From positions 32,001 to 96,000 of the forward strand of contig JANNWY010000214.1 in assembly GCA_031409335.1 (NCBI GenBank): 64,000 bases of DNA, in the 5' to 3' direction. Source of the DNA: Chthoniobacteraceae bacterium. Its GTDB lineage: Bacteria > Verrucomicrobiota > Verrucomicrobiia > Chthoniobacterales > Chthoniobacteraceae. Made by a program: the position numbers and the translations under genes. This document shows positions 1 to 64,000 of this stretch, piece after piece (position 1 is the stretch's first letter; the number at the start of each line of letters is the position of its first letter). The notes under the pieces were generated by a model. It did no database searches. It saw only the letters and a list, made by a program, of their open reading frames with translations, and was not told the DNA's origin.

Positions 1-1387
1 GGCCGCCGTGTTCGGCGAGTTCGATCGCGTGCATCCATGTCTCCCACATTTCGCGCAGCGTGGGATGATCGTGCGTGGCGTAGGTGGCGAGGGAAAGCGG
101 CTCGTAGTTTTCGCCGGGGATCATCGCGCCGTCGCCGTGCGTTTCCCATTGCGGCACTTTGAAGCCGGCGATGCCGAGTTCGTGCAAACACGGACGCACG
201 TACCCGGGGACCGCGCCGAGGTCTTCGCCGATGAGCCGGAATTCGCCGCACTCGGCGACGAGCGCGCGCAGCATTTCCGCTCCCTGTTTGCGATTCGCGG
301 CGCAGTGCGCGGGCGTGTCGTCGGCGTGCGCGACGAAGCGCGGAAGCTGCCCGCGCGTCCGCTCCTTCGCCTCGTCCTCGGTCAGCGGCAGAAATTCCGC
401 GTTGCGCTCAGGCCGCCACGGAAAGCCGTAGATGCGGAAGCAGCCGAGGATGTGGTCGATGCGAAAGAGGTGAAAAATGGCGCGCACTTTGCGCACGCGC
501 AGACGCCACCAGCGGTAGTCGCTTTTGCGCAGCACGCTCCAGCGGTAAAGCGGGATGCCCCAGTTCTGGCCCCATTTGTAGGTGAATTCATCGACCTTCA
601 GCAGCCGCTCGGGCGGGCAGCCGCCGCACCACTTGTGATCGAAAAGCTGCGGGTTCGCCCACACGTCGGCGGAGAAAAAACTGACGCCGAACGGAATGTC
701 GCCCATGAGCGCGATGCCGTGCCGCGCAGCGTCCTCGCGGATCGCGCGCCACTGCTCCCACGCGAGCCACTGGACGTATTTGCGAAATCGCACGCGCTTT
801 TCGAAGGCCCGGCGCTCCTTCACTGTTCGCGCGGCCAGCCAGCGCGCGGCGCGCTCGGGATCGCGATGATCTTCCGACCAGAGATTCCAATGCTCGGTGC
901 CGCCATTTTCCTCCATCAACACGCGGAACGTGGCGTAGTCGTCGAGCCACTCCGCTTCATCGCGGCAGAATTTTTGGAAACGCCGCGCACGCGCATCGCG
1001 CGCCTTCCACGAGCCGGCGACAAAGCTCTCGAATGCGCGTTCGAGCAGGCGCGTTTTGAGCGCCTTCACGGCGGGATAATTCACCGGGCCGGCCCGCAGC
1101 GCGCCGAGGTGCGCGATGTCACCCGCGGTCAAGTCCGGGACTGCGTCGGGCGTTAGTTCGAGCGTCGTGGGTTCGAGCGCGACCGCCGAAATCGCGTTGT
1201 AGGGCGAATGATCGCCGCCCGTTTCGTTGATCGGCAGCAATTGCACCATGCGGAATCCCGCCTCACGCGCCCATCCGAGAAACTCGCGCAACGCGCCGAT
1301 GTCGCCGATGCCCAGATCATGCGTGCCGCGCAGTGCGAAGAGTGGCGTGAGCACGCCCGCGATTTTGTGGTCGGGATTCAGCGTCAT
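1..1387 (-). CDS. malQ: 4-alpha-glucanotransferase (amylomaltase, GH77), 3' end outside the window
   Basis: Hand translation of the minus strand from ATG 1387 gives MTLNPDHKIAGVLTPLFALRGTHDLGIGDIG...VQLLPINE...SPYNAISAVALEP, then MGDIPFGVSFFSADVW, QNWGIPLYRW and FRIDHILG. Absent from the ORF track because no stop falls in the window. Confidence 0.93.
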   Translation of the reverse strand, partial: MTLNPDHKIAGVLTPLFALRGTHDLGIGDIGALREFLGWAREAGFRMVQLLPINETGGDHSPYNAISAVALEPTTLELTPDAVPDLTAGDIAHLGALRAGPVNYPAVKALKTRLLERAFESFVAGSWKARDARARRFQKFCRDEAEWLDDYATFRVLMEENGGTEHWNLWSEDHRDPERAARWLAARTVKERRAFEKRVRFRKYVQWLAWEQWRAIREDAARHGIALMGDIPFGVSFFSADVWANPQLFDHKWCGGCPPERLLKVDEFTYKWGQNWGIPLYRWSVLRKSDYRWWRLRVRKVRAIFHLFRIDHILGCFRIYGFPWRPERNAEFLPLTEDEAKERTRGQLPRFVAHADDTPAHCAANRKQGAEMLRALVAECGEFRLIGEDLGAVPGYVRPCLHELGIAGFKVPQWETHGDGAMIPGENYEPLSLATYATHDHPTLREMWETWMHAIELAEHGG

Positions 1388-1689
1388 TTTTTGCGCGCGA
1401 CGTGTACGGGGCGGCGAAAGCGACGGCAAGGGAAAGCGCGGGCAGGGTGGACGGTGGGAACTGCCAGCCAACGCCGCGACGGCGCTGGTCTGCGAGTGGC
1501 GTGTTCTGTCCAGCGCAGCGAACGCGCTGGTTAGCGCGAAGGCCGGGCTGGTTGGCGCGGGGAGCGATTTGGCTTACGGGGCGGGCCTGCTTGGTTGGGC
1601 GGCAGGCGTTTTAGCCTGCGATCGGATTGATCTGGCTTGCGGCGTGGGCGATTTGTTTGGCGGCGCGGGCGCTCTTGCCTGCGGGATCA

Positions 1690-1812
1690 GCGATCTTGTC
1701 AGCGGAGCCGGCGTTCTTGTCAGCGGAGCCGGCGTTCTTGTCTTCAGAGCCGGCGTTCTTGTCTTCGGAGCCGGCGATCTTGTCTTCGGAGCCGGCGTTC
1801 TTGTCTTCGGAG
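1690..1812. repeat. 21-bp tandem repeat, about 6 copies (gcg[t/a]tcttgtc[agc/ttc]ggagccg)
   Basis: Units start at 1690, 1711, 1732, 1753, 1774 and 1795 (partial). A degenerate 21-bp periodicity continues leftwards to about 1520. Confidence 0.92.
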
Positions 1813-2079
1813 TGAGTTGGCTGGTTGCCGAGGGCGGGCGCAGGTGGTGACGGGGGCGGCGTTGGTGGCGGGATTGGTTCTTTAGCCGCCGATGCAGCGA
1901 ACGCACCGACCGCCCGCCGTGTTCGAAGTCCTCCAGAAAGAGGGCGACGAGGGGGGTGAGCAGTCTGCGAAAAAGAGCGACCCGCTTGCGGTGATGAGAA
2001 TTTATCATGCTCCTGAATGACCAGGATACCTTCATGGACCAAAGGCGAAATCCGTGATGATACACGGGCAGTGAACTGC

Positions 2080-2180
2080 CAGCCCGGAGGGCTGATGGAA
2101 AGTAGCCGGGGGTCGAGCGAGGCACGAGCGACAACCCCCGGAACCAGCCCCACCAATCATGCACCCCGGAGACGGTGCGG
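2080..2180. repeat. REP-like palindromic element (IS200/RAYT-associated type)
   Basis: Three consecutive hairpins: cagccc-gga-gggctg, ccgggggtcg...cgacaacccccgg (preceded by GTAG), and gcacc...ggtgc. Confidence 0.6.
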
Positions 2181-2266
2181 GAAAATTGGCGAATGAATCG
2201 CTTCCGCAAATCCAACTTCTGCCCCATAGAATCCGACTACGAACAAAGCCGCCCACTCAGCAAACC

Positions 2267-4318
2267 ATGAAAGAAATCCCGGTCACAGCACAGCCCGACC
2301 ATCTGGCCGCCTACATGAAGGCAAGACCGGTGGCCGCTGTTGCTGAACTGATTTGGAACGCGCTGGATGCTGTCGCAACGAACGTGGCTGTCACCATCGA
2401 CCGGGACTCGCTGGGCAATCTCGCTGCGATTCATGTCGCCGATGATGGTGACGGGATACCGTTCGACGATGTGGAGGTCACCTTCGGGAATCTAGGTGGC
2501 TCTTGGAAGGGCGTTGGAAACCGACGGACTCGGCGGGAAGGGCGTAGCCTGCACGGGCGATATGGGCGTGGCCGCTTCCGCGCATTTGCACTCGGCACAA
2601 GTGTCGAGTGGCAGACGACGTTTCAAGATGCAGGCATCCTCAAGTCATACGGAATCTACGGTCGGAGCGGGACGATACAATCCTTCCGCGCGGACGACCC
2701 GAAACCGGCGCAGAACCAACAGACAGGCACCACCGTTCACATCAGCGGCATCGAACACGAGATGCGCTCGCTGGCACCGGAATACTGCGTTCCAAAACTG
2801 ACCGAAGAGTTCGCCCTCTACTTGAAGGAGTATCCAAACGTCAGAATCAGATTCGAGGGCCAGCCCGTTGACCCGGCGCTGGTCATTCAGCGGTCAGAGG
2901 AAATGACACTGCCGGACATCGTGATGCCAGATGGGCAGCCGGTGAAGGCAGAGCTGACGGTAATTGAATGGAGCTTTGTCCCAGACAAGCGTCGCCTTTA
3001 TTTCTGTGACCGCCGAGGAGTCGCTCTCTGCGACATTCAACCCGGCATTCAAGCTCCCGGCTATCAGTTCACGGCATATCTGAGGTCCGACTATCTCGCC
3101 GAATTGAATCGGCAGCAGCACGCGCTTGAACTCGGCGACTTGCACCCCGGAGTCCGGCTGCTGGTAGATGCCGCGAAGGAGCGGCTGAAGGATTACTTCC
3201 GTGCAAGGGCTGCGGAGGATGCGTCCATGCTGGTCAAGCAATGGAAGGAGGAAGCAATTTACCCTTACGAGGGCGAGGCGGTTAGCCCGGTCGAGCACAT
3301 CGAAAGGCAGGTATTCGATGTATGCGCCGCATCTGTGGCAGCACATCTGAAGACTTTTGAGGACTCCCCACCAGACAACAAGAGGTTCGTCTTTTCCCTG
3401 CTGCAACAAGCGGTGCGCGAAAACCCTGAATCGCTACGACATATCTTTCAGGAAGTGCTCAAGCTCCCGAAAGAGCAGCAGAAGGACCTGTCCGAACTAC
3501 TCAGGCGCACCACTCTCACGGCGGTGATTGTAGCAGCAAAGACCGTTGCAGACCGTCTGAACTTTATCGCGGGGTTAAAAGACCTCGTTTTTGGGAATAA
3601 CAAAGCGAGGTTGCAGGAGCGCAAACAACTTCACCGAATGTTGGCTGTAGAAACTTGGATATTCGGTGAGCAATATAACCTTTCCGTCGATGATCAGGGT
3701 CTTACCGCGGTCTTGGAAAAACACCGTACCGTTCTTCTGAAGGGGGACGTTTTGGATGATGAACCAGTTACGCTCGAAGATGGTTCCAGGGGCATAGTGG
3801 ATCTCATGCTGTCGCGCAAGATGGCCCATCTTGTAGGCCGCGACGTGGAGCATTTGGTGATCGAGCTTAAGCGTCCAACGCAAAAAATTACCCGGAAAGT
3901 TTTAGATCAAGTCGAAGACTATGCCCGTGCTGTAGCCACCGACGAGCGATTCCGGACCCAAGAGGATGTCCGCTGGACGTTCATCGCTTTGAGCAACGAC
4001 ATGGATGCTGCAGCCGAGTCGAGAGTGCGGCAGGCAGGACGTGACCCAGGGATCGCTTTTCAAAGTGAAGACAAACGGATTACGATCCGCGCGGTGACGT
4101 GGGCTCAAGTGTTTGCCGCAGCGGATGCACGGCTTGAGTTCTACAAGGAGAAGCTTCAGTATTCGCCCGATATCGAGACAGCCAGAGAGTATCTGGCCAA
4201 GACTCATGGCAAGTACCTCCCTTCAGCCGAGGTAGTGCAGAAGGAGGATGCGGCCCAAGCTGCGCCCAAAAAGAAGATGAAAGGGAGGAAATCCAAGAAA
4301 CCCAAAAAGCAGCCATGA
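2267..4318 (+). CDS. GHKL (MutL/MORC-like) ATPase fused to a C-terminal PD-(D/E)xK nuclease-like domain
   Basis: GHKL motifs ELIWNALDA, DDGDG and GRYGRGRF, plus GTTVHI. C-terminal IVDLMLSR...HLVIELKRP. Start taken at ATG 2267. Confidence 0.85.
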   Translation: MKEIPVTAQPDHLAAYMKARPVAAVAELIWNALDAVATNVAVTIDRDSLGNLAAIHVADDGDGIPFDDVEVTFGNLGGSWKGVGNRRTRREGRSLHGRYGRGRFRAFALGTSVEWQTTFQDAGILKSYGIYGRSGTIQSFRADDPKPAQNQQTGTTVHISGIEHEMRSLAPEYCVPKLTEEFALYLKEYPNVRIRFEGQPVDPALVIQRSEEMTLPDIVMPDGQPVKAELTVIEWSFVPDKRRLYFCDRRGVALCDIQPGIQAPGYQFTAYLRSDYLAELNRQQHALELGDLHPGVRLLVDAAKERLKDYFRARAAEDASMLVKQWKEEAIYPYEGEAVSPVEHIERQVFDVCAASVAAHLKTFEDSPPDNKRFVFSLLQQAVRENPESLRHIFQEVLKLPKEQQKDLSELLRRTTLTAVIVAAKTVADRLNFIAGLKDLVFGNNKARLQERKQLHRMLAVETWIFGEQYNLSVDDQGLTAVLEKHRTVLLKGDVLDDEPVTLEDGSRGIVDLMLSRKMAHLVGRDVEHLVIELKRPTQKITRKVLDQVEDYARAVATDERFRTQEDVRWTFIALSNDMDAAAESRVRQAGRDPGIAFQSEDKRITIRAVTWAQVFAAADARLEFYKEKLQYSPDIETAREYLAKTHGKYLPSAEVVQKEDAAQAAPKKKMKGRKSKKPKKQP

Positions 4319-5225
4319 CCATCCCACAGCCCTTCCAATACCAAGGCAGCAAGCGGGCGCTCGCGCCGCTGATTCTGCCTTACTTGCCGATGAAGTTCCG
4401 GCGGCTGGTGGAGCCGTTTGCGGGGTCGGGGGCGATGTCGCTGGCTTGTGCGGCGCGGGGGCGGGCGGAGCGGTTTTGGCTCAATGATTTGAACCAGCCG
4501 CTGGCGGAGTTGCTGAATCTCATGGTGAACCGGCCCGAGGATTTGGCGGATGCTTACGCGGAGCTTTGGCGCGGCGAGGCGGTGGATGCGCTGGAGCATT
4601 TCTACTCAGTGCGGGAGCGGTTCAATCGCACGCAGGAGCCGCAGCTTTTTCTCTATCTGCTGGCACGGTGCATCAAGGGTGCGGTGCGCTACAACAGCGA
4701 GGGGTTGTTCAATCAAAGCCCGGACAAGCGGCGGCTCGGCACGCGCCCGGAGACGATGCGGCAGAACATCATGACGGTGTCCATGCTGCTGCGCGGACGG
4801 ACGGTGGTGACGGCGCATGACTTCCGCGATGTGCTCGCAGCGGCGGAGGCGGATGATGTGATTTACATGGACCCGCCGTATCAGGGCACGTCGGGCGAGC
4901 GGGACTCGCGCTATCTCGCGGGGCTGTCGTTCGATGATTTCGTGACGGCACTGGATGAACTCAACTCGCGCGGCCTGCGCTATGTCATCAGCTACGACGG
5001 GCGCACGGACGCACGGGCGACAAGTCGTATGGCGAGCCGCTGCCGCGATATTTGAAACTGCAGCACATCGAAGTGGAGGCTGGCCGCTCCACGCAGGCGA
5101 CGTTGCTCGGACGCGATGAGGCGACGGTGGAATCGCTCTACCTCTCGCCCGCACTCGCCACGGATGCAGGCACGCTGCCGCGCCGGGTGCATCGTCGAGC
5201 CGCCGAACAGCCATCGCTTTTCTGA
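4315..5225 (+). pseudogene. Dam-like (D12 class) N6-adenine DNA methyltransferase, frameshifted
   Basis: YQGSK, EPFAGSG and YMDPPY motifs. An 8-bp near-tandem duplication (gcgcacgg/acgcacgg, 5001-5016) shifts the frame. Removing it restores SYDGRTGDKSYGEPLP...GRSTQATLLGRDEATVESLYLSPAL...SLF with TGA at 5223-5225. Confidence 0.85.
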
Positions 5226-5228
5226 GCC

Positions 5229-5954
5229 GTGCCGAAGCCGCCGCAGTATCCCGAAGCCTTTCTCGCGCTCTGCCGCTCGGTGACTGCCAAGCGTCCCAAG
5301 ACGGTCATCGAGCACATTCTCCAGCACGGCTAAATCACGACGGAGGAACTCAAGAACCGCTACGGCTACAATCACCCGCCGCGCGCCGCACGCGACGTGA
5401 AGGAGCACGGCATCCCCATCGAGCGCGTGACTGTGACCGGCTCGGATGGGCGGAAAATTGCCGCGTATCGTTTCGGCGACCCGACGGCGGTGAAGGTGCG
5501 GCGCTTCGACGGACGCACGGGCCTGTCGAAGCAAATCAAAGACGCGCTCATCGCGAAGTATGGCTGCCGGTGCTTCATCTATTTGGAGGAGATGCCGGAA
5601 GCGTCGCTGCAAATAGACCATCGCGTGCCGTTCGAAGTCGGCGGCGAATCGGAAGCAATGGCCCCGGAGGAATTCATGCTGCTCTGCGGCTCGGCGAACC
5701 GCGCGAAAAGCTGGTCGTGCGAGCACTGCGAGAATTGGCGGAACCTCAAGCAGCGCGAGATTTGTCTGACCTGCTACTGGGCGTATCCCGAGAACCACAC
5801 GCACGTCGCCATGCAGCAACTCCGCCGCGTGGACCTCATCTGGCAGGGCGCGGACACCGCGCAATACGAGCGGCTGAAAGCGGACGCCGCGAGCGCAGGC
5901 ATGGAGATTCCCGACTTCGTGAAGGACGTGCTGCGGAAGGCGCTTCGCGAATAG
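5229..5954 (+). pseudogene. HNH-family type II restriction endonuclease (SphI-like) with a premature stop
   Basis: GTG 5229 is in frame with the track ORF 5397..5954. In-frame TAA at 5331-5333 lies in HILQHG*ITTEELK. Motifs GYNHPPRAARD, LQIDHRVPF, NRAKSWSCEHC and CYWAYPENHTHV resemble R.SphI as I recall it. Confidence 0.8.
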
Positions 5955-6571
5955 CGCGGACGTCCGCGCTCATGCCGCGAATCGCGCGGTTCGAGCAAAG
6001 CGCCATCGCGACCAACTCATCGTCGCCCTCCGGCTGCACGTTGACGACCCAGTAGGCATCGAGCAGCCCGGTCCCTGCCGGCACATCGTAAGTGACCGTG
6101 TCCGACTTCAGCCACTGCCCATCCTTGCGGCAATATCCACACGAGCGACCGTCACACGATCGCCGCCGCGCCTGCGTTTGGATTGCAAGCGGTGACGCTT
6201 TGAGGATCGGAGGAGGCGCGGTTACTTCCAGCCCGGTTGCCGGAGAGCGCGTGTCAAAAGGAACTCCGCGCGCCGTGCGTCCACCGGATGCGGGTGCTGC
6301 AAGTTGCGTGGATTGATGCGGTCGGTGTGCGGCTGGGCAAAGGAGCGCTTCGCGGAAAAGCAATGGGGGAAAATCCACATGGTCAGGCGCGTGCGGTTCT
6401 GCTTCACTCCGAGCGAGATGAAAATCCTCGCCGTTCACGGACTTGGCTATTGGACGGCTGAGTTCAGTTTGAAATGAAGTATTCCACCTCCAACACGCGG
6501 TTGAATCTGTGCTCGTTCAAGCGGCGCGGTTGCCACGCAGTCGGCACCAGGCCATCCGAACCTCTCAAGCA

Positions 6572-7543
6572 ATGATCCAGATTCACTGTCAGCTTTTCAT
6601 CGCGCTTTTCGCCACGCTGTTCACCGGCTGCGCCGGGATCAATCAAGCCAACCAGCTCGGCAATCCGCTCGCGCCGCCGAGCCCGATCGCGAAGAGCGTG
6701 GTGGCGAAGTGGGAGAAGGAACTCGCGGAGACGGACATCACCGCGATCGCGACGCGGCGCGAGCGCAACGATCTCGTGTATCGGCTGATTTTCATGAGCG
6801 ACTACCGCTTTCAACGCTACGAAGCGGACCTGGTGCTCGGCAGGGCGACGCGCGATAGCTTCGTCGATCTGTCGATGTTTGGCATCAATGCGGCATCCAC
6901 GCTGATGACGCAGGGCGCTTCGACAAAGATGCTTTCGGCGATCGCGGGCGGACTCGGGTTTTCGCGCGCGACGATCGAGAAAAACTTTTACATGAACCAC
7001 GCCGCGCCCGTGCTGATGGGAAAGATGCGCGCGCTGCGCGCGGAGAAGAAGAATGAGATCGTCAAAAATCTTTCGCGAGGGATCGACTCGTATCCGGCGA
7101 GTCTCGCGATCATCGACGTGCTCGATTACTACAATCGCGGGACGATGCTCGGCGCGCTCCAGGCGATCTCGAATGACACGGCGACGCAGGCGATTCGCGC
7201 GGAAGGTGGACGGGTGACGGAGCCGGAGAAAGCACCGGCGGTTTCCGCGCAAATCAGAGCCGGCACGATCGCGGCGCAGACGGGAAACCGCGAGCCCGCC
7301 GTCACCCGCATGAGCATCGGGGCGCGCAAAAAACGCCCGGCAAAAGTCGCCCCGCCCGTGATCGCCGAGCCGGTCGAAACCGTGGAGGCGAAGCCTGCGG
7401 CGGGCACGCCGATCCCGAAGACTGCGCCGCCGGTGATCGACGAACCCATCGAAAGTATCACTGGCAAGCCCGCGCCGAAGACGACGATCCCCAAAACTGC
7501 GCCGCCGATGGTGAAGGAAAAAAGCGCCGCCGAACCGCTCTAA
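6572..7543 (+). CDS. Hypothetical lipoprotein with a Pro/Lys-rich repeated C-terminal tail
   Basis: Signal peptide with lipobox LFTG-C, a helical core, and a roughly 25-aa repeat (KxAPPVIxEPxE...IP) in about 2.3 copies at 7343-7510. Confidence 0.75.
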   Translation: MIQIHCQLFIALFATLFTGCAGINQANQLGNPLAPPSPIAKSVVAKWEKELAETDITAIATRRERNDLVYRLIFMSDYRFQRYEADLVLGRATRDSFVDLSMFGINAASTLMTQGASTKMLSAIAGGLGFSRATIEKNFYMNHAAPVLMGKMRALRAEKKNEIVKNLSRGIDSYPASLAIIDVLDYYNRGTMLGALQAISNDTATQAIRAEGGRVTEPEKAPAVSAQIRAGTIAAQTGNREPAVTRMSIGARKKRPAKVAPPVIAEPVETVEAKPAAGTPIPKTAPPVIDEPIESITGKPAPKTTIPKTAPPMVKEKSAAEPL

Positions 7544-7549
7544 CGCAAT

Positions 7550-8866
7550 ATGAAAACCAAGCTCAAGAGCGCTCCGAAGGCCATCACGCTCGACGAACTC
7601 GACGCTGGCATCGCGCGCAATGAGGCAGACGGATACGAACTGATCTCGATCAGCAAAGGCACGGTCGCGGGCGATGAAATGAACGTGCTGACCTTCAGCG
7701 AACGCACCAGCGAGCTGATCGGCGACGTGGAACTTTTCCGCGCGAAAGCGAACGCGGGCGAGGACGACATTAACGAGCTTTTCGAGGAGCTTTCGGACAA
7801 AGGTTACTCGTTCATCTGCTATGCGGACGTGTTCATCGAAGGCAGCCCGGTTCCGCTCATTGCCGCGCGAAAAGGCGGCGTCCCGCTCGGCGCGAATCAC
7901 CTCGTCTTGCAGGGCCGCATGTCCACATTTGGCGGTCCCGCTGACGATGGCATGACCGAAACGGAAGATCTGGCACTCGTCGAAAAACAGCACCAGGCCG
8001 ACGACTATCCAGCCGATTTTTTTCTCTCCGAATCCGCCGCCCGAGCCAGCGGATGGGGCCGCCGGCTCAATCCCGACAAATTCTACATCGCCTGCCGCTG
8101 GGACTATTCGCTGACGCCAAAAGCATTTCTGCGCACCGCGCAAGTCACCGTGCAAGACCCGACCAATGGCCGGTCCGCGCAGGCGCGCGTGGTCGATTGG
8201 GGACCGCACGAGCGCACGGGACGCATCGCCGACATCTCGCCGGGACTCGCGCGTTTTCTCGAGATCAACACGGACGACATCGTGAACGTGATCGTTCCCA
8301 CGCCCGCCGGCCTCACCGCGTCCGCCGTCACCGTTTCGCCGACCTCCGCCGACGCCCCGCGCTGGTTCGATGTGCCGGAACTCAACCGCTTCTTCGGCAA
8401 ATTCGACTTCCGCTCACTGCGCGATGGTTCGATCCAAATCCTCGGCTCATGGGAGCGCGACAACATCGTCACATTCGATGTGCCGACGCTCAAAGGGATC
8501 GACAGTTACGGTGGAAAATTCAGCGGCAAGGTGCGCATCCACCGGCTGATGGCGAAGGCATTCGCGGGCGCATTCGCCGAGATCGGCGCGAAGCCGAAGC
8601 TGCGCGAGAAACTGCTCTTCTGGTCCGGCGGATTCGTGCCGCGCCACATCGCGCGGAATCCGAGCCGCTCGCTGAGTCCGCACAGTTGGGGCACGGCTTT
8701 CGACATCAACGACGAGTGGAACGGCTGGGGCACCGCGGGCGCGCCGAAAGGAAAGTACGGCAGCGTGGTGGAACTGATCCCGGTCTTTGAAAAATGGGGG
8801 TTCTACTGGGGCGGAAATTTTTCCAAACGCGACCCGATGCATTTTCAGTATGGCCGTCCGTCGTGA
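7550..8866 (+). CDS. Peptidoglycan hydrolase: RlpA-like double-psi beta-barrel plus C-terminal M15 metallopeptidase
   Basis: ARVVDWGP...RIADISPG (DPBB). SPHSWGTAFDIN and GFYWGGNF...DPMHFQY (M15 Zn ligands). Confidence 0.85.
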   Translation: MKTKLKSAPKAITLDELDAGIARNEADGYELISISKGTVAGDEMNVLTFSERTSELIGDVELFRAKANAGEDDINELFEELSDKGYSFICYADVFIEGSPVPLIAARKGGVPLGANHLVLQGRMSTFGGPADDGMTETEDLALVEKQHQADDYPADFFLSESAARASGWGRRLNPDKFYIACRWDYSLTPKAFLRTAQVTVQDPTNGRSAQARVVDWGPHERTGRIADISPGLARFLEINTDDIVNVIVPTPAGLTASAVTVSPTSADAPRWFDVPELNRFFGKFDFRSLRDGSIQILGSWERDNIVTFDVPTLKGIDSYGGKFSGKVRIHRLMAKAFAGAFAEIGAKPKLREKLLFWSGGFVPRHIARNPSRSLSPHSWGTAFDINDEWNGWGTAGAPKGKYGSVVELIPVFEKWGFYWGGNFSKRDPMHFQYGRPS

Positions 8867-8889
8867 TCCGACCGGGAAACCGACTCGCG

Positions 8890-10278
8890 CTAGATTTCAG
8901 CGAAGCCCGTCCACTGCACTGCCTGCTCGTCGGTGGTGAAACGGATGAAGCCGCGACCGCCGGGGCGACCATTGCCGGAATCGCGCAAGCCGCCGAACGG
9001 CAGGGTCGATGGGGAAAAAGTCGTGGGCAGATTTGCGTAGAGATTGCCGACCTCGATCATCTCGCCGAGCGCGCGAAACTTTGCCTCGGAGCGGGTGAAG
9101 ACGGACGCGGTGAGGCCGAATGGCGTCGCCTGGTGAATGCGCAGCGCGTGATCGAGATCGTCGGCGATGAAGAGGCTGACGATGGGGACGAAATTTTCCA
9201 CATCGCCGCGGCCATCGTCGCCGCGCCGGACCACGGCAGGTCTGGCGAAATGGCCGCGTTTCCCCGCGATCACCGGTTCGATTTTGCCGGGCTGGAGCCA
9301 GTCGCCCGGGATTTCCGCACACAGTTTCTCGTAGCGTGACACTGCGGCGGCGCTGATCAGCGGGCCGAGTTTCGTGGTTCGCAAAAGCGGATCGCCAGGC
9401 TGATACGCGGCGAGTGCTTCGAGAAATCTCTGCGTAAATTCGGCGGCGACGCTTTTCTCGACGATGACGCGGCTCGTCGCGTTGCAGCGCTGCCCCGCAG
9501 TGAGGCAGGCGCCTTCCGCGGCTGCTGCCGCCGCATGGTCCAGATCAGCGTCCGCGCAGACGATGAGCGCGTTCACGCCGCCGAGTTCGAGCGCGAGGTC
9601 TTTTGAAAAATCCTCCGCGAGCGCCTTTGCCAGCGAACGCCCCACTGCCGCCGAGCCGGTGAAGCAGACTGAACGCACGCGGGCATCCAGGCAGAGCGCT
9701 TCACCCTCCGCGCCGCCGCCTTGCAACACGCCAAACACGCCCGGCGGAAATGCGGCGGTCATGATCGCGCCATAGTCCGCCGCGACATTCGCGCCCAGCG
9801 GCGACGGTTTGCACACGACCGGATTTCCCGCGAGCAGATGCGCGACGTTTGCGCCGTGGCCGAGATGCAGCGGAAAATTAAACGGCGCAATGACCGCCGC
9901 CGGTCCGCGCGCGCGCCGTCGCACGCTGGCCGCGTGCGGTCCGCCACCATGGCTTTCCTCGGCAAGCCAGCGCTTCGCATCCTCGATCGTCAGATCGATT
10001 TTGGCGATGACCGCGCCGACTTCACCGATGGCTTCGCCGAGCGGTTTCCCAGTCTCGATCGTGATGCCGCGGGCGAGCCGGTCTTTCACCGCATCAAGAT
10101 CTTTTTGCACGGCTTTCATGCGCGCGATCTTTTCCACGAGGGGAGCCCGCCGCCATGCCGCGGCAGCGTGCGCGGCAGCCGCGACTGCGTCGTCCACACT
10201 TCCCGCGGACACTTCGTTGAGTTCGATCGAGAGGTCGCCAGGACTGCGATTGCGCCAGGAGCGCGGAGAAACGGGCAT
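8890..10278 (-). CDS. Aldehyde dehydrogenase family protein (AstD-like)
   Basis: IAPFNFP, KPS, FTGS, LELGG, GQRC, ENFVP and PFGG motifs. Start taken at ATG 10278. Confidence 0.92.
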   Translation of the reverse strand: MPVSPRSWRNRSPGDLSIELNEVSAGSVDDAVAAAAHAAAAWRRAPLVEKIARMKAVQKDLDAVKDRLARGITIETGKPLGEAIGEVGAVIAKIDLTIEDAKRWLAEESHGGGPHAASVRRRARGPAAVIAPFNFPLHLGHGANVAHLLAGNPVVCKPSPLGANVAADYGAIMTAAFPPGVFGVLQGGGAEGEALCLDARVRSVCFTGSAAVGRSLAKALAEDFSKDLALELGGVNALIVCADADLDHAAAAAAEGACLTAGQRCNATSRVIVEKSVAAEFTQRFLEALAAYQPGDPLLRTTKLGPLISAAAVSRYEKLCAEIPGDWLQPGKIEPVIAGKRGHFARPAVVRRGDDGRGDVENFVPIVSLFIADDLDHALRIHQATPFGLTASVFTRSEAKFRALGEMIEVGNLYANLPTTFSPSTLPFGGLRDSGNGRPGGRGFIRFTTDEQAVQWTGFAEI

Positions 10279-10443
10279 GAATGAAACATGACCGGCGGCG
10301 CACTCGGCGTCGATTGTTCTGTCGTGGCGCGAGCCAGGACGAACCACGCCACCGATTTGGCTAAAGCCGAAGCTACTTTCGCTGCGGCTCTTGATTGTGC
10401 TGACGAGCGGCGGCGGATAGTCAGAAGGCTCCCCACCCTTCTT

Positions 10444-11391
10444 ATGAAAATCCGCTCTACACTCCTCGTCGTCCTGGTGTCGCTTTCCCGCTCGTTCGCG
10501 GAGCCTTCTCCGGCGCTTGCCGGACACGATTTTTTTTACGCGGGCGAGAACAAGGTGCATGACATGTTTGTCGTGAAGAACGGCGAAATCGCCTGGCACT
10601 ATCACAATGCCGAGAGCCGCGGCGAAATCAGCGATGCCGTGCTGCTTTCCGATGGGAGCGTCCTGTTTGCGCATCAGTTCGGCATCACGCTCATCGACTC
10701 ATCGAAAATGGTTCTTTGGAAAATGGACGCTCCCGCGGGAACCGAAATCCACACCGCGCAACCGATCGGGAAAGAACGCATCGTCTATCTCCAAAATGGC
10801 GCGGAGCCGAAGTGCGTCGTCTTCAATATCGCGACGGGAAAAGCAGAGCGCGAGTTTCCGCTCGAAGTGGGCAATCCGAAGAACGTCCACGGCCACTTCC
10901 GCCATGCGCGGCTCACTGCCGCGGGGACGCTGCTCGTCGCGCACATGGACAGCGGCAAAGTCTCGGAATACGACGACCGCGGCAAGGAGCTGTGGACGAC
11001 GAAATTCCCCGGCCCGTGGGCAGCCTCGCGCCTCGCCGACGGCAACACGCTCATCACGGGCAGCAGGTTCATCCGCGAGGTGAATGCCAAAGGTGAAACC
11101 GTGTGGGAATGCACCCATGCCGATTTGGCCGGGCACGGAATCAAGAATTTCCAAATCGCGACGCGCCTGCCGAATGGCAACACGCTGCTGAATAACTGGG
11201 TGAACCCGTGGGAAGGCGCGATCGACTTTGCCACGGCCCCGGCGCAAGCGCTGGAAATCACGCCGGAGAAAAAAGTCGTGTGGACGCTCCGCTCATGGAC
11301 CGCCCCGGACAACCTCGGTCCCGCCACCACTATCCAGCTTCTCGACACGCCATCCACTCCCGAAGATGTGCATTTCGGCGAGTTCCGCTAA
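10444..11391 (+). CDS. Secreted beta-propeller protein (PQQ-like repeats), function unknown
   Basis: Signal peptide; repeated RLxxGNTL...ExxxxGxxVW blades. Confidence 0.75.
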   Translation: MKIRSTLLVVLVSLSRSFAEPSPALAGHDFFYAGENKVHDMFVVKNGEIAWHYHNAESRGEISDAVLLSDGSVLFAHQFGITLIDSSKMVLWKMDAPAGTEIHTAQPIGKERIVYLQNGAEPKCVVFNIATGKAEREFPLEVGNPKNVHGHFRHARLTAAGTLLVAHMDSGKVSEYDDRGKELWTTKFPGPWAASRLADGNTLITGSRFIREVNAKGETVWECTHADLAGHGIKNFQIATRLPNGNTLLNNWVNPWEGAIDFATAPAQALEITPEKKVVWTLRSWTAPDNLGPATTIQLLDTPSTPEDVHFGEFR

Positions 11392-11429
11392 CCCGCATTT
11401 CGAACACCCATCAGGAAAGGAGCCTCGCT

Positions 11430-14400
11430 TCAGGCACGACGCCGACGTCCGAGCAGCCCGAGCGCCCCGAGCGCGAGCAGGCCAAGCGCACCGGGCTCCG
11501 GCACCGCCGCGGCACCCGCCACAAAGTCCGCTGCCGCCGCGCCAAAGTTGGCCTCGGCAAACGCGGGCGCGGGGGGCGCGGCGTGCGGTGGCAATTCCAG
11601 TGTCACCACGACGCCATCGGCAATCGCCAGCGAACCAATGGTCTGGCTTGCGCCGAAGTTTAGCGTGGCATTCGCGATGACGGCCGCGGTTCCATTGGTA
11701 AAGGAGCCGTCGATGTTCGTCTTACCGCCGGTGGCCGTGAGGGCGCTGTAATTCTGCGGGCCACTCAGGGTCTGGATGCCGGTGCCGACCTTTTCGATCG
11801 CCAGCGTCCCCGCGCCGTTTTCGATGAGCCCATCAAAGTCGCCGCTGCCATTGCCATTGCCGACCGTCAGCTTGCTGGCTCCCGCAGTGTCGGTGGTAAT
11901 TCTTCGCGAGGTGTTTGGCGTGGCGTTCCCACCGGTGTTCGGCGCGCCGATCAGTGCGTTCACGGTCTGATTCACCCCGCTTAGAATGAAGGTGCCGACA
12001 TCGTTGTTCACGCCGCCCGCGCCGTTCACGACGGCTTGGCCGATTTGCAGATCGCGATTGATCGCAAGGGCGTTATTGGCGGTGATTTTTACGGTCGTCC
12101 CATTTTGCGTTATCACGTCGCCGATGTCGTTGTTGCTGACATTGAACACCACGGTGCCACCGGCATGGGCAGTGATTCCCCCGCCATTGTTGACGATGGC
12201 TGCGTTCACATTCACCGTCGCCCCCACGCTTGGGTCAAACGTGATGCCGCCGGTCCCGCCGATGCGCTGGATGAGACCGAGGTTCAGCACTCCATTGAAT
12301 GAACCGATGCGGAACCCAGGCGCGCCGGTCAGGATGATGGCTCCGCTGACCGTGTTGCTCCCGGTCTGCGAAGCGATGGCTTTCAGAAACGGTGCCGCGT
12401 CGCCTGTGCCGACGACCGTGAGATTTTCGGCAATCGTGATGCCTCCGCTGAGCAGCACTTGTCCGCCCGTGCTCGTGCTGCCGTCCGAATTGACCTCGGT
12501 GTGGCTGAACGCGCTGCCAAGGGCGGTGTTATTCGCGACCGTGAGGATGCCCGCAGTCACCGTAGTTACTCCGTCAAAGGTGTTCGCGCGATTGAGGGTT
12601 AGGTTGCCGGTGCCCGCTTTTGTCAGGGTGCCCGTGCCGCTGATGATGCCGGCATAGGTCTGATTGGCGGCGATGTTATAGTTGAGCGCCCCATTGTTCA
12701 CGATGCCGGAGCCAGTGATCGAGCCATCATTGAAAACCACGCCATCGCCGAGTTGCAAAGTGCCACTCGCGATGGTCGTCACTCCGGCATAGGTGTTCGC
12801 TTTGGTAAAGACCACGGTGCCGGTGCCGGCATGGGTCACGCTGCCGCTTCCGCCAATGGCACCGCCAAACTCGGTTCCCTGGGAGATGTCGTTCGAGTGG
12901 TTAAAGATCACGGTTCCATTGTTCGTGATGGTGCCGAAGGCGTGGAGCGTCCCAGTCACGCCACCGTCGCCAAGCTGCAGGGTTCCCGAGTTAATGACCG
13001 TCGCGCCGGTATAACTGTTCACCCCAGTCAAAATCGTCGTGCCAGCCCCAGCTTGGGAGAGGCTCACGATGCCGGAACCATTGTCGATGATGTCGGATTG
13101 AATGGTGAGCGCGTTGGCGGAATTCTGGGTAATGATCAGATTGGCATCCGCATTCGGCACCGGCCCGGCGGTCAGCGTGCCATCGCTCACTGCCGCGCCG
13201 ATAGTCAGTGCGCCCGCGCCGCTCTGGATGAGCAAGCCGCCGCTCCCGAGACTCAGGCTTCCACCAGCCGCGGGATCAATGGTAGCGCCGCCCGCGCTGG
13301 CCTCCATTTTCAAGGTATTGATCTGCGTATTCGTCGCACCCAGAGTTACATTGCCCACGGTTCCGCCGTTGATGATGCGGACGTTATTTGCAGCCACATT
13401 GGCTATGGCGCTGACGCCGAGCCGGGTGACATCCGTGTAGCCAGCATAGGCGGTGATGAGTCCGTTCGCAGCGTTGGTGGAATTCACCGCCCAGTCGCTG
13501 CCGCTGACCGTCGCCCACGATCCGAGGATGCCGGTGGCGTCGTTTAACGTGTCGGTGCTCGCGATGCCATTGGCGCTGAAATTCACGCTGCCGCCGGGGT
13601 TCGCGGTGATGGCTCCCATTTGCAAAACAGCCGTGCCTCCGCTTTGGGTGATGGTCGAGGCGCGATTGACCGTCGTCGCGGCGACGATCTCATTGTGGGT
13701 GCCGTCGGTGAGTTCCAAATTACCGCCGCCGAGGATGAGCGGGGCAGTGTCCGAAAGTTTGGTGCTATCGTTGATCGAGTAATCCAGCCGGAGCAGACCA
13801 CCCAGAATCTCGGTGCTCTCGCTGTAGCTGTTCGCTCCCCTCATTGCCACGGTGCCGCCGGTGGCCGTGCCCACGAGTTGATTCGCGTTCGCGTCCGCGA
13901 AGCCATCCAGATTGTTATCCAGGTTCGGGTGATTGCGGAACTGATTGATCGTGATCCGCGTCCGGCTGCCGGCCAGGGCTGCGCTGGGCGTCGCCGTGCC
14001 GAGAGTCTGCACGGTGCTGCCGCTGATGCTGCCGGCAAATTCCACAGTCCCGCCCGTGGCCGAGATCAGCGCGATGTTATGCACCGCCCCGATGACATTC
14101 GTGCCACCGGCTCCGGCTGCGGTTCCGCTCACCGGAACGACCACCGTTCCCGGTGCGATGTTGGCGCTGTAGGTCACGGTGCCGCTCGTGTTCCGTCCGC
14201 CGATTTGGTAGCCATTCAGCGTATTCACGGTGCCCGAGTTTCCGTAGAGCGGCTGATAGGTTGCGGGAGTGACCGTATTGATCGTGGCCGTGGCGATGTT
14301 CGAGTTCGTGCCGCCAGCGGGCGTGAGCGCGCGGTCAAAGCTGGTGCCGGGGTTTGCGAGAAAGAGGCTCCGGGTGGCACCCTCCACGTTCGTGTTGAAC

Positions 14401-15638
14401 ATGTTGCCACCATTGCCATCGGCGAACGAGACGGTCTGCGTCCCGATCGGGCTGGCGACGCCCACGGCACCCACACTACCTTCGATGACGAAGGTGCCAT
14501 TGGTCAGGTTTTGCACGTTCGTATAGGTCCGCGCGACATCCGAGAAGCGATAGGTGCCATTGGTGCGCCCATCTACATTTACCGCGCCGGGCGCTCCCGG
14601 ACCCCAATAGATGGTGCCCTGGGTTCCTGAGCCAGAATTGATCTGGCCGGTGAGATACATCGTCTGCCCCTGCCGTGCGGCGAAGAACTCCATGCGGCGG
14701 CCGTTCGAGCCCATCGTCACGTTGCCGCTTACGGTCAGCGTGTTGTTGTTCAGGCCGCCGGTCCCGTCTCCCGCCATAGAAAATCGCGCCCGCCCCGCGG
14801 TGTTATCGCCCACACCGGTCGAGAAGTCCAAGTTGCGCGCGAAGGTGTAGTTCGTCGTGTCATTGGCAGCTTGCAGACGGAGTTCGGCAGCTATGGTGTT
14901 CTGGAAGTTCAACGCGGCGCTGGAGGTAAGGCTGCTGGCGCTGGTCAGTTGCACGGCATTGGCCGAATTGCCGAGTGCGCCATTCGTGCTCACGAGCACA
15001 TCGCCGCGGTAGATCAGGCCGCCATTGGAGACCACGGTGTCGCCCGTATAGCTGTTGCCCAGGTTGGTAAGATCGAGGAACTGCGTGTCACCAGCCACGA
15101 CAGTCGGCAGGCCCGGTGCAATCATATTGATGCCACCCCCGCCCGAGACCGTGCCGGTGATGCGAATGCCATTGCCATTGGCCAGCCAGGGCAGGCGCAC
15201 GTTTAGCGAATCAGCCAGCGAGACACTGGCGTTGATGATATCAGTGACGTTGGGATTCACCGTCGCCGCGCGGATCAGCGTCGCCGGGCCGCTGTCGGTG
15301 GCATCAAAGGTGAGCGAGCCGCCCGTTCCCGCATTGAGCGTGACGGCGGAAAACGCCGTCGTCGTATCGCCGAGAACCAGCGAACCGACCGTGATCGCCT
15401 GATTCAGATTCACCGTCACCGCGCCCCCGAAATTGACGCCCAGCGTGGCTACGTCGGCCACGCCATTTGGAAACTGTGTCCCGGAAAGCCAGTTCGCCCC
15501 GACATTCCACGAGTAAGTGCCGGCAGTGAGCTGGTTCCAAGTATCGCTGGCTGCGCGAGCCGGGTGCTGGCTGAGCAGCGCGGCGATGCCGGAAGCGAGG
15601 ATGGCCAGAGTGGGACGGAGGGATGGGAGGGTTTTCAT
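11430..15638 (-). CDS. Autotransporter-associated beta-strand repeat protein with PEP-CTERM anchor
   Basis: Signal peptide, G/T/N-rich KxGxGxLxLxxxNxY/F repeats, and C-terminal VPEPG-hydrophobic-RRRR. Confidence 0.92.
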   Translation of the reverse strand: MKTLPSLRPTLAILASGIAALLSQHPARAASDTWNQLTAGTYSWNVGANWLSGTQFPNGVADVATLGVNFGGAVTVNLNQAITVGSLVLGDTTTAFSAVTLNAGTGGSLTFDATDSGPATLIRAATVNPNVTDIINASVSLADSLNVRLPWLANGNGIRITGTVSGGGGINMIAPGLPTVVAGDTQFLDLTNLGNSYTGDTVVSNGGLIYRGDVLVSTNGALGNSANAVQLTSASSLTSSAALNFQNTIAAELRLQAANDTTNYTFARNLDFSTGVGDNTAGRARFSMAGDGTGGLNNNTLTVSGNVTMGSNGRRMEFFAARQGQTMYLTGQINSGSGTQGTIYWGPGAPGAVNVDGRTNGTYRFSDVARTYTNVQNLTNGTFVIEGSVGAVGVASPIGTQTVSFADGNGGNMFNTNVEGATRSLFLANPGTSFDRALTPAGGTNSNIATATINTVTPATYQPLYGNSGTVNTLNGYQIGGRNTSGTVTYSANIAPGTVVVPVSGTAAGAGGTNVIGAVHNIALISATGGTVEFAGSISGSTVQTLGTATPSAALAGSRTRITINQFRNHPNLDNNLDGFADANANQLVGTATGGTVAMRGANSYSESTEILGGLLRLDYSINDSTKLSDTAPLILGGGNLELTDGTHNEIVAATTVNRASTITQSGGTAVLQMGAITANPGGSVNFSANGIASTDTLNDATGILGSWATVSGSDWAVNSTNAANGLITAYAGYTDVTRLGVSAIANVAANNVRIINGGTVGNVTLGATNTQINTLKMEASAGGATIDPAAGGSLSLGSGGLLIQSGAGALTIGAAVSDGTLTAGPVPNADANLIITQNSANALTIQSDIIDNGSGIVSLSQAGAGTTILTGVNSYTGATVINSGTLQLGDGGVTGTLHAFGTITNNGTVIFNHSNDISQGTEFGGAIGGSGSVTHAGTGTVVFTKANTYAGVTTIASGTLQLGDGVVFNDGSITGSGIVNNGALNYNIAANQTYAGIISGTGTLTKAGTGNLTLNRANTFDGVTTVTAGILTVANNTALGSAFSHTEVNSDGSTSTGGQVLLSGGITIAENLTVVGTGDAAPFLKAIASQTGSNTVSGAIILTGAPGFRIGSFNGVLNLGLIQRIGGTGGITFDPSVGATVNVNAAIVNNGGGITAHAGGTVVFNVSNNDIGDVITQNGTTVKITANNALAINRDLQIGQAVVNGAGGVNNDVGTFILSGVNQTVNALIGAPNTGGNATPNTSRRITTDTAGASKLTVGNGNGSGDFDGLIENGAGTLAIEKVGTGIQTLSGPQNYSALTATGGKTNIDGSFTNGTAAVIANATLNFGASQTIGSLAIADGVVVTLELPPHAAPPAPAFAEANFGAAAADFVAGAAAVPEPGALGLLALGALGLLGRRRRA

Positions 15639-15777
15639 ATTGGGCGGGTAACTTGAGGCTATTGTCGTGAAACCTGCGGCGCAAGCCTGCGACATGGCGC
15701 GTGAAATCCGCGGGGTCCCCGCGGGCGCGTTCAAATTTATGCACTCCTCGGAGGACGGGGTTCCTGCCGCGTCGATC

Positions 15778-15799
15778 GCCATTGGAAAGCCATTGGAAA
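15778..15799. promoter_or_regulatory. Perfect 11-bp direct repeat (gccattggaaa x2) in a divergent intergenic region, possible TF site
   Basis: Copies at 15778-15788 and 15789-15799, between the PEP-CTERM gene and msrA. Confidence 0.4.
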
Positions 15800-15883
15800 C
15801 TCTTGCAGGATTTCGCTGCCTGAGCTTGCGAATTGAACGCGCGGGAACAAACTGCGCTCTCACGCTTCCAATCATCAATCACT

Positions 15884-16525
15884 GTGAAACAATTCCTGCT
15901 CACCATCCTCATCACCACCGCGACCGCGCTCACGCCATTCGCACAAGCCGCCGACAAAGTGAACACCGACTCCAAACCAGCCGACTCCGCCACCGCTCTC
16001 GAACGTGTCACCTTTGGAGGCGGATGTTTTTGGTGTCTGGAGGCCGTGTTCCAGCGGCTGAATGGAGTGAAATCGGTCGCGTCAGGCTACGCGGGCGGAA
16101 AGGTGAAGAATCCGACTTACGAGCAAGTCTGCGATGGCGACACGGGCCATGCCGAGGTCGTGCAGATTGCGTTCGATCCGAAAGTGCTGACTTTTGAAAA
16201 GCTGATGGAAGTGTTCTTTGCGGCGCACGATCCCACGACGCTGAACCGGCAGGGCGGCGATCGGGGCACGCAATACCGCTCGATCATTCTCACCGAGAAC
16301 GACGCGCAGAAAACGGCAGCGGAGAAGGGGAAAGCCATTGCGAAGTCGGAATACAAGGATCCGATCGTGACGGAAATCGCGCCGCTCACGATTTTCTACA
16401 AGGCGGAGGCAAGTCATCAGAACTACTTCAACCAGAACGCGGGCAAGAATCCGTATTGCTCGGCGGTGATCCAGCCAAAGTTACAAAAGCTGCTCAGCAA
16501 AGGGCTGATTTCGCAGCCGAAGTAA
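15884..16525 (+). CDS. msrA: Peptide-methionine (S)-S-oxide reductase with signal peptide
   Basis: GGCFWC, GYAGG, GHAEVVQ, QYRS and HQNYF motifs; GTG start followed by a signal peptide. Confidence 0.95.
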   Translation: MKQFLLTILITTATALTPFAQAADKVNTDSKPADSATALERVTFGGGCFWCLEAVFQRLNGVKSVASGYAGGKVKNPTYEQVCDGDTGHAEVVQIAFDPKVLTFEKLMEVFFAAHDPTTLNRQGGDRGTQYRSIILTENDAQKTAAEKGKAIAKSEYKDPIVTEIAPLTIFYKAEASHQNYFNQNAGKNPYCSAVIQPKLQKLLSKGLISQPK

Positions 16526-16539
16526 CGGGCCGGGCGGCT

Positions 16540-17772
16540 TCACCCGACTTCCACGCCAGCCGCGATCGCCGGCAATACCGCGCGCAGGGATTCGTCGGTG
16601 CGGGCGTGAATTTGAAGGAGCGGTTCACCCTTCGCGATCGTCTCGCCCACTTTCCGAATCGCGCTCACGCCAACTGCGAAGTCGATCGCGTCCGCGGCTT
16701 TTGCGCGACCGGCGCCGAGCGCCACGCAAGCGCGACCGATCGTGCCAGCGTCCATGCGCGAAATCTTTCCGTCGCATGACGCTGGCAGTTCGTGAATCAC
16801 GGGCGCGCGATGAACCTGCGCGATGCGTTCGAGCGTCGAGGCATGGCCGTTTTGCGCTTCGACCATCGCGACGAATTTCTTCCACGCGGTGCCGTCGTTC
16901 AGCCATGCGGCGAGTTGGTCGCGGGAGACGGTTGAAACTTGCGCGGCGAGATCGAGCGTGAGTTCCACGAGATCGCGCGGGCCGCGTCCTTGCAGCGTTT
17001 CCACGGATTCGGCGACTTCGAGCGCGTTGCCAGCGGAGTGGCCGAGCGGCTCATCCATCGGCGTGAGCAGATGCGAAGTTTTCACGCCCATCTCGCAACC
17101 CACGGCAGTGAGCGCGGCGGCGAGTGACTCGGCTTCGGCGCGCGTTTTCATGAATGCGCCGCTGCCAAATTTCACATCGAGCACCAGCCGGTCGAGCGAC
17201 TCGGCGAGCTTCTTCGACATGATGCTCGCGACGATGAGCGGCTGCGAGGGCACGGTCGCGGTGACATCGCGCAGGGCGTAAAGCTTTTTGTCCGCAGGGC
17301 AAATGTCCGCGGTCTGGCCGATCATGGCGACGCCGATACGGTCGAGTTGATGGAGCGTTTGCGCTTCGCTGAGGGAGACGTTGAAGCCGGGAATACTCTC
17401 CAGTTTATCGAGCGTGCCGCCGGTGATGCCGAGGCCGCGCCCGGAGATCATCGGCACCCACAAATCATCGCACGCCAGCAGCGGCGCAAGGATCAGCGAA
17501 ACTTTGTCGCCGATGCCGCCGGTGCTGTGTTTATCGACCTTCGGCGGCGAACCGGCGGGATACTCCAGCACGCGCCCGCTGTGCATCATCGCGCGAGTGA
17601 GCGCGCCCGTTTCCGCCGCATTCATCCCGCGAAAAAACACCGCCATCGCGAACGCGCTCGCCTGGTAGTCGGGAATCTCGCCGCTCGTATAGCCGCGGAT
17701 GAATTCCTGAATCTCCGCCGCGGAAAGTTCGCCGCCGTCGCGTTTGCGTTCGATGAAAGTGGGGACGTGCAT
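16540..17772 (-). CDS. deoA: Thymidine/pyrimidine-nucleoside phosphorylase
   Basis: KVDKHSTGGIGDK, SGRGLG, GGTLDKLESIPG, SIMSKK and DVKFGSGAFM motifs. Confidence 0.93.
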   Translation of the reverse strand: MHVPTFIERKRDGGELSAAEIQEFIRGYTSGEIPDYQASAFAMAVFFRGMNAAETGALTRAMMHSGRVLEYPAGSPPKVDKHSTGGIGDKVSLILAPLLACDDLWVPMISGRGLGITGGTLDKLESIPGFNVSLSEAQTLHQLDRIGVAMIGQTADICPADKKLYALRDVTATVPSQPLIVASIMSKKLAESLDRLVLDVKFGSGAFMKTRAEAESLAAALTAVGCEMGVKTSHLLTPMDEPLGHSAGNALEVAESVETLQGRGPRDLVELTLDLAAQVSTVSRDQLAAWLNDGTAWKKFVAMVEAQNGHASTLERIAQVHRAPVIHELPASCDGKISRMDAGTIGRACVALGAGRAKAADAIDFAVGVSAIRKVGETIAKGEPLLQIHARTDESLRAVLPAIAAGVEVG

Positions 17773-17819
17773 ACGCGGGCAGGTTGGCGCGGTAAATCAG
17801 TTTGTCCCGCGCAAAAAGT

Positions 17820-17980
17820 TCCGGGTAGCACGCTCGTCCCGAGCGTTGGCGCAGGCGTCCCGCCGGCGCGGACTTTCGACACCGCCCCTTTTCCGAGAAC
17901 GCTTCCTGAGCTGAAAGCGCAGGGAAGTTCGTTTCGGCGGGACGCCAAAACCAACGCTCGGGACGAGCGTGCTACCCGGA
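17820..17980. repeat. GTAG-type REP doublet (REPIN-like)
   Basis: Perfect 30-bp inverted arms 17820-17849 and 17951-17980 (tccggGTAGcacgctcgtcccgagcgttgg), each with an internal hairpin. Confidence 0.9.
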
Positions 17981-18000
17981 GCCAGATTGCCGCCTTTTAA

Positions 18001-18664
18001 AACTCGTGCCCAAGCTCCAGCTTGGGCACGCCCTTGTCCCCGAAGCTCCGCTTCGCCGCCGCACGCTACCTCCACGGATCGCACCGCAGCATCGGCTGCG
18101 CGCCCGGCATCCACTCGTGCGCCGACGAGTAGCGCCAATGCTCCGGCGCACTGACCCAGCCGCGCTTCACCGGATTCTGGTGTAGATACGCCCGCTTTTG
18201 CTCCATCATCTCATCGTGCAGGATGCGCTGCGGATGCGATCCCTCCTGCCAGAGCTGATATTCGTTCGGTTTGTGCGCGGCCCGGAAATGCCGGAGCTGA
18301 TTGAGCAACCATTCGCGGCGTTCGACCTTGATCTGCTGGGCGAGTTGTTGGGCGGTGAAGCTCTTCAGATCGCGCAGGACGGCGGAGAGATCGGGCGCGG
18401 CGAGGATCGCGTGGAGATGATGGTCGAGGATGACCCATGCATGGATGGCCAGCCCTTTGTGCTCGCGGCCGTATTCCAGCGATCGCACCACGATGTCGCA
18501 GCACGCCGTGGAGGTGAAGACGGGCAGCCATTCGACCACGGTGGCGGTGACAAAGTATCCGCAGTCTGACTCGCGAGCATGGTAGCGGCTGCGCATCCAC
18601 CGAGCGTGGCGAAGCAGAGCTTCGGGGACAAGCGCGTTCCCAAGCTGGAGCTTGGGAACGAGTT
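18001..18664. mobile_element. RAYT locus bracketed by 57-bp inverted REP arms
   Basis: Arms 18001-18057 and 18608-18664 are reverse complements with 4 mismatches by my alignment, and they enclose the transposase. Confidence 0.88.
18066..18596 (-). CDS. REP-associated tyrosine transposase (RAYT, Y1 HUH family)
   Basis: YFVT, AWVILDHHLH (HUH), WQEG, YLHQNPVKRG and WRYSSA motifs. Confidence 0.9.
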   Translation of the reverse strand: MRSRYHARESDCGYFVTATVVEWLPVFTSTACCDIVVRSLEYGREHKGLAIHAWVILDHHLHAILAAPDLSAVLRDLKSFTAQQLAQQIKVERREWLLNQLRHFRAAHKPNEYQLWQEGSHPQRILHDEMMEQKRAYLHQNPVKRGWVSAPEHWRYSSAHEWMPGAQPMLRCDPWR

Positions 18665-18835
18665 GACGAGTTGAATGCAACCCAGCACCCGCCGGATGCG
18701 ACCCTCCGCCCGACGGGTTTCCCGCTTGCCACCGACGAATAAACGTGCTCGGCTCACCGCATATGCTGCCGCAGTCCCCTGCCGAACCCAACTCGCGAGT
18801 TGCGCGGCTTAACGAGATGTTAAAGTCTTTGACCC

Positions 18836-19399
18836 ATGTCCACTAAAGGCGCGATTAAATGGCTTGCTCGACTTCGCGAGCCGCGAACCATTGAATCCCT
18901 TATCTCGGAAATTTACGGCGAGGCGGCGTGGTATGGCTGTCTCTTCGAGGGAGAGGTAGCCGACCTCCTCAACTTCGCCGACCTCTCACACAAGCCGCTC
19001 GAAGCGATGATGAGGGAGCCATTCAACACTGAAGACTGGTCACTCAGCCAACTACTCAAAGAGTTGGCGAAGCGTGACCTTCCCGAAGATCACTTAACGA
19101 TGCTTCGGGACGGCAAAGACGCCCGAAACGAACTCGTGCATCGTCTCATTGCTACACGCTGCGTGGCTTCGAGAGCTGACAAGGAGCTTTTTCTTGCACA
19201 AATTGACGCACTCTACTTCCGCGTTTGGCGTGCTTACCAATTCGTTCGCGATCTCAAACAGCAATATGCAGCCAAGATTGGTGTGACTGATGAACGCATC
19301 AATGAAATCCTCCGTCAGAAGCGTGAAGAGGCCGAAATGGAGGACCACAACCTCAAACATTTGCTCGGAGAAGACCCCGATGACCGAAGCGCCTCCTGA
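18836..19399 (+). CDS. Hypothetical protein, possibly HEPN-like
   Basis: Clean 187-aa ORF with visibly lower GC; helical, with SLSQLLKEL...ARNELVH (Rx4H). Confidence 0.65.
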   Translation: MSTKGAIKWLARLREPRTIESLISEIYGEAAWYGCLFEGEVADLLNFADLSHKPLEAMMREPFNTEDWSLSQLLKELAKRDLPEDHLTMLRDGKDARNELVHRLIATRCVASRADKELFLAQIDALYFRVWRAYQFVRDLKQQYAAKIGVTDERINEILRQKREEAEMEDHNLKHLLGEDPDDRSAS

Positions 19400-19480
19400 A
19401 TTACTGGGAGAGCCGGAAACCGTGTGGTTCAATAACATGTTAGGCACCGCAAGCCGTTTTCTGTAACTAAAAGACACCGT

Positions 19481-19768
19481 ATGGAGAAAAGGACCAAAAT
19501 TCAGAATCACTTCGACAATCCCAATCCCAATCTTCACCCCCAAAAAGATCTGCCGGGCGAAATCGAAATGATAGCGGCCAGAGACCAACGCGAAGCAGGG
19601 GCTCGGCAACAGGCAGAGGAGCGTAAGCACGTCTTCAATTACATTCGGGAGCATCCAGGCTGCACAATTACCGCGATTGCACAAAACGTCGGACGGGCCG
19701 GCCTGAAGGAATGGCTTCGCGATGGCTTCGTCATCAAGCGCGGCAGCGGCCACTACGTTGCCAAATAA
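19481..19768 (+). CDS. Small hypothetical protein with a winged-HTH-like C-terminus
   Basis: 95-aa ORF; VFNYIREHPGCTITAIAQNVG...WLRDGFVIKRG pattern. Confidence 0.45.
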   Translation: MEKRTKIQNHFDNPNPNLHPQKDLPGEIEMIAARDQREAGARQQAEERKHVFNYIREHPGCTITAIAQNVGRAGLKEWLRDGFVIKRGSGHYVAK

Positions 19769-19848
19769 GAATAGGAAAGAACTGCAAAGAACTGGGTCAG
19801 TTCTAGAATCTCGCTCATTTCCTGCCGCGGAGCGGATGCGGCCCGGAT

Positions 19849-20961
19849 TTAGATGAAAGCTTCCCCGACTTTCCACGGCTCGGGGAGCGCGAAGGATTTG
19901 GCGAGGGTGGCGGCGATGTCGGCGAAGGTTTCGCGCGTGCCGAGGGGGGTGGCGTTTGGGCCGTGGAGGACGAGGAGGGGGACTTCTTCGCGGGTGTGGT
20001 CGGTGCCGGTCCAGGTGGGGTCGTTGCCGTGGTCGGCGGTGATGATGATGAGGTCGTCGGGCGTGGTCTTTTTTAGAAAGGAGGGGAGCCAGGCGTCGAA
20101 TTCGGCGAGGGCGGTGGCGTAGCCGGCGGGGTCGCGGCGGTGGCCGAAGAGCATGTCGAAATCGACGAGGTTGGCGAAGAGGAGGCCGCGTTCGGTTTCG
20201 CTCCAGAGGCGCGCGATGGTGGCCATGCCTTCGGCGTTCGTCTTCGTGGGCGTGGAATCGGTGATGCCGCTGGCGGCGAAGATGTCGCTGATTTTTCCGA
20301 TGCCGCGGACGGGAATGCCGGCGGTGGTGAGCGCGTTCAGCACGGTGGGCGGCGGGACGAGGGAGTAGTCGTGGCGTCCGCTGGTGCGTTTCCATGCGCC
20401 GGGTTTGCCGGTGAAGGGGCGCGCGATGACGCGGCCCACGCGGTAGGCGTCCACGTAGCGGCGGGCGATTTTGCAGATTTGGTAGAGGCGTTTGAGCGGG
20501 ATGACGGACTCGTGCGCGGCGATTTGCAGGACGGAATCGGCGGAGGTGTAGAGGATCGGGTGGCCGGTGCGGACGTGTTCCTCGCCGAGTTCGTCGAGGA
20601 TCGCGGTGCCGCTTTGCGCGTAGTTGCCGATGAATTTTACCGCGGCTTCCGCCTCGATCGCGCGGATGAGTTCATCGGGAAAACGGGCGAAGGTTCCGAG
20701 CGGTTTTTCGGTGATGACGCCCGCGATTTCCAAGTGCCCGGTCGTCGTGTCCTTGCCCGCGGATTTTTCAGTCATGCGACCCCAGCTCGCGCGCGGCGGC
20801 GGGCCATCACGGCCCGTGATCGCGGCGAGGCCGAGGGCGTCGAGATTTGGCGTGTGCGCGGCGATGTGGCCGAGCGTGTTCGCGCCTTCGTCGCCGTAGG
20901 CCGCGGCGTCCGGCGCATTGCCGCAGCCGACGCTGTCGAGCACGAGCAACAGCGCGCGCAT
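19849..20961 (-). CDS. deoB: Phosphopentomutase
   Basis: VLDSVG, GKDTTTGH, YTSADSV, RVIARPF, NLVDFDMLFGHRRD, ADHGNDP and HTRE motifs. Confidence 0.96.
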   Translation of the reverse strand: MRALLLVLDSVGCGNAPDAAAYGDEGANTLGHIAAHTPNLDALGLAAITGRDGPPPRASWGRMTEKSAGKDTTTGHLEIAGVITEKPLGTFARFPDELIRAIEAEAAVKFIGNYAQSGTAILDELGEEHVRTGHPILYTSADSVLQIAAHESVIPLKRLYQICKIARRYVDAYRVGRVIARPFTGKPGAWKRTSGRHDYSLVPPPTVLNALTTAGIPVRGIGKISDIFAASGITDSTPTKTNAEGMATIARLWSETERGLLFANLVDFDMLFGHRRDPAGYATALAEFDAWLPSFLKKTTPDDLIIITADHGNDPTWTGTDHTREEVPLLVLHGPNATPLGTRETFADIAATLAKSFALPEPWKVGEAFI

Positions 20962-20963
20962 CG

Positions 20964-21182
20964 TCAGTCGTCCCCTCCATCATCGCCGCCACCGGAGTAA
21001 CCCGAATCCGAAGTGTCCGCCGCCGAATTCCAAAAGCCCCCGCGTGTATCGTTGGAAATCACGTTCAACTTTTCCGCCTCGCGTGCAGCGGCACGTGTTT
21101 GCTCACGATGCCGGATCACCATCAATGTGGCGAAAATCACCACGGAAACGATCGCGATCGCTATGGTAGATTCGACGACCAT
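20964..21182 (-). CDS. Small single-TM membrane protein
   Basis: N-terminal hydrophobic helix and Gly/Asp-rich tail; ends 2 bp before the deoB start. Confidence 0.45.
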   Translation of the reverse strand: MVVESTIAIAIVSVVIFATLMVIRHREQTRAAAREAEKLNVISNDTRGGFWNSAADTSDSGYSGGGDDGGDD

Positions 21183-21411
21183 TGAATTACAGGCCGATCG
21201 GATGCCAGGCGGTCTTCATCTCGATGGTGTCGAGAATCCAGTATGGGTCTTCCGCTTTGGCGCTGGACCAATCCTTTGCCGCTAGCGAGCGGACCGCGAT
21301 TCGCTTGAGATTCAGCGCGGCACCGGCTCGGAGGGTTTCGGCGACTGCGGGGTCGCCCGAGCCATCGACGATCGCGTTGACGGGAGGAGAACGGCGTTCT
21401 AGCGCGCTTTT

Positions 21412-21561
21412 ATGGCCCTGAGAGATCCCCCAGACTTTTCCACCCGATGCAGCGTCGGCGGTAAACGGAAACCGCCACCTCCTCCTGCCAAGAAAGCCGC
21501 GGCGAAACCCCGGGCAGTCAAAGCGGCGCGGACGAGGAAGGCCCCGGCGCGAAGGAAATAA
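21412..21561 (+). CDS. 49-aa Lys/Ala/Pro/Arg-rich peptide (or gene remnant)
   Basis: Hand translation MALRDPPDFSTRCSVGGKRKPPPPPAKKAAAKPRAVKAARTRKAPARRK*; below the track length cutoff. Confidence 0.4.
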   Translation: MALRDPPDFSTRCSVGGKRKPPPPPAKKAAAKPRAVKAARTRKAPARRK

Positions 21562-21615
21562 CCCCTTTTCACTCTTTTCACCCGCGCGGAAAACAGCACC
21601 CCACTATCACCAACC

Positions 21616-24456
21616 ATGCCGATCATTACCTGCACCCCGAGGATCATGACGCCGGAACGGGAAGCACTGGCCCGGCGGCGCAGTATCGAAATCAACCCTG
21701 CCAATGCCGATCTCGTGCGGGAAGTGGAACGCGATGCGGGCGGACGCCGCGGCGGGCGGCGGCTGGCGCTGCTCGTTGGGAATCGCTGGCCGGAGGCGGG
21801 CGTGCGGCTCTCCGTGCAGTTTCTCGACAAGCCCTCCAAGGAACTCCGCCAGCGTCTCCTGCTGCACATGAATGCGTGGGACAAGACGGCGAACATCCGC
21901 TTCGTCGAGACGAAAGGCACGGGGCATGTCCGCCTCGCGCGTTCGGACGATCCCGATTTGGGAGGCTATTGGTCGTGGGTCGGCACCGAGATCCTCGCGG
22001 TCGAGCACGAAGACGAGCCCACGATGAATCTGGAAGGCTTCACCATGAAAACGCCGGATGAGGAATTTCACCGCGTGGTGCGCCACGAGGCCGGGCACAC
22101 GCTGGGTTTTGACCACGAGCACATGCGCGCGGAGCTGGTGAAAAAGATCGACGTGAAAAAAGCGATCGTTCACTTCCGCCACACCGACGGCTGGAGCGCG
22201 GAGGAGACGCGCGCGCAAGTGCTCACGCCGCTGAGGGCCAAGTCCATCATGGGCACGACTGAGGCCGATCCGACCTCGATCATGTGTTATCAAATCCCCG
22301 GCGAGATCACGAAGGATGGCCGGCCGATCCCCGGCGGGCTCGACATCAATGAAAAGGATTTCGCCTTTGCCGCGAAAGTCTATCCCAAGACGGGAAAAGA
22401 GCCGCCGCCTCCGCCCAAAGCGAAAGCCGCAGCCGGCGAGACTGCCACGCAGAGCACGGCGAACAAGGAGTACAAGAATGAGGCCAGCGAAAGCGTCGAG
22501 CCGCCCGTCGCCCCGCGCAGCCAGTCGCTGGGTCTGGAGGAAGCGGACACCTTTCAAATCCTCGTCATGGATGACTTCGATCCCGAGGACATCCGATCGA
22601 GTCTCGCCGATTGCCAGGAAAAGGTTGCGCTCGCTTCCGTCGGCGGCACGGCAAAGCCCGAGCCCGGCCAGCTTCCGCCGAAAAAGCCGAAGCCGAAGTA
22701 TGCGCGCGTTTTTGCCAGCTACGGCGGAGCGCGTGTCTCGTGCGCCATGCGTCTGCGCGCGGACAAGGGCGAGGAGCCCACGCCTTTCGGCAAAATCATC
22801 CGCGTCCACGAGCAGATCAAAAACTACACCGACCGCGAAAAGGGCAGCCTGCCGGATGATGATGAGATGATGAAATTTGGGACGAACCTTTTCGACGCGC
22901 TCTTCCCCGGCGTCGTCGGACGGCTCTACGACGAAGCGCGCTCGCGCCAGCGCCACCGCAAGCTCGATCTCGTCTTCACCTCCATGATCCCGTGGATCGC
23001 CGAAAAGCCTTGGGAATTTGCCTACGACAAAGTGCGCAACAGCTTCCTCGCCACCGAGGAAATCCACCTGATCCGCAATGTGCTGACGGCCGTGCCCGCC
23101 AATGTCATCCCACCGCTCAGCGGCCCTCTGCGCATCCTCGTGGCGTCGGCGCAGCCGGTGGGCTTTGGCCGACTCTCCATCACGCAGGAGGAAACGGTCA
23201 TCCGTCGCGGATTCCAGCCGCTCATCGACGCGGGCTCCGTCGTCGTCAAAGTCCTGCCGCACGCCACGCCCGGCCTCATCCACGGCGAACTGGCGACGGG
23301 GAATTACAACATCATCCACTTCATCGGACACGGCGTGTACGACGAGGGGAAAAAGGAGGGAATGCTCATCTTTGAAAATGAGCGCGGCGATGAATACCCG
23401 CTCGGCGAACGCTCCGTGCGCGAGATCTTCTGCCAGCGCGGCGTGAGCCTCGTCTTCCTGAATGCCTGCCAGACGGGCGCGGGCGGACGGGCGGATTTTA
23501 ACAAAGGCGTCGCGCAATCCCTCGTCGCGCACGGTCTGCCCGCGCTCGTGGCGAATCAATACAGCGTGCTGGATTCCTCGGCCACGTCGTTCGCCCAATT
23601 CTTCTACTGGGCGCTCGCGCAAGGCATGAGCCTCGGCCAGGCCGCGCGCGAGGCCCGCATCGCCGTGAACTATTCCCTGACCGGCGATCCCATCGACTGG
23701 GCCGTCCCCGTCGTTTATGCCCGCGAACCGAATAAATCCCTCTGCGCCAAACCGGAAACCGTCGATCCCATTCCCGCCACCGCCGTGCGCCAAACTCTCC
23801 GCCACGCGCTGCGCGACCGGCGGACGCGCGTCGCCTTTTGGGATATTGATAACGTCTTCCCGGCGCTCGAAGGCACGCTCGCCACGATGAATGAAGCGCA
23901 GTCCGAATTCGGCTTCGAGCTGGCCGCCCTCTCCGCGCCCGTGGACGCGTGGGACTTGGAAAACAAATCGCCCGACGGCTCACCGTACCTCTGGGCCAAC
24001 AAAGTCGCCGAACGCCTGAAGCGGACCACAATCGATCTCCGCGTGGACATCCTAGCCTGCATCACCCGGCACTGGATGTGCAACGATGACTCCATAAATA
24101 TTTACGGCTGGTGGGCCGATCATCAGGAAACGCCCGTCGTCATGTTTTCCGCCGCCGGGCTCGATGACCTGGAGCCGGAGGGAAGCCAGACCGACCGGCT
24201 GCTGGCCAATGTGCTCGTGTTGCTGCTCGCTGGATATTTCAGCGAGATGGATTGCCACGATAAAAAGCGGGAAACGGAGTGCCCGCTCTTCCGAAATGCC
24301 GACCGCGACTTCGGGCACATGACGGGGCCGCAGCAGTTCGACAAAATCTGCCGCGCGAAATTGCGGACGAAAATTCCCAAACTACTCCCCGCCCTCGAAA
24401 CCCTCCTGCAAACTTTTCAACCACCGCAACTCGCAAACCGGAAAACCAAGCCATGA
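21616..24456 (+). CDS. M12-type zinc metalloprotease + CHAT (caspase-like) protease + degenerate zincin-like C-terminal domain
   Basis: HEAGHTLGFDHEH and Met-turn SIMCY; CHAT dyad HFIGHG and FLNACQT; no signal peptide. Confidence 0.9.
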   Translation: MPIITCTPRIMTPEREALARRRSIEINPANADLVREVERDAGGRRGGRRLALLVGNRWPEAGVRLSVQFLDKPSKELRQRLLLHMNAWDKTANIRFVETKGTGHVRLARSDDPDLGGYWSWVGTEILAVEHEDEPTMNLEGFTMKTPDEEFHRVVRHEAGHTLGFDHEHMRAELVKKIDVKKAIVHFRHTDGWSAEETRAQVLTPLRAKSIMGTTEADPTSIMCYQIPGEITKDGRPIPGGLDINEKDFAFAAKVYPKTGKEPPPPPKAKAAAGETATQSTANKEYKNEASESVEPPVAPRSQSLGLEEADTFQILVMDDFDPEDIRSSLADCQEKVALASVGGTAKPEPGQLPPKKPKPKYARVFASYGGARVSCAMRLRADKGEEPTPFGKIIRVHEQIKNYTDREKGSLPDDDEMMKFGTNLFDALFPGVVGRLYDEARSRQRHRKLDLVFTSMIPWIAEKPWEFAYDKVRNSFLATEEIHLIRNVLTAVPANVIPPLSGPLRILVASAQPVGFGRLSITQEETVIRRGFQPLIDAGSVVVKVLPHATPGLIHGELATGNYNIIHFIGHGVYDEGKKEGMLIFENERGDEYPLGERSVREIFCQRGVSLVFLNACQTGAGGRADFNKGVAQSLVAHGLPALVANQYSVLDSSATSFAQFFYWALAQGMSLGQAAREARIAVNYSLTGDPIDWAVPVVYAREPNKSLCAKPETVDPIPATAVRQTLRHALRDRRTRVAFWDIDNVFPALEGTLATMNEAQSEFGFELAALSAPVDAWDLENKSPDGSPYLWANKVAERLKRTTIDLRVDILACITRHWMCNDDSINIYGWWADHQETPVVMFSAAGLDDLEPEGSQTDRLLANVLVLLLAGYFSEMDCHDKKRETECPLFRNADRDFGHMTGPQQFDKICRAKLRTKIPKLLPALETLLQTFQPPQLANRKTKP

Positions 24457-25616
24457 CTCAGCCCAAAAAAATAAAATCCGCTCGCAAAAATTCCCCGAAA
24501 CCCGCTGCCAAAGCCGCGCCCCGAAAAAAATCCCCCACGCGCGCTGCCCGTGCCACCGCTCCCGCTGGCGAAAGCCCCGTCACCCTCGAGCAAGCCCGCG
24601 CCCTCGTCCGCGCCCGCGCCCCGAAGCGCGCCTTGCGCGGGCCCGCCGCTACCGCTCCGGCGGCTTCGCCCGAGAGCATTGGGCTCGCCCGCGAACGACT
24701 CGCCGCAGAGCGACGCCGGGAAGATGAGCGGCGCATCCGCGAGTATCAGGCGACGATGGAAATCATGAAACGGCGCGGCGTGAAAGGTCTGGATGCCAAG
24801 GCGGTGAAAGCCGGCAAACGCCGCGCTCCCGGAGCAGGCCGGCCCGCCGCCGCCCCGAAAGCACCCGCCGCACAGCCTCTGCAAATTTTTGCCGAAGGCG
24901 ATTCCTGGTTCGACTACCCTCCCTTCCTCTTCAGCGGCGGCCTCATCCCGCGCCTCGAAAAAAGGCTCGGCGTCCCCATTCTGAATCTCGCCAAGGCCGG
25001 CGATGAAGTCCGCTACATGCTTGGCGTCGAGCAGCGAAGAATCCTCACGCAAAAACTCAGCGATGGTAGTCCCGCCGGCGGCCCGTGGGATGCGCTGCTT
25101 TTCTCCGGCGGAGGAAACGACATCGTCGATAACCCGATGGCGCTTTGGGTCCGGGACTTTGTGCCCGCGAAGCCGGCCAAGGCCCTTATCCATCAAGCGC
25201 GCTACGATTCCGCCCTTGCGCTAGTCCGCGCCGGCTACGAAGACCTCATCACCCTGCGCGACAGCTACAGCCCCGGCACGCGCCTCATCTTCCACGCCTA
25301 CGATTTCGCCATCCCGGATGGACGCGGCGTATGCCACCTCGGCCCGTGGATGAAGCCGACCTTCGACCTGCGCAAATTTCCCGCTGCCTCGTCCCTCCGG
25401 TTTGAAGTCGTAAAGGAAATGCTGAAACAATTCGCTGCCCTCATGCTGTCGCTGGAAAGCCATTCGCGCGTGACCTTCATCAACGGCCAGGGAACCCTCA
25501 CGCCGGGTCCCGGCTCGTGGCACAACGAATTGCACCCCACGAAAGATGGCTTCGACCTGTTCGCCGACCTCTTTCACAAAAAATTGCAGGCGCTCTTTCC
25601 AACCCGCGTGCTTTGA
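24453..25616 (+). CDS. SGNH/GDSL hydrolase with a basic low-complexity N-terminal extension
   Basis: AEGDSWF, SGGGND and NELHP blocks; ATG 24453 overlaps the upstream TGA (ATGA). Confidence 0.88.
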   Translation: MTQPKKIKSARKNSPKPAAKAAPRKKSPTRAARATAPAGESPVTLEQARALVRARAPKRALRGPAATAPAASPESIGLARERLAAERRREDERRIREYQATMEIMKRRGVKGLDAKAVKAGKRRAPGAGRPAAAPKAPAAQPLQIFAEGDSWFDYPPFLFSGGLIPRLEKRLGVPILNLAKAGDEVRYMLGVEQRRILTQKLSDGSPAGGPWDALLFSGGGNDIVDNPMALWVRDFVPAKPAKALIHQARYDSALALVRAGYEDLITLRDSYSPGTRLIFHAYDFAIPDGRGVCHLGPWMKPTFDLRKFPAASSLRFEVVKEMLKQFAALMLSLESHSRVTFINGQGTLTPGPGSWHNELHPTKDGFDLFADLFHKKLQALFPTRVL

Positions 25617-25735
25617 CCGGCGGGAGCGATGATCGGAAGGCCGCGGTTCCGCGCGCCGCGCGCCCGCATTTTTCCCCGGAGGAAAATGCGAGCCGGATTC
25701 GCTCGCCTCGAATTGCTGACCGCCGCACGACGATC

Positions 25736-25835
25736 GGAAATTCCGAATTCCAAGCGTAAAATTCCGGCCTTACGCCGGGAACGATCTTCCGGCTGAAATT
25801 TGTTTGTAATTCGGTGCTTGGGATTTGGAATTTCC
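25736..25835. repeat. Imperfect inverted repeat built from heptamer-like units
   Basis: ggaaattccgaattccaagc (25736-25755) vs gcttgggatttggaatttcc (25816-25835), 18/20 complementary. Confidence 0.55.
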
Positions 25836-25875
25836 CGCAAACGGTGTTTCATCTCCGGTCCTCAAAAAAACACCT

Positions 25876-26859
25876 ATGAAAACTCCCATCCGTGTCGCCG
25901 TCACTGGCGCAGCCGGTCAGATCGGCTACTCACTCCTTTTTCGCATCGCCTCCGGCGCCATGTTCGGCCCGGATCAGCCGGTCGAACTCAACCTCATCGA
26001 AATCGCCCCCGCGCTCCCGACCCTCGGCGGCGTGGTAATGGAACTCGATGACTGCGCATTTCCCCTCCTGAAAAAAATCGTGGCCACCGCCGATCTCGAC
26101 GAGGGATTCAAAGGTGTGAACTGGGCGCTGCTCGTCGGCAGCGTCCCGCGCAAGGCTGGGATGGAGCGCAAGGATTTGCTCGGGATCAACGGGAAGATTT
26201 TCATCGGCCAGGGCCAGGCGATCGCGCGCAATGCCGCCTCGGACGCGCGCATTCTCGTCGTCGGAAATCCGTGCAACACGAATAGCCTCATCGCGATGAA
26301 CAACGCGAAGAGCATCCCTGCGGATCGCTGGTTTGCGATGACGCGGCTCGATGAAAATCGCGCGAAAGCCCAGCTCGCCGCGAAGGCGGGCGTGGACATC
26401 ACGCGCGTGTCGAATGTGGCGATTTGGGGAAATCATTCCGCCACGCAATATCCCGATTTTCACAATGCGCGGATCGACGGACGCGCCGTCACCGATGTCA
26501 TCGCGGATCACGGATGGCTCGAAGGCGACTTCATTGCCACGGTGCAGCAGCGCGGCGCGGCGATCATCAAGGCGCGCGGCTCTTCCAGCGCCGCATCCGC
26601 CGCGAATGCCGTGGTGGACACCGTGCGTTCGCTGACGACGCTGACGCCGGATGGCGACTGGTACAGCGTCGCCGTGTGCGCCAACGGTGAATACGGCACC
26701 GACGCCGGCCTCATTTCGTCGTTCCCCATCCGCACGACTTCCGGCAGCTACGAGATCGTGAATGGCGTGCCGGTAAATGCATTCAGCCGCACAAGAATCG
26801 ACGCTACGCTCAACGAACTGCGCGAAGAGAAATCGCTCGTGGCGGAACTGCTGGGCTAA
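25876..26859 (+). CDS. mdh: Malate dehydrogenase
   Basis: [36 protein letters not shown] and WGNHS motifs. Confidence 0.97.
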
Positions 26860-26904
26860 ACGGGGCGCGTCGGTGGAGGCCGTCGCTCCGCCGCGCCATG
26901 ACTC

Positions 26905-28302
26905 TCACACGCCGAAAGCGGCGGGAGGCAGCGCGCGGTCGATTTCTCCCAGCCGGTAGCCGAAGCCCGGCCCGCGGATGCTGCCTAAATCCACACAACC
27001 ATCCCTTCGCCTGTAAAGTCCCGGATGAACTGCGGCCTCCGGCGCGGATGCCTCGGGATAGAACTGCATGGCATTCGTTTCCACACCCATGATCGTCCCA
27101 ACATGGGAGGCGAGCGCGACGTGCGGGATCTGCGCGAGCATTGGGTTGGTGAGGTCTTGCACCATGAGTTGCATCCCGCGCGCCTTTGCCCAGCAGGCGG
27201 TCAGTAGCGCGCCGGTCTGCGTCTTGCAGGTTTTTAGCGCGACGCCGTTCCAACCCAGACGCCAACCCAGCCGGACCATCCGCCAATCATGCGCGCTTTC
27301 ATCGAGGAACAGCGGCCTGCGAGCTGACACGCTGCGGACATCGATCCGATGTTTTTCCAAGTCATACGGGAATGGCTGCTCGACATAGAGTAACATGTCG
27401 AAAATCCGGGGATGCTGGTCGCGCAGACGATCCAGGATGACGGAGACATAGTCGGGGTCGGTGACTGTGCAGTTAAAGTCGGCAGACAGATGTGCCACTG
27501 CGAGCGCCCCTGCGACCTCACCGACCCGCACCATGCGTTCGTAGTCCCATTCCGCGTCGGTGCCCCGCAGTTTTACTTTCAGGCATTTCAGGCCATCGAC
27601 ACGAATCCAGTCGGGCAATAGCACGGGATACCCATCGTTTGGCTCGTCGCCCTTTAACTCCGTCTGATCGAGCAAGTCCAATCCCCCGACCAGATGCCAT
27701 GCAGGCAATTGAGCGGATGGCTGGCTTTCAAGAAAATCCTGCGGGAACTTGCCCTCGAAACTCAAGCCGTCCGAAGCCTCCAGAAACGCCCCCAAATCAC
27801 GGTTCATGAAATCCGCGTTGTAGGTTTCGTAGATGGGTCGTTGCACGAGTTGCCCGAAGGCATCGTGCAGCGCGATGTCGAAGGGCGAACAGCAGACCAG
27901 CGCGGCGAGCCAGGGCATGGCTTCGGATTCCGCTTTGCGCGCCGCATTTGCCCGTGCCAGCAGCGAGGGGAGGATGTGCTCCTGGAAGTCATGGCCGATT
28001 TCCATGGCATGGCCTCGTGGCTCGAATGACGACCATGCACGGGCGAGTGCCACGCAGAAATCCTGCAATGCCTGGGCCCGTACACCGACAGGCAATGAAC
28101 TCGGCCAAACCCATGTCGAGCTGAGGGGTGTTTCGCCCCAACCCACCGCGGTTTCCCCGCGTTCATTTGCCACTCGCAACATCACCCGCGCGCACACGAC
28201 TTCTGTTACGGTCTCGGCTCCGAACTTCAACGGCACGCGAGTATGCACGGGCAGAAAGTAAAGCGAGGTGCCCACCACCCGGATGTCTGTGGCCTTGCTC
28301 AT
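26905..28302 (-). CDS. Enolase superfamily (mandelate racemase/MLE-like) enzyme
   Basis: KxK motif (LKVKL) and metal ligands ADFN, EQP and LDES. Confidence 0.85.
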   Translation of the reverse strand: MSKATDIRVVGTSLYFLPVHTRVPLKFGAETVTEVVCARVMLRVANERGETAVGWGETPLSSTWVWPSSLPVGVRAQALQDFCVALARAWSSFEPRGHAMEIGHDFQEHILPSLLARANAARKAESEAMPWLAALVCCSPFDIALHDAFGQLVQRPIYETYNADFMNRDLGAFLEASDGLSFEGKFPQDFLESQPSAQLPAWHLVGGLDLLDQTELKGDEPNDGYPVLLPDWIRVDGLKCLKVKLRGTDAEWDYERMVRVGEVAGALAVAHLSADFNCTVTDPDYVSVILDRLRDQHPRIFDMLLYVEQPFPYDLEKHRIDVRSVSARRPLFLDESAHDWRMVRLGWRLGWNGVALKTCKTQTGALLTACWAKARGMQLMVQDLTNPMLAQIPHVALASHVGTIMGVETNAMQFYPEASAPEAAVHPGLYRRRDGCVDLGSIRGPGFGYRLGEIDRALPPAAFGV

Positions 28303-28311
28303 CGTCGGCGA

Positions 28312-29604
28312 TTAGTCTGGAAGCGGCTTATCCTTGGTTTCGGGCGCGAACCAGATGAGGACCATGCCGACGAGATATACCAGCACGATCGCTGCACCGG
28401 CTTTGGGGTAACTCTTGTCGAAGAAGGCCATCAGTGAACCCATTTGCCATGCGCCGACCGCGGCGACGATTCGTCCGCAATTGAAGGCCAGTCCCTGCCC
28501 GGTGGCGCGGACGCGGGTCGGGAATAGCTCCGGCAGGTACTGAGGCAGCCATCCATAGAAAGACGCGGTACACATTCCCACGACGAAAACGCCCGCGAGA
28601 AACCAGCCGTCGTAGTGCTCGAAGGATCGGAAGAGGACGCTGCACACGAGCAAAGAAACCAAGCACAGACAAAAGTAAACCGGACGCCGGCCAAACTTCC
28701 AACCGAGGAGGGGCGCGATCAAACTTCCGATCACTGCCCCGAGCGCGGATGCAAGCTGGATGTAGGCTTTGACCTTTGGCTGCTTGCCACCGGTCATCTG
28801 ATCCGCCCACAAGGGAATCCACTGCACGATGCCCCATGTAACGATGAGTGCCACCGACGAAAAGCAGATCGCCAGGAGGGTGGAGCGCAGCAGTTTCGGG
28901 CTAAAAATTTCGCGGATCGGATTTGAAGGACCATCCTTCAGCGATTTCTTCCAGCGCTCCGACTCTGGCACAAACAGCCGGATCAGGAAGGTGAGAAGGG
29001 CCGGCGTCATTCCCACGATCATCACCCAGCGCCAGGATTCGCGGGTGATTTCGAAGTTGATCCCGATGATCGCGATCGTGGCGTACCCGAGATTGGCCGC
29101 CGCGCCGATGAGGCCGGCCATCAGCGGACGTTTGCTCGCCGGCCAGCATTCCATGACGAGGGCCACGCCGAGCGCCCATTCGCCGCCCATGCCAAGCGCT
29201 GCGATGAAACGAAACGCACCGAGATGCCAGGGTTCCCGTGAGAAGTAGGCGAGGCCGGTAAAAAGGGAGTAGCAAAGGATGCTCAAACTCATCGCGCGCA
29301 CGCGACCCACCTTGTCGCCCAGCCAGCCGAAAACCACCCCACCCACGGCGGCGCCGAGCAGGAATAGGGCGGTGATTCGCCCCATCCACATTTGCACAAA
29401 TTTCTCGTCCAGCACGCCTGCCGCGAGTTGCATCTCCTGCAGCGCCGGTCGGGCGACGAGAGGGAAGATACCCATCTCCAAACCGTCAAACATCCAGCCA
29501 AGAAATGCCGCGAGAAAGGCCATCCATTGGGCGGACGTTAGCTTTGGTTCGCCCGCCGTCGGAGGGATTGTTCCGGTTATTGGACCGATTGAAATTTTAC
29601 TCAT
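28312..29604 (-). CDS. MFS transporter
   Basis: About 12 TM helices; GWLGDKVGR, GMGGEW and ELFPTRVRATG motifs. Confidence 0.93.
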   Translation of the reverse strand: MSKISIGPITGTIPPTAGEPKLTSAQWMAFLAAFLGWMFDGLEMGIFPLVARPALQEMQLAAGVLDEKFVQMWMGRITALFLLGAAVGGVVFGWLGDKVGRVRAMSLSILCYSLFTGLAYFSREPWHLGAFRFIAALGMGGEWALGVALVMECWPASKRPLMAGLIGAAANLGYATIAIIGINFEITRESWRWVMIVGMTPALLTFLIRLFVPESERWKKSLKDGPSNPIREIFSPKLLRSTLLAICFSSVALIVTWGIVQWIPLWADQMTGGKQPKVKAYIQLASALGAVIGSLIAPLLGWKFGRRPVYFCLCLVSLLVCSVLFRSFEHYDGWFLAGVFVVGMCTASFYGWLPQYLPELFPTRVRATGQGLAFNCGRIVAAVGAWQMGSLMAFFDKSYPKAGAAIVLVYLVGMVLIWFAPETKDKPLPD

Positions 29605-29616
29605 CGGGACTCCCCA

Positions 29617-30399
29617 CTAATCGACGCCAATCAAGCTATCGCCAACATCGCCTGCCCTGTCTTGAGATCGCAACGGGATCGGTAGCGCTGGTTCGAGACT
29701 CTTCCGCCATTCATCTGCGAGTTCTTCGATGCCGCGGCCAGTGCGTGTTTCCCACAGCTCCGCGACGTCGCGCTTCTCGCGCAGGGCAGCGTTGAGTTCC
29801 TTGAGCAATTCCTTGTCGTATTTGCCGATGACGAAGTTTAGGAAATTCGCGCTGATGCGGTAGCTGCCATCGTGTTTCGCGGAGGCAGCGCGTTTCGGCG
29901 GGATTTCGCAGCCTTTCGACTCGGGCTCGTAAAGGTACCAACGGATGTAGTCCGGGATTCCCTCGACAAGCCATCCGGGCGGACGGCCTCCGCGATATTG
30001 CTGCACCACGTGAACGAGTTCATGCACGAGCGAGCCGATGGCTTCGCCTTTGAGCTGGATGCGATACCACGCGGGATTGCATTCGATGCGATTCCCACCA
30101 GTCGCGGCGACGCCTTTGTTACGTTCGGTAAAGGTAATGTTGAAGGTCTTTGGGGCGGAGTAGCCTTCACTCGGGAGCATGGCAACGATGAGCGGATACC
30201 ACTTTACCATGACGGGAATGAGATCGCGATGCGCCCACTCCGTAAGGTCGGGAGACTCAGTGGTATCGACCGTGAAACGGTAGCCACCCTCGGCGATTTC
30301 CACGGATTTGACGTTGGGCGTTTCATCCGGGAATGAGATTGCCGAGAGGCACGCGAAGACTGCAAGCGAAGCCGCCCACCCTCGCGATGCCGCAATCAC
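29617..30399 (-). CDS. Basic secretory protein (BSP) family zinc peptidase-like protein
   Basis: HELVHVVQ and PGWLVEGIPDYIR motifs; probable signal peptide; start uncertain. Confidence 0.85.
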   Translation of the reverse strand: MIAASRGWAASLAVFACLSAISFPDETPNVKSVEIAEGGYRFTVDTTESPDLTEWAHRDLIPVMVKWYPLIVAMLPSEGYSAPKTFNITFTERNKGVAATGGNRIECNPAWYRIQLKGEAIGSLVHELVHVVQQYRGGRPPGWLVEGIPDYIRWYLYEPESKGCEIPPKRAASAKHDGSYRISANFLNFVIGKYDKELLKELNAALREKRDVAELWETRTGRGIEELADEWRKSLEPALPIPLRSQDRAGDVGDSLIGVD

Positions 30400-30827
30400 G
30401 GATTGATGAAAATGCGGTCGCAGGATGGATCGACCACTTTCGCTCCGCGCGGAATGCCGGCTACGTCGATGAGATTCCGGTTGCCATAAGGGCTGCGGAC
30501 GAGTCCATAGCGGCCGGTGCGGGAACCCACCGGATAGCTGCGCTCGTAACTCCGGTATTCGCGATCGCGGCTGGAGTAGCGTGAATCGTAGTAGCCATCG
30601 TCGTATCCGCGTTCGCGCTCCCTTTTCGCAGCATGGCCGAGCAGTGCGCCGGCTCCCGCGCCGATGGCCGCGCCCGCGAGCGCGTCGCTGCCGCGCCCGT
30701 GCAGGAGACCGCCGATGGCTGCGCCGGTCGCCGCACCTGCGAGCGCGCTTTCGCCAGTGGTTTCGCAGCCGCTAAATGTGAATGCGCTGATGAGTGCGAG
30801 GGAAATGGCGGGAATGAATCTTTTCAT
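30396..30827 (-). CDS. Glycine-zipper lipoprotein
   Basis: Lipobox FSG-C; GAATGAAIGG...GAAIGAGAGALLG. Confidence 0.85.
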   Translation of the reverse strand: MKRFIPAISLALISAFTFSGCETTGESALAGAATGAAIGGLLHGRGSDALAGAAIGAGAGALLGHAAKRERERGYDDGYYDSRYSSRDREYRSYERSYPVGSRTGRYGLVRSPYGNRNLIDVAGIPRGAKVVDPSCDRIFINP

Positions 30828-30892
30828 GGTGTGTGGGACTTAGACTGAGAATCGACTTCGACGCAAGCGGCGGATGCCCATTCAAAATGCGA

Positions 30893-31672
30893 TCACGCGC
30901 CGAGCTTTTCGTAGAGCTTGGCGAGCCGGCGCGCGTGTTCATCGTAGGCGGACTCGAACAGTGCGACCGCGCGCTCTTCACCGACGATCACCGCGCCGCT
31001 CAGGACTTTTGGCGGATGCCCCGCGCGGGTGAGACGCGCGGCCACTTCCGCCTTGATCGCATTCACGAGCAGGCAGCCGCCGACCGTCGAGCCGGGCGCA
31101 ACCGGCGTGTCGAGCCCGTCGATTTTCACCATCGCATCGCCGACCGGCGCGCCGGTATCGAGCACGATGTCGGCGAAATCCTGGAGCTTGCGTCCGTCCG
31201 CGCGTTTGCTCGTGCTGGCCTCGCTGTGCGCGCGGCTGATGATCGCCACCACGCGCACGCCGCGCCGCTGAAATTCCCCGGCCATTTCGATCGGCACGAC
31301 ATTGCAGCCGCTGGATGAAATGACGAGCGCACTATCCTGCGACGAGAGATCGAAATTCCGCAGCACGCGCTCCGCGAGACCGCTCACGTTTTCGAGGAAC
31401 ATCGCCTGCCGCTGCCCGTTCGCGCCGACGACGAGATTGTGAAAGCTGAGCGACAGTTCGACGATCGGATTGAAGCCCGGAAACGAGCCGTAACGCGGCC
31501 ACATTTCCTCGACCAAAATCCGCGAATGGCCGCTGCCGAAAAGATGGACCATCCGCCCAGCGAGGATGGTCGCGGCGAAGAGGTCGGCGGCTTGCGCGAT
31601 GGCGTCGGTCTGCGCCTGCACGGCATCGACGAGCGCGCGGCATTTTGCGAGGTAGTCGAGGGCGGGAGTCAT
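30893..31672 (-). CDS. SIS-domain sugar isomerase family protein
   Basis: FGSGHS, ISSSG and DIVLD...GDA motifs. Confidence 0.88.
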   Translation of the reverse strand: MTPALDYLAKCRALVDAVQAQTDAIAQAADLFAATILAGRMVHLFGSGHSRILVEEMWPRYGSFPGFNPIVELSLSFHNLVVGANGQRQAMFLENVSGLAERVLRNFDLSSQDSALVISSSGCNVVPIEMAGEFQRRGVRVVAIISRAHSEASTSKRADGRKLQDFADIVLDTGAPVGDAMVKIDGLDTPVAPGSTVGGCLLVNAIKAEVAARLTRAGHPPKVLSGAVIVGEERAVALFESAYDEHARRLAKLYEKLGA

Positions 31673-31691
31673 GGGTGCCAGTCTGCGCTTT

Positions 31692-32021
31692 TCAAAACAT
31701 CAGCAAGGCTTCGTCTGGGTCGGCGAGGAACACCTTGATGGTTGCCGTATGGCTGGCAATGAGCGCAGCAATCGTGGACGTCGGACAATTGCCGAGGCAG
31801 AGATAGACCAGCTTTGGCGGATGTCCGCGGAGCAGGGAGAGAAAGTGGAAGTCAGCGTCCTTGGAGACGATCGCAAAGCCGTCTCGCGCGGCGCGCTCCC
31901 AAATCGTCGCATCGTCCGACTCTGCGAGGCCCAGTTGTTTGACGTGCGCCGAGCCGGGGAAGTCGGCAGCCACGGTTTGCACGAGCCGATCCGACAAATT
32001 CTGATCGAACAACAGCATCAA
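31692..32021 (-). CDS. DUF5615 PIN-like toxin (VapC45-like)
   Basis: LLFDQNLS, DDATIW, IVSKDADF and PPK motifs; overlaps the antitoxin stop. Confidence 0.88.
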   Translation of the reverse strand: MMLLFDQNLSDRLVQTVAADFPGSAHVKQLGLAESDDATIWERAARDGFAIVSKDADFHFLSLLRGHPPKLVYLCLGNCPTSTIAALIASHTATIKVFLADPDEALLMF

Positions 32022-32242
32022 CGCGGAACGAAATGAATCTTGCGCCCCATGTCAGCGGCAAAGGCCAGCGCTGCTTGGACATCCTCGCGGGTCAATTCCG
32101 GGAAATCCTGAATGACTTCCTCGACGCTCATCCCGCCCGCCAAATATTCCAGCACATCAAACACGGTAATTCGCATTCCGCGGATGCATGGCTTGCCGCT
32201 ACGTTTTCCGGGCTCGATCGTGATGCGCTCGGCAAAATTCAT
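32018..32242 (-). CDS. DUF433 antitoxin
   Basis: GKPCIRGMRITV...FPELTREDVQAALAFA. Confidence 0.92.
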   Translation of the reverse strand: MNFAERITIEPGKRSGKPCIRGMRITVFDVLEYLAGGMSVEEVIQDFPELTREDVQAALAFAADMGRKIHFVPR

Positions 32243-32251
32243 GAGCAGAGG

Positions 32252-33157
32252 CTAAGGCGCATCGGGAATGTGGTCAACATGAGCAAGCAACGCTTCCCGC
32301 GCCGCGCCGATCGCGCCGGCCCATTCGCCGAGTGTCGCGGGGAGAATACGGACGGTGTGGCCGGCAGGGCGCCATTCCACTTTTGCGATCTCTTCGCGCA
32401 GCGGGTCGAACAACGCATCGCCTGCCTGCGCGATACCGCCGCCGAGGATGATCGCTTCGGGGTCGAGGATATTGATGAAGGATGCGAGCGCGCACGCGAG
32501 CGCGCGGATGGATGTGAGCCAGACTTCGCGCGCAAACCCGTCCCCGGCGCGAACCGCTTCGATCAGCGCGTGCGTGGTTTCAAAACGTCCGCCGGTGCGC
32601 TCGCGGATGTTCCAATTGCCGATCGCACATTCCAGCGCGCCGGGCATTCCGGTGATGCTGGGCGGACCGTGGACATCCAGGCAGGTGTGGCCCAAATGGC
32701 CTGCCCGCCCAATGTGACCGCGCAGCAGTTTTCCATCCGACAGAATCGCACCACCGACACCCGTGCCGAGCGTGAGCATGATCGCATCGCGCAAACCGCG
32801 CGCGGCACCGACCCACGCTTCGCCGATGAGCGAGGCGTGCGCGTCGTTGGTCACGGGAACGAGTCCAGCGCGACCGAGAAACTTACCCCACTCCAGACCC
32901 TCCAGACCCTGCAAGCGACCCGGCAAAAACGAGATCGCCCGCCGGTCGGCTGATACGAGCCCCGGCGCGGAAATCCCAACCGGCGCATCGCTACCGATCT
33001 CGCCGAAAAGTTCGCGAACCGATTCCGCCCATTTGCGAGAGTCGCCGCCATCATCGCGCGTCTCACGGAATTCCCGGCGGAGGATTTCACCCGTATCGGT
33101 CACCACGACGCCCTTGATGCGCGTGCCGCCCAGGTCGATGCCGACTGCGGTAATCAT
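32252..33157 (-). CDS. ROK family sugar kinase
   Basis: GIDLGGT, NDAHA and TLGTGVGG motifs; start taken at ATG 33157. Confidence 0.92.
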   Translation of the reverse strand: MITAVGIDLGGTRIKGVVVTDTGEILRREFRETRDDGGDSRKWAESVRELFGEIGSDAPVGISAPGLVSADRRAISFLPGRLQGLEGLEWGKFLGRAGLVPVTNDAHASLIGEAWVGAARGLRDAIMLTLGTGVGGAILSDGKLLRGHIGRAGHLGHTCLDVHGPPSITGMPGALECAIGNWNIRERTGGRFETTHALIEAVRAGDGFAREVWLTSIRALACALASFINILDPEAIILGGGIAQAGDALFDPLREEIAKVEWRPAGHTVRILPATLGEWAGAIGAAREALLAHVDHIPDAP

Positions 33158-33325
33158 TCGCGCCGAATGGTTGCGATTTCGGCCAGAATTCCGGGGGCAT
33201 TTTTTGCTGGCGGCATGAGAGTGACTCAGCCGGACCGCCCGCGATTCGGCAACAAAATTGCCTTTGCCGAGTCCATTTGGCCCGATGTATGCATTACCAA
33301 ATCTGTTGAGCACCCTATTTTATTG

Positions 33326-35245
33326 ATGCCTACGGATCGCGACAAACCAACGCATTCTCGCGTTTCCGAGGAAACGAGCTTCCAGTTGTTGTTCGTTCTC
33401 AATCCATTGCCGATGTATGTCTTCGACAATGCCTCGCTGAACATTCTCGCCGTCAACAACGCGGCGGTCGCGCGATACGGCTGGACGCGCGAGGAGTTTC
33501 TGGAATTGACCATCGAGGACATCCGCCCGCCCGAGCAAATCCCCGCGTTGCGCGCCTACCGGCGGAAAGTTTACAGCGATTCCTCGTGCGGGCTGAACCA
33601 GTCGATGGCCTGGCGGCACTGGACCAAGGGAGGCGAAATCATCGAGATGGAGACGACGTGGATGGAGGTGCCGTGGGAGGGCGTCGTTGGCGTGTTGGTG
33701 ACGTGTGTGGATCGCTCGGAACTCAAGCGCGCCGAAGAGCGGGCGCGTGAACAGGCCAGTCTGCTGGAACTCGCCGCCGATGCGATCGTCGTGCGCGGAC
33801 TGGATGATCGGATCGTTTACTGGAACCGCGGCGCGGAACGGCTCTACGGCTGGACCGCGGCGGAAGCCATCGGGCGGCCTGCCGCGGAAATCTTGCAAAT
33901 GACTGCCGAAAAAGCGGCAGCGGCGGAAAAGGAATTGATGGAGACCGGATCGTGGAGCGGGCAGGTCGAACAAAAAACCAAGGCGGGAGCGACCGTCATC
34001 GCCAACAGCCGGTGGACGCTGGTGCGCGACGAACAAAAACTTCCCAAGTCGGTGCTCGTCATCAACACCGACCAGACCGAGACGAAGAAGCTCGAATCGC
34101 AATTCCTCCGCGCGCAACGTCTCGAATCCATCGGCACGCTCGCGAGCGGCATCGCGCACGATCTGAACAACATTCTCGCGCCGATCCTGATGTCGGTCGG
34201 GTTTCTGCGAAAGACCAACGCGGACTCCGAGGCCGAGGCTTTCCTGAGCATCATCGAATCCAGCGCGGAGCGCGGCGCAGGCATCGTAAAACAAGTGCTG
34301 ACCTTTGCCCGCGGCGTGGAAGGTGATCGCGTGCGACTCGAACCGGATCGTCTCGTCGATGAGCTGATCGCCATCATGGTCCAGACCTTCCCGAAGAACA
34401 TCGACATCCAATCGGACATGCCTCCGAAGCTGTGGAGCTTTGCCGGCGACGCCACGCAGATTCATCAAGTGCTGCTGAACCTCTGCGTCAATGCGCGCGA
34501 CGCGATGACCGGCGGCGGTCGCATCACCGTCGGCGCGAAGAACGTCGAGGTGGATCAGCACCTCGTCGCGATGAATCCCGGCGCGCAGGCCGGCCCGCAC
34601 GTCGCCTTCAGCGTCGCGGACAACGGTGCCGGCATGACCGCCGAGACGCTGGAGAAAATATTCGATCCATTTTTCACCACAAAGGAAGTCGGCAAAGGCA
34701 CTGGCCTCGGTCTCGCCACGGTCCTCGGCATCGTGAAAAGCCACGGCGGTTTCCTGACCGTGAAAAGCTATCTGGATGTCGGGACCACGTTCCATGTTTT
34801 CATCCCGGCCGCAAAGGAACCCGAGCCTGCGGCGATCGAAACCGACACGCGCCCGATCACCAATGGCGAAGGGCGGCGCATCCTGCTCGTCGATGACGAA
34901 CCTGCGATCCGCGAGGCCGTCTCCTGCACACTCCAGGCCAGCGGCTACGAGGTCTTCACCGCCGAGGATGGCACCGACGCCCTCGCGCTTTACCACAATC
35001 GCCGCGACGACATCGACCTCGTGCTGACGGACATTTCGATGGGGCAAATGGACGGCGTCACGTTATCGCGCGCATTGAAAAGGCTGAATCCGAAAGTGCG
35101 GATCATCGTCTCGAGCGGCCACTTTCATAAGGACAACGTCACCATCCTCGAATCGCTCGGCATCAAGACCTTCCTCGACAAGCCCTACACCGCCGAAAAA
35201 CTGCTGCGCTCAATCCAGGCAGAACTCTCCCGCCCGATCGCCTAG
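33326..35245 (+). CDS. PAS-PAS hybrid sensor histidine kinase/response regulator
   Basis: Two PAS domains; AHDLNN H-box; NARDAM, DNGAG, FFTTK and GTGLGL boxes; receiver LLVDD...LTD...DKP. Confidence 0.95.
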   Translation: MPTDRDKPTHSRVSEETSFQLLFVLNPLPMYVFDNASLNILAVNNAAVARYGWTREEFLELTIEDIRPPEQIPALRAYRRKVYSDSSCGLNQSMAWRHWTKGGEIIEMETTWMEVPWEGVVGVLVTCVDRSELKRAEERAREQASLLELAADAIVVRGLDDRIVYWNRGAERLYGWTAAEAIGRPAAEILQMTAEKAAAAEKELMETGSWSGQVEQKTKAGATVIANSRWTLVRDEQKLPKSVLVINTDQTETKKLESQFLRAQRLESIGTLASGIAHDLNNILAPILMSVGFLRKTNADSEAEAFLSIIESSAERGAGIVKQVLTFARGVEGDRVRLEPDRLVDELIAIMVQTFPKNIDIQSDMPPKLWSFAGDATQIHQVLLNLCVNARDAMTGGGRITVGAKNVEVDQHLVAMNPGAQAGPHVAFSVADNGAGMTAETLEKIFDPFFTTKEVGKGTGLGLATVLGIVKSHGGFLTVKSYLDVGTTFHVFIPAAKEPEPAAIETDTRPITNGEGRRILLVDDEPAIREAVSCTLQASGYEVFTAEDGTDALALYHNRRDDIDLVLTDISMGQMDGVTLSRALKRLNPKVRIIVSSGHFHKDNVTILESLGIKTFLDKPYTAEKLLRSIQAELSRPIA

Positions 35246-35313
35246 CCGCGGCGCCGGCCAAAAAACCCCTTTGCTTTTCGACGCCGGGCGTTAACCTTCG
35301 CGCCTCAAAACAA

Positions 35314-35387
35314 CGGGCCGTAGCACAGCTTGGTAGTGCGCTTGAATGGGGTTCAAGAGGTCGCGAGTTCAAATCTCGCCGGCCCGA
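35314..35387 (+). tRNA. tRNA-Pro (GGG)
   Basis: Acceptor cgggccg/cggcccg, anticodon arm cttga-atGGGgt-tcaag, T arm gcgag-ttcaaat-ctcgc; CCA not encoded. Confidence 0.95.
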
Positions 35388-35448
35388 TCTCTTGAAACCA
35401 AGGCTGGTAAAGGATTCGCGGACGATTGGCGTTTCGCGAAGAAAAGCC

Positions 35449-35470
35449 TGTATATCCCGTTTGTATATCC
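35449..35470. other. Direct repeat tgtatatcc x2, putative integrase arm-type sites
   Basis: Copies at 35449-35457 and 35462-35470, between the tRNA 3' end and the integrase start. Confidence 0.5.
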
Positions 35471-35486
35471 GTATGCTCTGTGTGCC

Positions 35487-36659
35487 ATGAAAACAGAGAG
35501 CCAAGTCCAGAAACCTCGGGGCACTCGGGAACTCCTCGAAAACGTCTCGCCAAATCTCTACCGCCACCGCGAGAACGGCAGCTACTACGGCATTAAAAAG
35601 ATTGCGGGCAAAATCAAGAGCCACGCCCTCAACACAGCAGATCGGAAGACGGCCGATGGCAAACTTCGCACATGGCTCGACGGGCTCGCAGAGACAGACC
35701 CCAACAATTCGGACATGACCCTCGGTTCACTGCTCGAAAAATATGCCGCCTCGCGCACCGACATCGCACACTCCACAAAGGTCGGCGAGGCCGGCAGGAT
35801 CGCGAAATTCCGCCTTCTGTTTCCCCGTCCGATGGACTCCCTCGTCGCGCGGGTTCGGAATTCTGAAATCGCCGCCTGGATCGGGCAAGTCGGGACGGCA
35901 AAACGCGCCTCCACCCGCAACCAATTCCGCGCCTTCGCCCGCGCGCTTTTTGATTTTGCCGTGGCCGACGCGGTGATCGCAAAAAATCCTTTCGATCCGA
36001 AGATCATTCGGAAGGCGAAGAAAGAGCCGATCATCCGCCGCATCCCTTCGCCGGATGAATTTGAAAAGATCGTCGCCGAGATTCGTCAACCGAACTGGAA
36101 GGTCGAGAATGGCAAACACGGCGGACAGCGACCGATGTATCAGCACGACAGCGCGGATTTCGCGGAATACCTGGGTCGGGCTGGCATTGGTCAGGCTGAG
36201 GCGGTGGGCTTGGATTGGGAGGACATCGACGAGGAGCGCGATGTGATTCACTACCGCCGCAAGAAAACGCAGCGCGCATTCAACACACCGATTTTCCCGT
36301 GGCTAAAGCCGCTCCTGAAAAAACTGCGCGCCGCTGCGGGGCCAAATGCCCGCGGACCGGTTTTCAAGGTCAAGAACGTGAAGAACGCTCTCCGCGGCGC
36401 GACTCAGCGCCTCGGGCTTCCGCACTTCACCCAGCGCAATCTGCGCGCGATGCGCATCAAGCGGCTTTGGGAGCAAGGCGTGGATGTGAAAGTGATCGCG
36501 CAGTGGCAGGGGCATAGCGACGGAGGAAAGCTGATTATGACCACCTACACCGAAGTTTTCGGCAGCAACGCGGAGAGCTACGAACGCGCGCAACTCGCGA
36601 AGGCTGCGGCGGCGGAAGCCGCGATGTCGCAGCCCAAGCGGCTCAAAAAGGCAGCTTGA
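35487..36659 (+). CDS. Tyrosine recombinase/integrase
   Basis: Directly after the tRNA; arm-binding-like N-terminus; AEAVGLDWEDID, RKKT, RNLR, WQGH and TTY. Confidence 0.9.
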   Translation: MKTESQVQKPRGTRELLENVSPNLYRHRENGSYYGIKKIAGKIKSHALNTADRKTADGKLRTWLDGLAETDPNNSDMTLGSLLEKYAASRTDIAHSTKVGEAGRIAKFRLLFPRPMDSLVARVRNSEIAAWIGQVGTAKRASTRNQFRAFARALFDFAVADAVIAKNPFDPKIIRKAKKEPIIRRIPSPDEFEKIVAEIRQPNWKVENGKHGGQRPMYQHDSADFAEYLGRAGIGQAEAVGLDWEDIDEERDVIHYRRKKTQRAFNTPIFPWLKPLLKKLRAAAGPNARGPVFKVKNVKNALRGATQRLGLPHFTQRNLRAMRIKRLWEQGVDVKVIAQWQGHSDGGKLIMTTYTEVFGSNAESYERAQLAKAAAAEAAMSQPKRLKKAA

Positions 36660-36668
36660 TCTGCTGAC

Positions 36669-36857
36669 TCAGCTCGCCCGGACAAGGAGGGTCTCCACGT
36701 CCTCGCCGGGGATGAGCGTTTTTGCCTGCACTTTGCTTTTGCGCAGGAGTTTGCGGGAAATGAAATTGCGGATCTGGCGCTCACTGACTTTGAGATAGGA
36801 AGCGGCCTCTTTGGCGGTGTAGGTCGCTTGCTGCGGGATAAATCGCACCTTTTTCAT
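36669..36857 (-). CDS. Excisionase-like HTH protein
   Basis: MKKVRFIPQQATYTAKEAASYLKVSERQIRNFISRKLL...IPGEDVETLL from ATG 36857. Confidence 0.8.
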   Translation of the reverse strand: MKKVRFIPQQATYTAKEAASYLKVSERQIRNFISRKLLRKSKVQAKTLIPGEDVETLLVRAS

Positions 36858-37226
36858 ACGGCGTGGTGTTCTCCCGCGCAGTCGCCCGCGTTTCTCAAAA
36901 ACTTCGCGATCATCGTCATTACGGGAGCATTTTCCGAGGCGCGTGGAAAAAGCTCTCCAATGCCGACGCCAAACACGTTCACGAAGTAGAGCAGCTCGAA
37001 GTCTCCGACCCAAACAACCCGACATTCCGATCTTCGCCAGTCCGCTGCGGCTGATATTCCAGCCGGCGGATTGCAGATGTTCGGCGAGTTTGGCCTGGGA
37101 CCAACCACGCTGTTTGCGCAGGCGCTGCACGACCGGACCGATGACGTTGCAATGGGTGTCTCGTCTTATGTGGGGAAACTCATGGCTCAACTGGCCGGCG
37201 CGCACGCTCCCGATTGGGAGCGACAT
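36854..37226 (-). pseudogene. XRE-family HTH regulator with a 1-bp frameshift
   Basis: NVIGPVVQRLRKQRGWSQAKLAEHLQSAGWNISRSGLAKI in one frame continues as ECRVVWVGDFELLYF in another; one extra base at 37027-37028. Confidence 0.75.
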
Positions 37227-37247
37227 GGCGAGGCTCGCCCGAAAGCA

Positions 37248-37544
37248 TCACTTCGGACGTGGTGGTCTCTTCGCTCGCAGCTTCTCGATATTTTCGCCGA
37301 GTCGCTTGGTGGGATCGAGCTTCGGAAGCAATTCGGTCACAGGGATCGCAAGCGCCTCACTGAGATACATCGTCTCGAAATCGCTCACCCAAATGAACTG
37401 GCTCTCAATTTTGGAGACTTCAGCGCGGTCGATCATCCAGCCAAGAACCTCCAGTCTTGCCGCTAGTTCAGCTTGTTTCAGGTCGAGACTATAGCGCCGC
37501 CTCCTCACCTGCGGGCCGACCACGTTTTTATGCTTTGTGCTCAT
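37248..37544 (-). CDS. XRE-family HTH regulator
   Basis: KNVVGPQVRRRR...QAELAARLEVLGWMIDRAEVSKIES...VSDFE. Confidence 0.82.
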   Translation of the reverse strand: MSTKHKNVVGPQVRRRRYSLDLKQAELAARLEVLGWMIDRAEVSKIESQFIWVSDFETMYLSEALAIPVTELLPKLDPTKRLGENIEKLRAKRPPRPK

Positions 37545-37614
37545 GCGGGCACAAGCGAAGGCGATACCAGCCCCCGAAAAGCTCCCGTTTGGGAGCCAAT
37601 TTCAACCGATGCCG

Positions 37615-37866
37615 CTAGGCTTCGGGCCGATCAATGCGCTGCCATAGCCTTTCCTGAGATACGCCGAGAGCCGCGCTGAAATACAAAACCTCGTAGTCCC
37701 TGATGCAGACCCTTTGTGACTCGATTTTATCGAGCCACTCAACTGAACAGGCCAAACCCTCGTGACGCAGCTTCAAGATTGCTTGCTCCAACGTCCATCC
37801 GAGCGCTTCGCGGATTTCCCTGATCGCAGGCCCGAGCGCATTCTTGGGCTTGAATTTCCGGGACAT
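37615..37866 (-). CDS. XRE-family HTH regulator
   Basis: KNALGPAIREIREALGWTLEQ...KIESQRVCIRDYEV...ALGV. Confidence 0.78.
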   Translation of the reverse strand: MSRKFKPKNALGPAIREIREALGWTLEQAILKLRHEGLACSVEWLDKIESQRVCIRDYEVLYFSAALGVSQERLWQRIDRPEA

Positions 37867-37889
37867 GCTTAGTCTTCCGCGCGTGCGGA

Positions 37890-38246
37890 TTACCATTCGC
37901 CTTCATCGCGCCGCGGCGGCGAGATGGAATAGGGCGAATGCGGGTTGAGAACCTCATCGGCAGCGAGGTGATAGTCCAAGTCGTCGTGCGGCAGAGGTGG
38001 CGGAGCGAGAGTTACAAGCGTTTGTTTCCTCGGCCAAGTTTCTCCGGCGTCATCAAGCGCCTCCGACGCGATGGAGCGAAGCCTGGTCCGCGGCTGGCCC
38101 GGCTGTGATCTGCCTCCAAATCTGAGCAAAAAACGAAACCCGATCACGATTGCGGCGAGAAAAGCAAAAACGACCGCGAACACATAAAATGAGATTGCGA
38201 GTGGTGAGTGCACTGGGCTTCGGAGGCTCGGCAAAGATTCTGCCAA
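37890..38246 (-). CDS. Hypothetical single-TM membrane protein
   Basis: One hydrophobic helix; co-oriented with the XRE genes. Confidence 0.45.
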   Translation of the reverse strand: MAESLPSLRSPVHSPLAISFYVFAVVFAFLAAIVIGFRFLLRFGGRSQPGQPRTRLRSIASEALDDAGETWPRKQTLVTLAPPPLPHDDLDYHLAADEVLNPHSPYSISPPRRDEGEW

Positions 38247-38603
38247 AGTGTCTTCTCACGCAAGATTGCAATGGCACGTTTGCCATGTGGTGCAAACACC
38301 GCTTTCTCGCTTGGCAGTGCGGAACGAATCGCGGCATCGAACGCCTGCGTTCCGGCAAATCATGCGCGAGCTGGTCGGCGCGGAATTGCGTCGGGGGTGA
38401 CGCTCGTCATGGCGCGGAGGGCGGCGGTTATGCTGAGATTTATATCGGCATGCGTATTCCCGCCAAGACGGACGAAGGAACGTCAGGATATTGTTCGACG
38501 AAGATTCGATTCAGCCAAGCTCCGCATCTTCCGCCTGAAAATCACCCGCATCTTCGCCTCCCGCCAAGACCCACCCATCCTCCCGGAATCCTTTCATAAG
38601 GCA

Positions 38604-38770
38604 TAACGCCGCAAAGTCGCACTCCGCGCCGCCTGCAAAAGTCAGCCCGACGATCTTGTGCGTGGCAAAGCGGTCGATGATCGCGCGCAGCGGCCTGTCG
38701 AAAAAAATGCGCCCGCTGTCGATGATGATGACCCTTTTGCACAGCTTCTCGATGTCCTGAATGTAGTGGC
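38604..38770 (-). pseudogene. Internal fragment of an ABC transporter ATP-binding gene
   Basis: HYIQDIEKLCKRVIIIDSGRIFFD.PL matches the H-loop and following strands of ABC ATPases; no Walker motifs present. Confidence 0.7.
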
Positions 38771-38992
38771 GGGTGTGATTGAAAGTGGTGCCAACGAGAG
38801 CAGGCGGAAGGTGGTGGACCAAGGAGTGGCGATTTCCAAATCGCCAAACGAAAAACGCCGCGGAGCGGCCCCTTCTCGCCGCGGAAAGAGAGTGAGCGCT
38901 GCGCGCGTGGGAAGGGCGGCGATTCGGAAATCGCCGCTCCCAGTGCGCCGGCCCGATTGCCGCGCTCTGTGGCACCACTTTGAATCACACCC
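38771..38992. mobile_element. 222-bp MITE-like element with 23-bp terminal inverted repeats and an internal REP-like doublet
   Basis: gggtgtgattgaaagtggtgcca (38771-38793) vs tggcaccactttgaatcacaccc (38970-38992), 22/23. Inner arms 38823-38845 and 38918-38940, 21/23. Confidence 0.75.
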
Positions 38993-39068
38993 TGTTTTTG
39001 CAGGTGCGATAGACGTTGGTCAGTCCGCTGGTTTCGATGGCGCTCCCGATCCGGTGAAAGAATGGCGC

Positions 39069-40145
39069 TCACCCTTTCCGCACTGGCCCGATGGTCCCGC
39101 CGGGCACGAATTCCGCGGGGAAATTGATCGTCTCGCGGTCTGCGTGGCCTTTTCGGGCGGCTTCGACCCAGCGCACGATGCGGCGGATGATGGGTGCGTT
39201 TTCCCAGCGCATCCCCGCGACGGGCGGATGGTGCCAGAAGAAGGTGGTATCGTAGTCGGCGGCGACCATGGAGACATCCGTGGGGACGCGGATTCCGCGC
39301 CGGACGAGAAAGGCGGTGGCGGCATGGAAGAGGGAGGGTTCATCGAGGATGAGGGCGGTGGGCGGGGTGGTTCGGAAGAGGCTTTCGAGCAGCGCGTGGA
39401 AGCCCTCGGGGGTTTCTTCCCAGTCGGGCAACCCATAGTCTCCCGCGATGATCCCGCGGGCGGCGAGTTCGTCGAGGAAGACTTGTTCGACGTTTCCCGG
39501 TTTGGGCAATCGCCTCTGACGGCGGCAGAGGAGCACGATGCGGCGATGCCCCAGCCCGAGCAGGCAGCGGGTGGCGGCAGTGTAGGCCGGCACTTTGTCC
39601 GGCCCGGTGCGGGCGATCTGCAGCCCATCCGTGCGTCCGTAGAGGGCCAGGCAGGGTTTCGCCTGGCCGGCAAACCATTCCAGCAGTGGGCGGCTGCCGG
39701 ACTCCACAATCCAGACATGAGCCGGGCTTTCCCCGAGGTGGGCTGCGATGTGTTCGACGTCGTGCCGAAGCGCCACCTGGGATTTCGCAGCGCAGAATAC
39801 TTCATGGCCGGCCGCTTCCAGATCGTGCTGGAGCTGGGACATCAGTAGTGTCGCCTGCGGCGCTTCCGAGATCGAGGCGTCATACAGGAGAATGCCCACG
39901 CGCAGCTTGGTCTCGGCTGAATCGACCAGGTGGATGGTCCGGCTCCGGCCCCGGCCATGCACGCTCAGCAAGCCCTCGCTTTCGAGCATCCGCAGCGCGG
40001 CTTGCAGGGTGTTGGTCGAGACATCCAATTCCGCCGCCAAACGTGCCACGCCCGGCAGGCTTCCGGCCCAATGCCCGCGCCGCAAGCCCTCGCGCAGGTG
40101 CGCGGCGGCTTGCTCGGCGACGGTGAGACGACGCAGTGGGTGCAT
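39069..40145 (-). CDS. GntR-type HTH plus LacI-like sugar-binding domain transcriptional regulator
   Basis: LPGVARLAAELDVSTNTLQAALRMLESEGLL; LLGLGHRRI, PPTAL and GIRVPTDVS. Confidence 0.88.
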   Translation of the reverse strand: MHPLRRLTVAEQAAAHLREGLRRGHWAGSLPGVARLAAELDVSTNTLQAALRMLESEGLLSVHGRGRSRTIHLVDSAETKLRVGILLYDASISEAPQATLLMSQLQHDLEAAGHEVFCAAKSQVALRHDVEHIAAHLGESPAHVWIVESGSRPLLEWFAGQAKPCLALYGRTDGLQIARTGPDKVPAYTAATRCLLGLGHRRIVLLCRRQRRLPKPGNVEQVFLDELAARGIIAGDYGLPDWEETPEGFHALLESLFRTTPPTALILDEPSLFHAATAFLVRRGIRVPTDVSMVAADYDTTFFWHHPPVAGMRWENAPIIRRIVRWVEAARKGHADRETINFPAEFVPGGTIGPVRKG

Positions 40146-40269
40146 GGAATGCCTATGGCATATTTTAGCATAGTGGCCAGGGAACAATGATTTGTGAAAC
40201 ACCCCGGTAGACACACTACTGCTCACCACAGTGACGCATCCCTCCAAAACGAACATTGCCAAGACTCCT

Positions 40270-43200
40270 ATGAAAACCACCCAGCCCAGCACTACCGCAC
40301 TTCGCCGCAGCAAGACCGCCCGCATCCTCGCAGGCTCCATCGCCGCCCTCCTCGCCGTGCAGTCGGCGCAGGCTGCGGATGACACCTGGAGCAATGCCGG
40401 TGCAACGAATGCAAACTGGAACACCGCGGACAACTGGGCTGGCGGCGTCGCTCCGGGTTCCACTGTGCCCATTACCGGCTCCAATGCCGATCCCGACATG
40501 GCCACGTTCGATACGGCGCTGGGCACCTTCGGCACGTTCGGCCTCCCGATACTCATTGACGCGAACCGGAACATCCAACACCTCATTTTCGACCTCGCCG
40601 CCGGCAATTACTTCATCGGCGCGGGCGTCAATCCGCTCTATCTCACCAGCGGCGGCACCATCCGGATCGACGGCACGCTCACCGCCACCAATGCCATTGA
40701 AACCATCAACGCCCCGCTCGTCATCGAAGGAACCGGCGGAGCCGGCGGCATCGGCTTCTTTGTCAACAACAGCGCCGACGGCGCGGGTGCCGGCGCGGGC
40801 ACCTTGAACATTGGCGGCGGCATCACCGGCGGCAGCGCGCTCGATGCCACGATCCTGACCCTCGTCGGCAGCAACACCAACGCCAACACCATCAGCGGCG
40901 TCATCGGCAATGGTGCCGCCCCGAGTCTGAGCCTCGAGAAAGACCAGGTGGGCACTTGGGTTCTCTCCGGCTCCAACACCTACACCGGCCTGACCACGGT
41001 TTTGGGCGGCGTCCTTGAAGTGACGGCGGACAACGCCCTCGGCACGAACGCCGGCGCCCTCGGCACCGTCGTCTCCGGCGGCACGCTGCGCCTCGCAAAC
41101 GTGAACTACTCCACCGCCGAGGCTCTGGACATCGCCGGCCCCGGCGTCTCCGGCGGCGCGCTGGCTTCCACTGGCATCAGCACCTATGCGGGTGCGATCA
41201 CCGTTTCGAGCAACGCCACGATTTCTTCCACGGGCACGCTGAACCTCACCGGCGGCGTCATCAAGGACGGCACCACCGCCACCTTCACCGGCGGCGGCAC
41301 GATCAGCATCAATGGCGTCGGCATCAGCGGCGCGAGCGCCGGTTCCGACGTCATCGTGAACGGCGCGACCCTCGTGCTCAATGTGGCCAGCAGCTATGTC
41401 GGCCTGACCACGATCACCAAGGGTTCGGTGCGCGTCTCCGATGCCAATGGTCTCGGCACCACGGCAGCCGGCACTACGGTGGCGGCCTCCGGGGCCGCGC
41501 TGCAATTGACCGGCGTGGCTGCGACCTATGCGGCGGAAGCCCTCACCATCACTGGCTCGGGCATCAACGCCGCCGGGGCTCTGGAAAATCTCTCCGGCAA
41601 CAACATCTGGGGCACCTTGCCGATCATCTTGGGCGGAGCCGCCACCATCGGTTCCACGAGCGGGAGCTTGAGCATCGTCGGCGGGATCACTCCAGGGGGC
41701 AACGCCCTTACCTTTGCGGGTGCCGGTAATATCAGCATCGGCACCACTGCCATTTCAGCCGGTGCCGCCACCCAGACCAAGATCGGGACCGGCACGCTGA
41801 CCCTCACCAATGCCGACCCGCTCACTGGTAACATCGCCGTGATTGGCGGCACCCTGGCTCTCAATACTGCCGGCACGACTAATGGCAATGTCGCCCTTTC
41901 CCCGGCAGCCACCCTCTCGATCACCGACGACAGCGTCGCGCCGACGGCCAACCGGCTGAGCGGAAAGACCCTGTCGCTGAACGCCGGCATCCTGAATTAC
42001 GTCGGGAGCACGACTGGCAATTCCGCGGAGACGACCGGTGCGCTCACGGTGCTCGGCGGCCACTCCGTGGTCACGGTCACGGAACTGAACGCGGGTCTGC
42101 AGGCTAACTTGAACTTTAATGCGGCGACCGTGCGGGACGCCAACACGGGCGGCACGGTGCTTTTCCGCGGCACCGCGCTGGCTAGCGCGCTGACCAATGG
42201 CTCGGCGACGATTAGGTCCGGCACCGGCGGCTTTACCTTCATTGGACAGACGGGCGCTGTGGGAACGTTCAATAAAGGAATCCTGCCTTGGGCGCTGGTC
42301 GCTACGACCGCCGGCGGGTTGGGCTCCTCGTTTGCCACGGCGGACTCCGCGACCGGCTTCCTGCGGCCGCTGAATACCGTCACGGAAATGGTCACCAATG
42401 TTTATACATCCGTTCCCGCCACGCCCAACGTCTTGCTGAACGCCGTGGTGGCGGCACCCGCGGCGACCCTGACTGGAGCTGTGAACACCACGATCAACTC
42501 GCTCACCATCAACGCGGGTGGAGGGGTGACGATGGCTCCCTCCGCCTCCAACGCCACCACGCTGAGCATTGCCAGTGGCGGCCTGCTCGCCACGGACACC
42601 AGCAGCATTACCGGCGGGGTGCTGGCGCCTTCGGGGCAGTTCGATGTCTTTACCCCTGGTGCCGGGACCACGCTGACCATTTCCAGCGCCGTCACCAACG
42701 CCAGCGGGTTTGCCAAGGCGGGCGCCGGAACCCTGGCGCTGAACAGCGTCAGCGGTGCCTACCCCGGCTATACCACCAACACCATGACGGGCGCGAGCCA
42801 CGACATGCGGACCCAGATCAACGAAGGGGTCGTGATCCTCGGCGCCGACAACGCCTTGGGCGGTGTCGGCGGGGGCACCGGGGGTGCATCCCATATCGCC
42901 CTGGCGATCTCTCCCGGAGCCACGCTCGACCTGAACGGCAAAATCCAGTATCTCGGTCCCATAGCCAGCCAGGCATTCACCACCCCTCTCGGCAGCTTCG
43001 TCGGGGGTCTGGTCACCTCGGCCGGTGTCGCCAACGACGCGACCGCTGGATTGATCAAATCCACGACCGGGAGCGGCACTTTGTATCTGACCATGCAAAA
43101 TTCCGGCCCCCAAAAGCAGTATGGTTTCTCGGGCAGCATCCAGGGCGCGAGTGTCGGCCTCGCCCGGGTGGGCCAGGCGACCGGCGACAACCTGTTCCTC

Positions 43201-46200
43201 CGCGGGGTCAGCACCTACGGCGGGCCGACCCTCATCGCCGGCGGGGGACTTGCCTCGGGTGGTGGCACGATCGTTCGCGATGATGGGCGGCTCACCGGGA
43301 CGTCGCGCATTGACCTCAACTACGCCAGCTTCACGATTGATAATACCGGCCTGTCCAACCATGCGAATCGCATCAACGATGCCGCGGACATCGGCCTCCG
43401 GGGCGGCTCCTTGTTCTTCCTGGGCCGCGCCCAGACCGCCTCGTCCGAAACTCTGGGAGCCGTCACCCTGGCGCAGGGCCACTCGGTTGTCGTCGTCACG
43501 CCGGGTGCCGGCATGGCCGCCGATCTGACGTTCACGAGCCTCGCCCGGACGGCGGGCTCCGCTGCCACGGCCGTCTTTGACGGACTCACCCTGGGCACCA
43601 GCGGCAACAACGCGCGGATCAATATCGCCGGCGCCACTCCCGCCTCGCTCACGGCGGCGGGCCTCATGGTCAATAACATCATGCCGTGGGCCGTGACCAA
43701 CAGCAGCGGCGGCAATTACATTGGCAGCGACTTCGCCAGCTACATTCCCTACACCACGGTCAATGGGGTCACCTCCGGCGGCATCGGGGCGATGGGTAAT
43801 ACGGCTGCGGGTTATGCCGCCTACGACGGCACGGCCATCCCCGGCGTGGATTCGCCCACCCAGAACATCAAGGTCCAGAACCCGTTCATCACGGCCAGCG
43901 TCCAGCTCAACAGCTTGAACCTCAATGGCAGTGGCATCGCGTTCTCGGCGGGCACTGAAGTGCTCAACCTGACTTCCGGCGGCCTCCTCACTGGTCAAGG
44001 CGGCGGTGCCATCGGTTCGTCCGCGGGCAACGGCTACATCACCGCCGGCGGCACGGACACCAGCGCCACCACCCACGATCTGTACATCTATCAGGTCAAC
44101 AATGGCGTCAAGCAGTTGAACTCCACGATCATTGATACCAGCGATCCTCTGACCTTAGTGGGCGGCAGCGGCAGGACCCGGCTGGTGGTCTTCGGTGGCG
44201 ATAATCTGGCCATCAACAGCCCCGCCAACAGCTACACCGGCGGCACCGTCTTCAACACCACGAAATTGCAACTGAACACCTCCACTGGCGTGGTCATCCC
44301 CCTCGCCGCCACGCCGGCGGACGGCTTGGTGCTCAATTATTCCACCCTGACCATGACCAACACCCCGGGCCAGATCCACACGGGTAACATTGTGACGCTC
44401 AACGGTTCCTCGCAGGCCACCCTCTTCGGCGACAACACCCTGGCGGGTTTGGTCTTGAATAGCACCGGCGGCACGGACGCCGCAGGTGCCAACGGCGTGC
44501 AGTCGCCCGTCGTCAATACCTTTACCGCCTTTTCCACCACCAACACCGCCGGTGCCTCCGGAATCCTGACCCTCGGGGCCAGCGGCATCACCACCACCTC
44601 GTTGGTCATGCCGGTTGATACCACCAATTCCCGGATCGTGGGCCGGGTGGACCTGGCCGCGAACTCGCCGCTGAACATCGGTGCGACCAAGTTCAATGGT
44701 CAGATCGTCAGTGCGTTCCTGCCCGACCTGACGCTGCAAGGCGTGACCGGCGGTGGCGTCGGTTCGACGATCACCAAGTCCGGCGACGGCGTCCTGCAGT
44801 TCAACACGGCGACCGTTTTCACGGGCACGCTGGATGTCACCGGCGGCACCATTCAGGTCGGCGCGAACAATGCCGGCGCGCGCTTCGCCAATGTGACCCT
44901 GGGGGCCGGCGGGCGGCTGAATGTCAATGGCCTGGCCAACTTGTATGGCTCCCTCGGCGGTTCGGGTAGCGTGACCAGTTCCGGCAACCCCGGCACCCTC
45001 ACGGTGGGCTTTTCCGATGCCAACTCGACCTTCTCTGGAGCCTTCCTCCGTCATACCGACGCGGTGATCCTTCCGGTCAACCTGACTAAGATCGGCACTG
45101 GCACGATGAAGCTGACGGGTAACACCAGCACCGCCAATGGCACCCTGACCGTCCAAGTCGGCGGAGTAACCTTCCAGGACGCCGGCGTGAACAACTTCCT
45201 CAACAACTCGAACGCGACCCCCGTCGGCGTGGTCGTCAATCCTGGTGGCACCCTCACCCTCGACAACGTGATCGGCATCAGCGTGCCCAACCGCCTCGCG
45301 GGCGCGGCCGTGTCGCTCGCCGGCGGCACCCTGGACTTCAAAGGCAACGCCACCACCGAGAACGCCGGGCCGCTCAATAACAACGCTGGCATGAGCATCG
45401 TCAACGTCAGCGGCACCGGCACGCTGAGCTTCTCCAGCCTCAACAACCACGCCAGCGGCGGCGTGGTCAAATTCACGGGCACCGGCCCGGCGGTCCAGTT
45501 CGCGGCTACCACGACGATCGTCGATGGCCTCCTCATGGGTGGAGCCTCGGCTTCCACGGCGGCGGGGTATTTCTTCGGGAACAGCGATTTTGCAACCAGC
45601 ACCGGAGCTGCCAACGCGCCGATCACAGTCTATGCGGGCTATAACACCGGGACGATCGCCCTCGGGGCCGCGACGGATAACATGGCACCCTTGGTGAGCG
45701 AGAACCTGCTAACTAACAAGACGATCAATACCCTCAAGCTCGGGACCGGCGTGAACGTGACCCAGAGCCCCGGCGTGACCTTGACCATCGACGCCGGCAC
45801 CATCATTAGCACTGGCAGCAACATCACCGGCGGCCGGCTGGCCGTGGGCAGCAGCGAACTGATCGTCAACAAATCCGGCGCGACGACCATGACCATCGGC
45901 AGTGTGTTGCAAGGTTCCAGCGTGCGGTTGGTCAAGGTCGGCGATGGCAACCTCACGCTGAGTGTGGCGCAGAACAACGATTCGACCACGGTCAACGAAG
46001 GCACCCTGACCCTCTCCGGTGCCAATAACATCCTGAGCAGCAGGAATGGACTCGTCGTCAACGGCGGCGGCACCGTGGTGAACCTGACCAACACCAGCCT
46101 GTATGTCCCCTCGCTGACCAGCACCGGCACGCTGCCCGGATCGAGCGGCATCGTGACGGGTGCGGGCGGAACGCTGACCACGAGAACCGGCGGCACCTTT

Positions 46201-48480
46201 GCCGGTAAGATCCAGGGCACGCTCAATCTAGTCTTTGGCGGGGGCGGCACCATGACTTTGGTGGACGACAGCAGCACCGTCGGCACAGTCACCGTGCAGG
46301 GTGGCCTGACGCTGAGGGACAGCGGCAAGCTCTCCGGGGCCACGTCCGTGGCGGTCAACTACTCGACGCTGAACATTGACCAGAGCGGCCTGAATCCCTT
46401 GGGTAGCTTGAACCCCACCCGCCTCCCCGCCGGGGCGGCGATCAGCCTGTCCGGCGGCACGCTGGTGCTAACTCCGGGCGGTTCCGTGGATACCTCGGCC
46501 ACCTTTAACGCTGTGAACGCGCTGCGCGGGGCCAATACCATCACGGCCAACCGACTGGACGGCGGCACCACCAATACGCTGACCATCGGAAACCTCCAGC
46601 GCGCGCCGGGCAGCACCGTGCATTTCTCGGCGGACACCGGGCTCCTCGGCATGAACCAGTCCAGGGTGCTCCTGGGCGGGATCAACGGGAACGCCCCGGT
46701 GAACGGTGCCTTCCTCGGGCCATGGGCCGTGGTGAATAACGGTGACTTTGCAAGCTACCTGGATGGAACGGCACCGGTGACGCCGGCGCCGCAGGGTGTT
46801 GGACGGTATGGGCAAGCCGGTTTCCCGGCTTACAGCACGAACGTCTTGGGGACCGGCAATATTGTTAATTTCAACACCGCAGGGTTCGTCCTCGGGGGCG
46901 ACACCGCTGTGGGTGCGCTGCGCCTCTCCCAAGGCGCAAACCAGACCTTTGACTTCGCCGCCGCCGGGGTGGTTCTGAATATCGAAACCGGCGGGTTGCT
47001 GCGCAGCAATAACAACAACACTACCAGGATCGGCTCGGTGGTGGGTAACGGCGTCCTCACCGCCGGGGCCACGGTGGCCGGCACCACGGAGCTGGTGGCT
47101 TACTCGAACCAGAACATTTGGACGATTAACTCGATCATCAAGGACGGCAAGGACACCACCTTTGCCGGAGCCGACCCGTCAGCCGTCACCTCCCTGGTCA
47201 AGTCCGGTGCGGGCACCCTCGTCCTGACCGCCCTGAATACCTACACTGGCGGCACCACCGTCGATCAGGGCACACTGACCTTCACCGCCGCCGCCGCCGG
47301 GGTGGTGATTCCGGGTGATCTGACGATTCATAACGCCACGGTGACGGAAACCCTGGCCGGCCAGATCGCGGCGACCAGCACGGTGACCCTTAACAGCGGC
47401 GCGACGCTAACCATGGTCGGCAACAACACCCTCGCCGGGATCGTCTTTAACAGTATCGGCGGAAGCGGGACGACGCCGCCGACGCCGCTCGTGACCACCG
47501 GCGGCGTCCTAACCCTGGCCGCGACTGGCAACATCAGTTCGACCCCGACCAACTACAATGCGGCAACCACGAACACCGGCGCTGGCGCTCCCACGATTGC
47601 GGGCACGCTGAATCTCGGCGGCACGACGACGCACGACATCACGGTGAACGCGGGCGTTGGCAACTATAACGGCTTGAACATTACCGCGCTGATCCAGAAC
47701 GGTGGTTTCACCAAGAAAGGCGCGGGCGTCCTGCACTTGGCGAATAACACCGGCAACACCTTCGGCAATATCAGCATCACCGCCGGCACCGTGGTCACGG
47801 ACCAGGGCGCGGTGGACTCCACCCTCGGCACGCTCGGCAACACCGTGACCCTCGATGGTGCCACGGCCGCGCTGTGGATCATGAGTAACACCATCAACAC
47901 CCACAACCTCAGCGTCGGCGCGGGCGGCGGCACGCTCGCCAGCGAAGGTGCCCGCACCACGGCCATGCCGATCAGCCTCACGGGCACGCTCACCGCCACC
48001 ACGATTGACCCCATCGGAGCCGGGGTGAACAACAGCGCCAGCGGCAACCTGACCCTCACGGGTCCGATCACGGGCATCGGCGGGCTGACCATCACGGGCA
48101 ACCCGAACTTCAAGCACGCCGTGACCCTGAGCAACGCGAACAACTACACGGGCGATACGAATGTGAACGTGGGACACCTGCGCGTCACCGGCACCCTCAC
48201 CGGCACGATTGTCAATGTGAACGCGAACGCATCGGCGAGCTTCGAGGTGAGCCAGACCCTGCCCGCCCTCAATATCGCCGACGGCGCGGTCGTCACCCTC
48301 GGCGCGGCGTCGCTGCCGCCAGCGGCCCCGGCCCTCGCTTTCGATTCACCGTTCGATGCCGGACTCGAACTCGCAGGGAACACCGGGCAAGCCGTGCCCG
48401 AGCCCGGCTCCGCCATGCTGATCCTCAGCGGCCTGGGCGCGCTGCTCGGTCTGCGCCGCCGCCGCACATCGGTAAAGTAG
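40270..48480 (+). CDS. Giant autotransporter-associated beta-strand repeat protein with PEP-CTERM
   Basis: About 2736 aa; signal peptide (SAQA/A), many KxGxGTLxL repeats, VPEPGS-TM-RRRR. Confidence 0.93.
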   Translation: MKTTQPSTTALRRSKTARILAGSIAALLAVQSAQAADDTWSNAGATNANWNTADNWAGGVAPGSTVPITGSNADPDMATFDTALGTFGTFGLPILIDANRNIQHLIFDLAAGNYFIGAGVNPLYLTSGGTIRIDGTLTATNAIETINAPLVIEGTGGAGGIGFFVNNSADGAGAGAGTLNIGGGITGGSALDATILTLVGSNTNANTISGVIGNGAAPSLSLEKDQVGTWVLSGSNTYTGLTTVLGGVLEVTADNALGTNAGALGTVVSGGTLRLANVNYSTAEALDIAGPGVSGGALASTGISTYAGAITVSSNATISSTGTLNLTGGVIKDGTTATFTGGGTISINGVGISGASAGSDVIVNGATLVLNVASSYVGLTTITKGSVRVSDANGLGTTAAGTTVAASGAALQLTGVAATYAAEALTITGSGINAAGALENLSGNNIWGTLPIILGGAATIGSTSGSLSIVGGITPGGNALTFAGAGNISIGTTAISAGAATQTKIGTGTLTLTNADPLTGNIAVIGGTLALNTAGTTNGNVALSPAATLSITDDSVAPTANRLSGKTLSLNAGILNYVGSTTGNSAETTGALTVLGGHSVVTVTELNAGLQANLNFNAATVRDANTGGTVLFRGTALASALTNGSATIRSGTGGFTFIGQTGAVGTFNKGILPWALVATTAGGLGSSFATADSATGFLRPLNTVTEMVTNVYTSVPATPNVLLNAVVAAPAATLTGAVNTTINSLTINAGGGVTMAPSASNATTLSIASGGLLATDTSSITGGVLAPSGQFDVFTPGAGTTLTISSAVTNASGFAKAGAGTLALNSVSGAYPGYTTNTMTGASHDMRTQINEGVVILGADNALGGVGGGTGGASHIALAISPGATLDLNGKIQYLGPIASQAFTTPLGSFVGGLVTSAGVANDATAGLIKSTTGSGTLYLTMQNSGPQKQYGFSGSIQGASVGLARVGQATGDNLFLRGVSTYGGPTLIAGGGLASGGGTIVRDDGRLTGTSRIDLNYASFTIDNTGLSNHANRINDAADIGLRGGSLFFLGRAQTASSETLGAVTLAQGHSVVVVTPGAGMAADLTFTSLARTAGSAATAVFDGLTLGTSGNNARINIAGATPASLTAAGLMVNNIMPWAVTNSSGGNYIGSDFASYIPYTTVNGVTSGGIGAMGNTAAGYAAYDGTAIPGVDSPTQNIKVQNPFITASVQLNSLNLNGSGIAFSAGTEVLNLTSGGLLTGQGGGAIGSSAGNGYITAGGTDTSATTHDLYIYQVNNGVKQLNSTIIDTSDPLTLVGGSGRTRLVVFGGDNLAINSPANSYTGGTVFNTTKLQLNTSTGVVIPLAATPADGLVLNYSTLTMTNTPGQIHTGNIVTLNGSSQATLFGDNTLAGLVLNSTGGTDAAGANGVQSPVVNTFTAFSTTNTAGASGILTLGASGITTTSLVMPVDTTNSRIVGRVDLAANSPLNIGATKFNGQIVSAFLPDLTLQGVTGGGVGSTITKSGDGVLQFNTATVFTGTLDVTGGTIQVGANNAGARFANVTLGAGGRLNVNGLANLYGSLGGSGSVTSSGNPGTLTVGFSDANSTFSGAFLRHTDAVILPVNLTKIGTGTMKLTGNTSTANGTLTVQVGGVTFQDAGVNNFLNNSNATPVGVVVNPGGTLTLDNVIGISVPNRLAGAAVSLAGGTLDFKGNATTENAGPLNNNAGMSIVNVSGTGTLSFSSLNNHASGGVVKFTGTGPAVQFAATTTIVDGLLMGGASASTAAGYFFGNSDFATSTGAANAPITVYAGYNTGTIALGAATDNMAPLVSENLLTNKTINTLKLGTGVNVTQSPGVTLTIDAGTIISTGSNITGGRLAVGSSELIVNKSGATTMTIGSVLQGSSVRLVKVGDGNLTLSVAQNNDSTTVNEGTLTLSGANNILSSRNGLVVNGGGTVVNLTNTSLYVPSLTSTGTLPGSSGIVTGAGGTLTTRTGGTFAGKIQGTLNLVFGGGGTMTLVDDSSTVGTVTVQGGLTLRDSGKLSGATSVAVNYSTLNIDQSGLNPLGSLNPTRLPAGAAISLSGGTLVLTPGGSVDTSATFNAVNALRGANTITANRLDGGTTNTLTIGNLQRAPGSTVHFSADTGLLGMNQSRVLLGGINGNAPVNGAFLGPWAVVNNGDFASYLDGTAPVTPAPQGVGRYGQAGFPAYSTNVLGTGNIVNFNTAGFVLGGDTAVGALRLSQGANQTFDFAAAGVVLNIETGGLLRSNNNNTTRIGSVVGNGVLTAGATVAGTTELVAYSNQNIWTINSIIKDGKDTTFAGADPSAVTSLVKSGAGTLVLTALNTYTGGTTVDQGTLTFTAAAAGVVIPGDLTIHNATVTETLAGQIAATSTVTLNSGATLTMVGNNTLAGIVFNSIGGSGTTPPTPLVTTGGVLTLAATGNISSTPTNYNAATTNTGAGAPTIAGTLNLGGTTTHDITVNAGVGNYNGLNITALIQNGGFTKKGAGVLHLANNTGNTFGNISITAGTVVTDQGAVDSTLGTLGNTVTLDGATAALWIMSNTINTHNLSVGAGGGTLASEGARTTAMPISLTGTLTATTIDPIGAGVNNSASGNLTLTGPITGIGGLTITGNPNFKHAVTLSNANNYTGDTNVNVGHLRVTGTLTGTIVNVNANASASFEVSQTLPALNIADGAVVTLGAASLPPAAPALAFDSPFDAGLELAGNTGQAVPEPGSAMLILSGLGALLGLRRRRTSVK

Positions 48481-48604
48481 TCCGCGACTTTAGTCGTCAA
48501 CAGCATGACCGCGCGATGATCGAGCCATCCTTTCGGAATCCTTCGATAAAGCCGCGCTGAAATTCTGCCAAAATACCCACTCCACCACCAGCACCTCACG
48601 GCCC

Positions 48605-50719
48605 ATGAAAACCATCCAGCCCAGTACCGATGCACCTTTCCGCCGCAAGTCCGCCCGCATCCTCGCAGGCTCCATCGCCGCCCTCCTCGCCGTGCAGTCG
48701 GCGCAGGCAGACAATACGAATGCCACCTGGCTCAATACCGGTGCGACGGATGCAAACTGGAACACCACGACCAACTGGGTTGGCGGCGTCGCTCCGGGTT
48801 CCATTATGCCCATTACCGGCCTCAATGCCGATACCAGCGTGGCCACGTTCAATACGGCGCTGGGCACCTTCGGCACTGCCGGCAACCCGATTGCCATCGA
48901 CTCCGTGAGCGAAAACATCGCGGGCATCACCTTCACCGCCAACGCCGGAAGATACGTCATCGGCACCACGGTCGGCAATCCGCTCTATCTCAGCAGCGGC
49001 GGCACCATCCAGATCAGCACGCTCACCGCCACCAACGTCATTGAAACCATCAATGCCCCGCTCGTCATCGAAGGAACCGACGGCACCTACACCTTTGCAA
49101 ACAACAGCGCCAACGGCACGAGCTTCGGCGCGGGCACCTTGAATTTCGGCGGTGGCATCACCGATAGCATCACCGGCGGCGCGGCCGGGGCTACCGTCCT
49201 GAACCTCAACGGCACTAACACCAATGCCAACACCATTAGCGGCATCATCGCCAATGGCACCGCCGACTCGCTGGCCCTCACAAAGAGCGGTGCGGGCACT
49301 TGGAGACTCTCCGGTGCGAACACCTACACCGGTGCGACGACGATTTCCGCAGGCACCCTTCGGGTCGGTATGGTGGACGCTTTGCCTCACGGCACCGGTC
49401 GCGGCAATGTGGCCATTAATGGTACTGGGGCACTCGACTTGAACAACCTGAGCCCGACGCTCAACGGGCTCACCGGCACGGGCACCGTGACCAATCGCGT
49501 TTTCGGCAACGCCACCCTGACCCTCGGCGACGCCGACACGTCTTCCACCTTCCCAGGTGTGATTCAGAACGGCAGCGGAACCGTCGGGCTGACCAAGATC
49601 GGCAGCGGCACCCTCGCGCTGATCGGGACGACCAGCAATTACCGAGGCAAGACGAGCATCATGGCGGGCACGCTGCAGATTGGCAATGTCAACGGAACTG
49701 ACAGTGCCGCTATCACGAACGCCGGCGTCCCTGGTCCGTTGGGCGCCCCTACCGGGGCCAATGCGACCATCGACCTCCATAACGACGTCACCCTGCAGAT
49801 GGGTAGCACCGAACCGCGTGTGAACCAAGCCACCGATCGCACGATCAATCTCGCGGGCACCGGCCCTGGAACGGTGTCGATCAAAGTCAATGACAACGAC
49901 ACCAGCTTCACCTTTGGCGCGGTGACAGCCACCGGGGCTGGCGACAAGACACTGGCCTTGTTCACGGGTTACCAGGGAAATGGCGACCGTGAGGTGATGA
50001 CCTTCAATGGAGCCATCTCCGAAGCTCCCGGAGGCGGCCCGCTCTCGCTTGCAGTCACTTATCAGACGGTGTCGGGCAGTAAGAGCGTCGTAAATCTGAA
50101 ACAGGGCGGCACCTTCACCGGGCCAATCACCTTGATAAATGGCAACGGCGTCAACTTTGCCTACTTGACGATCGGTGGCGTGATCACGCTTGAATTCTTC
50201 AGCGGAAACCTGATTAACACTCCCGGATCGGGAACGCTGAACGGTGGCAATTACGCGGGTGACATCTCCCTCGACACCAATACCATCCTCTACTACGACA
50301 GCTCGGCGGCGCAAACCTTGTCGGGTGTGATTTCCGGCACGGGCTTGCTGACCAAAGAGGTTGCGGGCAGCGTGCTGACCCTCACTGGCGCGAACACCTA
50401 TACCGGCGATACGAATGTGAACGCGGGCCACCTGCGCGTCACCGGCACCCTCACCGGCACGACTGTGAATGTGAACGCGAACGCATCGGCTAACTTCGAG
50501 GCCAGCCAGACATTGCCCGCACTCAATATCGCCGACGGTGCGGTAGTCACGCTCGGCACGGTGCCACCACCGGCTCCGTCCCCCGCTTTCGATGCACCGT
50601 TCGATGCCGGACTAAACCTCGCAGGGAATGCCGGGCAAGCCGTGCCCGAGCCCGGCAGCGTGGCGTTGCTGATTGGCGGGACGCTGACGTTGCTCGGCCT
50701 GCGCCGGCGCAAAGCGTGA
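48605..50719 (+). CDS. Autotransporter-associated beta-strand repeat protein with PEP-CTERM (paralog of the upstream gene)
   Basis: Same N- and C-terminal modules as 40270..48480; VPEPGS-TM-RRRK. Confidence 0.93.
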   Translation: MKTIQPSTDAPFRRKSARILAGSIAALLAVQSAQADNTNATWLNTGATDANWNTTTNWVGGVAPGSIMPITGLNADTSVATFNTALGTFGTAGNPIAIDSVSENIAGITFTANAGRYVIGTTVGNPLYLSSGGTIQISTLTATNVIETINAPLVIEGTDGTYTFANNSANGTSFGAGTLNFGGGITDSITGGAAGATVLNLNGTNTNANTISGIIANGTADSLALTKSGAGTWRLSGANTYTGATTISAGTLRVGMVDALPHGTGRGNVAINGTGALDLNNLSPTLNGLTGTGTVTNRVFGNATLTLGDADTSSTFPGVIQNGSGTVGLTKIGSGTLALIGTTSNYRGKTSIMAGTLQIGNVNGTDSAAITNAGVPGPLGAPTGANATIDLHNDVTLQMGSTEPRVNQATDRTINLAGTGPGTVSIKVNDNDTSFTFGAVTATGAGDKTLALFTGYQGNGDREVMTFNGAISEAPGGGPLSLAVTYQTVSGSKSVVNLKQGGTFTGPITLINGNGVNFAYLTIGGVITLEFFSGNLINTPGSGTLNGGNYAGDISLDTNTILYYDSSAAQTLSGVISGTGLLTKEVAGSVLTLTGANTYTGDTNVNAGHLRVTGTLTGTTVNVNANASANFEASQTLPALNIADGAVVTLGTVPPPAPSPAFDAPFDAGLNLAGNAGQAVPEPGSVALLIGGTLTLLGLRRRKA

Positions 50720-50795
50720 ACAATATCGTCCGAGGAAGGACGGAGTGGCGGCAGTTTTCTTGACGGGGGACTGCCACTCTCACTGGGGGAAAAGC

Positions 50796-50836
50796 GAAAG
50801 CCGCGCGGTGGGGACCGCGCGGCTTTCATTCCCTTT
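50796..50836 (+). terminator. Probable intrinsic terminator
   Basis: Perfect 14-bp stem gaaagccgcgcggt-gggg-accgcgcggctttc followed by a pyrimidine-rich tail. Confidence 0.65.
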
Positions 50837-50882
50837 CGCTATGCTAACCCCGGCTGACTTATAAACCTTCAACCTAATCCCA

Positions 50883-51599
50883 ATGAAGATAACCTTTGCC
50901 AGCCTGCTCACCGGCATTGCGCTCGCGCTCGCCGCGATGGCCGGGGACGCGCCGCCGCCCGCCAAGCCCGTCGTGCGCGAGGTTTCGCCCGGCATTTACC
51001 AGGTCGGTAAAGTGCGGCTTGATCAAAAGGCGCTGAGCATTGCCTTTCCCGGAAAGCTGAACATGAAGCGGGGGCTGCTCGAATACCTGCTCGTCAACCC
51101 GAAAGGCAGCGCCCACGAAAGCCTGCTCGTAACCGATGTGGAGGCGAACGACATCCATGTGGCCATGCTGCTGCTCGGGGCCAAGGGCGGGGCCATCACT
51201 GCCGAGGCCCCGCCGGCGCAACTCGATGCACACTATTTTCGCACCGCGCCGAAGCTCACGGGAGATACCGTTTTCATCACCGTGAAATGGAAGGAGAAAG
51301 ACGTGGAAAAGACCGTGCCCATTGAGGGATGGCTCGTCAACGCGGCGCGGAAGCCTGTCGAGCACGGGGCTTGGATATACAATGGTTCGATGCTCTACGA
51401 AGGGCGCTTCCTCGCGCAGGCCGAGGGCAATCTCGTCGCGCTGGTCACCAGCCCCACCGCGTTGATCAACAACCCTCGCAAGGGTAACGACAACGACCAG
51501 ATGTGGAACGTGAACGAAGAGGCGACGCCGGGAGAAAGCACGCCCGTCGAAATCATCTTCAAGCTCGTCCCGCCCGCCGCTCCCAAACCCAGCAAGTAA
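50883..51599 (+). CDS. Secreted YdjY-like domain protein
   Basis: Signal peptide; LEYLLV...HESLL...IHVAMLLLG and WIYNGS. Confidence 0.75.
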   Translation: MKITFASLLTGIALALAAMAGDAPPPAKPVVREVSPGIYQVGKVRLDQKALSIAFPGKLNMKRGLLEYLLVNPKGSAHESLLVTDVEANDIHVAMLLLGAKGGAITAEAPPAQLDAHYFRTAPKLTGDTVFITVKWKEKDVEKTVPIEGWLVNAARKPVEHGAWIYNGSMLYEGRFLAQAEGNLVALVTSPTALINNPRKGNDNDQMWNVNEEATPGESTPVEIIFKLVPPAAPKPSK

Positions 51600-51857
51600 G
51601 CCATGAGAGCACCGCTCATTCTGCACTCCGCCGCTGCGTTGCACGCACCCATTCCCGAGCGGGTCTTTCTATTGAAAATGTGGGTCGGGCGTGTGCTCGA
51701 AGAGGTGTTCCAGTTGTGCTCAATTTCACGTCGGCGTGCGTTCTTACGCCAAGACGGCGCGGCAGTTTGCTGCTATTTTGCACGGTGCATCCGTGTCAGC
51801 CAAGCTCCTGTTGCTGTGCATAGAAATCGCCCGACCCACAAATTCCCTCACCCAAAT

Positions 51858-54800
51858 ATGATGAATACAATCTATCGGTATGCCGCGGCTGCGGCGATGG
51901 CGCTGCTGATCGCCTTTCCTGTTTTGGCGCAGGCCTATTCTCCGAATCCCGATCTCACGGTGGCCGGCGCGATCGCCGCGCTGAAAGTCGATCCTAACAG
52001 CTCACACCTTTACGCGGAGACTTACAATCTCGGGGCCACCGGGCTGCGTGGGTGGATTTACCTCGACCCGAATAACGCGGGGCAGCAGGGGCTGCAGACT
52101 GCGCCGAGTCGGCAGATTCTGGTCACGGTGGCGAGCACGCCAGGGAGCGCCGTGCTGGCGGTGGATGACGTGATTCTCGGAGCGATGGCGGCGAGCAGCG
52201 GTGCGGTGCCTCTCTTTACCAGTGATTGCCGCAAGGCCTTCGGCGTGGCGATCGGCGATGCCGAGAAGACGGGGGCCGGCACGCTGCGAGTCAAACGCTG
52301 GCGCGCGGGCACCACCACCGATGTGAACATAGCCATGACCATCATGGGCGATTACACGGCCACTGCTCCCTACTCGTGCCCGAAATCCGCACTAGTTTTG
52401 GCTAATGCCCGCGACTATCTCGTCAGCCAGCTCATCGCTAACGCGAACTTTCTGACCAATGACTATGCCGGTGCCATCAAAGGTCTGGCGCTCCTGGCTG
52501 GCGTGGATCCTGGGGATCCTAACTACGCCACAGTGCAGACCCGCTTGCAGACCTTTGCCCGCGCGCTGGCTCCCGCAAATTTGGCTCTGACGGGCTGCAA
52601 CACCTGGCAGTGGAGTTACATCAATATTTTCCTCAGTGAGTATTACCTGCGCACTGTCGCGGACGGCAGCGCCGACGCGAGCGTGCTGCATGGGATCAAC
52701 GAATACACCGTCGCCTTAGCCAAAGGGCAAAGTAAGTATGGCACCTTCGGCCACGGCGGGGCGGAGCAGCACGCCGATGGCAGTTTGCATGGCTCGATCT
52801 CTTGGTATGGCCCGGTGAACGCGGCGGGCATCCCCGCCAATGTCGCCATCGTCATGGGTAAAAAGGTGCTGGTGGCAAGCGGCGGCGCGGTGGACCCGGA
52901 AATCGATCCGGCCATTGAGCGCGGGTCCAATTTCTTCGGCTCGTATGTCAACAAAGGGCCGATCCCCTACGGCGAACACGAGCCTTATGCCGATGGTCAT
53001 GCCTCCAACGGCAAGGACCCGATGTGCGCCGTGCTGTTCGGTTTGCAGGCGAGTCGCCCTGTGGAAGCGGAGTATTTCACCCGCATGACCGTGGCGGGCT
53101 GCACCGGCCGCGAGTATGGCCACACCGGCCAGGGCTTCAGCTACCTGTGGGGAGCCATGGGCGCCAATATGGGCGGGCCGACGGCGGTGGCGAAATACCT
53201 GGAGAATATCCGCTGGCACCTCGATCTGGAGCGCCGCACCGATGGCTCGTTTGTCTATGACGGCGCCGAGCAATACGGCGGGGGCACGACCTCCGGCGGC
53301 ACCTATCTGGGATCGAGCGGCTACTACGGTGTGAATCCCACGGCCAGCTACATTCTCACGTATGCTCTGCCGTTGCAGCGGCTCTACATCACCGGAAGAA
53401 ACGCCATTCCGGCCAATACCCTGAGCGCGGCCAAAGTGACCAACGCCATGGCCGCCGCGACCTACAAGCAGGACTGCACTGCCTACACCGTGACCCAGTT
53501 GATGACGGCATTGAGCGAGTATGATCCGGTGGTGCGGCTCTACGTGGCCACAGAACTGGCCGCGCGCACCTTGACGACGCCGGAGGTGAACACTTTGATC
53601 GCCCTCATCACCAACGGCACCATGAGCACCGATGCGAACGTGCGTCAGGGTGCCTGTCAAACGCTGGGCATTCGCCAGACGAGCGGTGCCTTGGCGGCGC
53701 TGGGCCAGCGGCTTTCCGATTCGGACCTGTGGGTGCGTGGTCAAGCGGCCAAAGCCTTGAAAAATTTCGGCTCGGTGGCGAATCCGCAACTAACTCCGAT
53801 GCTCACGGCGTTCGCCGCCAACGCGACGGACCCGAATGTCATCGTATGGAACGACCCCATCCAGATTGCCAACGGCTACTTGGCCGATGCTCTTTTCCGA
53901 ACACTGCCCACCTACACCATCGCGGCGGCCAAAAGCCTGCTCTGGCCGGCAGTGGAGGCCGGCTTGAAACAGCCGGACGGGATGGCGCGGTCCTATCTGG
54001 GAAGCTTTATCAAAAACCGTCTGACCTTGGCGGACGTTCAGGCGGTGGCGCCGAGCATCGTTGACGCCATCGCGGAGCGGTCGCCGGCGGATCGGATGTT
54101 CAGTGACTCCATCCGGTACGATGGGTTGAGCACTCTCGGGAAATATAAGATCGAAGAGGGCATTCCCTTGTGCCTGATGGTGAAGGAGCAAGCCTGGCAT
54201 AGCGATAGTTGGGTGCCATTTGACCTCTTGCAGAACACGTATCGGGGGGCGGCGAGAGACGCGCTGCCCACGCTCTACAAGTGGCAGGCCCATTTGCCCC
54301 AGTTTGACGCAGACCCTTCTATCGGCGACACCCGGCTGGCGAATATCACGGCGAAGATCGCGTCAACCATCGCGGCCATCGAAAACGACAACGCCCCGCC
54401 CACGCTGACTTATTTCAAGAGCCTGACTGCAAGTGCGAGCCCGGCCGTGGTCGCTTTGCCTGCGGGCAGCACCACCGTCAGCGCCGTGCTGACGGACATC
54501 GACTTGGGGCCGCCGAACTTTATCTGGAGCAAGGTGAGCGGAGCGGGGGCGGTAACGTTCAATCCCACTGGCACGACAGCCAGTGCCAGCAGCAGCGCGG
54601 CGTTCAATACGCCGGGCACCTACAAATTGAGGGTGACGGCGGTGGATCGTTCCATCCTAGATTACAACCTCTGGATCACGTATTCACTCGGCTATTTTGA
54701 TTTTCAGACCTACAACGAGATTCTTGGCGCGGTAACCAAGGATGTAACCGTGACGGTCAGCGCGGATCCCAATCGCGCGCCGGTTCCCCTGAACCAGAGC

Positions 54801-57800
54801 GCCACCACCCCGCTCAACACAGCCACGGCCATCACCCTGATGGCGACGGATGCCGATGGTGACGCCTTTACTTATGCAATCGTGAGCGCGCCGACGCATG
54901 GCACACTTTTGGGGACGCCCCCGAACTTGGTTTACGCACCCGCGACGAATTACACGGGCTTGGATAGTTTTACCTTCAAAGCCAGGGACGGCAAAGTGGA
55001 TTCTGCCGCAGGCACGGTCACCATTGATGTAGGCGTGGGTGGCAACCGCCGTCCGGTGGCGGCGAACCAGTGGGCGACGACTCCCGAAGAAGCGGCCAAA
55101 GTTCTCACCCTCACTGGGACCGATCCCGACGGCAATGCTCTCATCTATGACCTCGTGACCGGGCCGACCCGCGGCACCCTGACCGGAACCCCGCCGAATC
55201 TGACCTATCAGCCCGCGGCCAGCTACCCGGCGGTGAACTTCAACGGGACGGACAGCTTTACCTTCACGGTGCGCGACGCGTCGCTGACCAGCGCGTTGGC
55301 GACGGTGAGCATCACGGTGACACCGCTCAATGATGCTCCGCAGGCCACGGCGCAAAGTGTGAACGCATCCGTGAACGTGGCAAACCCCATTACTCTGGCG
55401 GGTGCCGATGCGGAAAGCTACGGGTTGCTCTACACGGTCGTGACCTATCCCAGCCACGGCACCCTGTCCGGAAGCGCGCCGAATCTAATCTACCTGCCAA
55501 CGGCGAATTACCACGGCGCGGACAGCTTTACGTTCAAGGTAACCGATAGCGAAGGGGTGCTGTCTTCCAGCGCCACGGTCAACATCACGGTCATCAACCA
55601 TCCGCCGGTGGCCAACGCGCAGACCGTCGAGTTACAGCCAAACACCAGCAAAGCGATCACCCTGACCGGCAGTGACAATACCAACGATGCTCTGACCTAC
55701 ACCGTGCTCACTCAGCCCACGAATGGCGGTTTGTCAGGCACGGCACCGAATATCACCTACACGCCGGCGGCTAACTACACCGGGGCCGATAGCTTCACGT
55801 TCAGGGTCAATGACGGGGTGAGCAATTCTCCCGCTGCCACCGTGACGTTGAACGTGGCGCAGTTTCAGACGTGGACGAATATCGCGGCGGGCACCTGGTC
55901 AACCGGCGCCAACTGGACGGGCGGCGTCGCCCCCACTGCGGGCGGCAGCACCACAGGCCTGCTTGTTTTCAATACGAACACCTACTCGGGCACCAGTTCC
56001 AACGACCTGGCCGGCACCTTCCAACTGAACCGGGTGAACTTCGGCATCGTCCTGCCGGCCATGACCGTCAGCGGCAACCCGCTTTCGTTCACCCTGAACA
56101 GCGCGACGTTGCCGCAAATCAAACTAGACTGCGCCAACGATGTCACCATTTCCAACAACCTAACTCTCGCCGCCAGCACGACCGTCGGCGGTACCGGTGC
56201 GGGCGATCTGATCCTTTCAGGCATCCTCTCCGGCGCGGGGAGCGTGACCAAGACCACTAGTGGCAATCTCACGCTCTCCGGCGTGAACACATCCTTCAGC
56301 GGAGGCACCGTGGTGAGCAGTGGCACCTTTACGATTGGCAATAAGAACGGCTGCGGCCCCTTGATCGGTGCCGGGGCCATCACGCTGGCTGCGGGCACCA
56401 CCTTTCAACAGGCCAATTTTGAAGGCAACTCCTCGGCTGGAGAGCTGCCCAATGCGCTCGTGCTGAGCGGAAGTGGGAATGTGATTTTCAATATGCCGTT
56501 TGGTGGCGCCAAAGACATCTGGCTAAGTAAGCCAGTCTCGGGCACCGGCGGCATAAGGGTTCAGGGCGGCACCCGGACCCTGACCCTGACCGCCAGCAAT
56601 TCCTTCAGTGGCGGCATCACCCTCGGTGACTATAACAACAGGGTCGTGATTTCTCATCTCAGCGCGCTTGGGACGGGGACTTTCCGATCTGAACGCACCA
56701 CGGCTGGTTCGGGAAGACTGGATACCGCCGCTGCTCTCACGTCCGGCTCCGGCGTAACGAACGCGTTCGATATTGCGGCAGGTTGCTATCTCAATGTGTA
56801 TGCCAACAGCACAAGCCACCTGCTGCTCTCCGGCCCGATCACCAGCGCGGACGGCACGGGCAGCCTGTATAAAGACGGAACGGCTACGCTGACCCTTTCT
56901 GGCGTGAACACCTACACCGGCACGACCACCGTCGCTGCCGGAATACTCGCCTGCTCCAGCGCCACCGCGCTGGGACAGGGGTCTGTGGCGATCAGCAGTG
57001 GAGCGAAACTGAACTTGAATTTCATTGGCACGCGGCAGGTCGCAACCATGTCTCTCGCCGGCGTCGCGCAGGCTAACGGCACCTATGGCTCCACATCCTC
57101 TCCGGCGGCTAACCAGAACAACACCTATTTTACAGGCACTGGCACGCTGACCGTCGGCTCTTTTGTCACAGCCACGACCGTGACTAGCAATCTTAACCCG
57201 GCCACCCTGGGTGCCACCGTGACCTTCACCACCACCGTGACCGGCGGCTCTCCGACGGGCAATGTGACCTTCTATGACGGTGCCGCGGCCTTGGGCACAA
57301 GCGCCTTGAACGGCAGCTTCCAAGCCACCTTCAGCAGTTCCAACCTCACGGCTGGAACGCACAGCATCACCGCGCAGTATGTGGGAAACGCCAATTACGC
57401 CGCCAGCACTTCCACGGCACTTAGCCAGGTGATCGTGCTGCCGCCCTTTGAAGCCTGGGCCGCAGCTCCCGCACAAGGGCTGACGGTGGGTGTGAACAAC
57501 GGGCCGATGGACGATCCCGAACGCGATGGCCTTACCAACCTGATGGAGTTCACCCTCAGCGGCGCACCAGCGATTTCCTCGTCGGCCCTTCTGCCAAAGC
57601 TAACCCGGAGCGGAAACAACTGGCTCTTTGAGTATGACCGAAGCGATCTGTCGCTACCCATCACCGCGCAGGTGGTGGAATACGGCAGCGACGTAGCCAC
57701 TTGGACGACGGTGGCGATTCCCGCGACCAGTTTGGGCTCGGTGACGATCACCCCCGGCAGTCCTTTCGATCATGTGACCGTCACCATCCCGAGTCCGGGA

Positions 57801-57836
57801 GCCAAGGGTTTCGTCCGCCTCAAGGTCACGAAGTAG
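51858..57836 (+). CDS. Large secreted protein: DUF6288-like domain, HEAT repeats, PKD-like, Ig-like tandem repeats, autotransporter repeats, Ig domain, verrucomicrobial C-terminal domain
   Basis: YNLGATGLRGW, IPYGEH, HASNGK and GHTG motifs; about four NxAP...G.DSFTF repeats; C-terminal FEAWA...DPERDGLTNLMEF...FVRLKVT. Confidence 0.88.
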   Translation: MMNTIYRYAAAAAMALLIAFPVLAQAYSPNPDLTVAGAIAALKVDPNSSHLYAETYNLGATGLRGWIYLDPNNAGQQGLQTAPSRQILVTVASTPGSAVLAVDDVILGAMAASSGAVPLFTSDCRKAFGVAIGDAEKTGAGTLRVKRWRAGTTTDVNIAMTIMGDYTATAPYSCPKSALVLANARDYLVSQLIANANFLTNDYAGAIKGLALLAGVDPGDPNYATVQTRLQTFARALAPANLALTGCNTWQWSYINIFLSEYYLRTVADGSADASVLHGINEYTVALAKGQSKYGTFGHGGAEQHADGSLHGSISWYGPVNAAGIPANVAIVMGKKVLVASGGAVDPEIDPAIERGSNFFGSYVNKGPIPYGEHEPYADGHASNGKDPMCAVLFGLQASRPVEAEYFTRMTVAGCTGREYGHTGQGFSYLWGAMGANMGGPTAVAKYLENIRWHLDLERRTDGSFVYDGAEQYGGGTTSGGTYLGSSGYYGVNPTASYILTYALPLQRLYITGRNAIPANTLSAAKVTNAMAAATYKQDCTAYTVTQLMTALSEYDPVVRLYVATELAARTLTTPEVNTLIALITNGTMSTDANVRQGACQTLGIRQTSGALAALGQRLSDSDLWVRGQAAKALKNFGSVANPQLTPMLTAFAANATDPNVIVWNDPIQIANGYLADALFRTLPTYTIAAAKSLLWPAVEAGLKQPDGMARSYLGSFIKNRLTLADVQAVAPSIVDAIAERSPADRMFSDSIRYDGLSTLGKYKIEEGIPLCLMVKEQAWHSDSWVPFDLLQNTYRGAARDALPTLYKWQAHLPQFDADPSIGDTRLANITAKIASTIAAIENDNAPPTLTYFKSLTASASPAVVALPAGSTTVSAVLTDIDLGPPNFIWSKVSGAGAVTFNPTGTTASASSSAAFNTPGTYKLRVTAVDRSILDYNLWITYSLGYFDFQTYNEILGAVTKDVTVTVSADPNRAPVPLNQSATTPLNTATAITLMATDADGDAFTYAIVSAPTHGTLLGTPPNLVYAPATNYTGLDSFTFKARDGKVDSAAGTVTIDVGVGGNRRPVAANQWATTPEEAAKVLTLTGTDPDGNALIYDLVTGPTRGTLTGTPPNLTYQPAASYPAVNFNGTDSFTFTVRDASLTSALATVSITVTPLNDAPQATAQSVNASVNVANPITLAGADAESYGLLYTVVTYPSHGTLSGSAPNLIYLPTANYHGADSFTFKVTDSEGVLSSSATVNITVINHPPVANAQTVELQPNTSKAITLTGSDNTNDALTYTVLTQPTNGGLSGTAPNITYTPAANYTGADSFTFRVNDGVSNSPAATVTLNVAQFQTWTNIAAGTWSTGANWTGGVAPTAGGSTTGLLVFNTNTYSGTSSNDLAGTFQLNRVNFGIVLPAMTVSGNPLSFTLNSATLPQIKLDCANDVTISNNLTLAASTTVGGTGAGDLILSGILSGAGSVTKTTSGNLTLSGVNTSFSGGTVVSSGTFTIGNKNGCGPLIGAGAITLAAGTTFQQANFEGNSSAGELPNALVLSGSGNVIFNMPFGGAKDIWLSKPVSGTGGIRVQGGTRTLTLTASNSFSGGITLGDYNNRVVISHLSALGTGTFRSERTTAGSGRLDTAAALTSGSGVTNAFDIAAGCYLNVYANSTSHLLLSGPITSADGTGSLYKDGTATLTLSGVNTYTGTTTVAAGILACSSATALGQGSVAISSGAKLNLNFIGTRQVATMSLAGVAQANGTYGSTSSPAANQNNTYFTGTGTLTVGSFVTATTVTSNLNPATLGATVTFTTTVTGGSPTGNVTFYDGAAALGTSALNGSFQATFSSSNLTAGTHSITAQYVGNANYAASTSTALSQVIVLPPFEAWAAAPAQGLTVGVNNGPMDDPERDGLTNLMEFTLSGAPAISSSALLPKLTRSGNNWLFEYDRSDLSLPITAQVVEYGSDVATWTTVAIPATSLGSVTITPGSPFDHVTVTIPSPGAKGFVRLKVTK

Positions 57837-57885
57837 CCAACGACAAGACTAACATTCACTGGCAGCACGCAATTTATCCGTCTTT

Positions 57886-60800
57886 ATGAACACCCATCCA
57901 CTTTTCCGCAGCGGCGGACTCATTCCGGAGGCGTGCTCGAGAACCAGCATGCGAACCCAGCCTGAAAGGCTGCGATTCGACAGCCCAGGGCAACGCCCTG
58001 GGTTAGAGTTGCGCGTGGCATCAGCCCTGAAAGGGCGGGGCATCAAGCTGTCATCGGATTCTTGCGCCTTTTCAGGGCTTGATCCCGTTATTGCCGGGAA
58101 CCCAGAGCGTTGCCCTGGGCTGTCGAATCGCAGCCTTTCAGGCCGCAGGCAGAACAGTTTGCAGACACGCTCCAGCATCATTCGCAAGATCGGGGCGGCG
58201 ATGTTTGTCGTGGTAGTCGCACTGAGCCTGTCGCAACCGACCGTGTTTGCGGCCACGAGTATCAAACAAAACAACAGCACCAATCTCAACCTTGCGGGAA
58301 GCTGGAACTCATTGCCTGGCGCGGCGGACATCGCGCAGTGGGATGCTACGGTGTTGGCGGCGAATAGTCCGGTGCTCGGTGGGGATGTGAGCTGGCTTGG
58401 CTTGAAGATCGTCGGCCCCGGCGGACTGGTCACGCTGGGTGCGGGTAATACGCTGACCCTCGGCGCTTCCGGCATCGACCTGAGTACGGCGACGCAAAGC
58501 CTGACCCTTAACTGCGGTCTGACCTTGAAGGGGAAACAAAGCTGGCAGGCCGCGGCGGGGCGCACGCTCAATGTCGCGGGGATATTCACGCGGACGGGCG
58601 CGGTGGTGGATTCAACGAATTTCAATGCCTCGGCGGTGCTCGGCACTTTCACTAATGACGTCTCTGGAATACTAGGTCCGTGGGCGACCACCGGCAGCGG
58701 CACCGCGCTGAATTATGCGAAGGCGACGGCGGGGGCGGTTTCGGCGTTCACCACGCAGACGGCGGCGACGGCGGGCACTTTGGCAAATGTAAGCAATCCG
58801 GCGGTGAACTACTCGTTGGCGGCGGCGGCGACTTTGACCGGGAATATCAGCGCGAATACGCTGCTCTACTCGGGTGGGTCGAACACGCTGGCGAATGGCG
58901 GTTTTACTAGCACGCTGAACGGGCTGCTAAATGCGGGGACGGGGGCTATCACCATCGCAGGGACGGGCAACTTAGTTATCGGTGCGAATCGGGAATTAGT
59001 CATCGTGACGAATACTCAGGCTGCGACCATTCTATGTCCGATCGTGAATAACGGCGCGGGCGCATCTTCGCTGACCTTTAGCGGAGGTTCGAGCGGCAGT
59101 GGGCTCACGCTCTCGGGCAACAATACCTATACGGGCGGAACCACGGTCGTCAGCGGCACGCTTTTCCTCGGCAGCCAGACCGGGCTGGGCACCGGGGCGG
59201 TGACCCTGGCGGCGGGGACGACGCTTCAGCAGACTAATTTTGAGGGCAACTCGGCGGCGGGCGCGTTGCCGAATGCGTTTGTTTTGAGCGGCATTGGGAA
59301 TGTGACGCTGAATATGCCGTTCGGCGGAGGGAAAGATATTTGGCTGAGTCAGGTCGTGTCGGGCACGGGCGGGTTCACGCTGCAAGGCGGGACGCGCGGG
59401 CTGACGCTCACTGCGAACAATACTTTTAGCGGCGGTGTGCGGCTCACGAATGCGGACAACAAGTTGCAGCTTGCGCACGTCAACGGGATGGGGACGGGTG
59501 CGTTTCGCTCGGAGCGTTTGTCGGCGAATAGCGGGCAGCTCATCGCGATTGCGGACCTTTCCGCCGGGGTGCCAAATGCGTTCGATGTCGCGTCGGGAGC
59601 GCATCTGAATGTGAACACGAACGGCTTTAATATGCTGCTCGCGGGTTCGATTTCGAGCGCGGTGGGCACGGGCAATTTTTACAAAACGGGCACGGGCACG
59701 CTGACGCTTTCGGGTGCGAATACTTACACGGGCGCGACGAAAGTGGCGCAAGGCACGGTGGCGATTTCGAGCGCGGGTTCGCTGGGTGGCGGGGCGCTGG
59801 ACATCACGACCGGCGCGACGCTGGCGCTGAATTTCACAGGCACGCGGCAGGTCTCGGCGCTTACGTTTAATGCGGGCGCGGCGCAGGCGGCGGGCACTTA
59901 TGGTTCGACGAGTTCCGGCGCGACAAGTCAGAGCACGTCGTTTTCCGGCACGGGCACGGTGACGGTCGGCGGCGCGGCGTTTGCGGCGACGACGACTACG
60001 CTGGCGCTCACGAGCGGCAGCACCCCGGCGGCGGTCGGCGCGTCGCTCACTTTCACGGCGACGGTGGCGGGCGCTTCGCCGACGGGAAATGTGACGTTCT
60101 ACGACGGAGTCACGCTGATTGGCACGGTGGCGCTGAACGGCTCATTTCAAGCGGCTTTCACGACGACCAGCTTGGCGCTCGGAACGCATTCCATCACGGC
60201 GCGGTATGCGGGAAATGCGGCGAACAACCCGAGTGTTTCGGCGGCGATGAGCATTCAAATTTCCAACCCGACGGACATCCTCAGTTTCACTTTTGCGGGG
60301 TTGCCGACGCCCACGATTTCGGGGACGAACATCACGGTGACGGTGCCTTTTTCCACGAACGTCACGGCGCTCTCGCCCACGTATTCGCTGGCTTCGGGCG
60401 GCTCTTGCGTCCCGGCTTCGGGCGCGACTTTGGATTTCACAGGCCCGCAAAACTACGTCGTCTCGGCGGCGGGATTTGCGGATAAGACTTACACCGTCAC
60501 GGTGACGAAAGCGGCGGCGAGCACGGCGAAAGACATTACGGCGTTTGCGTTTCCCGGACTGCCGGTGACGACGATTGGCGCGAGCACGGTTTCGGTGACG
60601 GTGCCGTTCGGAACTTCGGTGTCGAATCTCTCGCCGACGTATTCGGTTTCCGCGCTGGCTTCGGGCAGTCCGATTTCCGGCACGGCGCGGGATTTTTCGA
60701 GCGCACAGACTTACACCATCACGGCGGAGAACGGCTCGACGAAAGTCTATACGGTTACGGTCACGATTGCCCCGGCGAGTTCCGCGAATGCGATGCTCAC

Positions 60801-63800
60801 TTGCGACTTCGGCGCACTCGGCTTGGCGACGATCTCGGGCACCACGGCAACGCTCACCGTGATACCGACGCAGCCGGTGACGGCACTCGCGCCGACGTTC
60901 GCGGTTTCGACGTTCGCTACGATCAGCCCGGCCTCGGGCAGCACGCAGGATTTCACCAACCCGGTGATTTACACCGTCACCGCGCAAAACGGCGCGATGC
61001 AAAACTACAGCGTCGCTGTGCAGTCGTATGATACTTGGGCGCACTCGGGCTCGCTGTTCATCATCACGACGCCCGAGGGCGCGAACATCGCGGCGGGGCA
61101 GACGGAGACAAACTTCCCGATTTTGATTCGGCTCAACAACAGCAACTTCAACTTCGCCGAAGCCGCGTCTGACGGGCGCGACGTGCGCTTTACCACGGCT
61201 GCGGGCGCGGTGCTGCCTTACCAAATTGAGCAGTGGGATGTGGCGGGCGGCGCGGCGAGTATCTGGGTGAAAATCCCGACGATTTCCGGCAATGCGCGGC
61301 AGGAGATTAAAATGTATTGGGGCAAAGCGGGAGTCGCCGCGGAGTCGAATGGGGCCGCAGTTTTCAACGCGACGAATGGCTATGCGACGGTTATTCACAT
61401 GAACGAAACGGTGCAGGATGTCGTGGGCTCCGTGACGACGACTGACACCGGGACGACGCTGGCGACGGGCATGATTGGGAGAGGGCGAAACTTCGCATTG
61501 GGCAAAGGTATTTGGTGTGGCGACACGATCACGAATTTCTCGCAGGGCGGCTCCGCGCATTCCACCGAGGCATGGTTTCGGACGAGTGCGGTGAATTGCG
61601 AGGTCGTTGATTGGGGCGTGGAAGGCGGAGGCTTTAACAAGGTGCAGATTCGAGTAGTGAGCCCGCCGCGCATTTATGTGGATGGCAACTTTGCGAGTGT
61701 CTTCGGCACTGTCGCGCTGGATACGACGCAGTGGCATCATGTGGTGCATACTTACACGCCGGGCGGTGTGGGGCGGATTTATGTGGATGGGCAGCTCGAT
61801 GCCTCGGCCAATGTGACGATGAATCTGCCCAACCCGTCGCGGATGTGGATTGGCGGTTGGTATCACAGCTACTCTTTCGCTGGCGATATTGATGAGGTGC
61901 GGATTTCCAAAGTCGCCCGCTCGGCGAACTGGATCAAACTGACCTACGAAAACCAAAAGCCGCTGCAAACTCTCGTGGGTACGTTAGTTCAGGCAGGCAG
62001 CACCTTCACCGCCTCGCCGCCATCCGTGACATTCAATGAAGGGACGACCACGAGCTTCACGGGACAAGCGGGCGGGGCGCAAAAGGTGTATTGGATCCGC
62101 AAGCAAGGCGGTGTGGATACGGTGCTTGCGGTGGATACATTTGCACTCAGTCTCGCCGCTGGGCGCGTGACGGGCAGCCAATCGTTCGTCATTCAGTTTA
62201 AGGGAATTTATCCCGGCAGCATTCAGAGCGTCGATATCCCGGTAACGATTGCCGAAGACCTGCCGGACCCGGTTTTCACGCTCACGGGCCCGACGACTTG
62301 GGACGGGCGGCAGACGATTGCGGTCACCGCGAACATATCGAACCTCACCACGCTTCAGGCAAAAGGCGTCGCCACTTTCACCTACACCTGGGCCGTGAAC
62401 GGAGTCGCCGTGACGAAGACAATCAACGCTGGCACTTTGACCCTGCTGCGCTCGCAAGGCAACGGCCCGATGGTCGTGTCGCTCACGATGAACAACGGCG
62501 GCAGCAACGTCACCGCCACGAAGACTATCACCGTCCAGCAGCCCGCGAGCGATGCGTGGGTGCAGCGGACGCCGGACGCAAACGAGAAGCCGGTGAACAA
62601 CCAATTCTTCGCCCGCGACGATACTGGGTTTGGCAAAATCTTTTACCTGGGAACGCAAGGTGGCACGCCCGATACGGTGTTCCTCAAAGTCTATACGACG
62701 GACACCGGGACGGATGTGCTGTACGCCACGCATCGGCAGGCGCTTTCGGGCGGTTCGTATGCTTTCACCGCGCCGATTGCTGGCGGGAAAGTGACCTATA
62801 AAGTCGTCTATGGCACGACCACTGGCGGCGTGGATACGCCCGTCGGCAGCCCGGTGACGAACCTCATTTGCGGCGATGCCTATATCATCCAAGGCCAGTC
62901 GAATGCTGTCGCCACGGACCCCGGCGCGGAGAGTCCGGCGTTCTCGAATAACTGGATTCGCACTTATGCCGCCCCGGGCGGTTGGGGAAATGTCAGCCAG
63001 GCTGCGAACGCTTGGCAAGTCGGCTATTGGGGAGCCGCCCAAGGGCTCAAACTTTCGACCGATCACAATATGCCGATCTGCATTATGAACGGAGCTGTCG
63101 GCGGCACGCGCATTGACCAGCATCAGCCCAACCCGGCGGACCACGCGGTCGCTGGGAGTCTGTATGCAATTTACGCAAACCTGCACAACCGCATCGTCGC
63201 TGCCAAACTCACGCACGGCCTCCGTGGAGTGCTGTGGCATCAAGGCGAGCAAGACCAAGGTTCCGGCGCACCGACCGGCGATTACGACTACAAAACGTAT
63301 CACCAATACTTCGTGGATATGTCCGCCGCGTGGAAGCAGGACTACCCGAACATCCTCTACTATTACATCTTCCAAATCTGGCCGAAGGCCTGCGGCGACA
63401 CATCGCGCAACGACCTTCTGCGCGAGGTCCAGCGCACGTTGCCGCATCTCTTTTCCAACATGCGGATCATGACTACCGTGGGCATCGTTCCGGGATCGAG
63501 CTGCCACTACCTTCCCGCTGGCTACACGCGGTTCTCGGACCTCATCAGCCCATTTGTAAAGCAGGACAACTACGGCTTCGTGCCCGCCGGAGTCATCACC
63601 GCGCCCGATGTGAAAAGAGCCTACTATACCACCGCGGCGCACAACGAGATTGCCGTGGAGTTTGGACAGGCCATGCTCTGGAGCAATCTTTCCAAGGGTC
63701 TCTTTTTCCTCAATGGCGCGGCGAACCAAGTGGCCTCGGGAAGCGTGACGGGCAAGGTGATCAAACTCCAACTCACCGCCGCTTCCGCCGCCCAAACCAT

Positions 63801-64000
63801 CACCTATCTGGCGGGTGACGCATGGGATGGAGTGCAGGCAAATATAGTCTATGGCACCAATAACATCGCCGCCCTCACCTTTGCCGAAGTCCCCATCGGC
63901 CCGCCGATCCCGACCGCCCTTTCCGCGACTGCGGGAGACAGTCAGGTGGCATTGAGTTGGGCAGCGTCCCCCGGAGCCACTGGCTACAAGGTGAAACGCG
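57886..64000 (+). CDS. Large secreted multidomain protein (autotransporter repeats, Ig-like, DUF2341, LamG, sialate O-acetylesterase-like SGNH, Fn3), running off the window; start uncertain (57886, 58159 or 58201)
   Basis: Frame 1 reads open in the segments I translated, and the track lists no long closed + ORF in this frame, consistent with no stop before the window end. Signal peptide ...SQPTVFA/A. NFPILIRL...DGRDVRF...WVKIP (DUF2341), WHHVVHTY...IDEVRIS (LamG), GQSNA...WHQGE...CHY (SASA), PTALSATAGDSQVALSW (Fn3). Confidence 0.88.
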   Translation, partial: MNTHPLFRSGGLIPEACSRTSMRTQPERLRFDSPGQRPGLELRVASALKGRGIKLSSDSCAFSGLDPVIAGNPERCPGLSNRSLSGRRQNSLQTRSSIIRKIGAAMFVVVVALSLSQPTVFAATSIKQNNSTNLNLAGSWNSLPGAADIAQWDATVLAANSPVLGGDVSWLGLKIVGPGGLVTLGAGNTLTLGASGIDLSTATQSLTLNCGLTLKGKQSWQAAAGRTLNVAGIFTRTGAVVDSTNFNASAVLGTFTNDVSGILGPWATTGSGTALNYAKATAGAVSAFTTQTAATAGTLANVSNPAVNYSLAAAATLTGNISANTLLYSGGSNTLANGGFTSTLNGLLNAGTGAITIAGTGNLVIGANRELVIVTNTQAATILCPIVNNGAGASSLTFSGGSSGSGLTLSGNNTYTGGTTVVSGTLFLGSQTGLGTGAVTLAAGTTLQQTNFEGNSAAGALPNAFVLSGIGNVTLNMPFGGGKDIWLSQVVSGTGGFTLQGGTRGLTLTANNTFSGGVRLTNADNKLQLAHVNGMGTGAFRSERLSANSGQLIAIADLSAGVPNAFDVASGAHLNVNTNGFNMLLAGSISSAVGTGNFYKTGTGTLTLSGANTYTGATKVAQGTVAISSAGSLGGGALDITTGATLALNFTGTRQVSALTFNAGAAQAAGTYGSTSSGATSQSTSFSGTGTVTVGGAAFAATTTTLALTSGSTPAAVGASLTFTATVAGASPTGNVTFYDGVTLIGTVALNGSFQAAFTTTSLALGTHSITARYAGNAANNPSVSAAMSIQISNPTDILSFTFAGLPTPTISGTNITVTVPFSTNVTALSPTYSLASGGSCVPASGATLDFTGPQNYVVSAAGFADKTYTVTVTKAAASTAKDITAFAFPGLPVTTIGASTVSVTVPFGTSVSNLSPTYSVSALASGSPISGTARDFSSAQTYTITAENGSTKVYTVTVTIAPASSANAMLTCDFGALGLATISGTTATLTVIPTQPVTALAPTFAVSTFATISPASGSTQDFTNPVIYTVTAQNGAMQNYSVAVQSYDTWAHSGSLFIITTPEGANIAAGQTETNFPILIRLNNSNFNFAEAASDGRDVRFTTAAGAVLPYQIEQWDVAGGAASIWVKIPTISGNARQEIKMYWGKAGVAAESNGAAVFNATNGYATVIHMNETVQDVVGSVTTTDTGTTLATGMIGRGRNFALGKGIWCGDTITNFSQGGSAHSTEAWFRTSAVNCEVVDWGVEGGGFNKVQIRVVSPPRIYVDGNFASVFGTVALDTTQWHHVVHTYTPGGVGRIYVDGQLDASANVTMNLPNPSRMWIGGWYHSYSFAGDIDEVRISKVARSANWIKLTYENQKPLQTLVGTLVQAGSTFTASPPSVTFNEGTTTSFTGQAGGAQKVYWIRKQGGVDTVLAVDTFALSLAAGRVTGSQSFVIQFKGIYPGSIQSVDIPVTIAEDLPDPVFTLTGPTTWDGRQTIAVTANISNLTTLQAKGVATFTYTWAVNGVAVTKTINAGTLTLLRSQGNGPMVVSLTMNNGGSNVTATKTITVQQPASDAWVQRTPDANEKPVNNQFFARDDTGFGKIFYLGTQGGTPDTVFLKVYTTDTGTDVLYATHRQALSGGSYAFTAPIAGGKVTYKVVYGTTTGGVDTPVGSPVTNLICGDAYIIQGQSNAVATDPGAESPAFSNNWIRTYAAPGGWGNVSQAANAWQVGYWGAAQGLKLSTDHNMPICIMNGAVGGTRIDQHQPNPADHAVAGSLYAIYANLHNRIVAAKLTHGLRGVLWHQGEQDQGSGAPTGDYDYKTYHQYFVDMSAAWKQDYPNILYYYIFQIWPKACGDTSRNDLLREVQRTLPHLFSNMRIMTTVGIVPGSSCHYLPAGYTRFSDLISPFVKQDNYGFVPAGVITAPDVKRAYYTTAAHNEIAVEFGQAMLWSNLSKGLFFLNGAANQVASGSVTGKVIKLQLTAASAAQTITYLAGDAWDGVQANIVYGTNNIAALTFAEVPIGPPIPTALSATAGDSQVALSWAASPGATGYKVKR
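57960..58143. repeat. 184-bp nested palindromic REP/MITE-like element
   Basis: 45-bp arms 57960-58004 and 58099-58143 (44/45 complementary); inner arms 58023-58037 and 58065-58079 (14/15). Confidence 0.92.

Follow-up and report, generated by a model that had tools for sequence, protein, structure and literature searches.

Activation of effectors by proteolysis is central to bacterial immunity, and the effectors studied comprise gasdermin, MBL, alpha/beta-hydrolase, Pepco, EACC1, PCaspase and Csx30. In Lysobacter capsici, a caspase-like protease was reported to turn an alpha/beta-hydrolase into a death effector by cleaving it at putative R|G sites; the available part of the main text of that report mentions neither SGNH, CHAT nor metalloprotease (10.1101/2025.11.14.688446). 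SAVED-CHAT, whose operon co-encodes a small inhibitor, was described as activating a second protease, PCaspase (10.1101/2023.06.23.546230). Site-specific proteolysis is also reported to license the co-encoded effector in bacterial gasdermin and CHAT modules, where CHAT cleaves after Leu (10.1101/2021.06.07.447441), and in modules of a protease and an MBL protein (10.1101/2025.09.03.673762). Use of a cysteine switch is reported for myroilysin (PMC9848320), and inactive zincin-like domains receive one mention, in another architecture, in the available text on iSTAND2 effectors (PMC8195603).

The locus described here lies in the window (the whole stretch of 64,000 nucleotides that was analysed) from a Chthoniobacteraceae bacterium. 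One chain carries a metzincin, a CHAT domain and an archaemetzincin-fold pseudo-protease and is followed by an SGNH hydrolase; both protease active sites are intact, and the two proteins are linked and co-diverge. The sequence-only reading had not recognised a named system in this architecture, and no named system matched it. The architecture was not found described in a literature search, in which the supplementary tables of PMC7159879, PMC8195603 and bioRxiv preprints could still list it; the same search gave no papers joining CHAT, SGNH and astacin, and none on DUF7379.

Gene calls and domains

The protease gene (21616..24456, + strand, 946 aa) and the SGNH gene (24453..25616, + strand, 387 aa) share an ATGA overlap. 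They lie, as first read, in a block bounded by deoB (phosphopentomutase, 19849..20961, - strand) and mdh (malate dehydrogenase, 25876..26859, + strand), both outside the cassette; two further small ORFs are found between deoB and the protease gene. One public contig spans 22107-26144 and two others span 21249-23465 and 23436-26151, each with 0-1 differences, in runs that may be the source sample itself. A 732-aa antisense ORF (21607-23805) was rejected because the + strand frame is the one to which homologues align, and a GTG start at 24279 because homologues begin near the protease stop. Promoter and terminator scans gave nothing exceeding shuffles and the search for repeats gave none that were meaningful. 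The GC content of the cassette bins (0.60-0.64) resembles that of the remainder of the window.

The protease motifs were located where they had been reported, at Cys6 (CTPR) and at residues 157 (HEAGHTLGFDHEH), 221 (SIMCY), 568 (HFIGHG) and 616 (NACQT); those of the SGNH protein are GDSW (149), GGGND (219) and HNELHP (357). The reported lack of a signal peptide was borne out by a crude scan, made with no signal-peptide predictor, in which the maximal 19-residue hydropathy near the N-terminus was 0.23 for the protease and -0.23 for the SGNH protein. Homologues of the protease were collected: of 8000 candidates scored, 808 proteins reached E<=0.001, and the best 120, near full length, were aligned. 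The catalytic residues of both protease classes are invariant in all 120, which upholds the claim of two intact active sites.

A predicted prosegment (residues 1-49, 21616..21762, + strand) precedes an intact myroilysin-like (M12A) metzincin domain (21763..22392, + strand), matched to myroilysin with E 3e-16, or 5e-30 by profile. The 946-aa protein scored 24.7 bits against Pfam Astacin (cut-off 22.5). The NCBIfam assignment 'beta-glucuronidase AbsR1' was rejected as a function (42 bits against a 650-bit cut-off, over the metzincin domain only). The HExxHxxGxxH(E) motif and the Met-turn (H157, E158, H161, H167, E168 and M223) are kept in 120/120 sequences. Cys6, the candidate for a cysteine switch, is present in 110/120, the remaining 10 having gaps; its region is modelled with a pLDDT under 50. 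The prosegment carries R44-R45-G-G and R48-R49, with R48 in 117/120 and R49 in 118/120 aligned proteins, and the twin Arg aligns with the P-R directly upstream of the mature N-terminus of myroilysin 5ZJK.

The CHAT domain (22537..23751, + strand; PF12770, 111 bits against a cut-off of 24, E 8e-32) consists of a pseudo-caspase and an active caspase subdomain. Its fold matches Craspase TPR-CHAT (Z 19.0, rmsd 5.0 A, 305 residues aligned). The dyad H572/C618 and D653 are invariant (120/120), and D653 may be the S1 acid for a predicted Arg at P1, as in separase.

The term pseudoprotease used in the sequence-only reading proved apt for the C-terminal domain (23815..24420, + strand): residues 730-922 match archaemetzincin AmzA (M54, PDB 2X7M; Z 16.0, rmsd 3.3 A). 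The two share their fold over 173 residues, with the last His and two Cys retained (H881, C889, C912); unlike AmzA, the domain has lost the catalytic HExxH. In a register judged visually on the motif rather than taken from the structural alignment, HExxHxxGxxH is replaced by N865, variable residues at 866 and 869, G873 and H881. In the ESM Atlas it matched unnamed clusters only. Among the best 150 profile matches, CHAT is present in all 66 representatives of at least 430 aa, and the 48 of at least 850 aa comprise 47 alpha/beta-hydrolase-CHAT proteins and one metzincin-CHAT protein. The domain is predicted to be a regulator or sensor.

The SGNH protein scored 32.2 bits against Pfam GDSL_2, just below the cut-off of 32.9, and all the fold matches listed are SGNH-type esterases, lipases or acyltransferases. 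Blocks I-III are kept (S151, G183 and N222 invariant in 36 sequences). Block V reads N-E-L-H, not D-x-x-H, with N358, E359 and H361 invariant in 36/36; the His is thus retained and the acid is atypical, which leaves 'membrane lipase' a guess. The N-terminal extension of about 140 aa, first described as basic and disordered, is indeed basic (37 K+R against 11 D+E), but about half of it is predicted to be ordered: residues 41-110 (24573..24782, + strand) were modelled as a helical block (helices 45-55 and 73-108, pLDDT 76-96). This subdomain is conserved within the long SGNH clade and is predicted to act as an inhibitory clamp. A flexible linker (24783..24872, + strand; pLDDT 56-74) follows, with the predicted processing site K-R123-R124-A-P-G, in which R123 is invariant (36/36). 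Co-folding of CHAT-pseudoprotease (358-936) with SGNH (36-387) scored 0.00 against a mark of 0.32, a result that weighs neither way.

A micro-ORF (21412..21561, + strand), whose end lies 54 nt ahead of the protease ATG, would encode a Lys/Arg/Pro-rich peptide of 49 aa with an SVGG motif. A small basic SVGG-peptide gene is found upstream in the closest relatives, and ORFs at the same position with repeated (RR/KR/KK)(G/A)S[VA]GG occur at loci L071 (two ORFs), L058, L002=L061 and L072. The window copy is the weakest member (R-C-SVGG, no RR-G) and was not matched by the family profile at E<=0.001. The micro-ORF is a candidate third component of the cassette.

Distribution, linkage and twin-arginine motifs

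An SGNH gene adjoins the protease gene in 52 of 103 sequence clusters, from six phyla, which bears out the proposed linkage; a 58-aa remnant at one locus (L029) was left out of the SGNH count. Strict translational coupling, claimed from the window, did not hold more widely: the genes overlap in only 5/49 clusters, 40 having gaps of 6-31 nt and 4 longer ones. No hydrolase is found at the locus in 28/103 clusters, so that the pair is not obligate. On the FastTree tree (unrooted, giving no order of events) SGNH presence changes about 19 times. SGNH was not found in 7/10 genomes, of completeness not given, whose protease adjoins no SGNH, and 43/45 independently found SGNH relatives lie away from this protease. 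Where the protease N-terminus is visible, SGNH accompanies the metzincin-fused form only (46 clusters, the ORF being broken in one). The two proteins co-diverge (Mantel rho 0.49, 44 pairs, 0/2000 permutations as high).

The sister form is an alpha/beta-hydrolase (DUF7379), with its own RR-G site, fused to the CHAT-pseudoprotease core. It is more diverse than the metzincin form and is found in 13/103 clusters, with SGNH in 0/11 of those having enough downstream DNA. Four of these clusters have no metzincin at the locus, at least 2.6 kb upstream of the gene being covered, and therefore a metzincin nearby is not a requirement of the hydrolase; at L069 a metzincin is present on the opposite strand. 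The hydrolase partner is exchanged between architectures.

No full-length match to the protease was found among 150 genomes of its own family. Two synteny breaks flank the cassette, and the upstream neighbour of mdh differs in three related genomes. By these comparisons the cassette is apparently laterally spread. Viral contigs gave no relative, and among 72,556 plasmids and 50,697 phages no record covered 80% of the protein.

RR[AG] is present in 37/40 SGNH representatives, for which shuffling gave means of 4.7 and 9.3 with maxima of 13 and 18, and RR[GA] precedes the hydrolase domain in 29/42 alpha/beta-hydrolase-CHAT fusions (shuffle mean 3.3, maximum 8). The shuffle figures overstate significance, since the motif windows were picked after viewing the alignment and from related sequences. 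RR-[AG]-[PL] lies ahead of the SGNH catalytic domain in 35/44 linked clusters and in 0/43 unlinked relatives; among the 45 relatives found independently it occurs only in the 2 adjoining this protease. The twin-Arg motifs are specific to linked partners. Proteolytic processing at the RR sites is likely and, should it occur, CHAT is rather probably the cutter of both.

Proposed switch and alternative readings

We infer that CHAT and the pseudoprotease form a constant switch that unmasks interchangeable hydrolases. The reading preferred here, tentatively and at a little under an even chance, is that an Arg-cutting CHAT with a dead archaemetzincin unmasks the metalloprotease and the SGNH hydrolase, probably with cell death or growth arrest as the outcome; a suicidal or defensive purpose of the cassette is slightly favoured. 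The pseudo-archaemetzincin would restrain CHAT and sense a trigger, and CHAT would be Arg-specific. A cut at R49|L50 would remove the Cys6 switch and free a broad metalloprotease, and a cut at R124|A125 would release the SGNH domain by detaching the basic helical N-terminus. The two outputs would be parallel and each sufficient alone; because either suffices, loci with one output only would be explained. Against this reading stand the 28 clusters with no SGNH beside the protease, the 43/45 independently found SGNH relatives that lie elsewhere, the missing defence-gene enrichment set out below, the variable specificity of CHAT (the gasdermin-linked one cleaving after Leu) and the lack of a recognisable sensor domain, neither Pfam, NCBIfam nor PADLOC having matched a sensor in the window protease.

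A two-step switch had been proposed from sequence. Linkage, co-divergence and a dibasic motif where removal of the SGNH N-terminus needs a cut all support a switch; an obligatory relay is unsupported, because four hydrolase-CHAT clusters have no metzincin and 28 clusters have no hydrolase. A sequential relay, in which the metzincin is matured by a CHAT cut at R49 and goes on to cleave SGNH at RR|AP, would fit the restriction of SGNH to the metzincin-fused form, and the SGNH motif has a conserved P/L two residues past RR, the hydrolase fusions having RR-G-hydrophobic. Crayfish astacin is said to favour Ala at P1' followed by Pro at P2', which may not hold for myroilysin-like enzymes. The relay is nevertheless unlikely: the dibasic code is common to all partners, for which a single Arg-specific enzyme is simpler, hydrolase-CHAT loci occur with no metzincin, and the metzincin is fully conserved even where SGNH is absent.

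The same switch might serve a non-suicidal, not anti-phage role in stress, dormancy or envelope remodelling, the hydrolase modifying a lipid or glycan and the metalloprotease degrading selected proteins. The expected defence-island enrichment was not seen: PADLOC matched 14/119 near genes and 15/138 far genes (strong specific matches, 7 near and 4 far), recurrent protease or effector neighbours occur in only 16/103 clusters, and most loci are surrounded by ordinary genes. The 63% mean column identity of the protease alignment is unlike that of fast-evolving phage sensors, and CHAT proteins also act in development and signalling (HetF and DdvA matches). Set against this, the spread is very patchy, with repeated partner loss and swap, and a minority of loci cluster with MBL, patatin, CHAT-SIR2, nSTAND1 or Septu-like genes; we consider such a role improbable.

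More speculatively, and with a rather low chance of being right, the cassette could belong to a proteolytic network that is sensor-less and governed by peptides. A single Arg-specific CHAT would act on swappable zymogens sharing a twin-arginine code (metalloprotease, SGNH, alpha/beta-hydrolase and amidase fusion), the dead archaemetzincin cleft would be a peptide receptor, and small co-encoded RR-G-S-(V/A)-GG peptides would be cleavable decoys or feed-forward messengers setting the threshold for firing. If true, bacterial caspase signalling would gain a new death-effector class (SGNH), a new sensor fold and a layer of control by micro-peptides.

It is very unlikely that the RR motifs serve for binding (to nucleic acid or membrane, or in assembly) instead of cleavage, the co-inherited SGNH being no substrate. 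The tails are generally basic and of low complexity, and RR pairs occur further upstream in unlinked short-clade relatives of SGNH as well; against this, two SGNH clades of only 26-29% identity keep the motif at a fixed position within a flexible linker, and one RR falls, in alignment, on the known maturation site of a zymogen. Least probable of all is that the basic N-termini are export or loading signals of a toxin cocktail against other cells, processed in the target or outside the cell: proteases of the myroilysin type are as a rule extracellular and an amidase fused to an Evf-like domain adjoins the protease in 9 clusters, but the crude scan gave no hydrophobic signal region, the most recurrent neighbour families include no secretion gene, and the window's own genome (98% complete) gave no match to T6SS VipA, an eCIS marker search of it being uninformative since no control genome matched.

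Comparison with known systems

An SGNH enzyme, a fused metalloprotease zymogen and a pseudo-metalloprotease regulator are absent from the effector set studied in the literature surveyed. The predicted cut sites are exact and fall in three unrelated folds, which makes CHAT specificity, cysteine-switch release in cis and effector swapping testable, and cultured hosts with SGNH (Bradyrhizobium sp. DOA9, cir1) and without it (Taklimakanibacter albus) allow a natural comparison.

Myroilysin (M12A, PDB 5GWD/5ZJK) and the window metzincin have in common the catalytic domain, the Met-turn, a prosegment with a conserved Cys and an Arg preceding the mature N-terminus; unlike myroilysin, the window enzyme has no signal peptide, is fused to CHAT and is apparently cytoplasmic. 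The CHAT fold is common to SAVED-CHAT and Craspase TPR-CHAT (PDB 8D9F), and SAVED-CHAT is, in the available text, an initiator that activates a second protease. Unlike those systems as there described, the cassette has no SAVED, TPR or Cas partner, and its second protease, a zinc metzincin, shares one chain with CHAT; the PADLOC SAVED_CHAT match is limited to protease residues 489-722, with no Cas match among 119 near genes. CBASS with CapV differs in that these 119 genes gave no CD-NTase match and the effector here is SGNH, patatin being found in 3/103 clusters only. The gasdermin with CHAT and protease with MBL modules have other effectors and, in the parts of the reports available, Leu and Ser as P1 residues.

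As far as the available text describes it, the module of Evans et al. (10.1101/2025.11.14.688446) likewise places a caspase-clan protease beside a latent hydrolase with conserved R-G sites. Its hydrolase is closest to lipases, and the sister form found here, an alpha/beta-hydrolase-CHAT fusion, is likened to it by fold class. Unlike that module, the window protease is CHAT, not C14, with a pseudo-archaemetzincin tail and no STAND or repeat sensor seen, and it joins a fused metalloprotease zymogen to a hydrolase of SGNH fold.

Domain composition of the protease and its hydrolase partner

The two open reading frames, the ATGA overlap between them and all motifs quoted in the sequence-only reading were found in the window sequence. 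The protease (946 residues; 21616-24456, + strand) divides into an N-terminal segment of 49 residues, a metzincin, a CHAT region and, as its fourth part, a C-terminal archaemetzincin-fold domain. Myroilysin was the closest known match to the metzincin (E 3e-16 with the single sequence; 5e-30 by profile). In the predicted model, the CHAT region was aligned with Craspase TPR-CHAT (~305 residues, Z 19.0, rmsd 5.0 Å), and the C-terminal domain, which lacks an HExxH motif, with the archaemetzincin fold (173 residues aligned, Z 16.0, rmsd 3.3 Å). The model was modest overall (mean pLDDT 64.6, pTM 0.44; metzincin part poor), and domain packing was therefore left uninterpreted. Residues H157, E158, H161, H167 and M223, the CHAT residues H572, C618 and D653, and the pseudo-protease residues N865, G873, H881 and C889 are invariant in the window's protease and 119 homologues (the best 120 of 808 sequences). 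The second gene (24453-25616, + strand) codes for an SGNH-fold hydrolase with an atypical block V, N-E-L-H. Both the fusion and the gene junction were spanned by public contigs, which may derive from the source sample.

A basic ORF of 49 residues (21412-21561, + strand) ends 54 nt ahead of the protease gene. The closest relatives carry at the same position basic ORFs of 34-89 residues with a repeated (RR/KR/KK)(G/A)S[VA]GG motif; these SVGG-type ORFs were seen in the loci L071 (two), L058, L002 (= L061) and L072, and in none of the rest of the 104 loci with upstream DNA. The window's ORF, in which the RR is missing, went undetected by the family profile and so may be decayed; as a guess, the peptide could serve as decoy, inhibitor or messenger. 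SVGG or SAGG was also found in the protease linker of 9 of ~120 full-length sequences, mostly the closest, two of the nine being the window's own. An 80-residue basic peptide of the same family, with two RGSAGG repeats, is encoded on the same contig (G000:C214:31272-31514, - strand, given also as 31302-31514; L216:17276-17515), ~0.5 kb to the left of the window's start and between genes read as glucanotransferase-like and PemK-like. If the stretch 1500-21400 of the window arrived later, this gene would once have lain ~2 kb from the cassette formed by the protease and SGNH genes. The SVGG peptide family had no match in 150 genomes of the bacterial family, where the full protease was likewise missing.

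Linkage of the two genes and the constant core

Two collection scans confirmed 219 and 319 stretches, and the best 80 of each supplied 149 loci; together with the window's own, these were grouped into 103 clusters at 90% identity. Linkage in other genomes, the check proposed earlier, was borne out: an SGNH gene adjoins the protease gene in 52 of the 103 clusters (among the matches listed, the window included; L029, a locus with a remnant only, was kept outside the count), mostly downstream and in 4 clusters upstream (among the matches listed). The cassette is real and conserved. Titled hosts of the loci belong to the Verrucomicrobiota, Pseudomonadota, Acidobacteriota, Nitrospirota, Planctomycetota and Gemmatimonadota. 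Translational coupling by overlap, as suggested for the window, where the ATGA overlap is real, did not hold as a general rule, since only 5 of 49 pairs overlap and the gaps are mostly 6-31 nt.

The linked SGNHs form a long clade (50-70% identity to the window's SGNH) and a short clade (26-29%). Each groups together on the protease tree, with 7 and 11 label changes where shuffled labels give ~22. Protease and SGNH distances are correlated (rho 0.49 across 44 pairs, and 0.38 and 0.80 when the clades are taken separately), which shows co-inheritance of the two and not interaction. No hydrolase was found in 28 clusters with at least 700 nt downstream (among the matches listed; 16 with both flanks adequate, 5 cut upstream), and its presence could not be judged in 9 clusters. 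A search for the SGNH in 10 genomes with such loci gave no match in 7, one strong match elsewhere and two weak, split matches; the protease is therefore not dependent on the SGNH. No SGNH was found in the 60 relatives searched.

In a sister form, seen in 13 clusters (among the matches listed), an alpha/beta-hydrolase (DUF7379; nucleophile motif T-H-S-R-G) stands at the N-terminus of the same CHAT-pseudoprotease core. An SGNH lay beside it in none of the 11 clusters with enough downstream DNA. As for the metzincin, 7 of the 13 clusters have it as a neighbouring gene of its own (one divergent), 4 lack it at the locus and 2 were not assessable. The pseudo-protease profile retrieved 297 representatives among 1.84 billion proteins. 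Among the best 150 of these, CHAT is present in all 66 of at least 430 residues, and 47 of the 48 of at least 850 residues are hydrolase fusions. CHAT and pseudo-protease thus form the constant unit, with exchangeable hydrolases. On a tree that is unrooted, it is plausible that the window's form lost the hydrolase and became fused with the upstream metzincin. One representative (P0259, 1685 residues) has WD40-like repeats ahead of the alpha/beta-hydrolase-CHAT-pseudoprotease and no RR-G site, and is possibly a sensor-fused member. Stand-alone metzincins of the same family (~250-270 residues) were also seen, at L218:1312-2133 and in plasmid hits H2-H4; that of L218 keeps an N-terminal Cys and an Arg ahead of the mature domain. 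Three more CHAT genes (L155, L157 and L158) are present in the window's own genome.

Twin-arginine motifs and a proposed switch

R48 is found in 117 and R49 in 118 of the 120 proteases (best 120 of 808). The pair aligns with the P-R directly ahead of the residue at which mature myroilysin begins, and all 110 rows that reach position 6 have C6. The N-terminal extension of the SGNH, read earlier as disordered, does hold a low-pLDDT linker with the RR motif, but an ordered helical subdomain precedes this linker. Of 40 SGNH representatives, 37 have RR[AG] at 12-34 residues ahead of the catalytic motif (shuffle maxima 13 and 18). Of 42 sister-form hydrolase fusions, 29 have RR[GA] ahead of a segment that is basic and hydrophobic (shuffle mean 3.3, maximum 8). 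An amidase joined to an Evf-like domain, which neighbours the protease in 9 clusters, shows an RR pair ahead of its second domain in 7 of 8. Since the motif windows were chosen with the alignments already viewed and the sequences are related, these figures are strong patterns and not probabilities.

Control SGNH relatives were gathered independently of the protease from ~400 genomes of each of three groups, with loci for the best matches only, and one further relative was taken from the search of the 10 genomes mentioned above. RR[AG][PL] was found in 2 of the 45 with a visible N-terminal part, exactly the only two adjoining this protease, and the looser RR[AG] in 4 of 45. Other proteases (S8, C14, M4) stand beside some unlinked relatives or are joined to them, so the SGNH family at large is not specific to this protease. 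Proteins P0123 (same-family SGNH fused to a thermolysin-like M4 protease) and P0124 (fused to a subtilase), and locus L161 (same-family SGNH gene ahead of a subtilase and a caspase-like gene), belong to a wider protease-associated SGNH family.

We propose a parallel switch, in which a trigger would relieve the pseudo-archaemetzincin domain and the released CHAT would cut after arginine. The metzincin would shed its Cys6 prosegment by a cut between R49 and L50, the SGNH would shed residues 1-124, and either of them alone could then damage the cell. A gasdermin-linked CHAT cuts after Leu (10.1101/2021.06.07.447441), which speaks against a simple arginine rule. The two-step relay first suggested, in place of two parallel cuts, is a possible alternative, because the SGNH occurs together with the metzincin-fused form.

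Genomic setting and relation to known systems

The cassette, between deoB (19849-20961, - strand) and mdh (25876-26859, + strand), is located between two synteny breaks. In three relatives' stretches (L221, L223 and L224; two same-genus genomes and one same-family), mdh lies directly beside the counterpart of the gene at window 1-1470, so ~24 kb (1471-25844) are inserted or rearranged in the window; in one of the three, the deoB block agrees with the window as far as 21380. A MutL-like ATPase gene (2159-5052, + strand), weakly similar to BbrUII/HgiDII restriction enzymes (57.6 bits; the cut-off is 550), is followed by a Dam-family methyltransferase gene, the two probably forming a restriction-modification pair at the block's left end. 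A membrane-anchored-looking ORF of 72 residues (20964-21182, - strand) is missing at the same place in the related genome G003, and a contig of sequencing run X1 skips 20963-21187. A transposase-like ORF (18066-18791, - strand, and ~17800-18140; REP-associated type by reading, no Pfam match) is matched in G003 by nearly identical DNA (96.5%).

PADLOC named no system at the cassette, as the sequence-only reading had recognised none. The suggested defence-island enrichment was not found: hits numbered 14 in 119 near genes (of 200 sampled) versus 15 in 138 far genes (of 188), the far genes possibly lying in islands themselves and the ORF caller being crude; strong specific hits were 7 near versus 4 far. 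A minority, 16 of 103 clusters (among the matches listed) and 11 of the 54 with at least 12 kb, have as neighbours genes for amidase-Evf, MBL, patatin, nSTAND1, Septu-like, C25 or other protease-like proteins; the names "M4-like" and "CHAT-like", used for two of the families, come from reading and have no Pfam match. In the larger gene clusters of loci L006, L007, L068 and L142 the protease adjoins a CHAT-SIR2 fusion, an nSTAND1 ATPase, a patatin, an MBL hydrolase and a 900-1040-residue protein with no Pfam match; the MBL resembles LmuA/Avs1a profiles (L054). As PADLOC hits are not enriched near the cassette and effector neighbours are a minority, the anti-phage case draws on analogy and distribution rather than on gene neighbourhood.

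Neither PMC7159879 nor PMC8195603 mentions SGNH or the CHAT domain in its main text, and no published description of the metzincin-CHAT-SGNH architecture was found in the literature searched. The cassette gives precise, testable predictions, and its purpose is put forward as a proposal. Its protease-activated effector logic has precedent: it would work like the named protease-effector modules but differs in effector fold, fused zymogen and pseudo-protease, and is thus placed outside every one of them.
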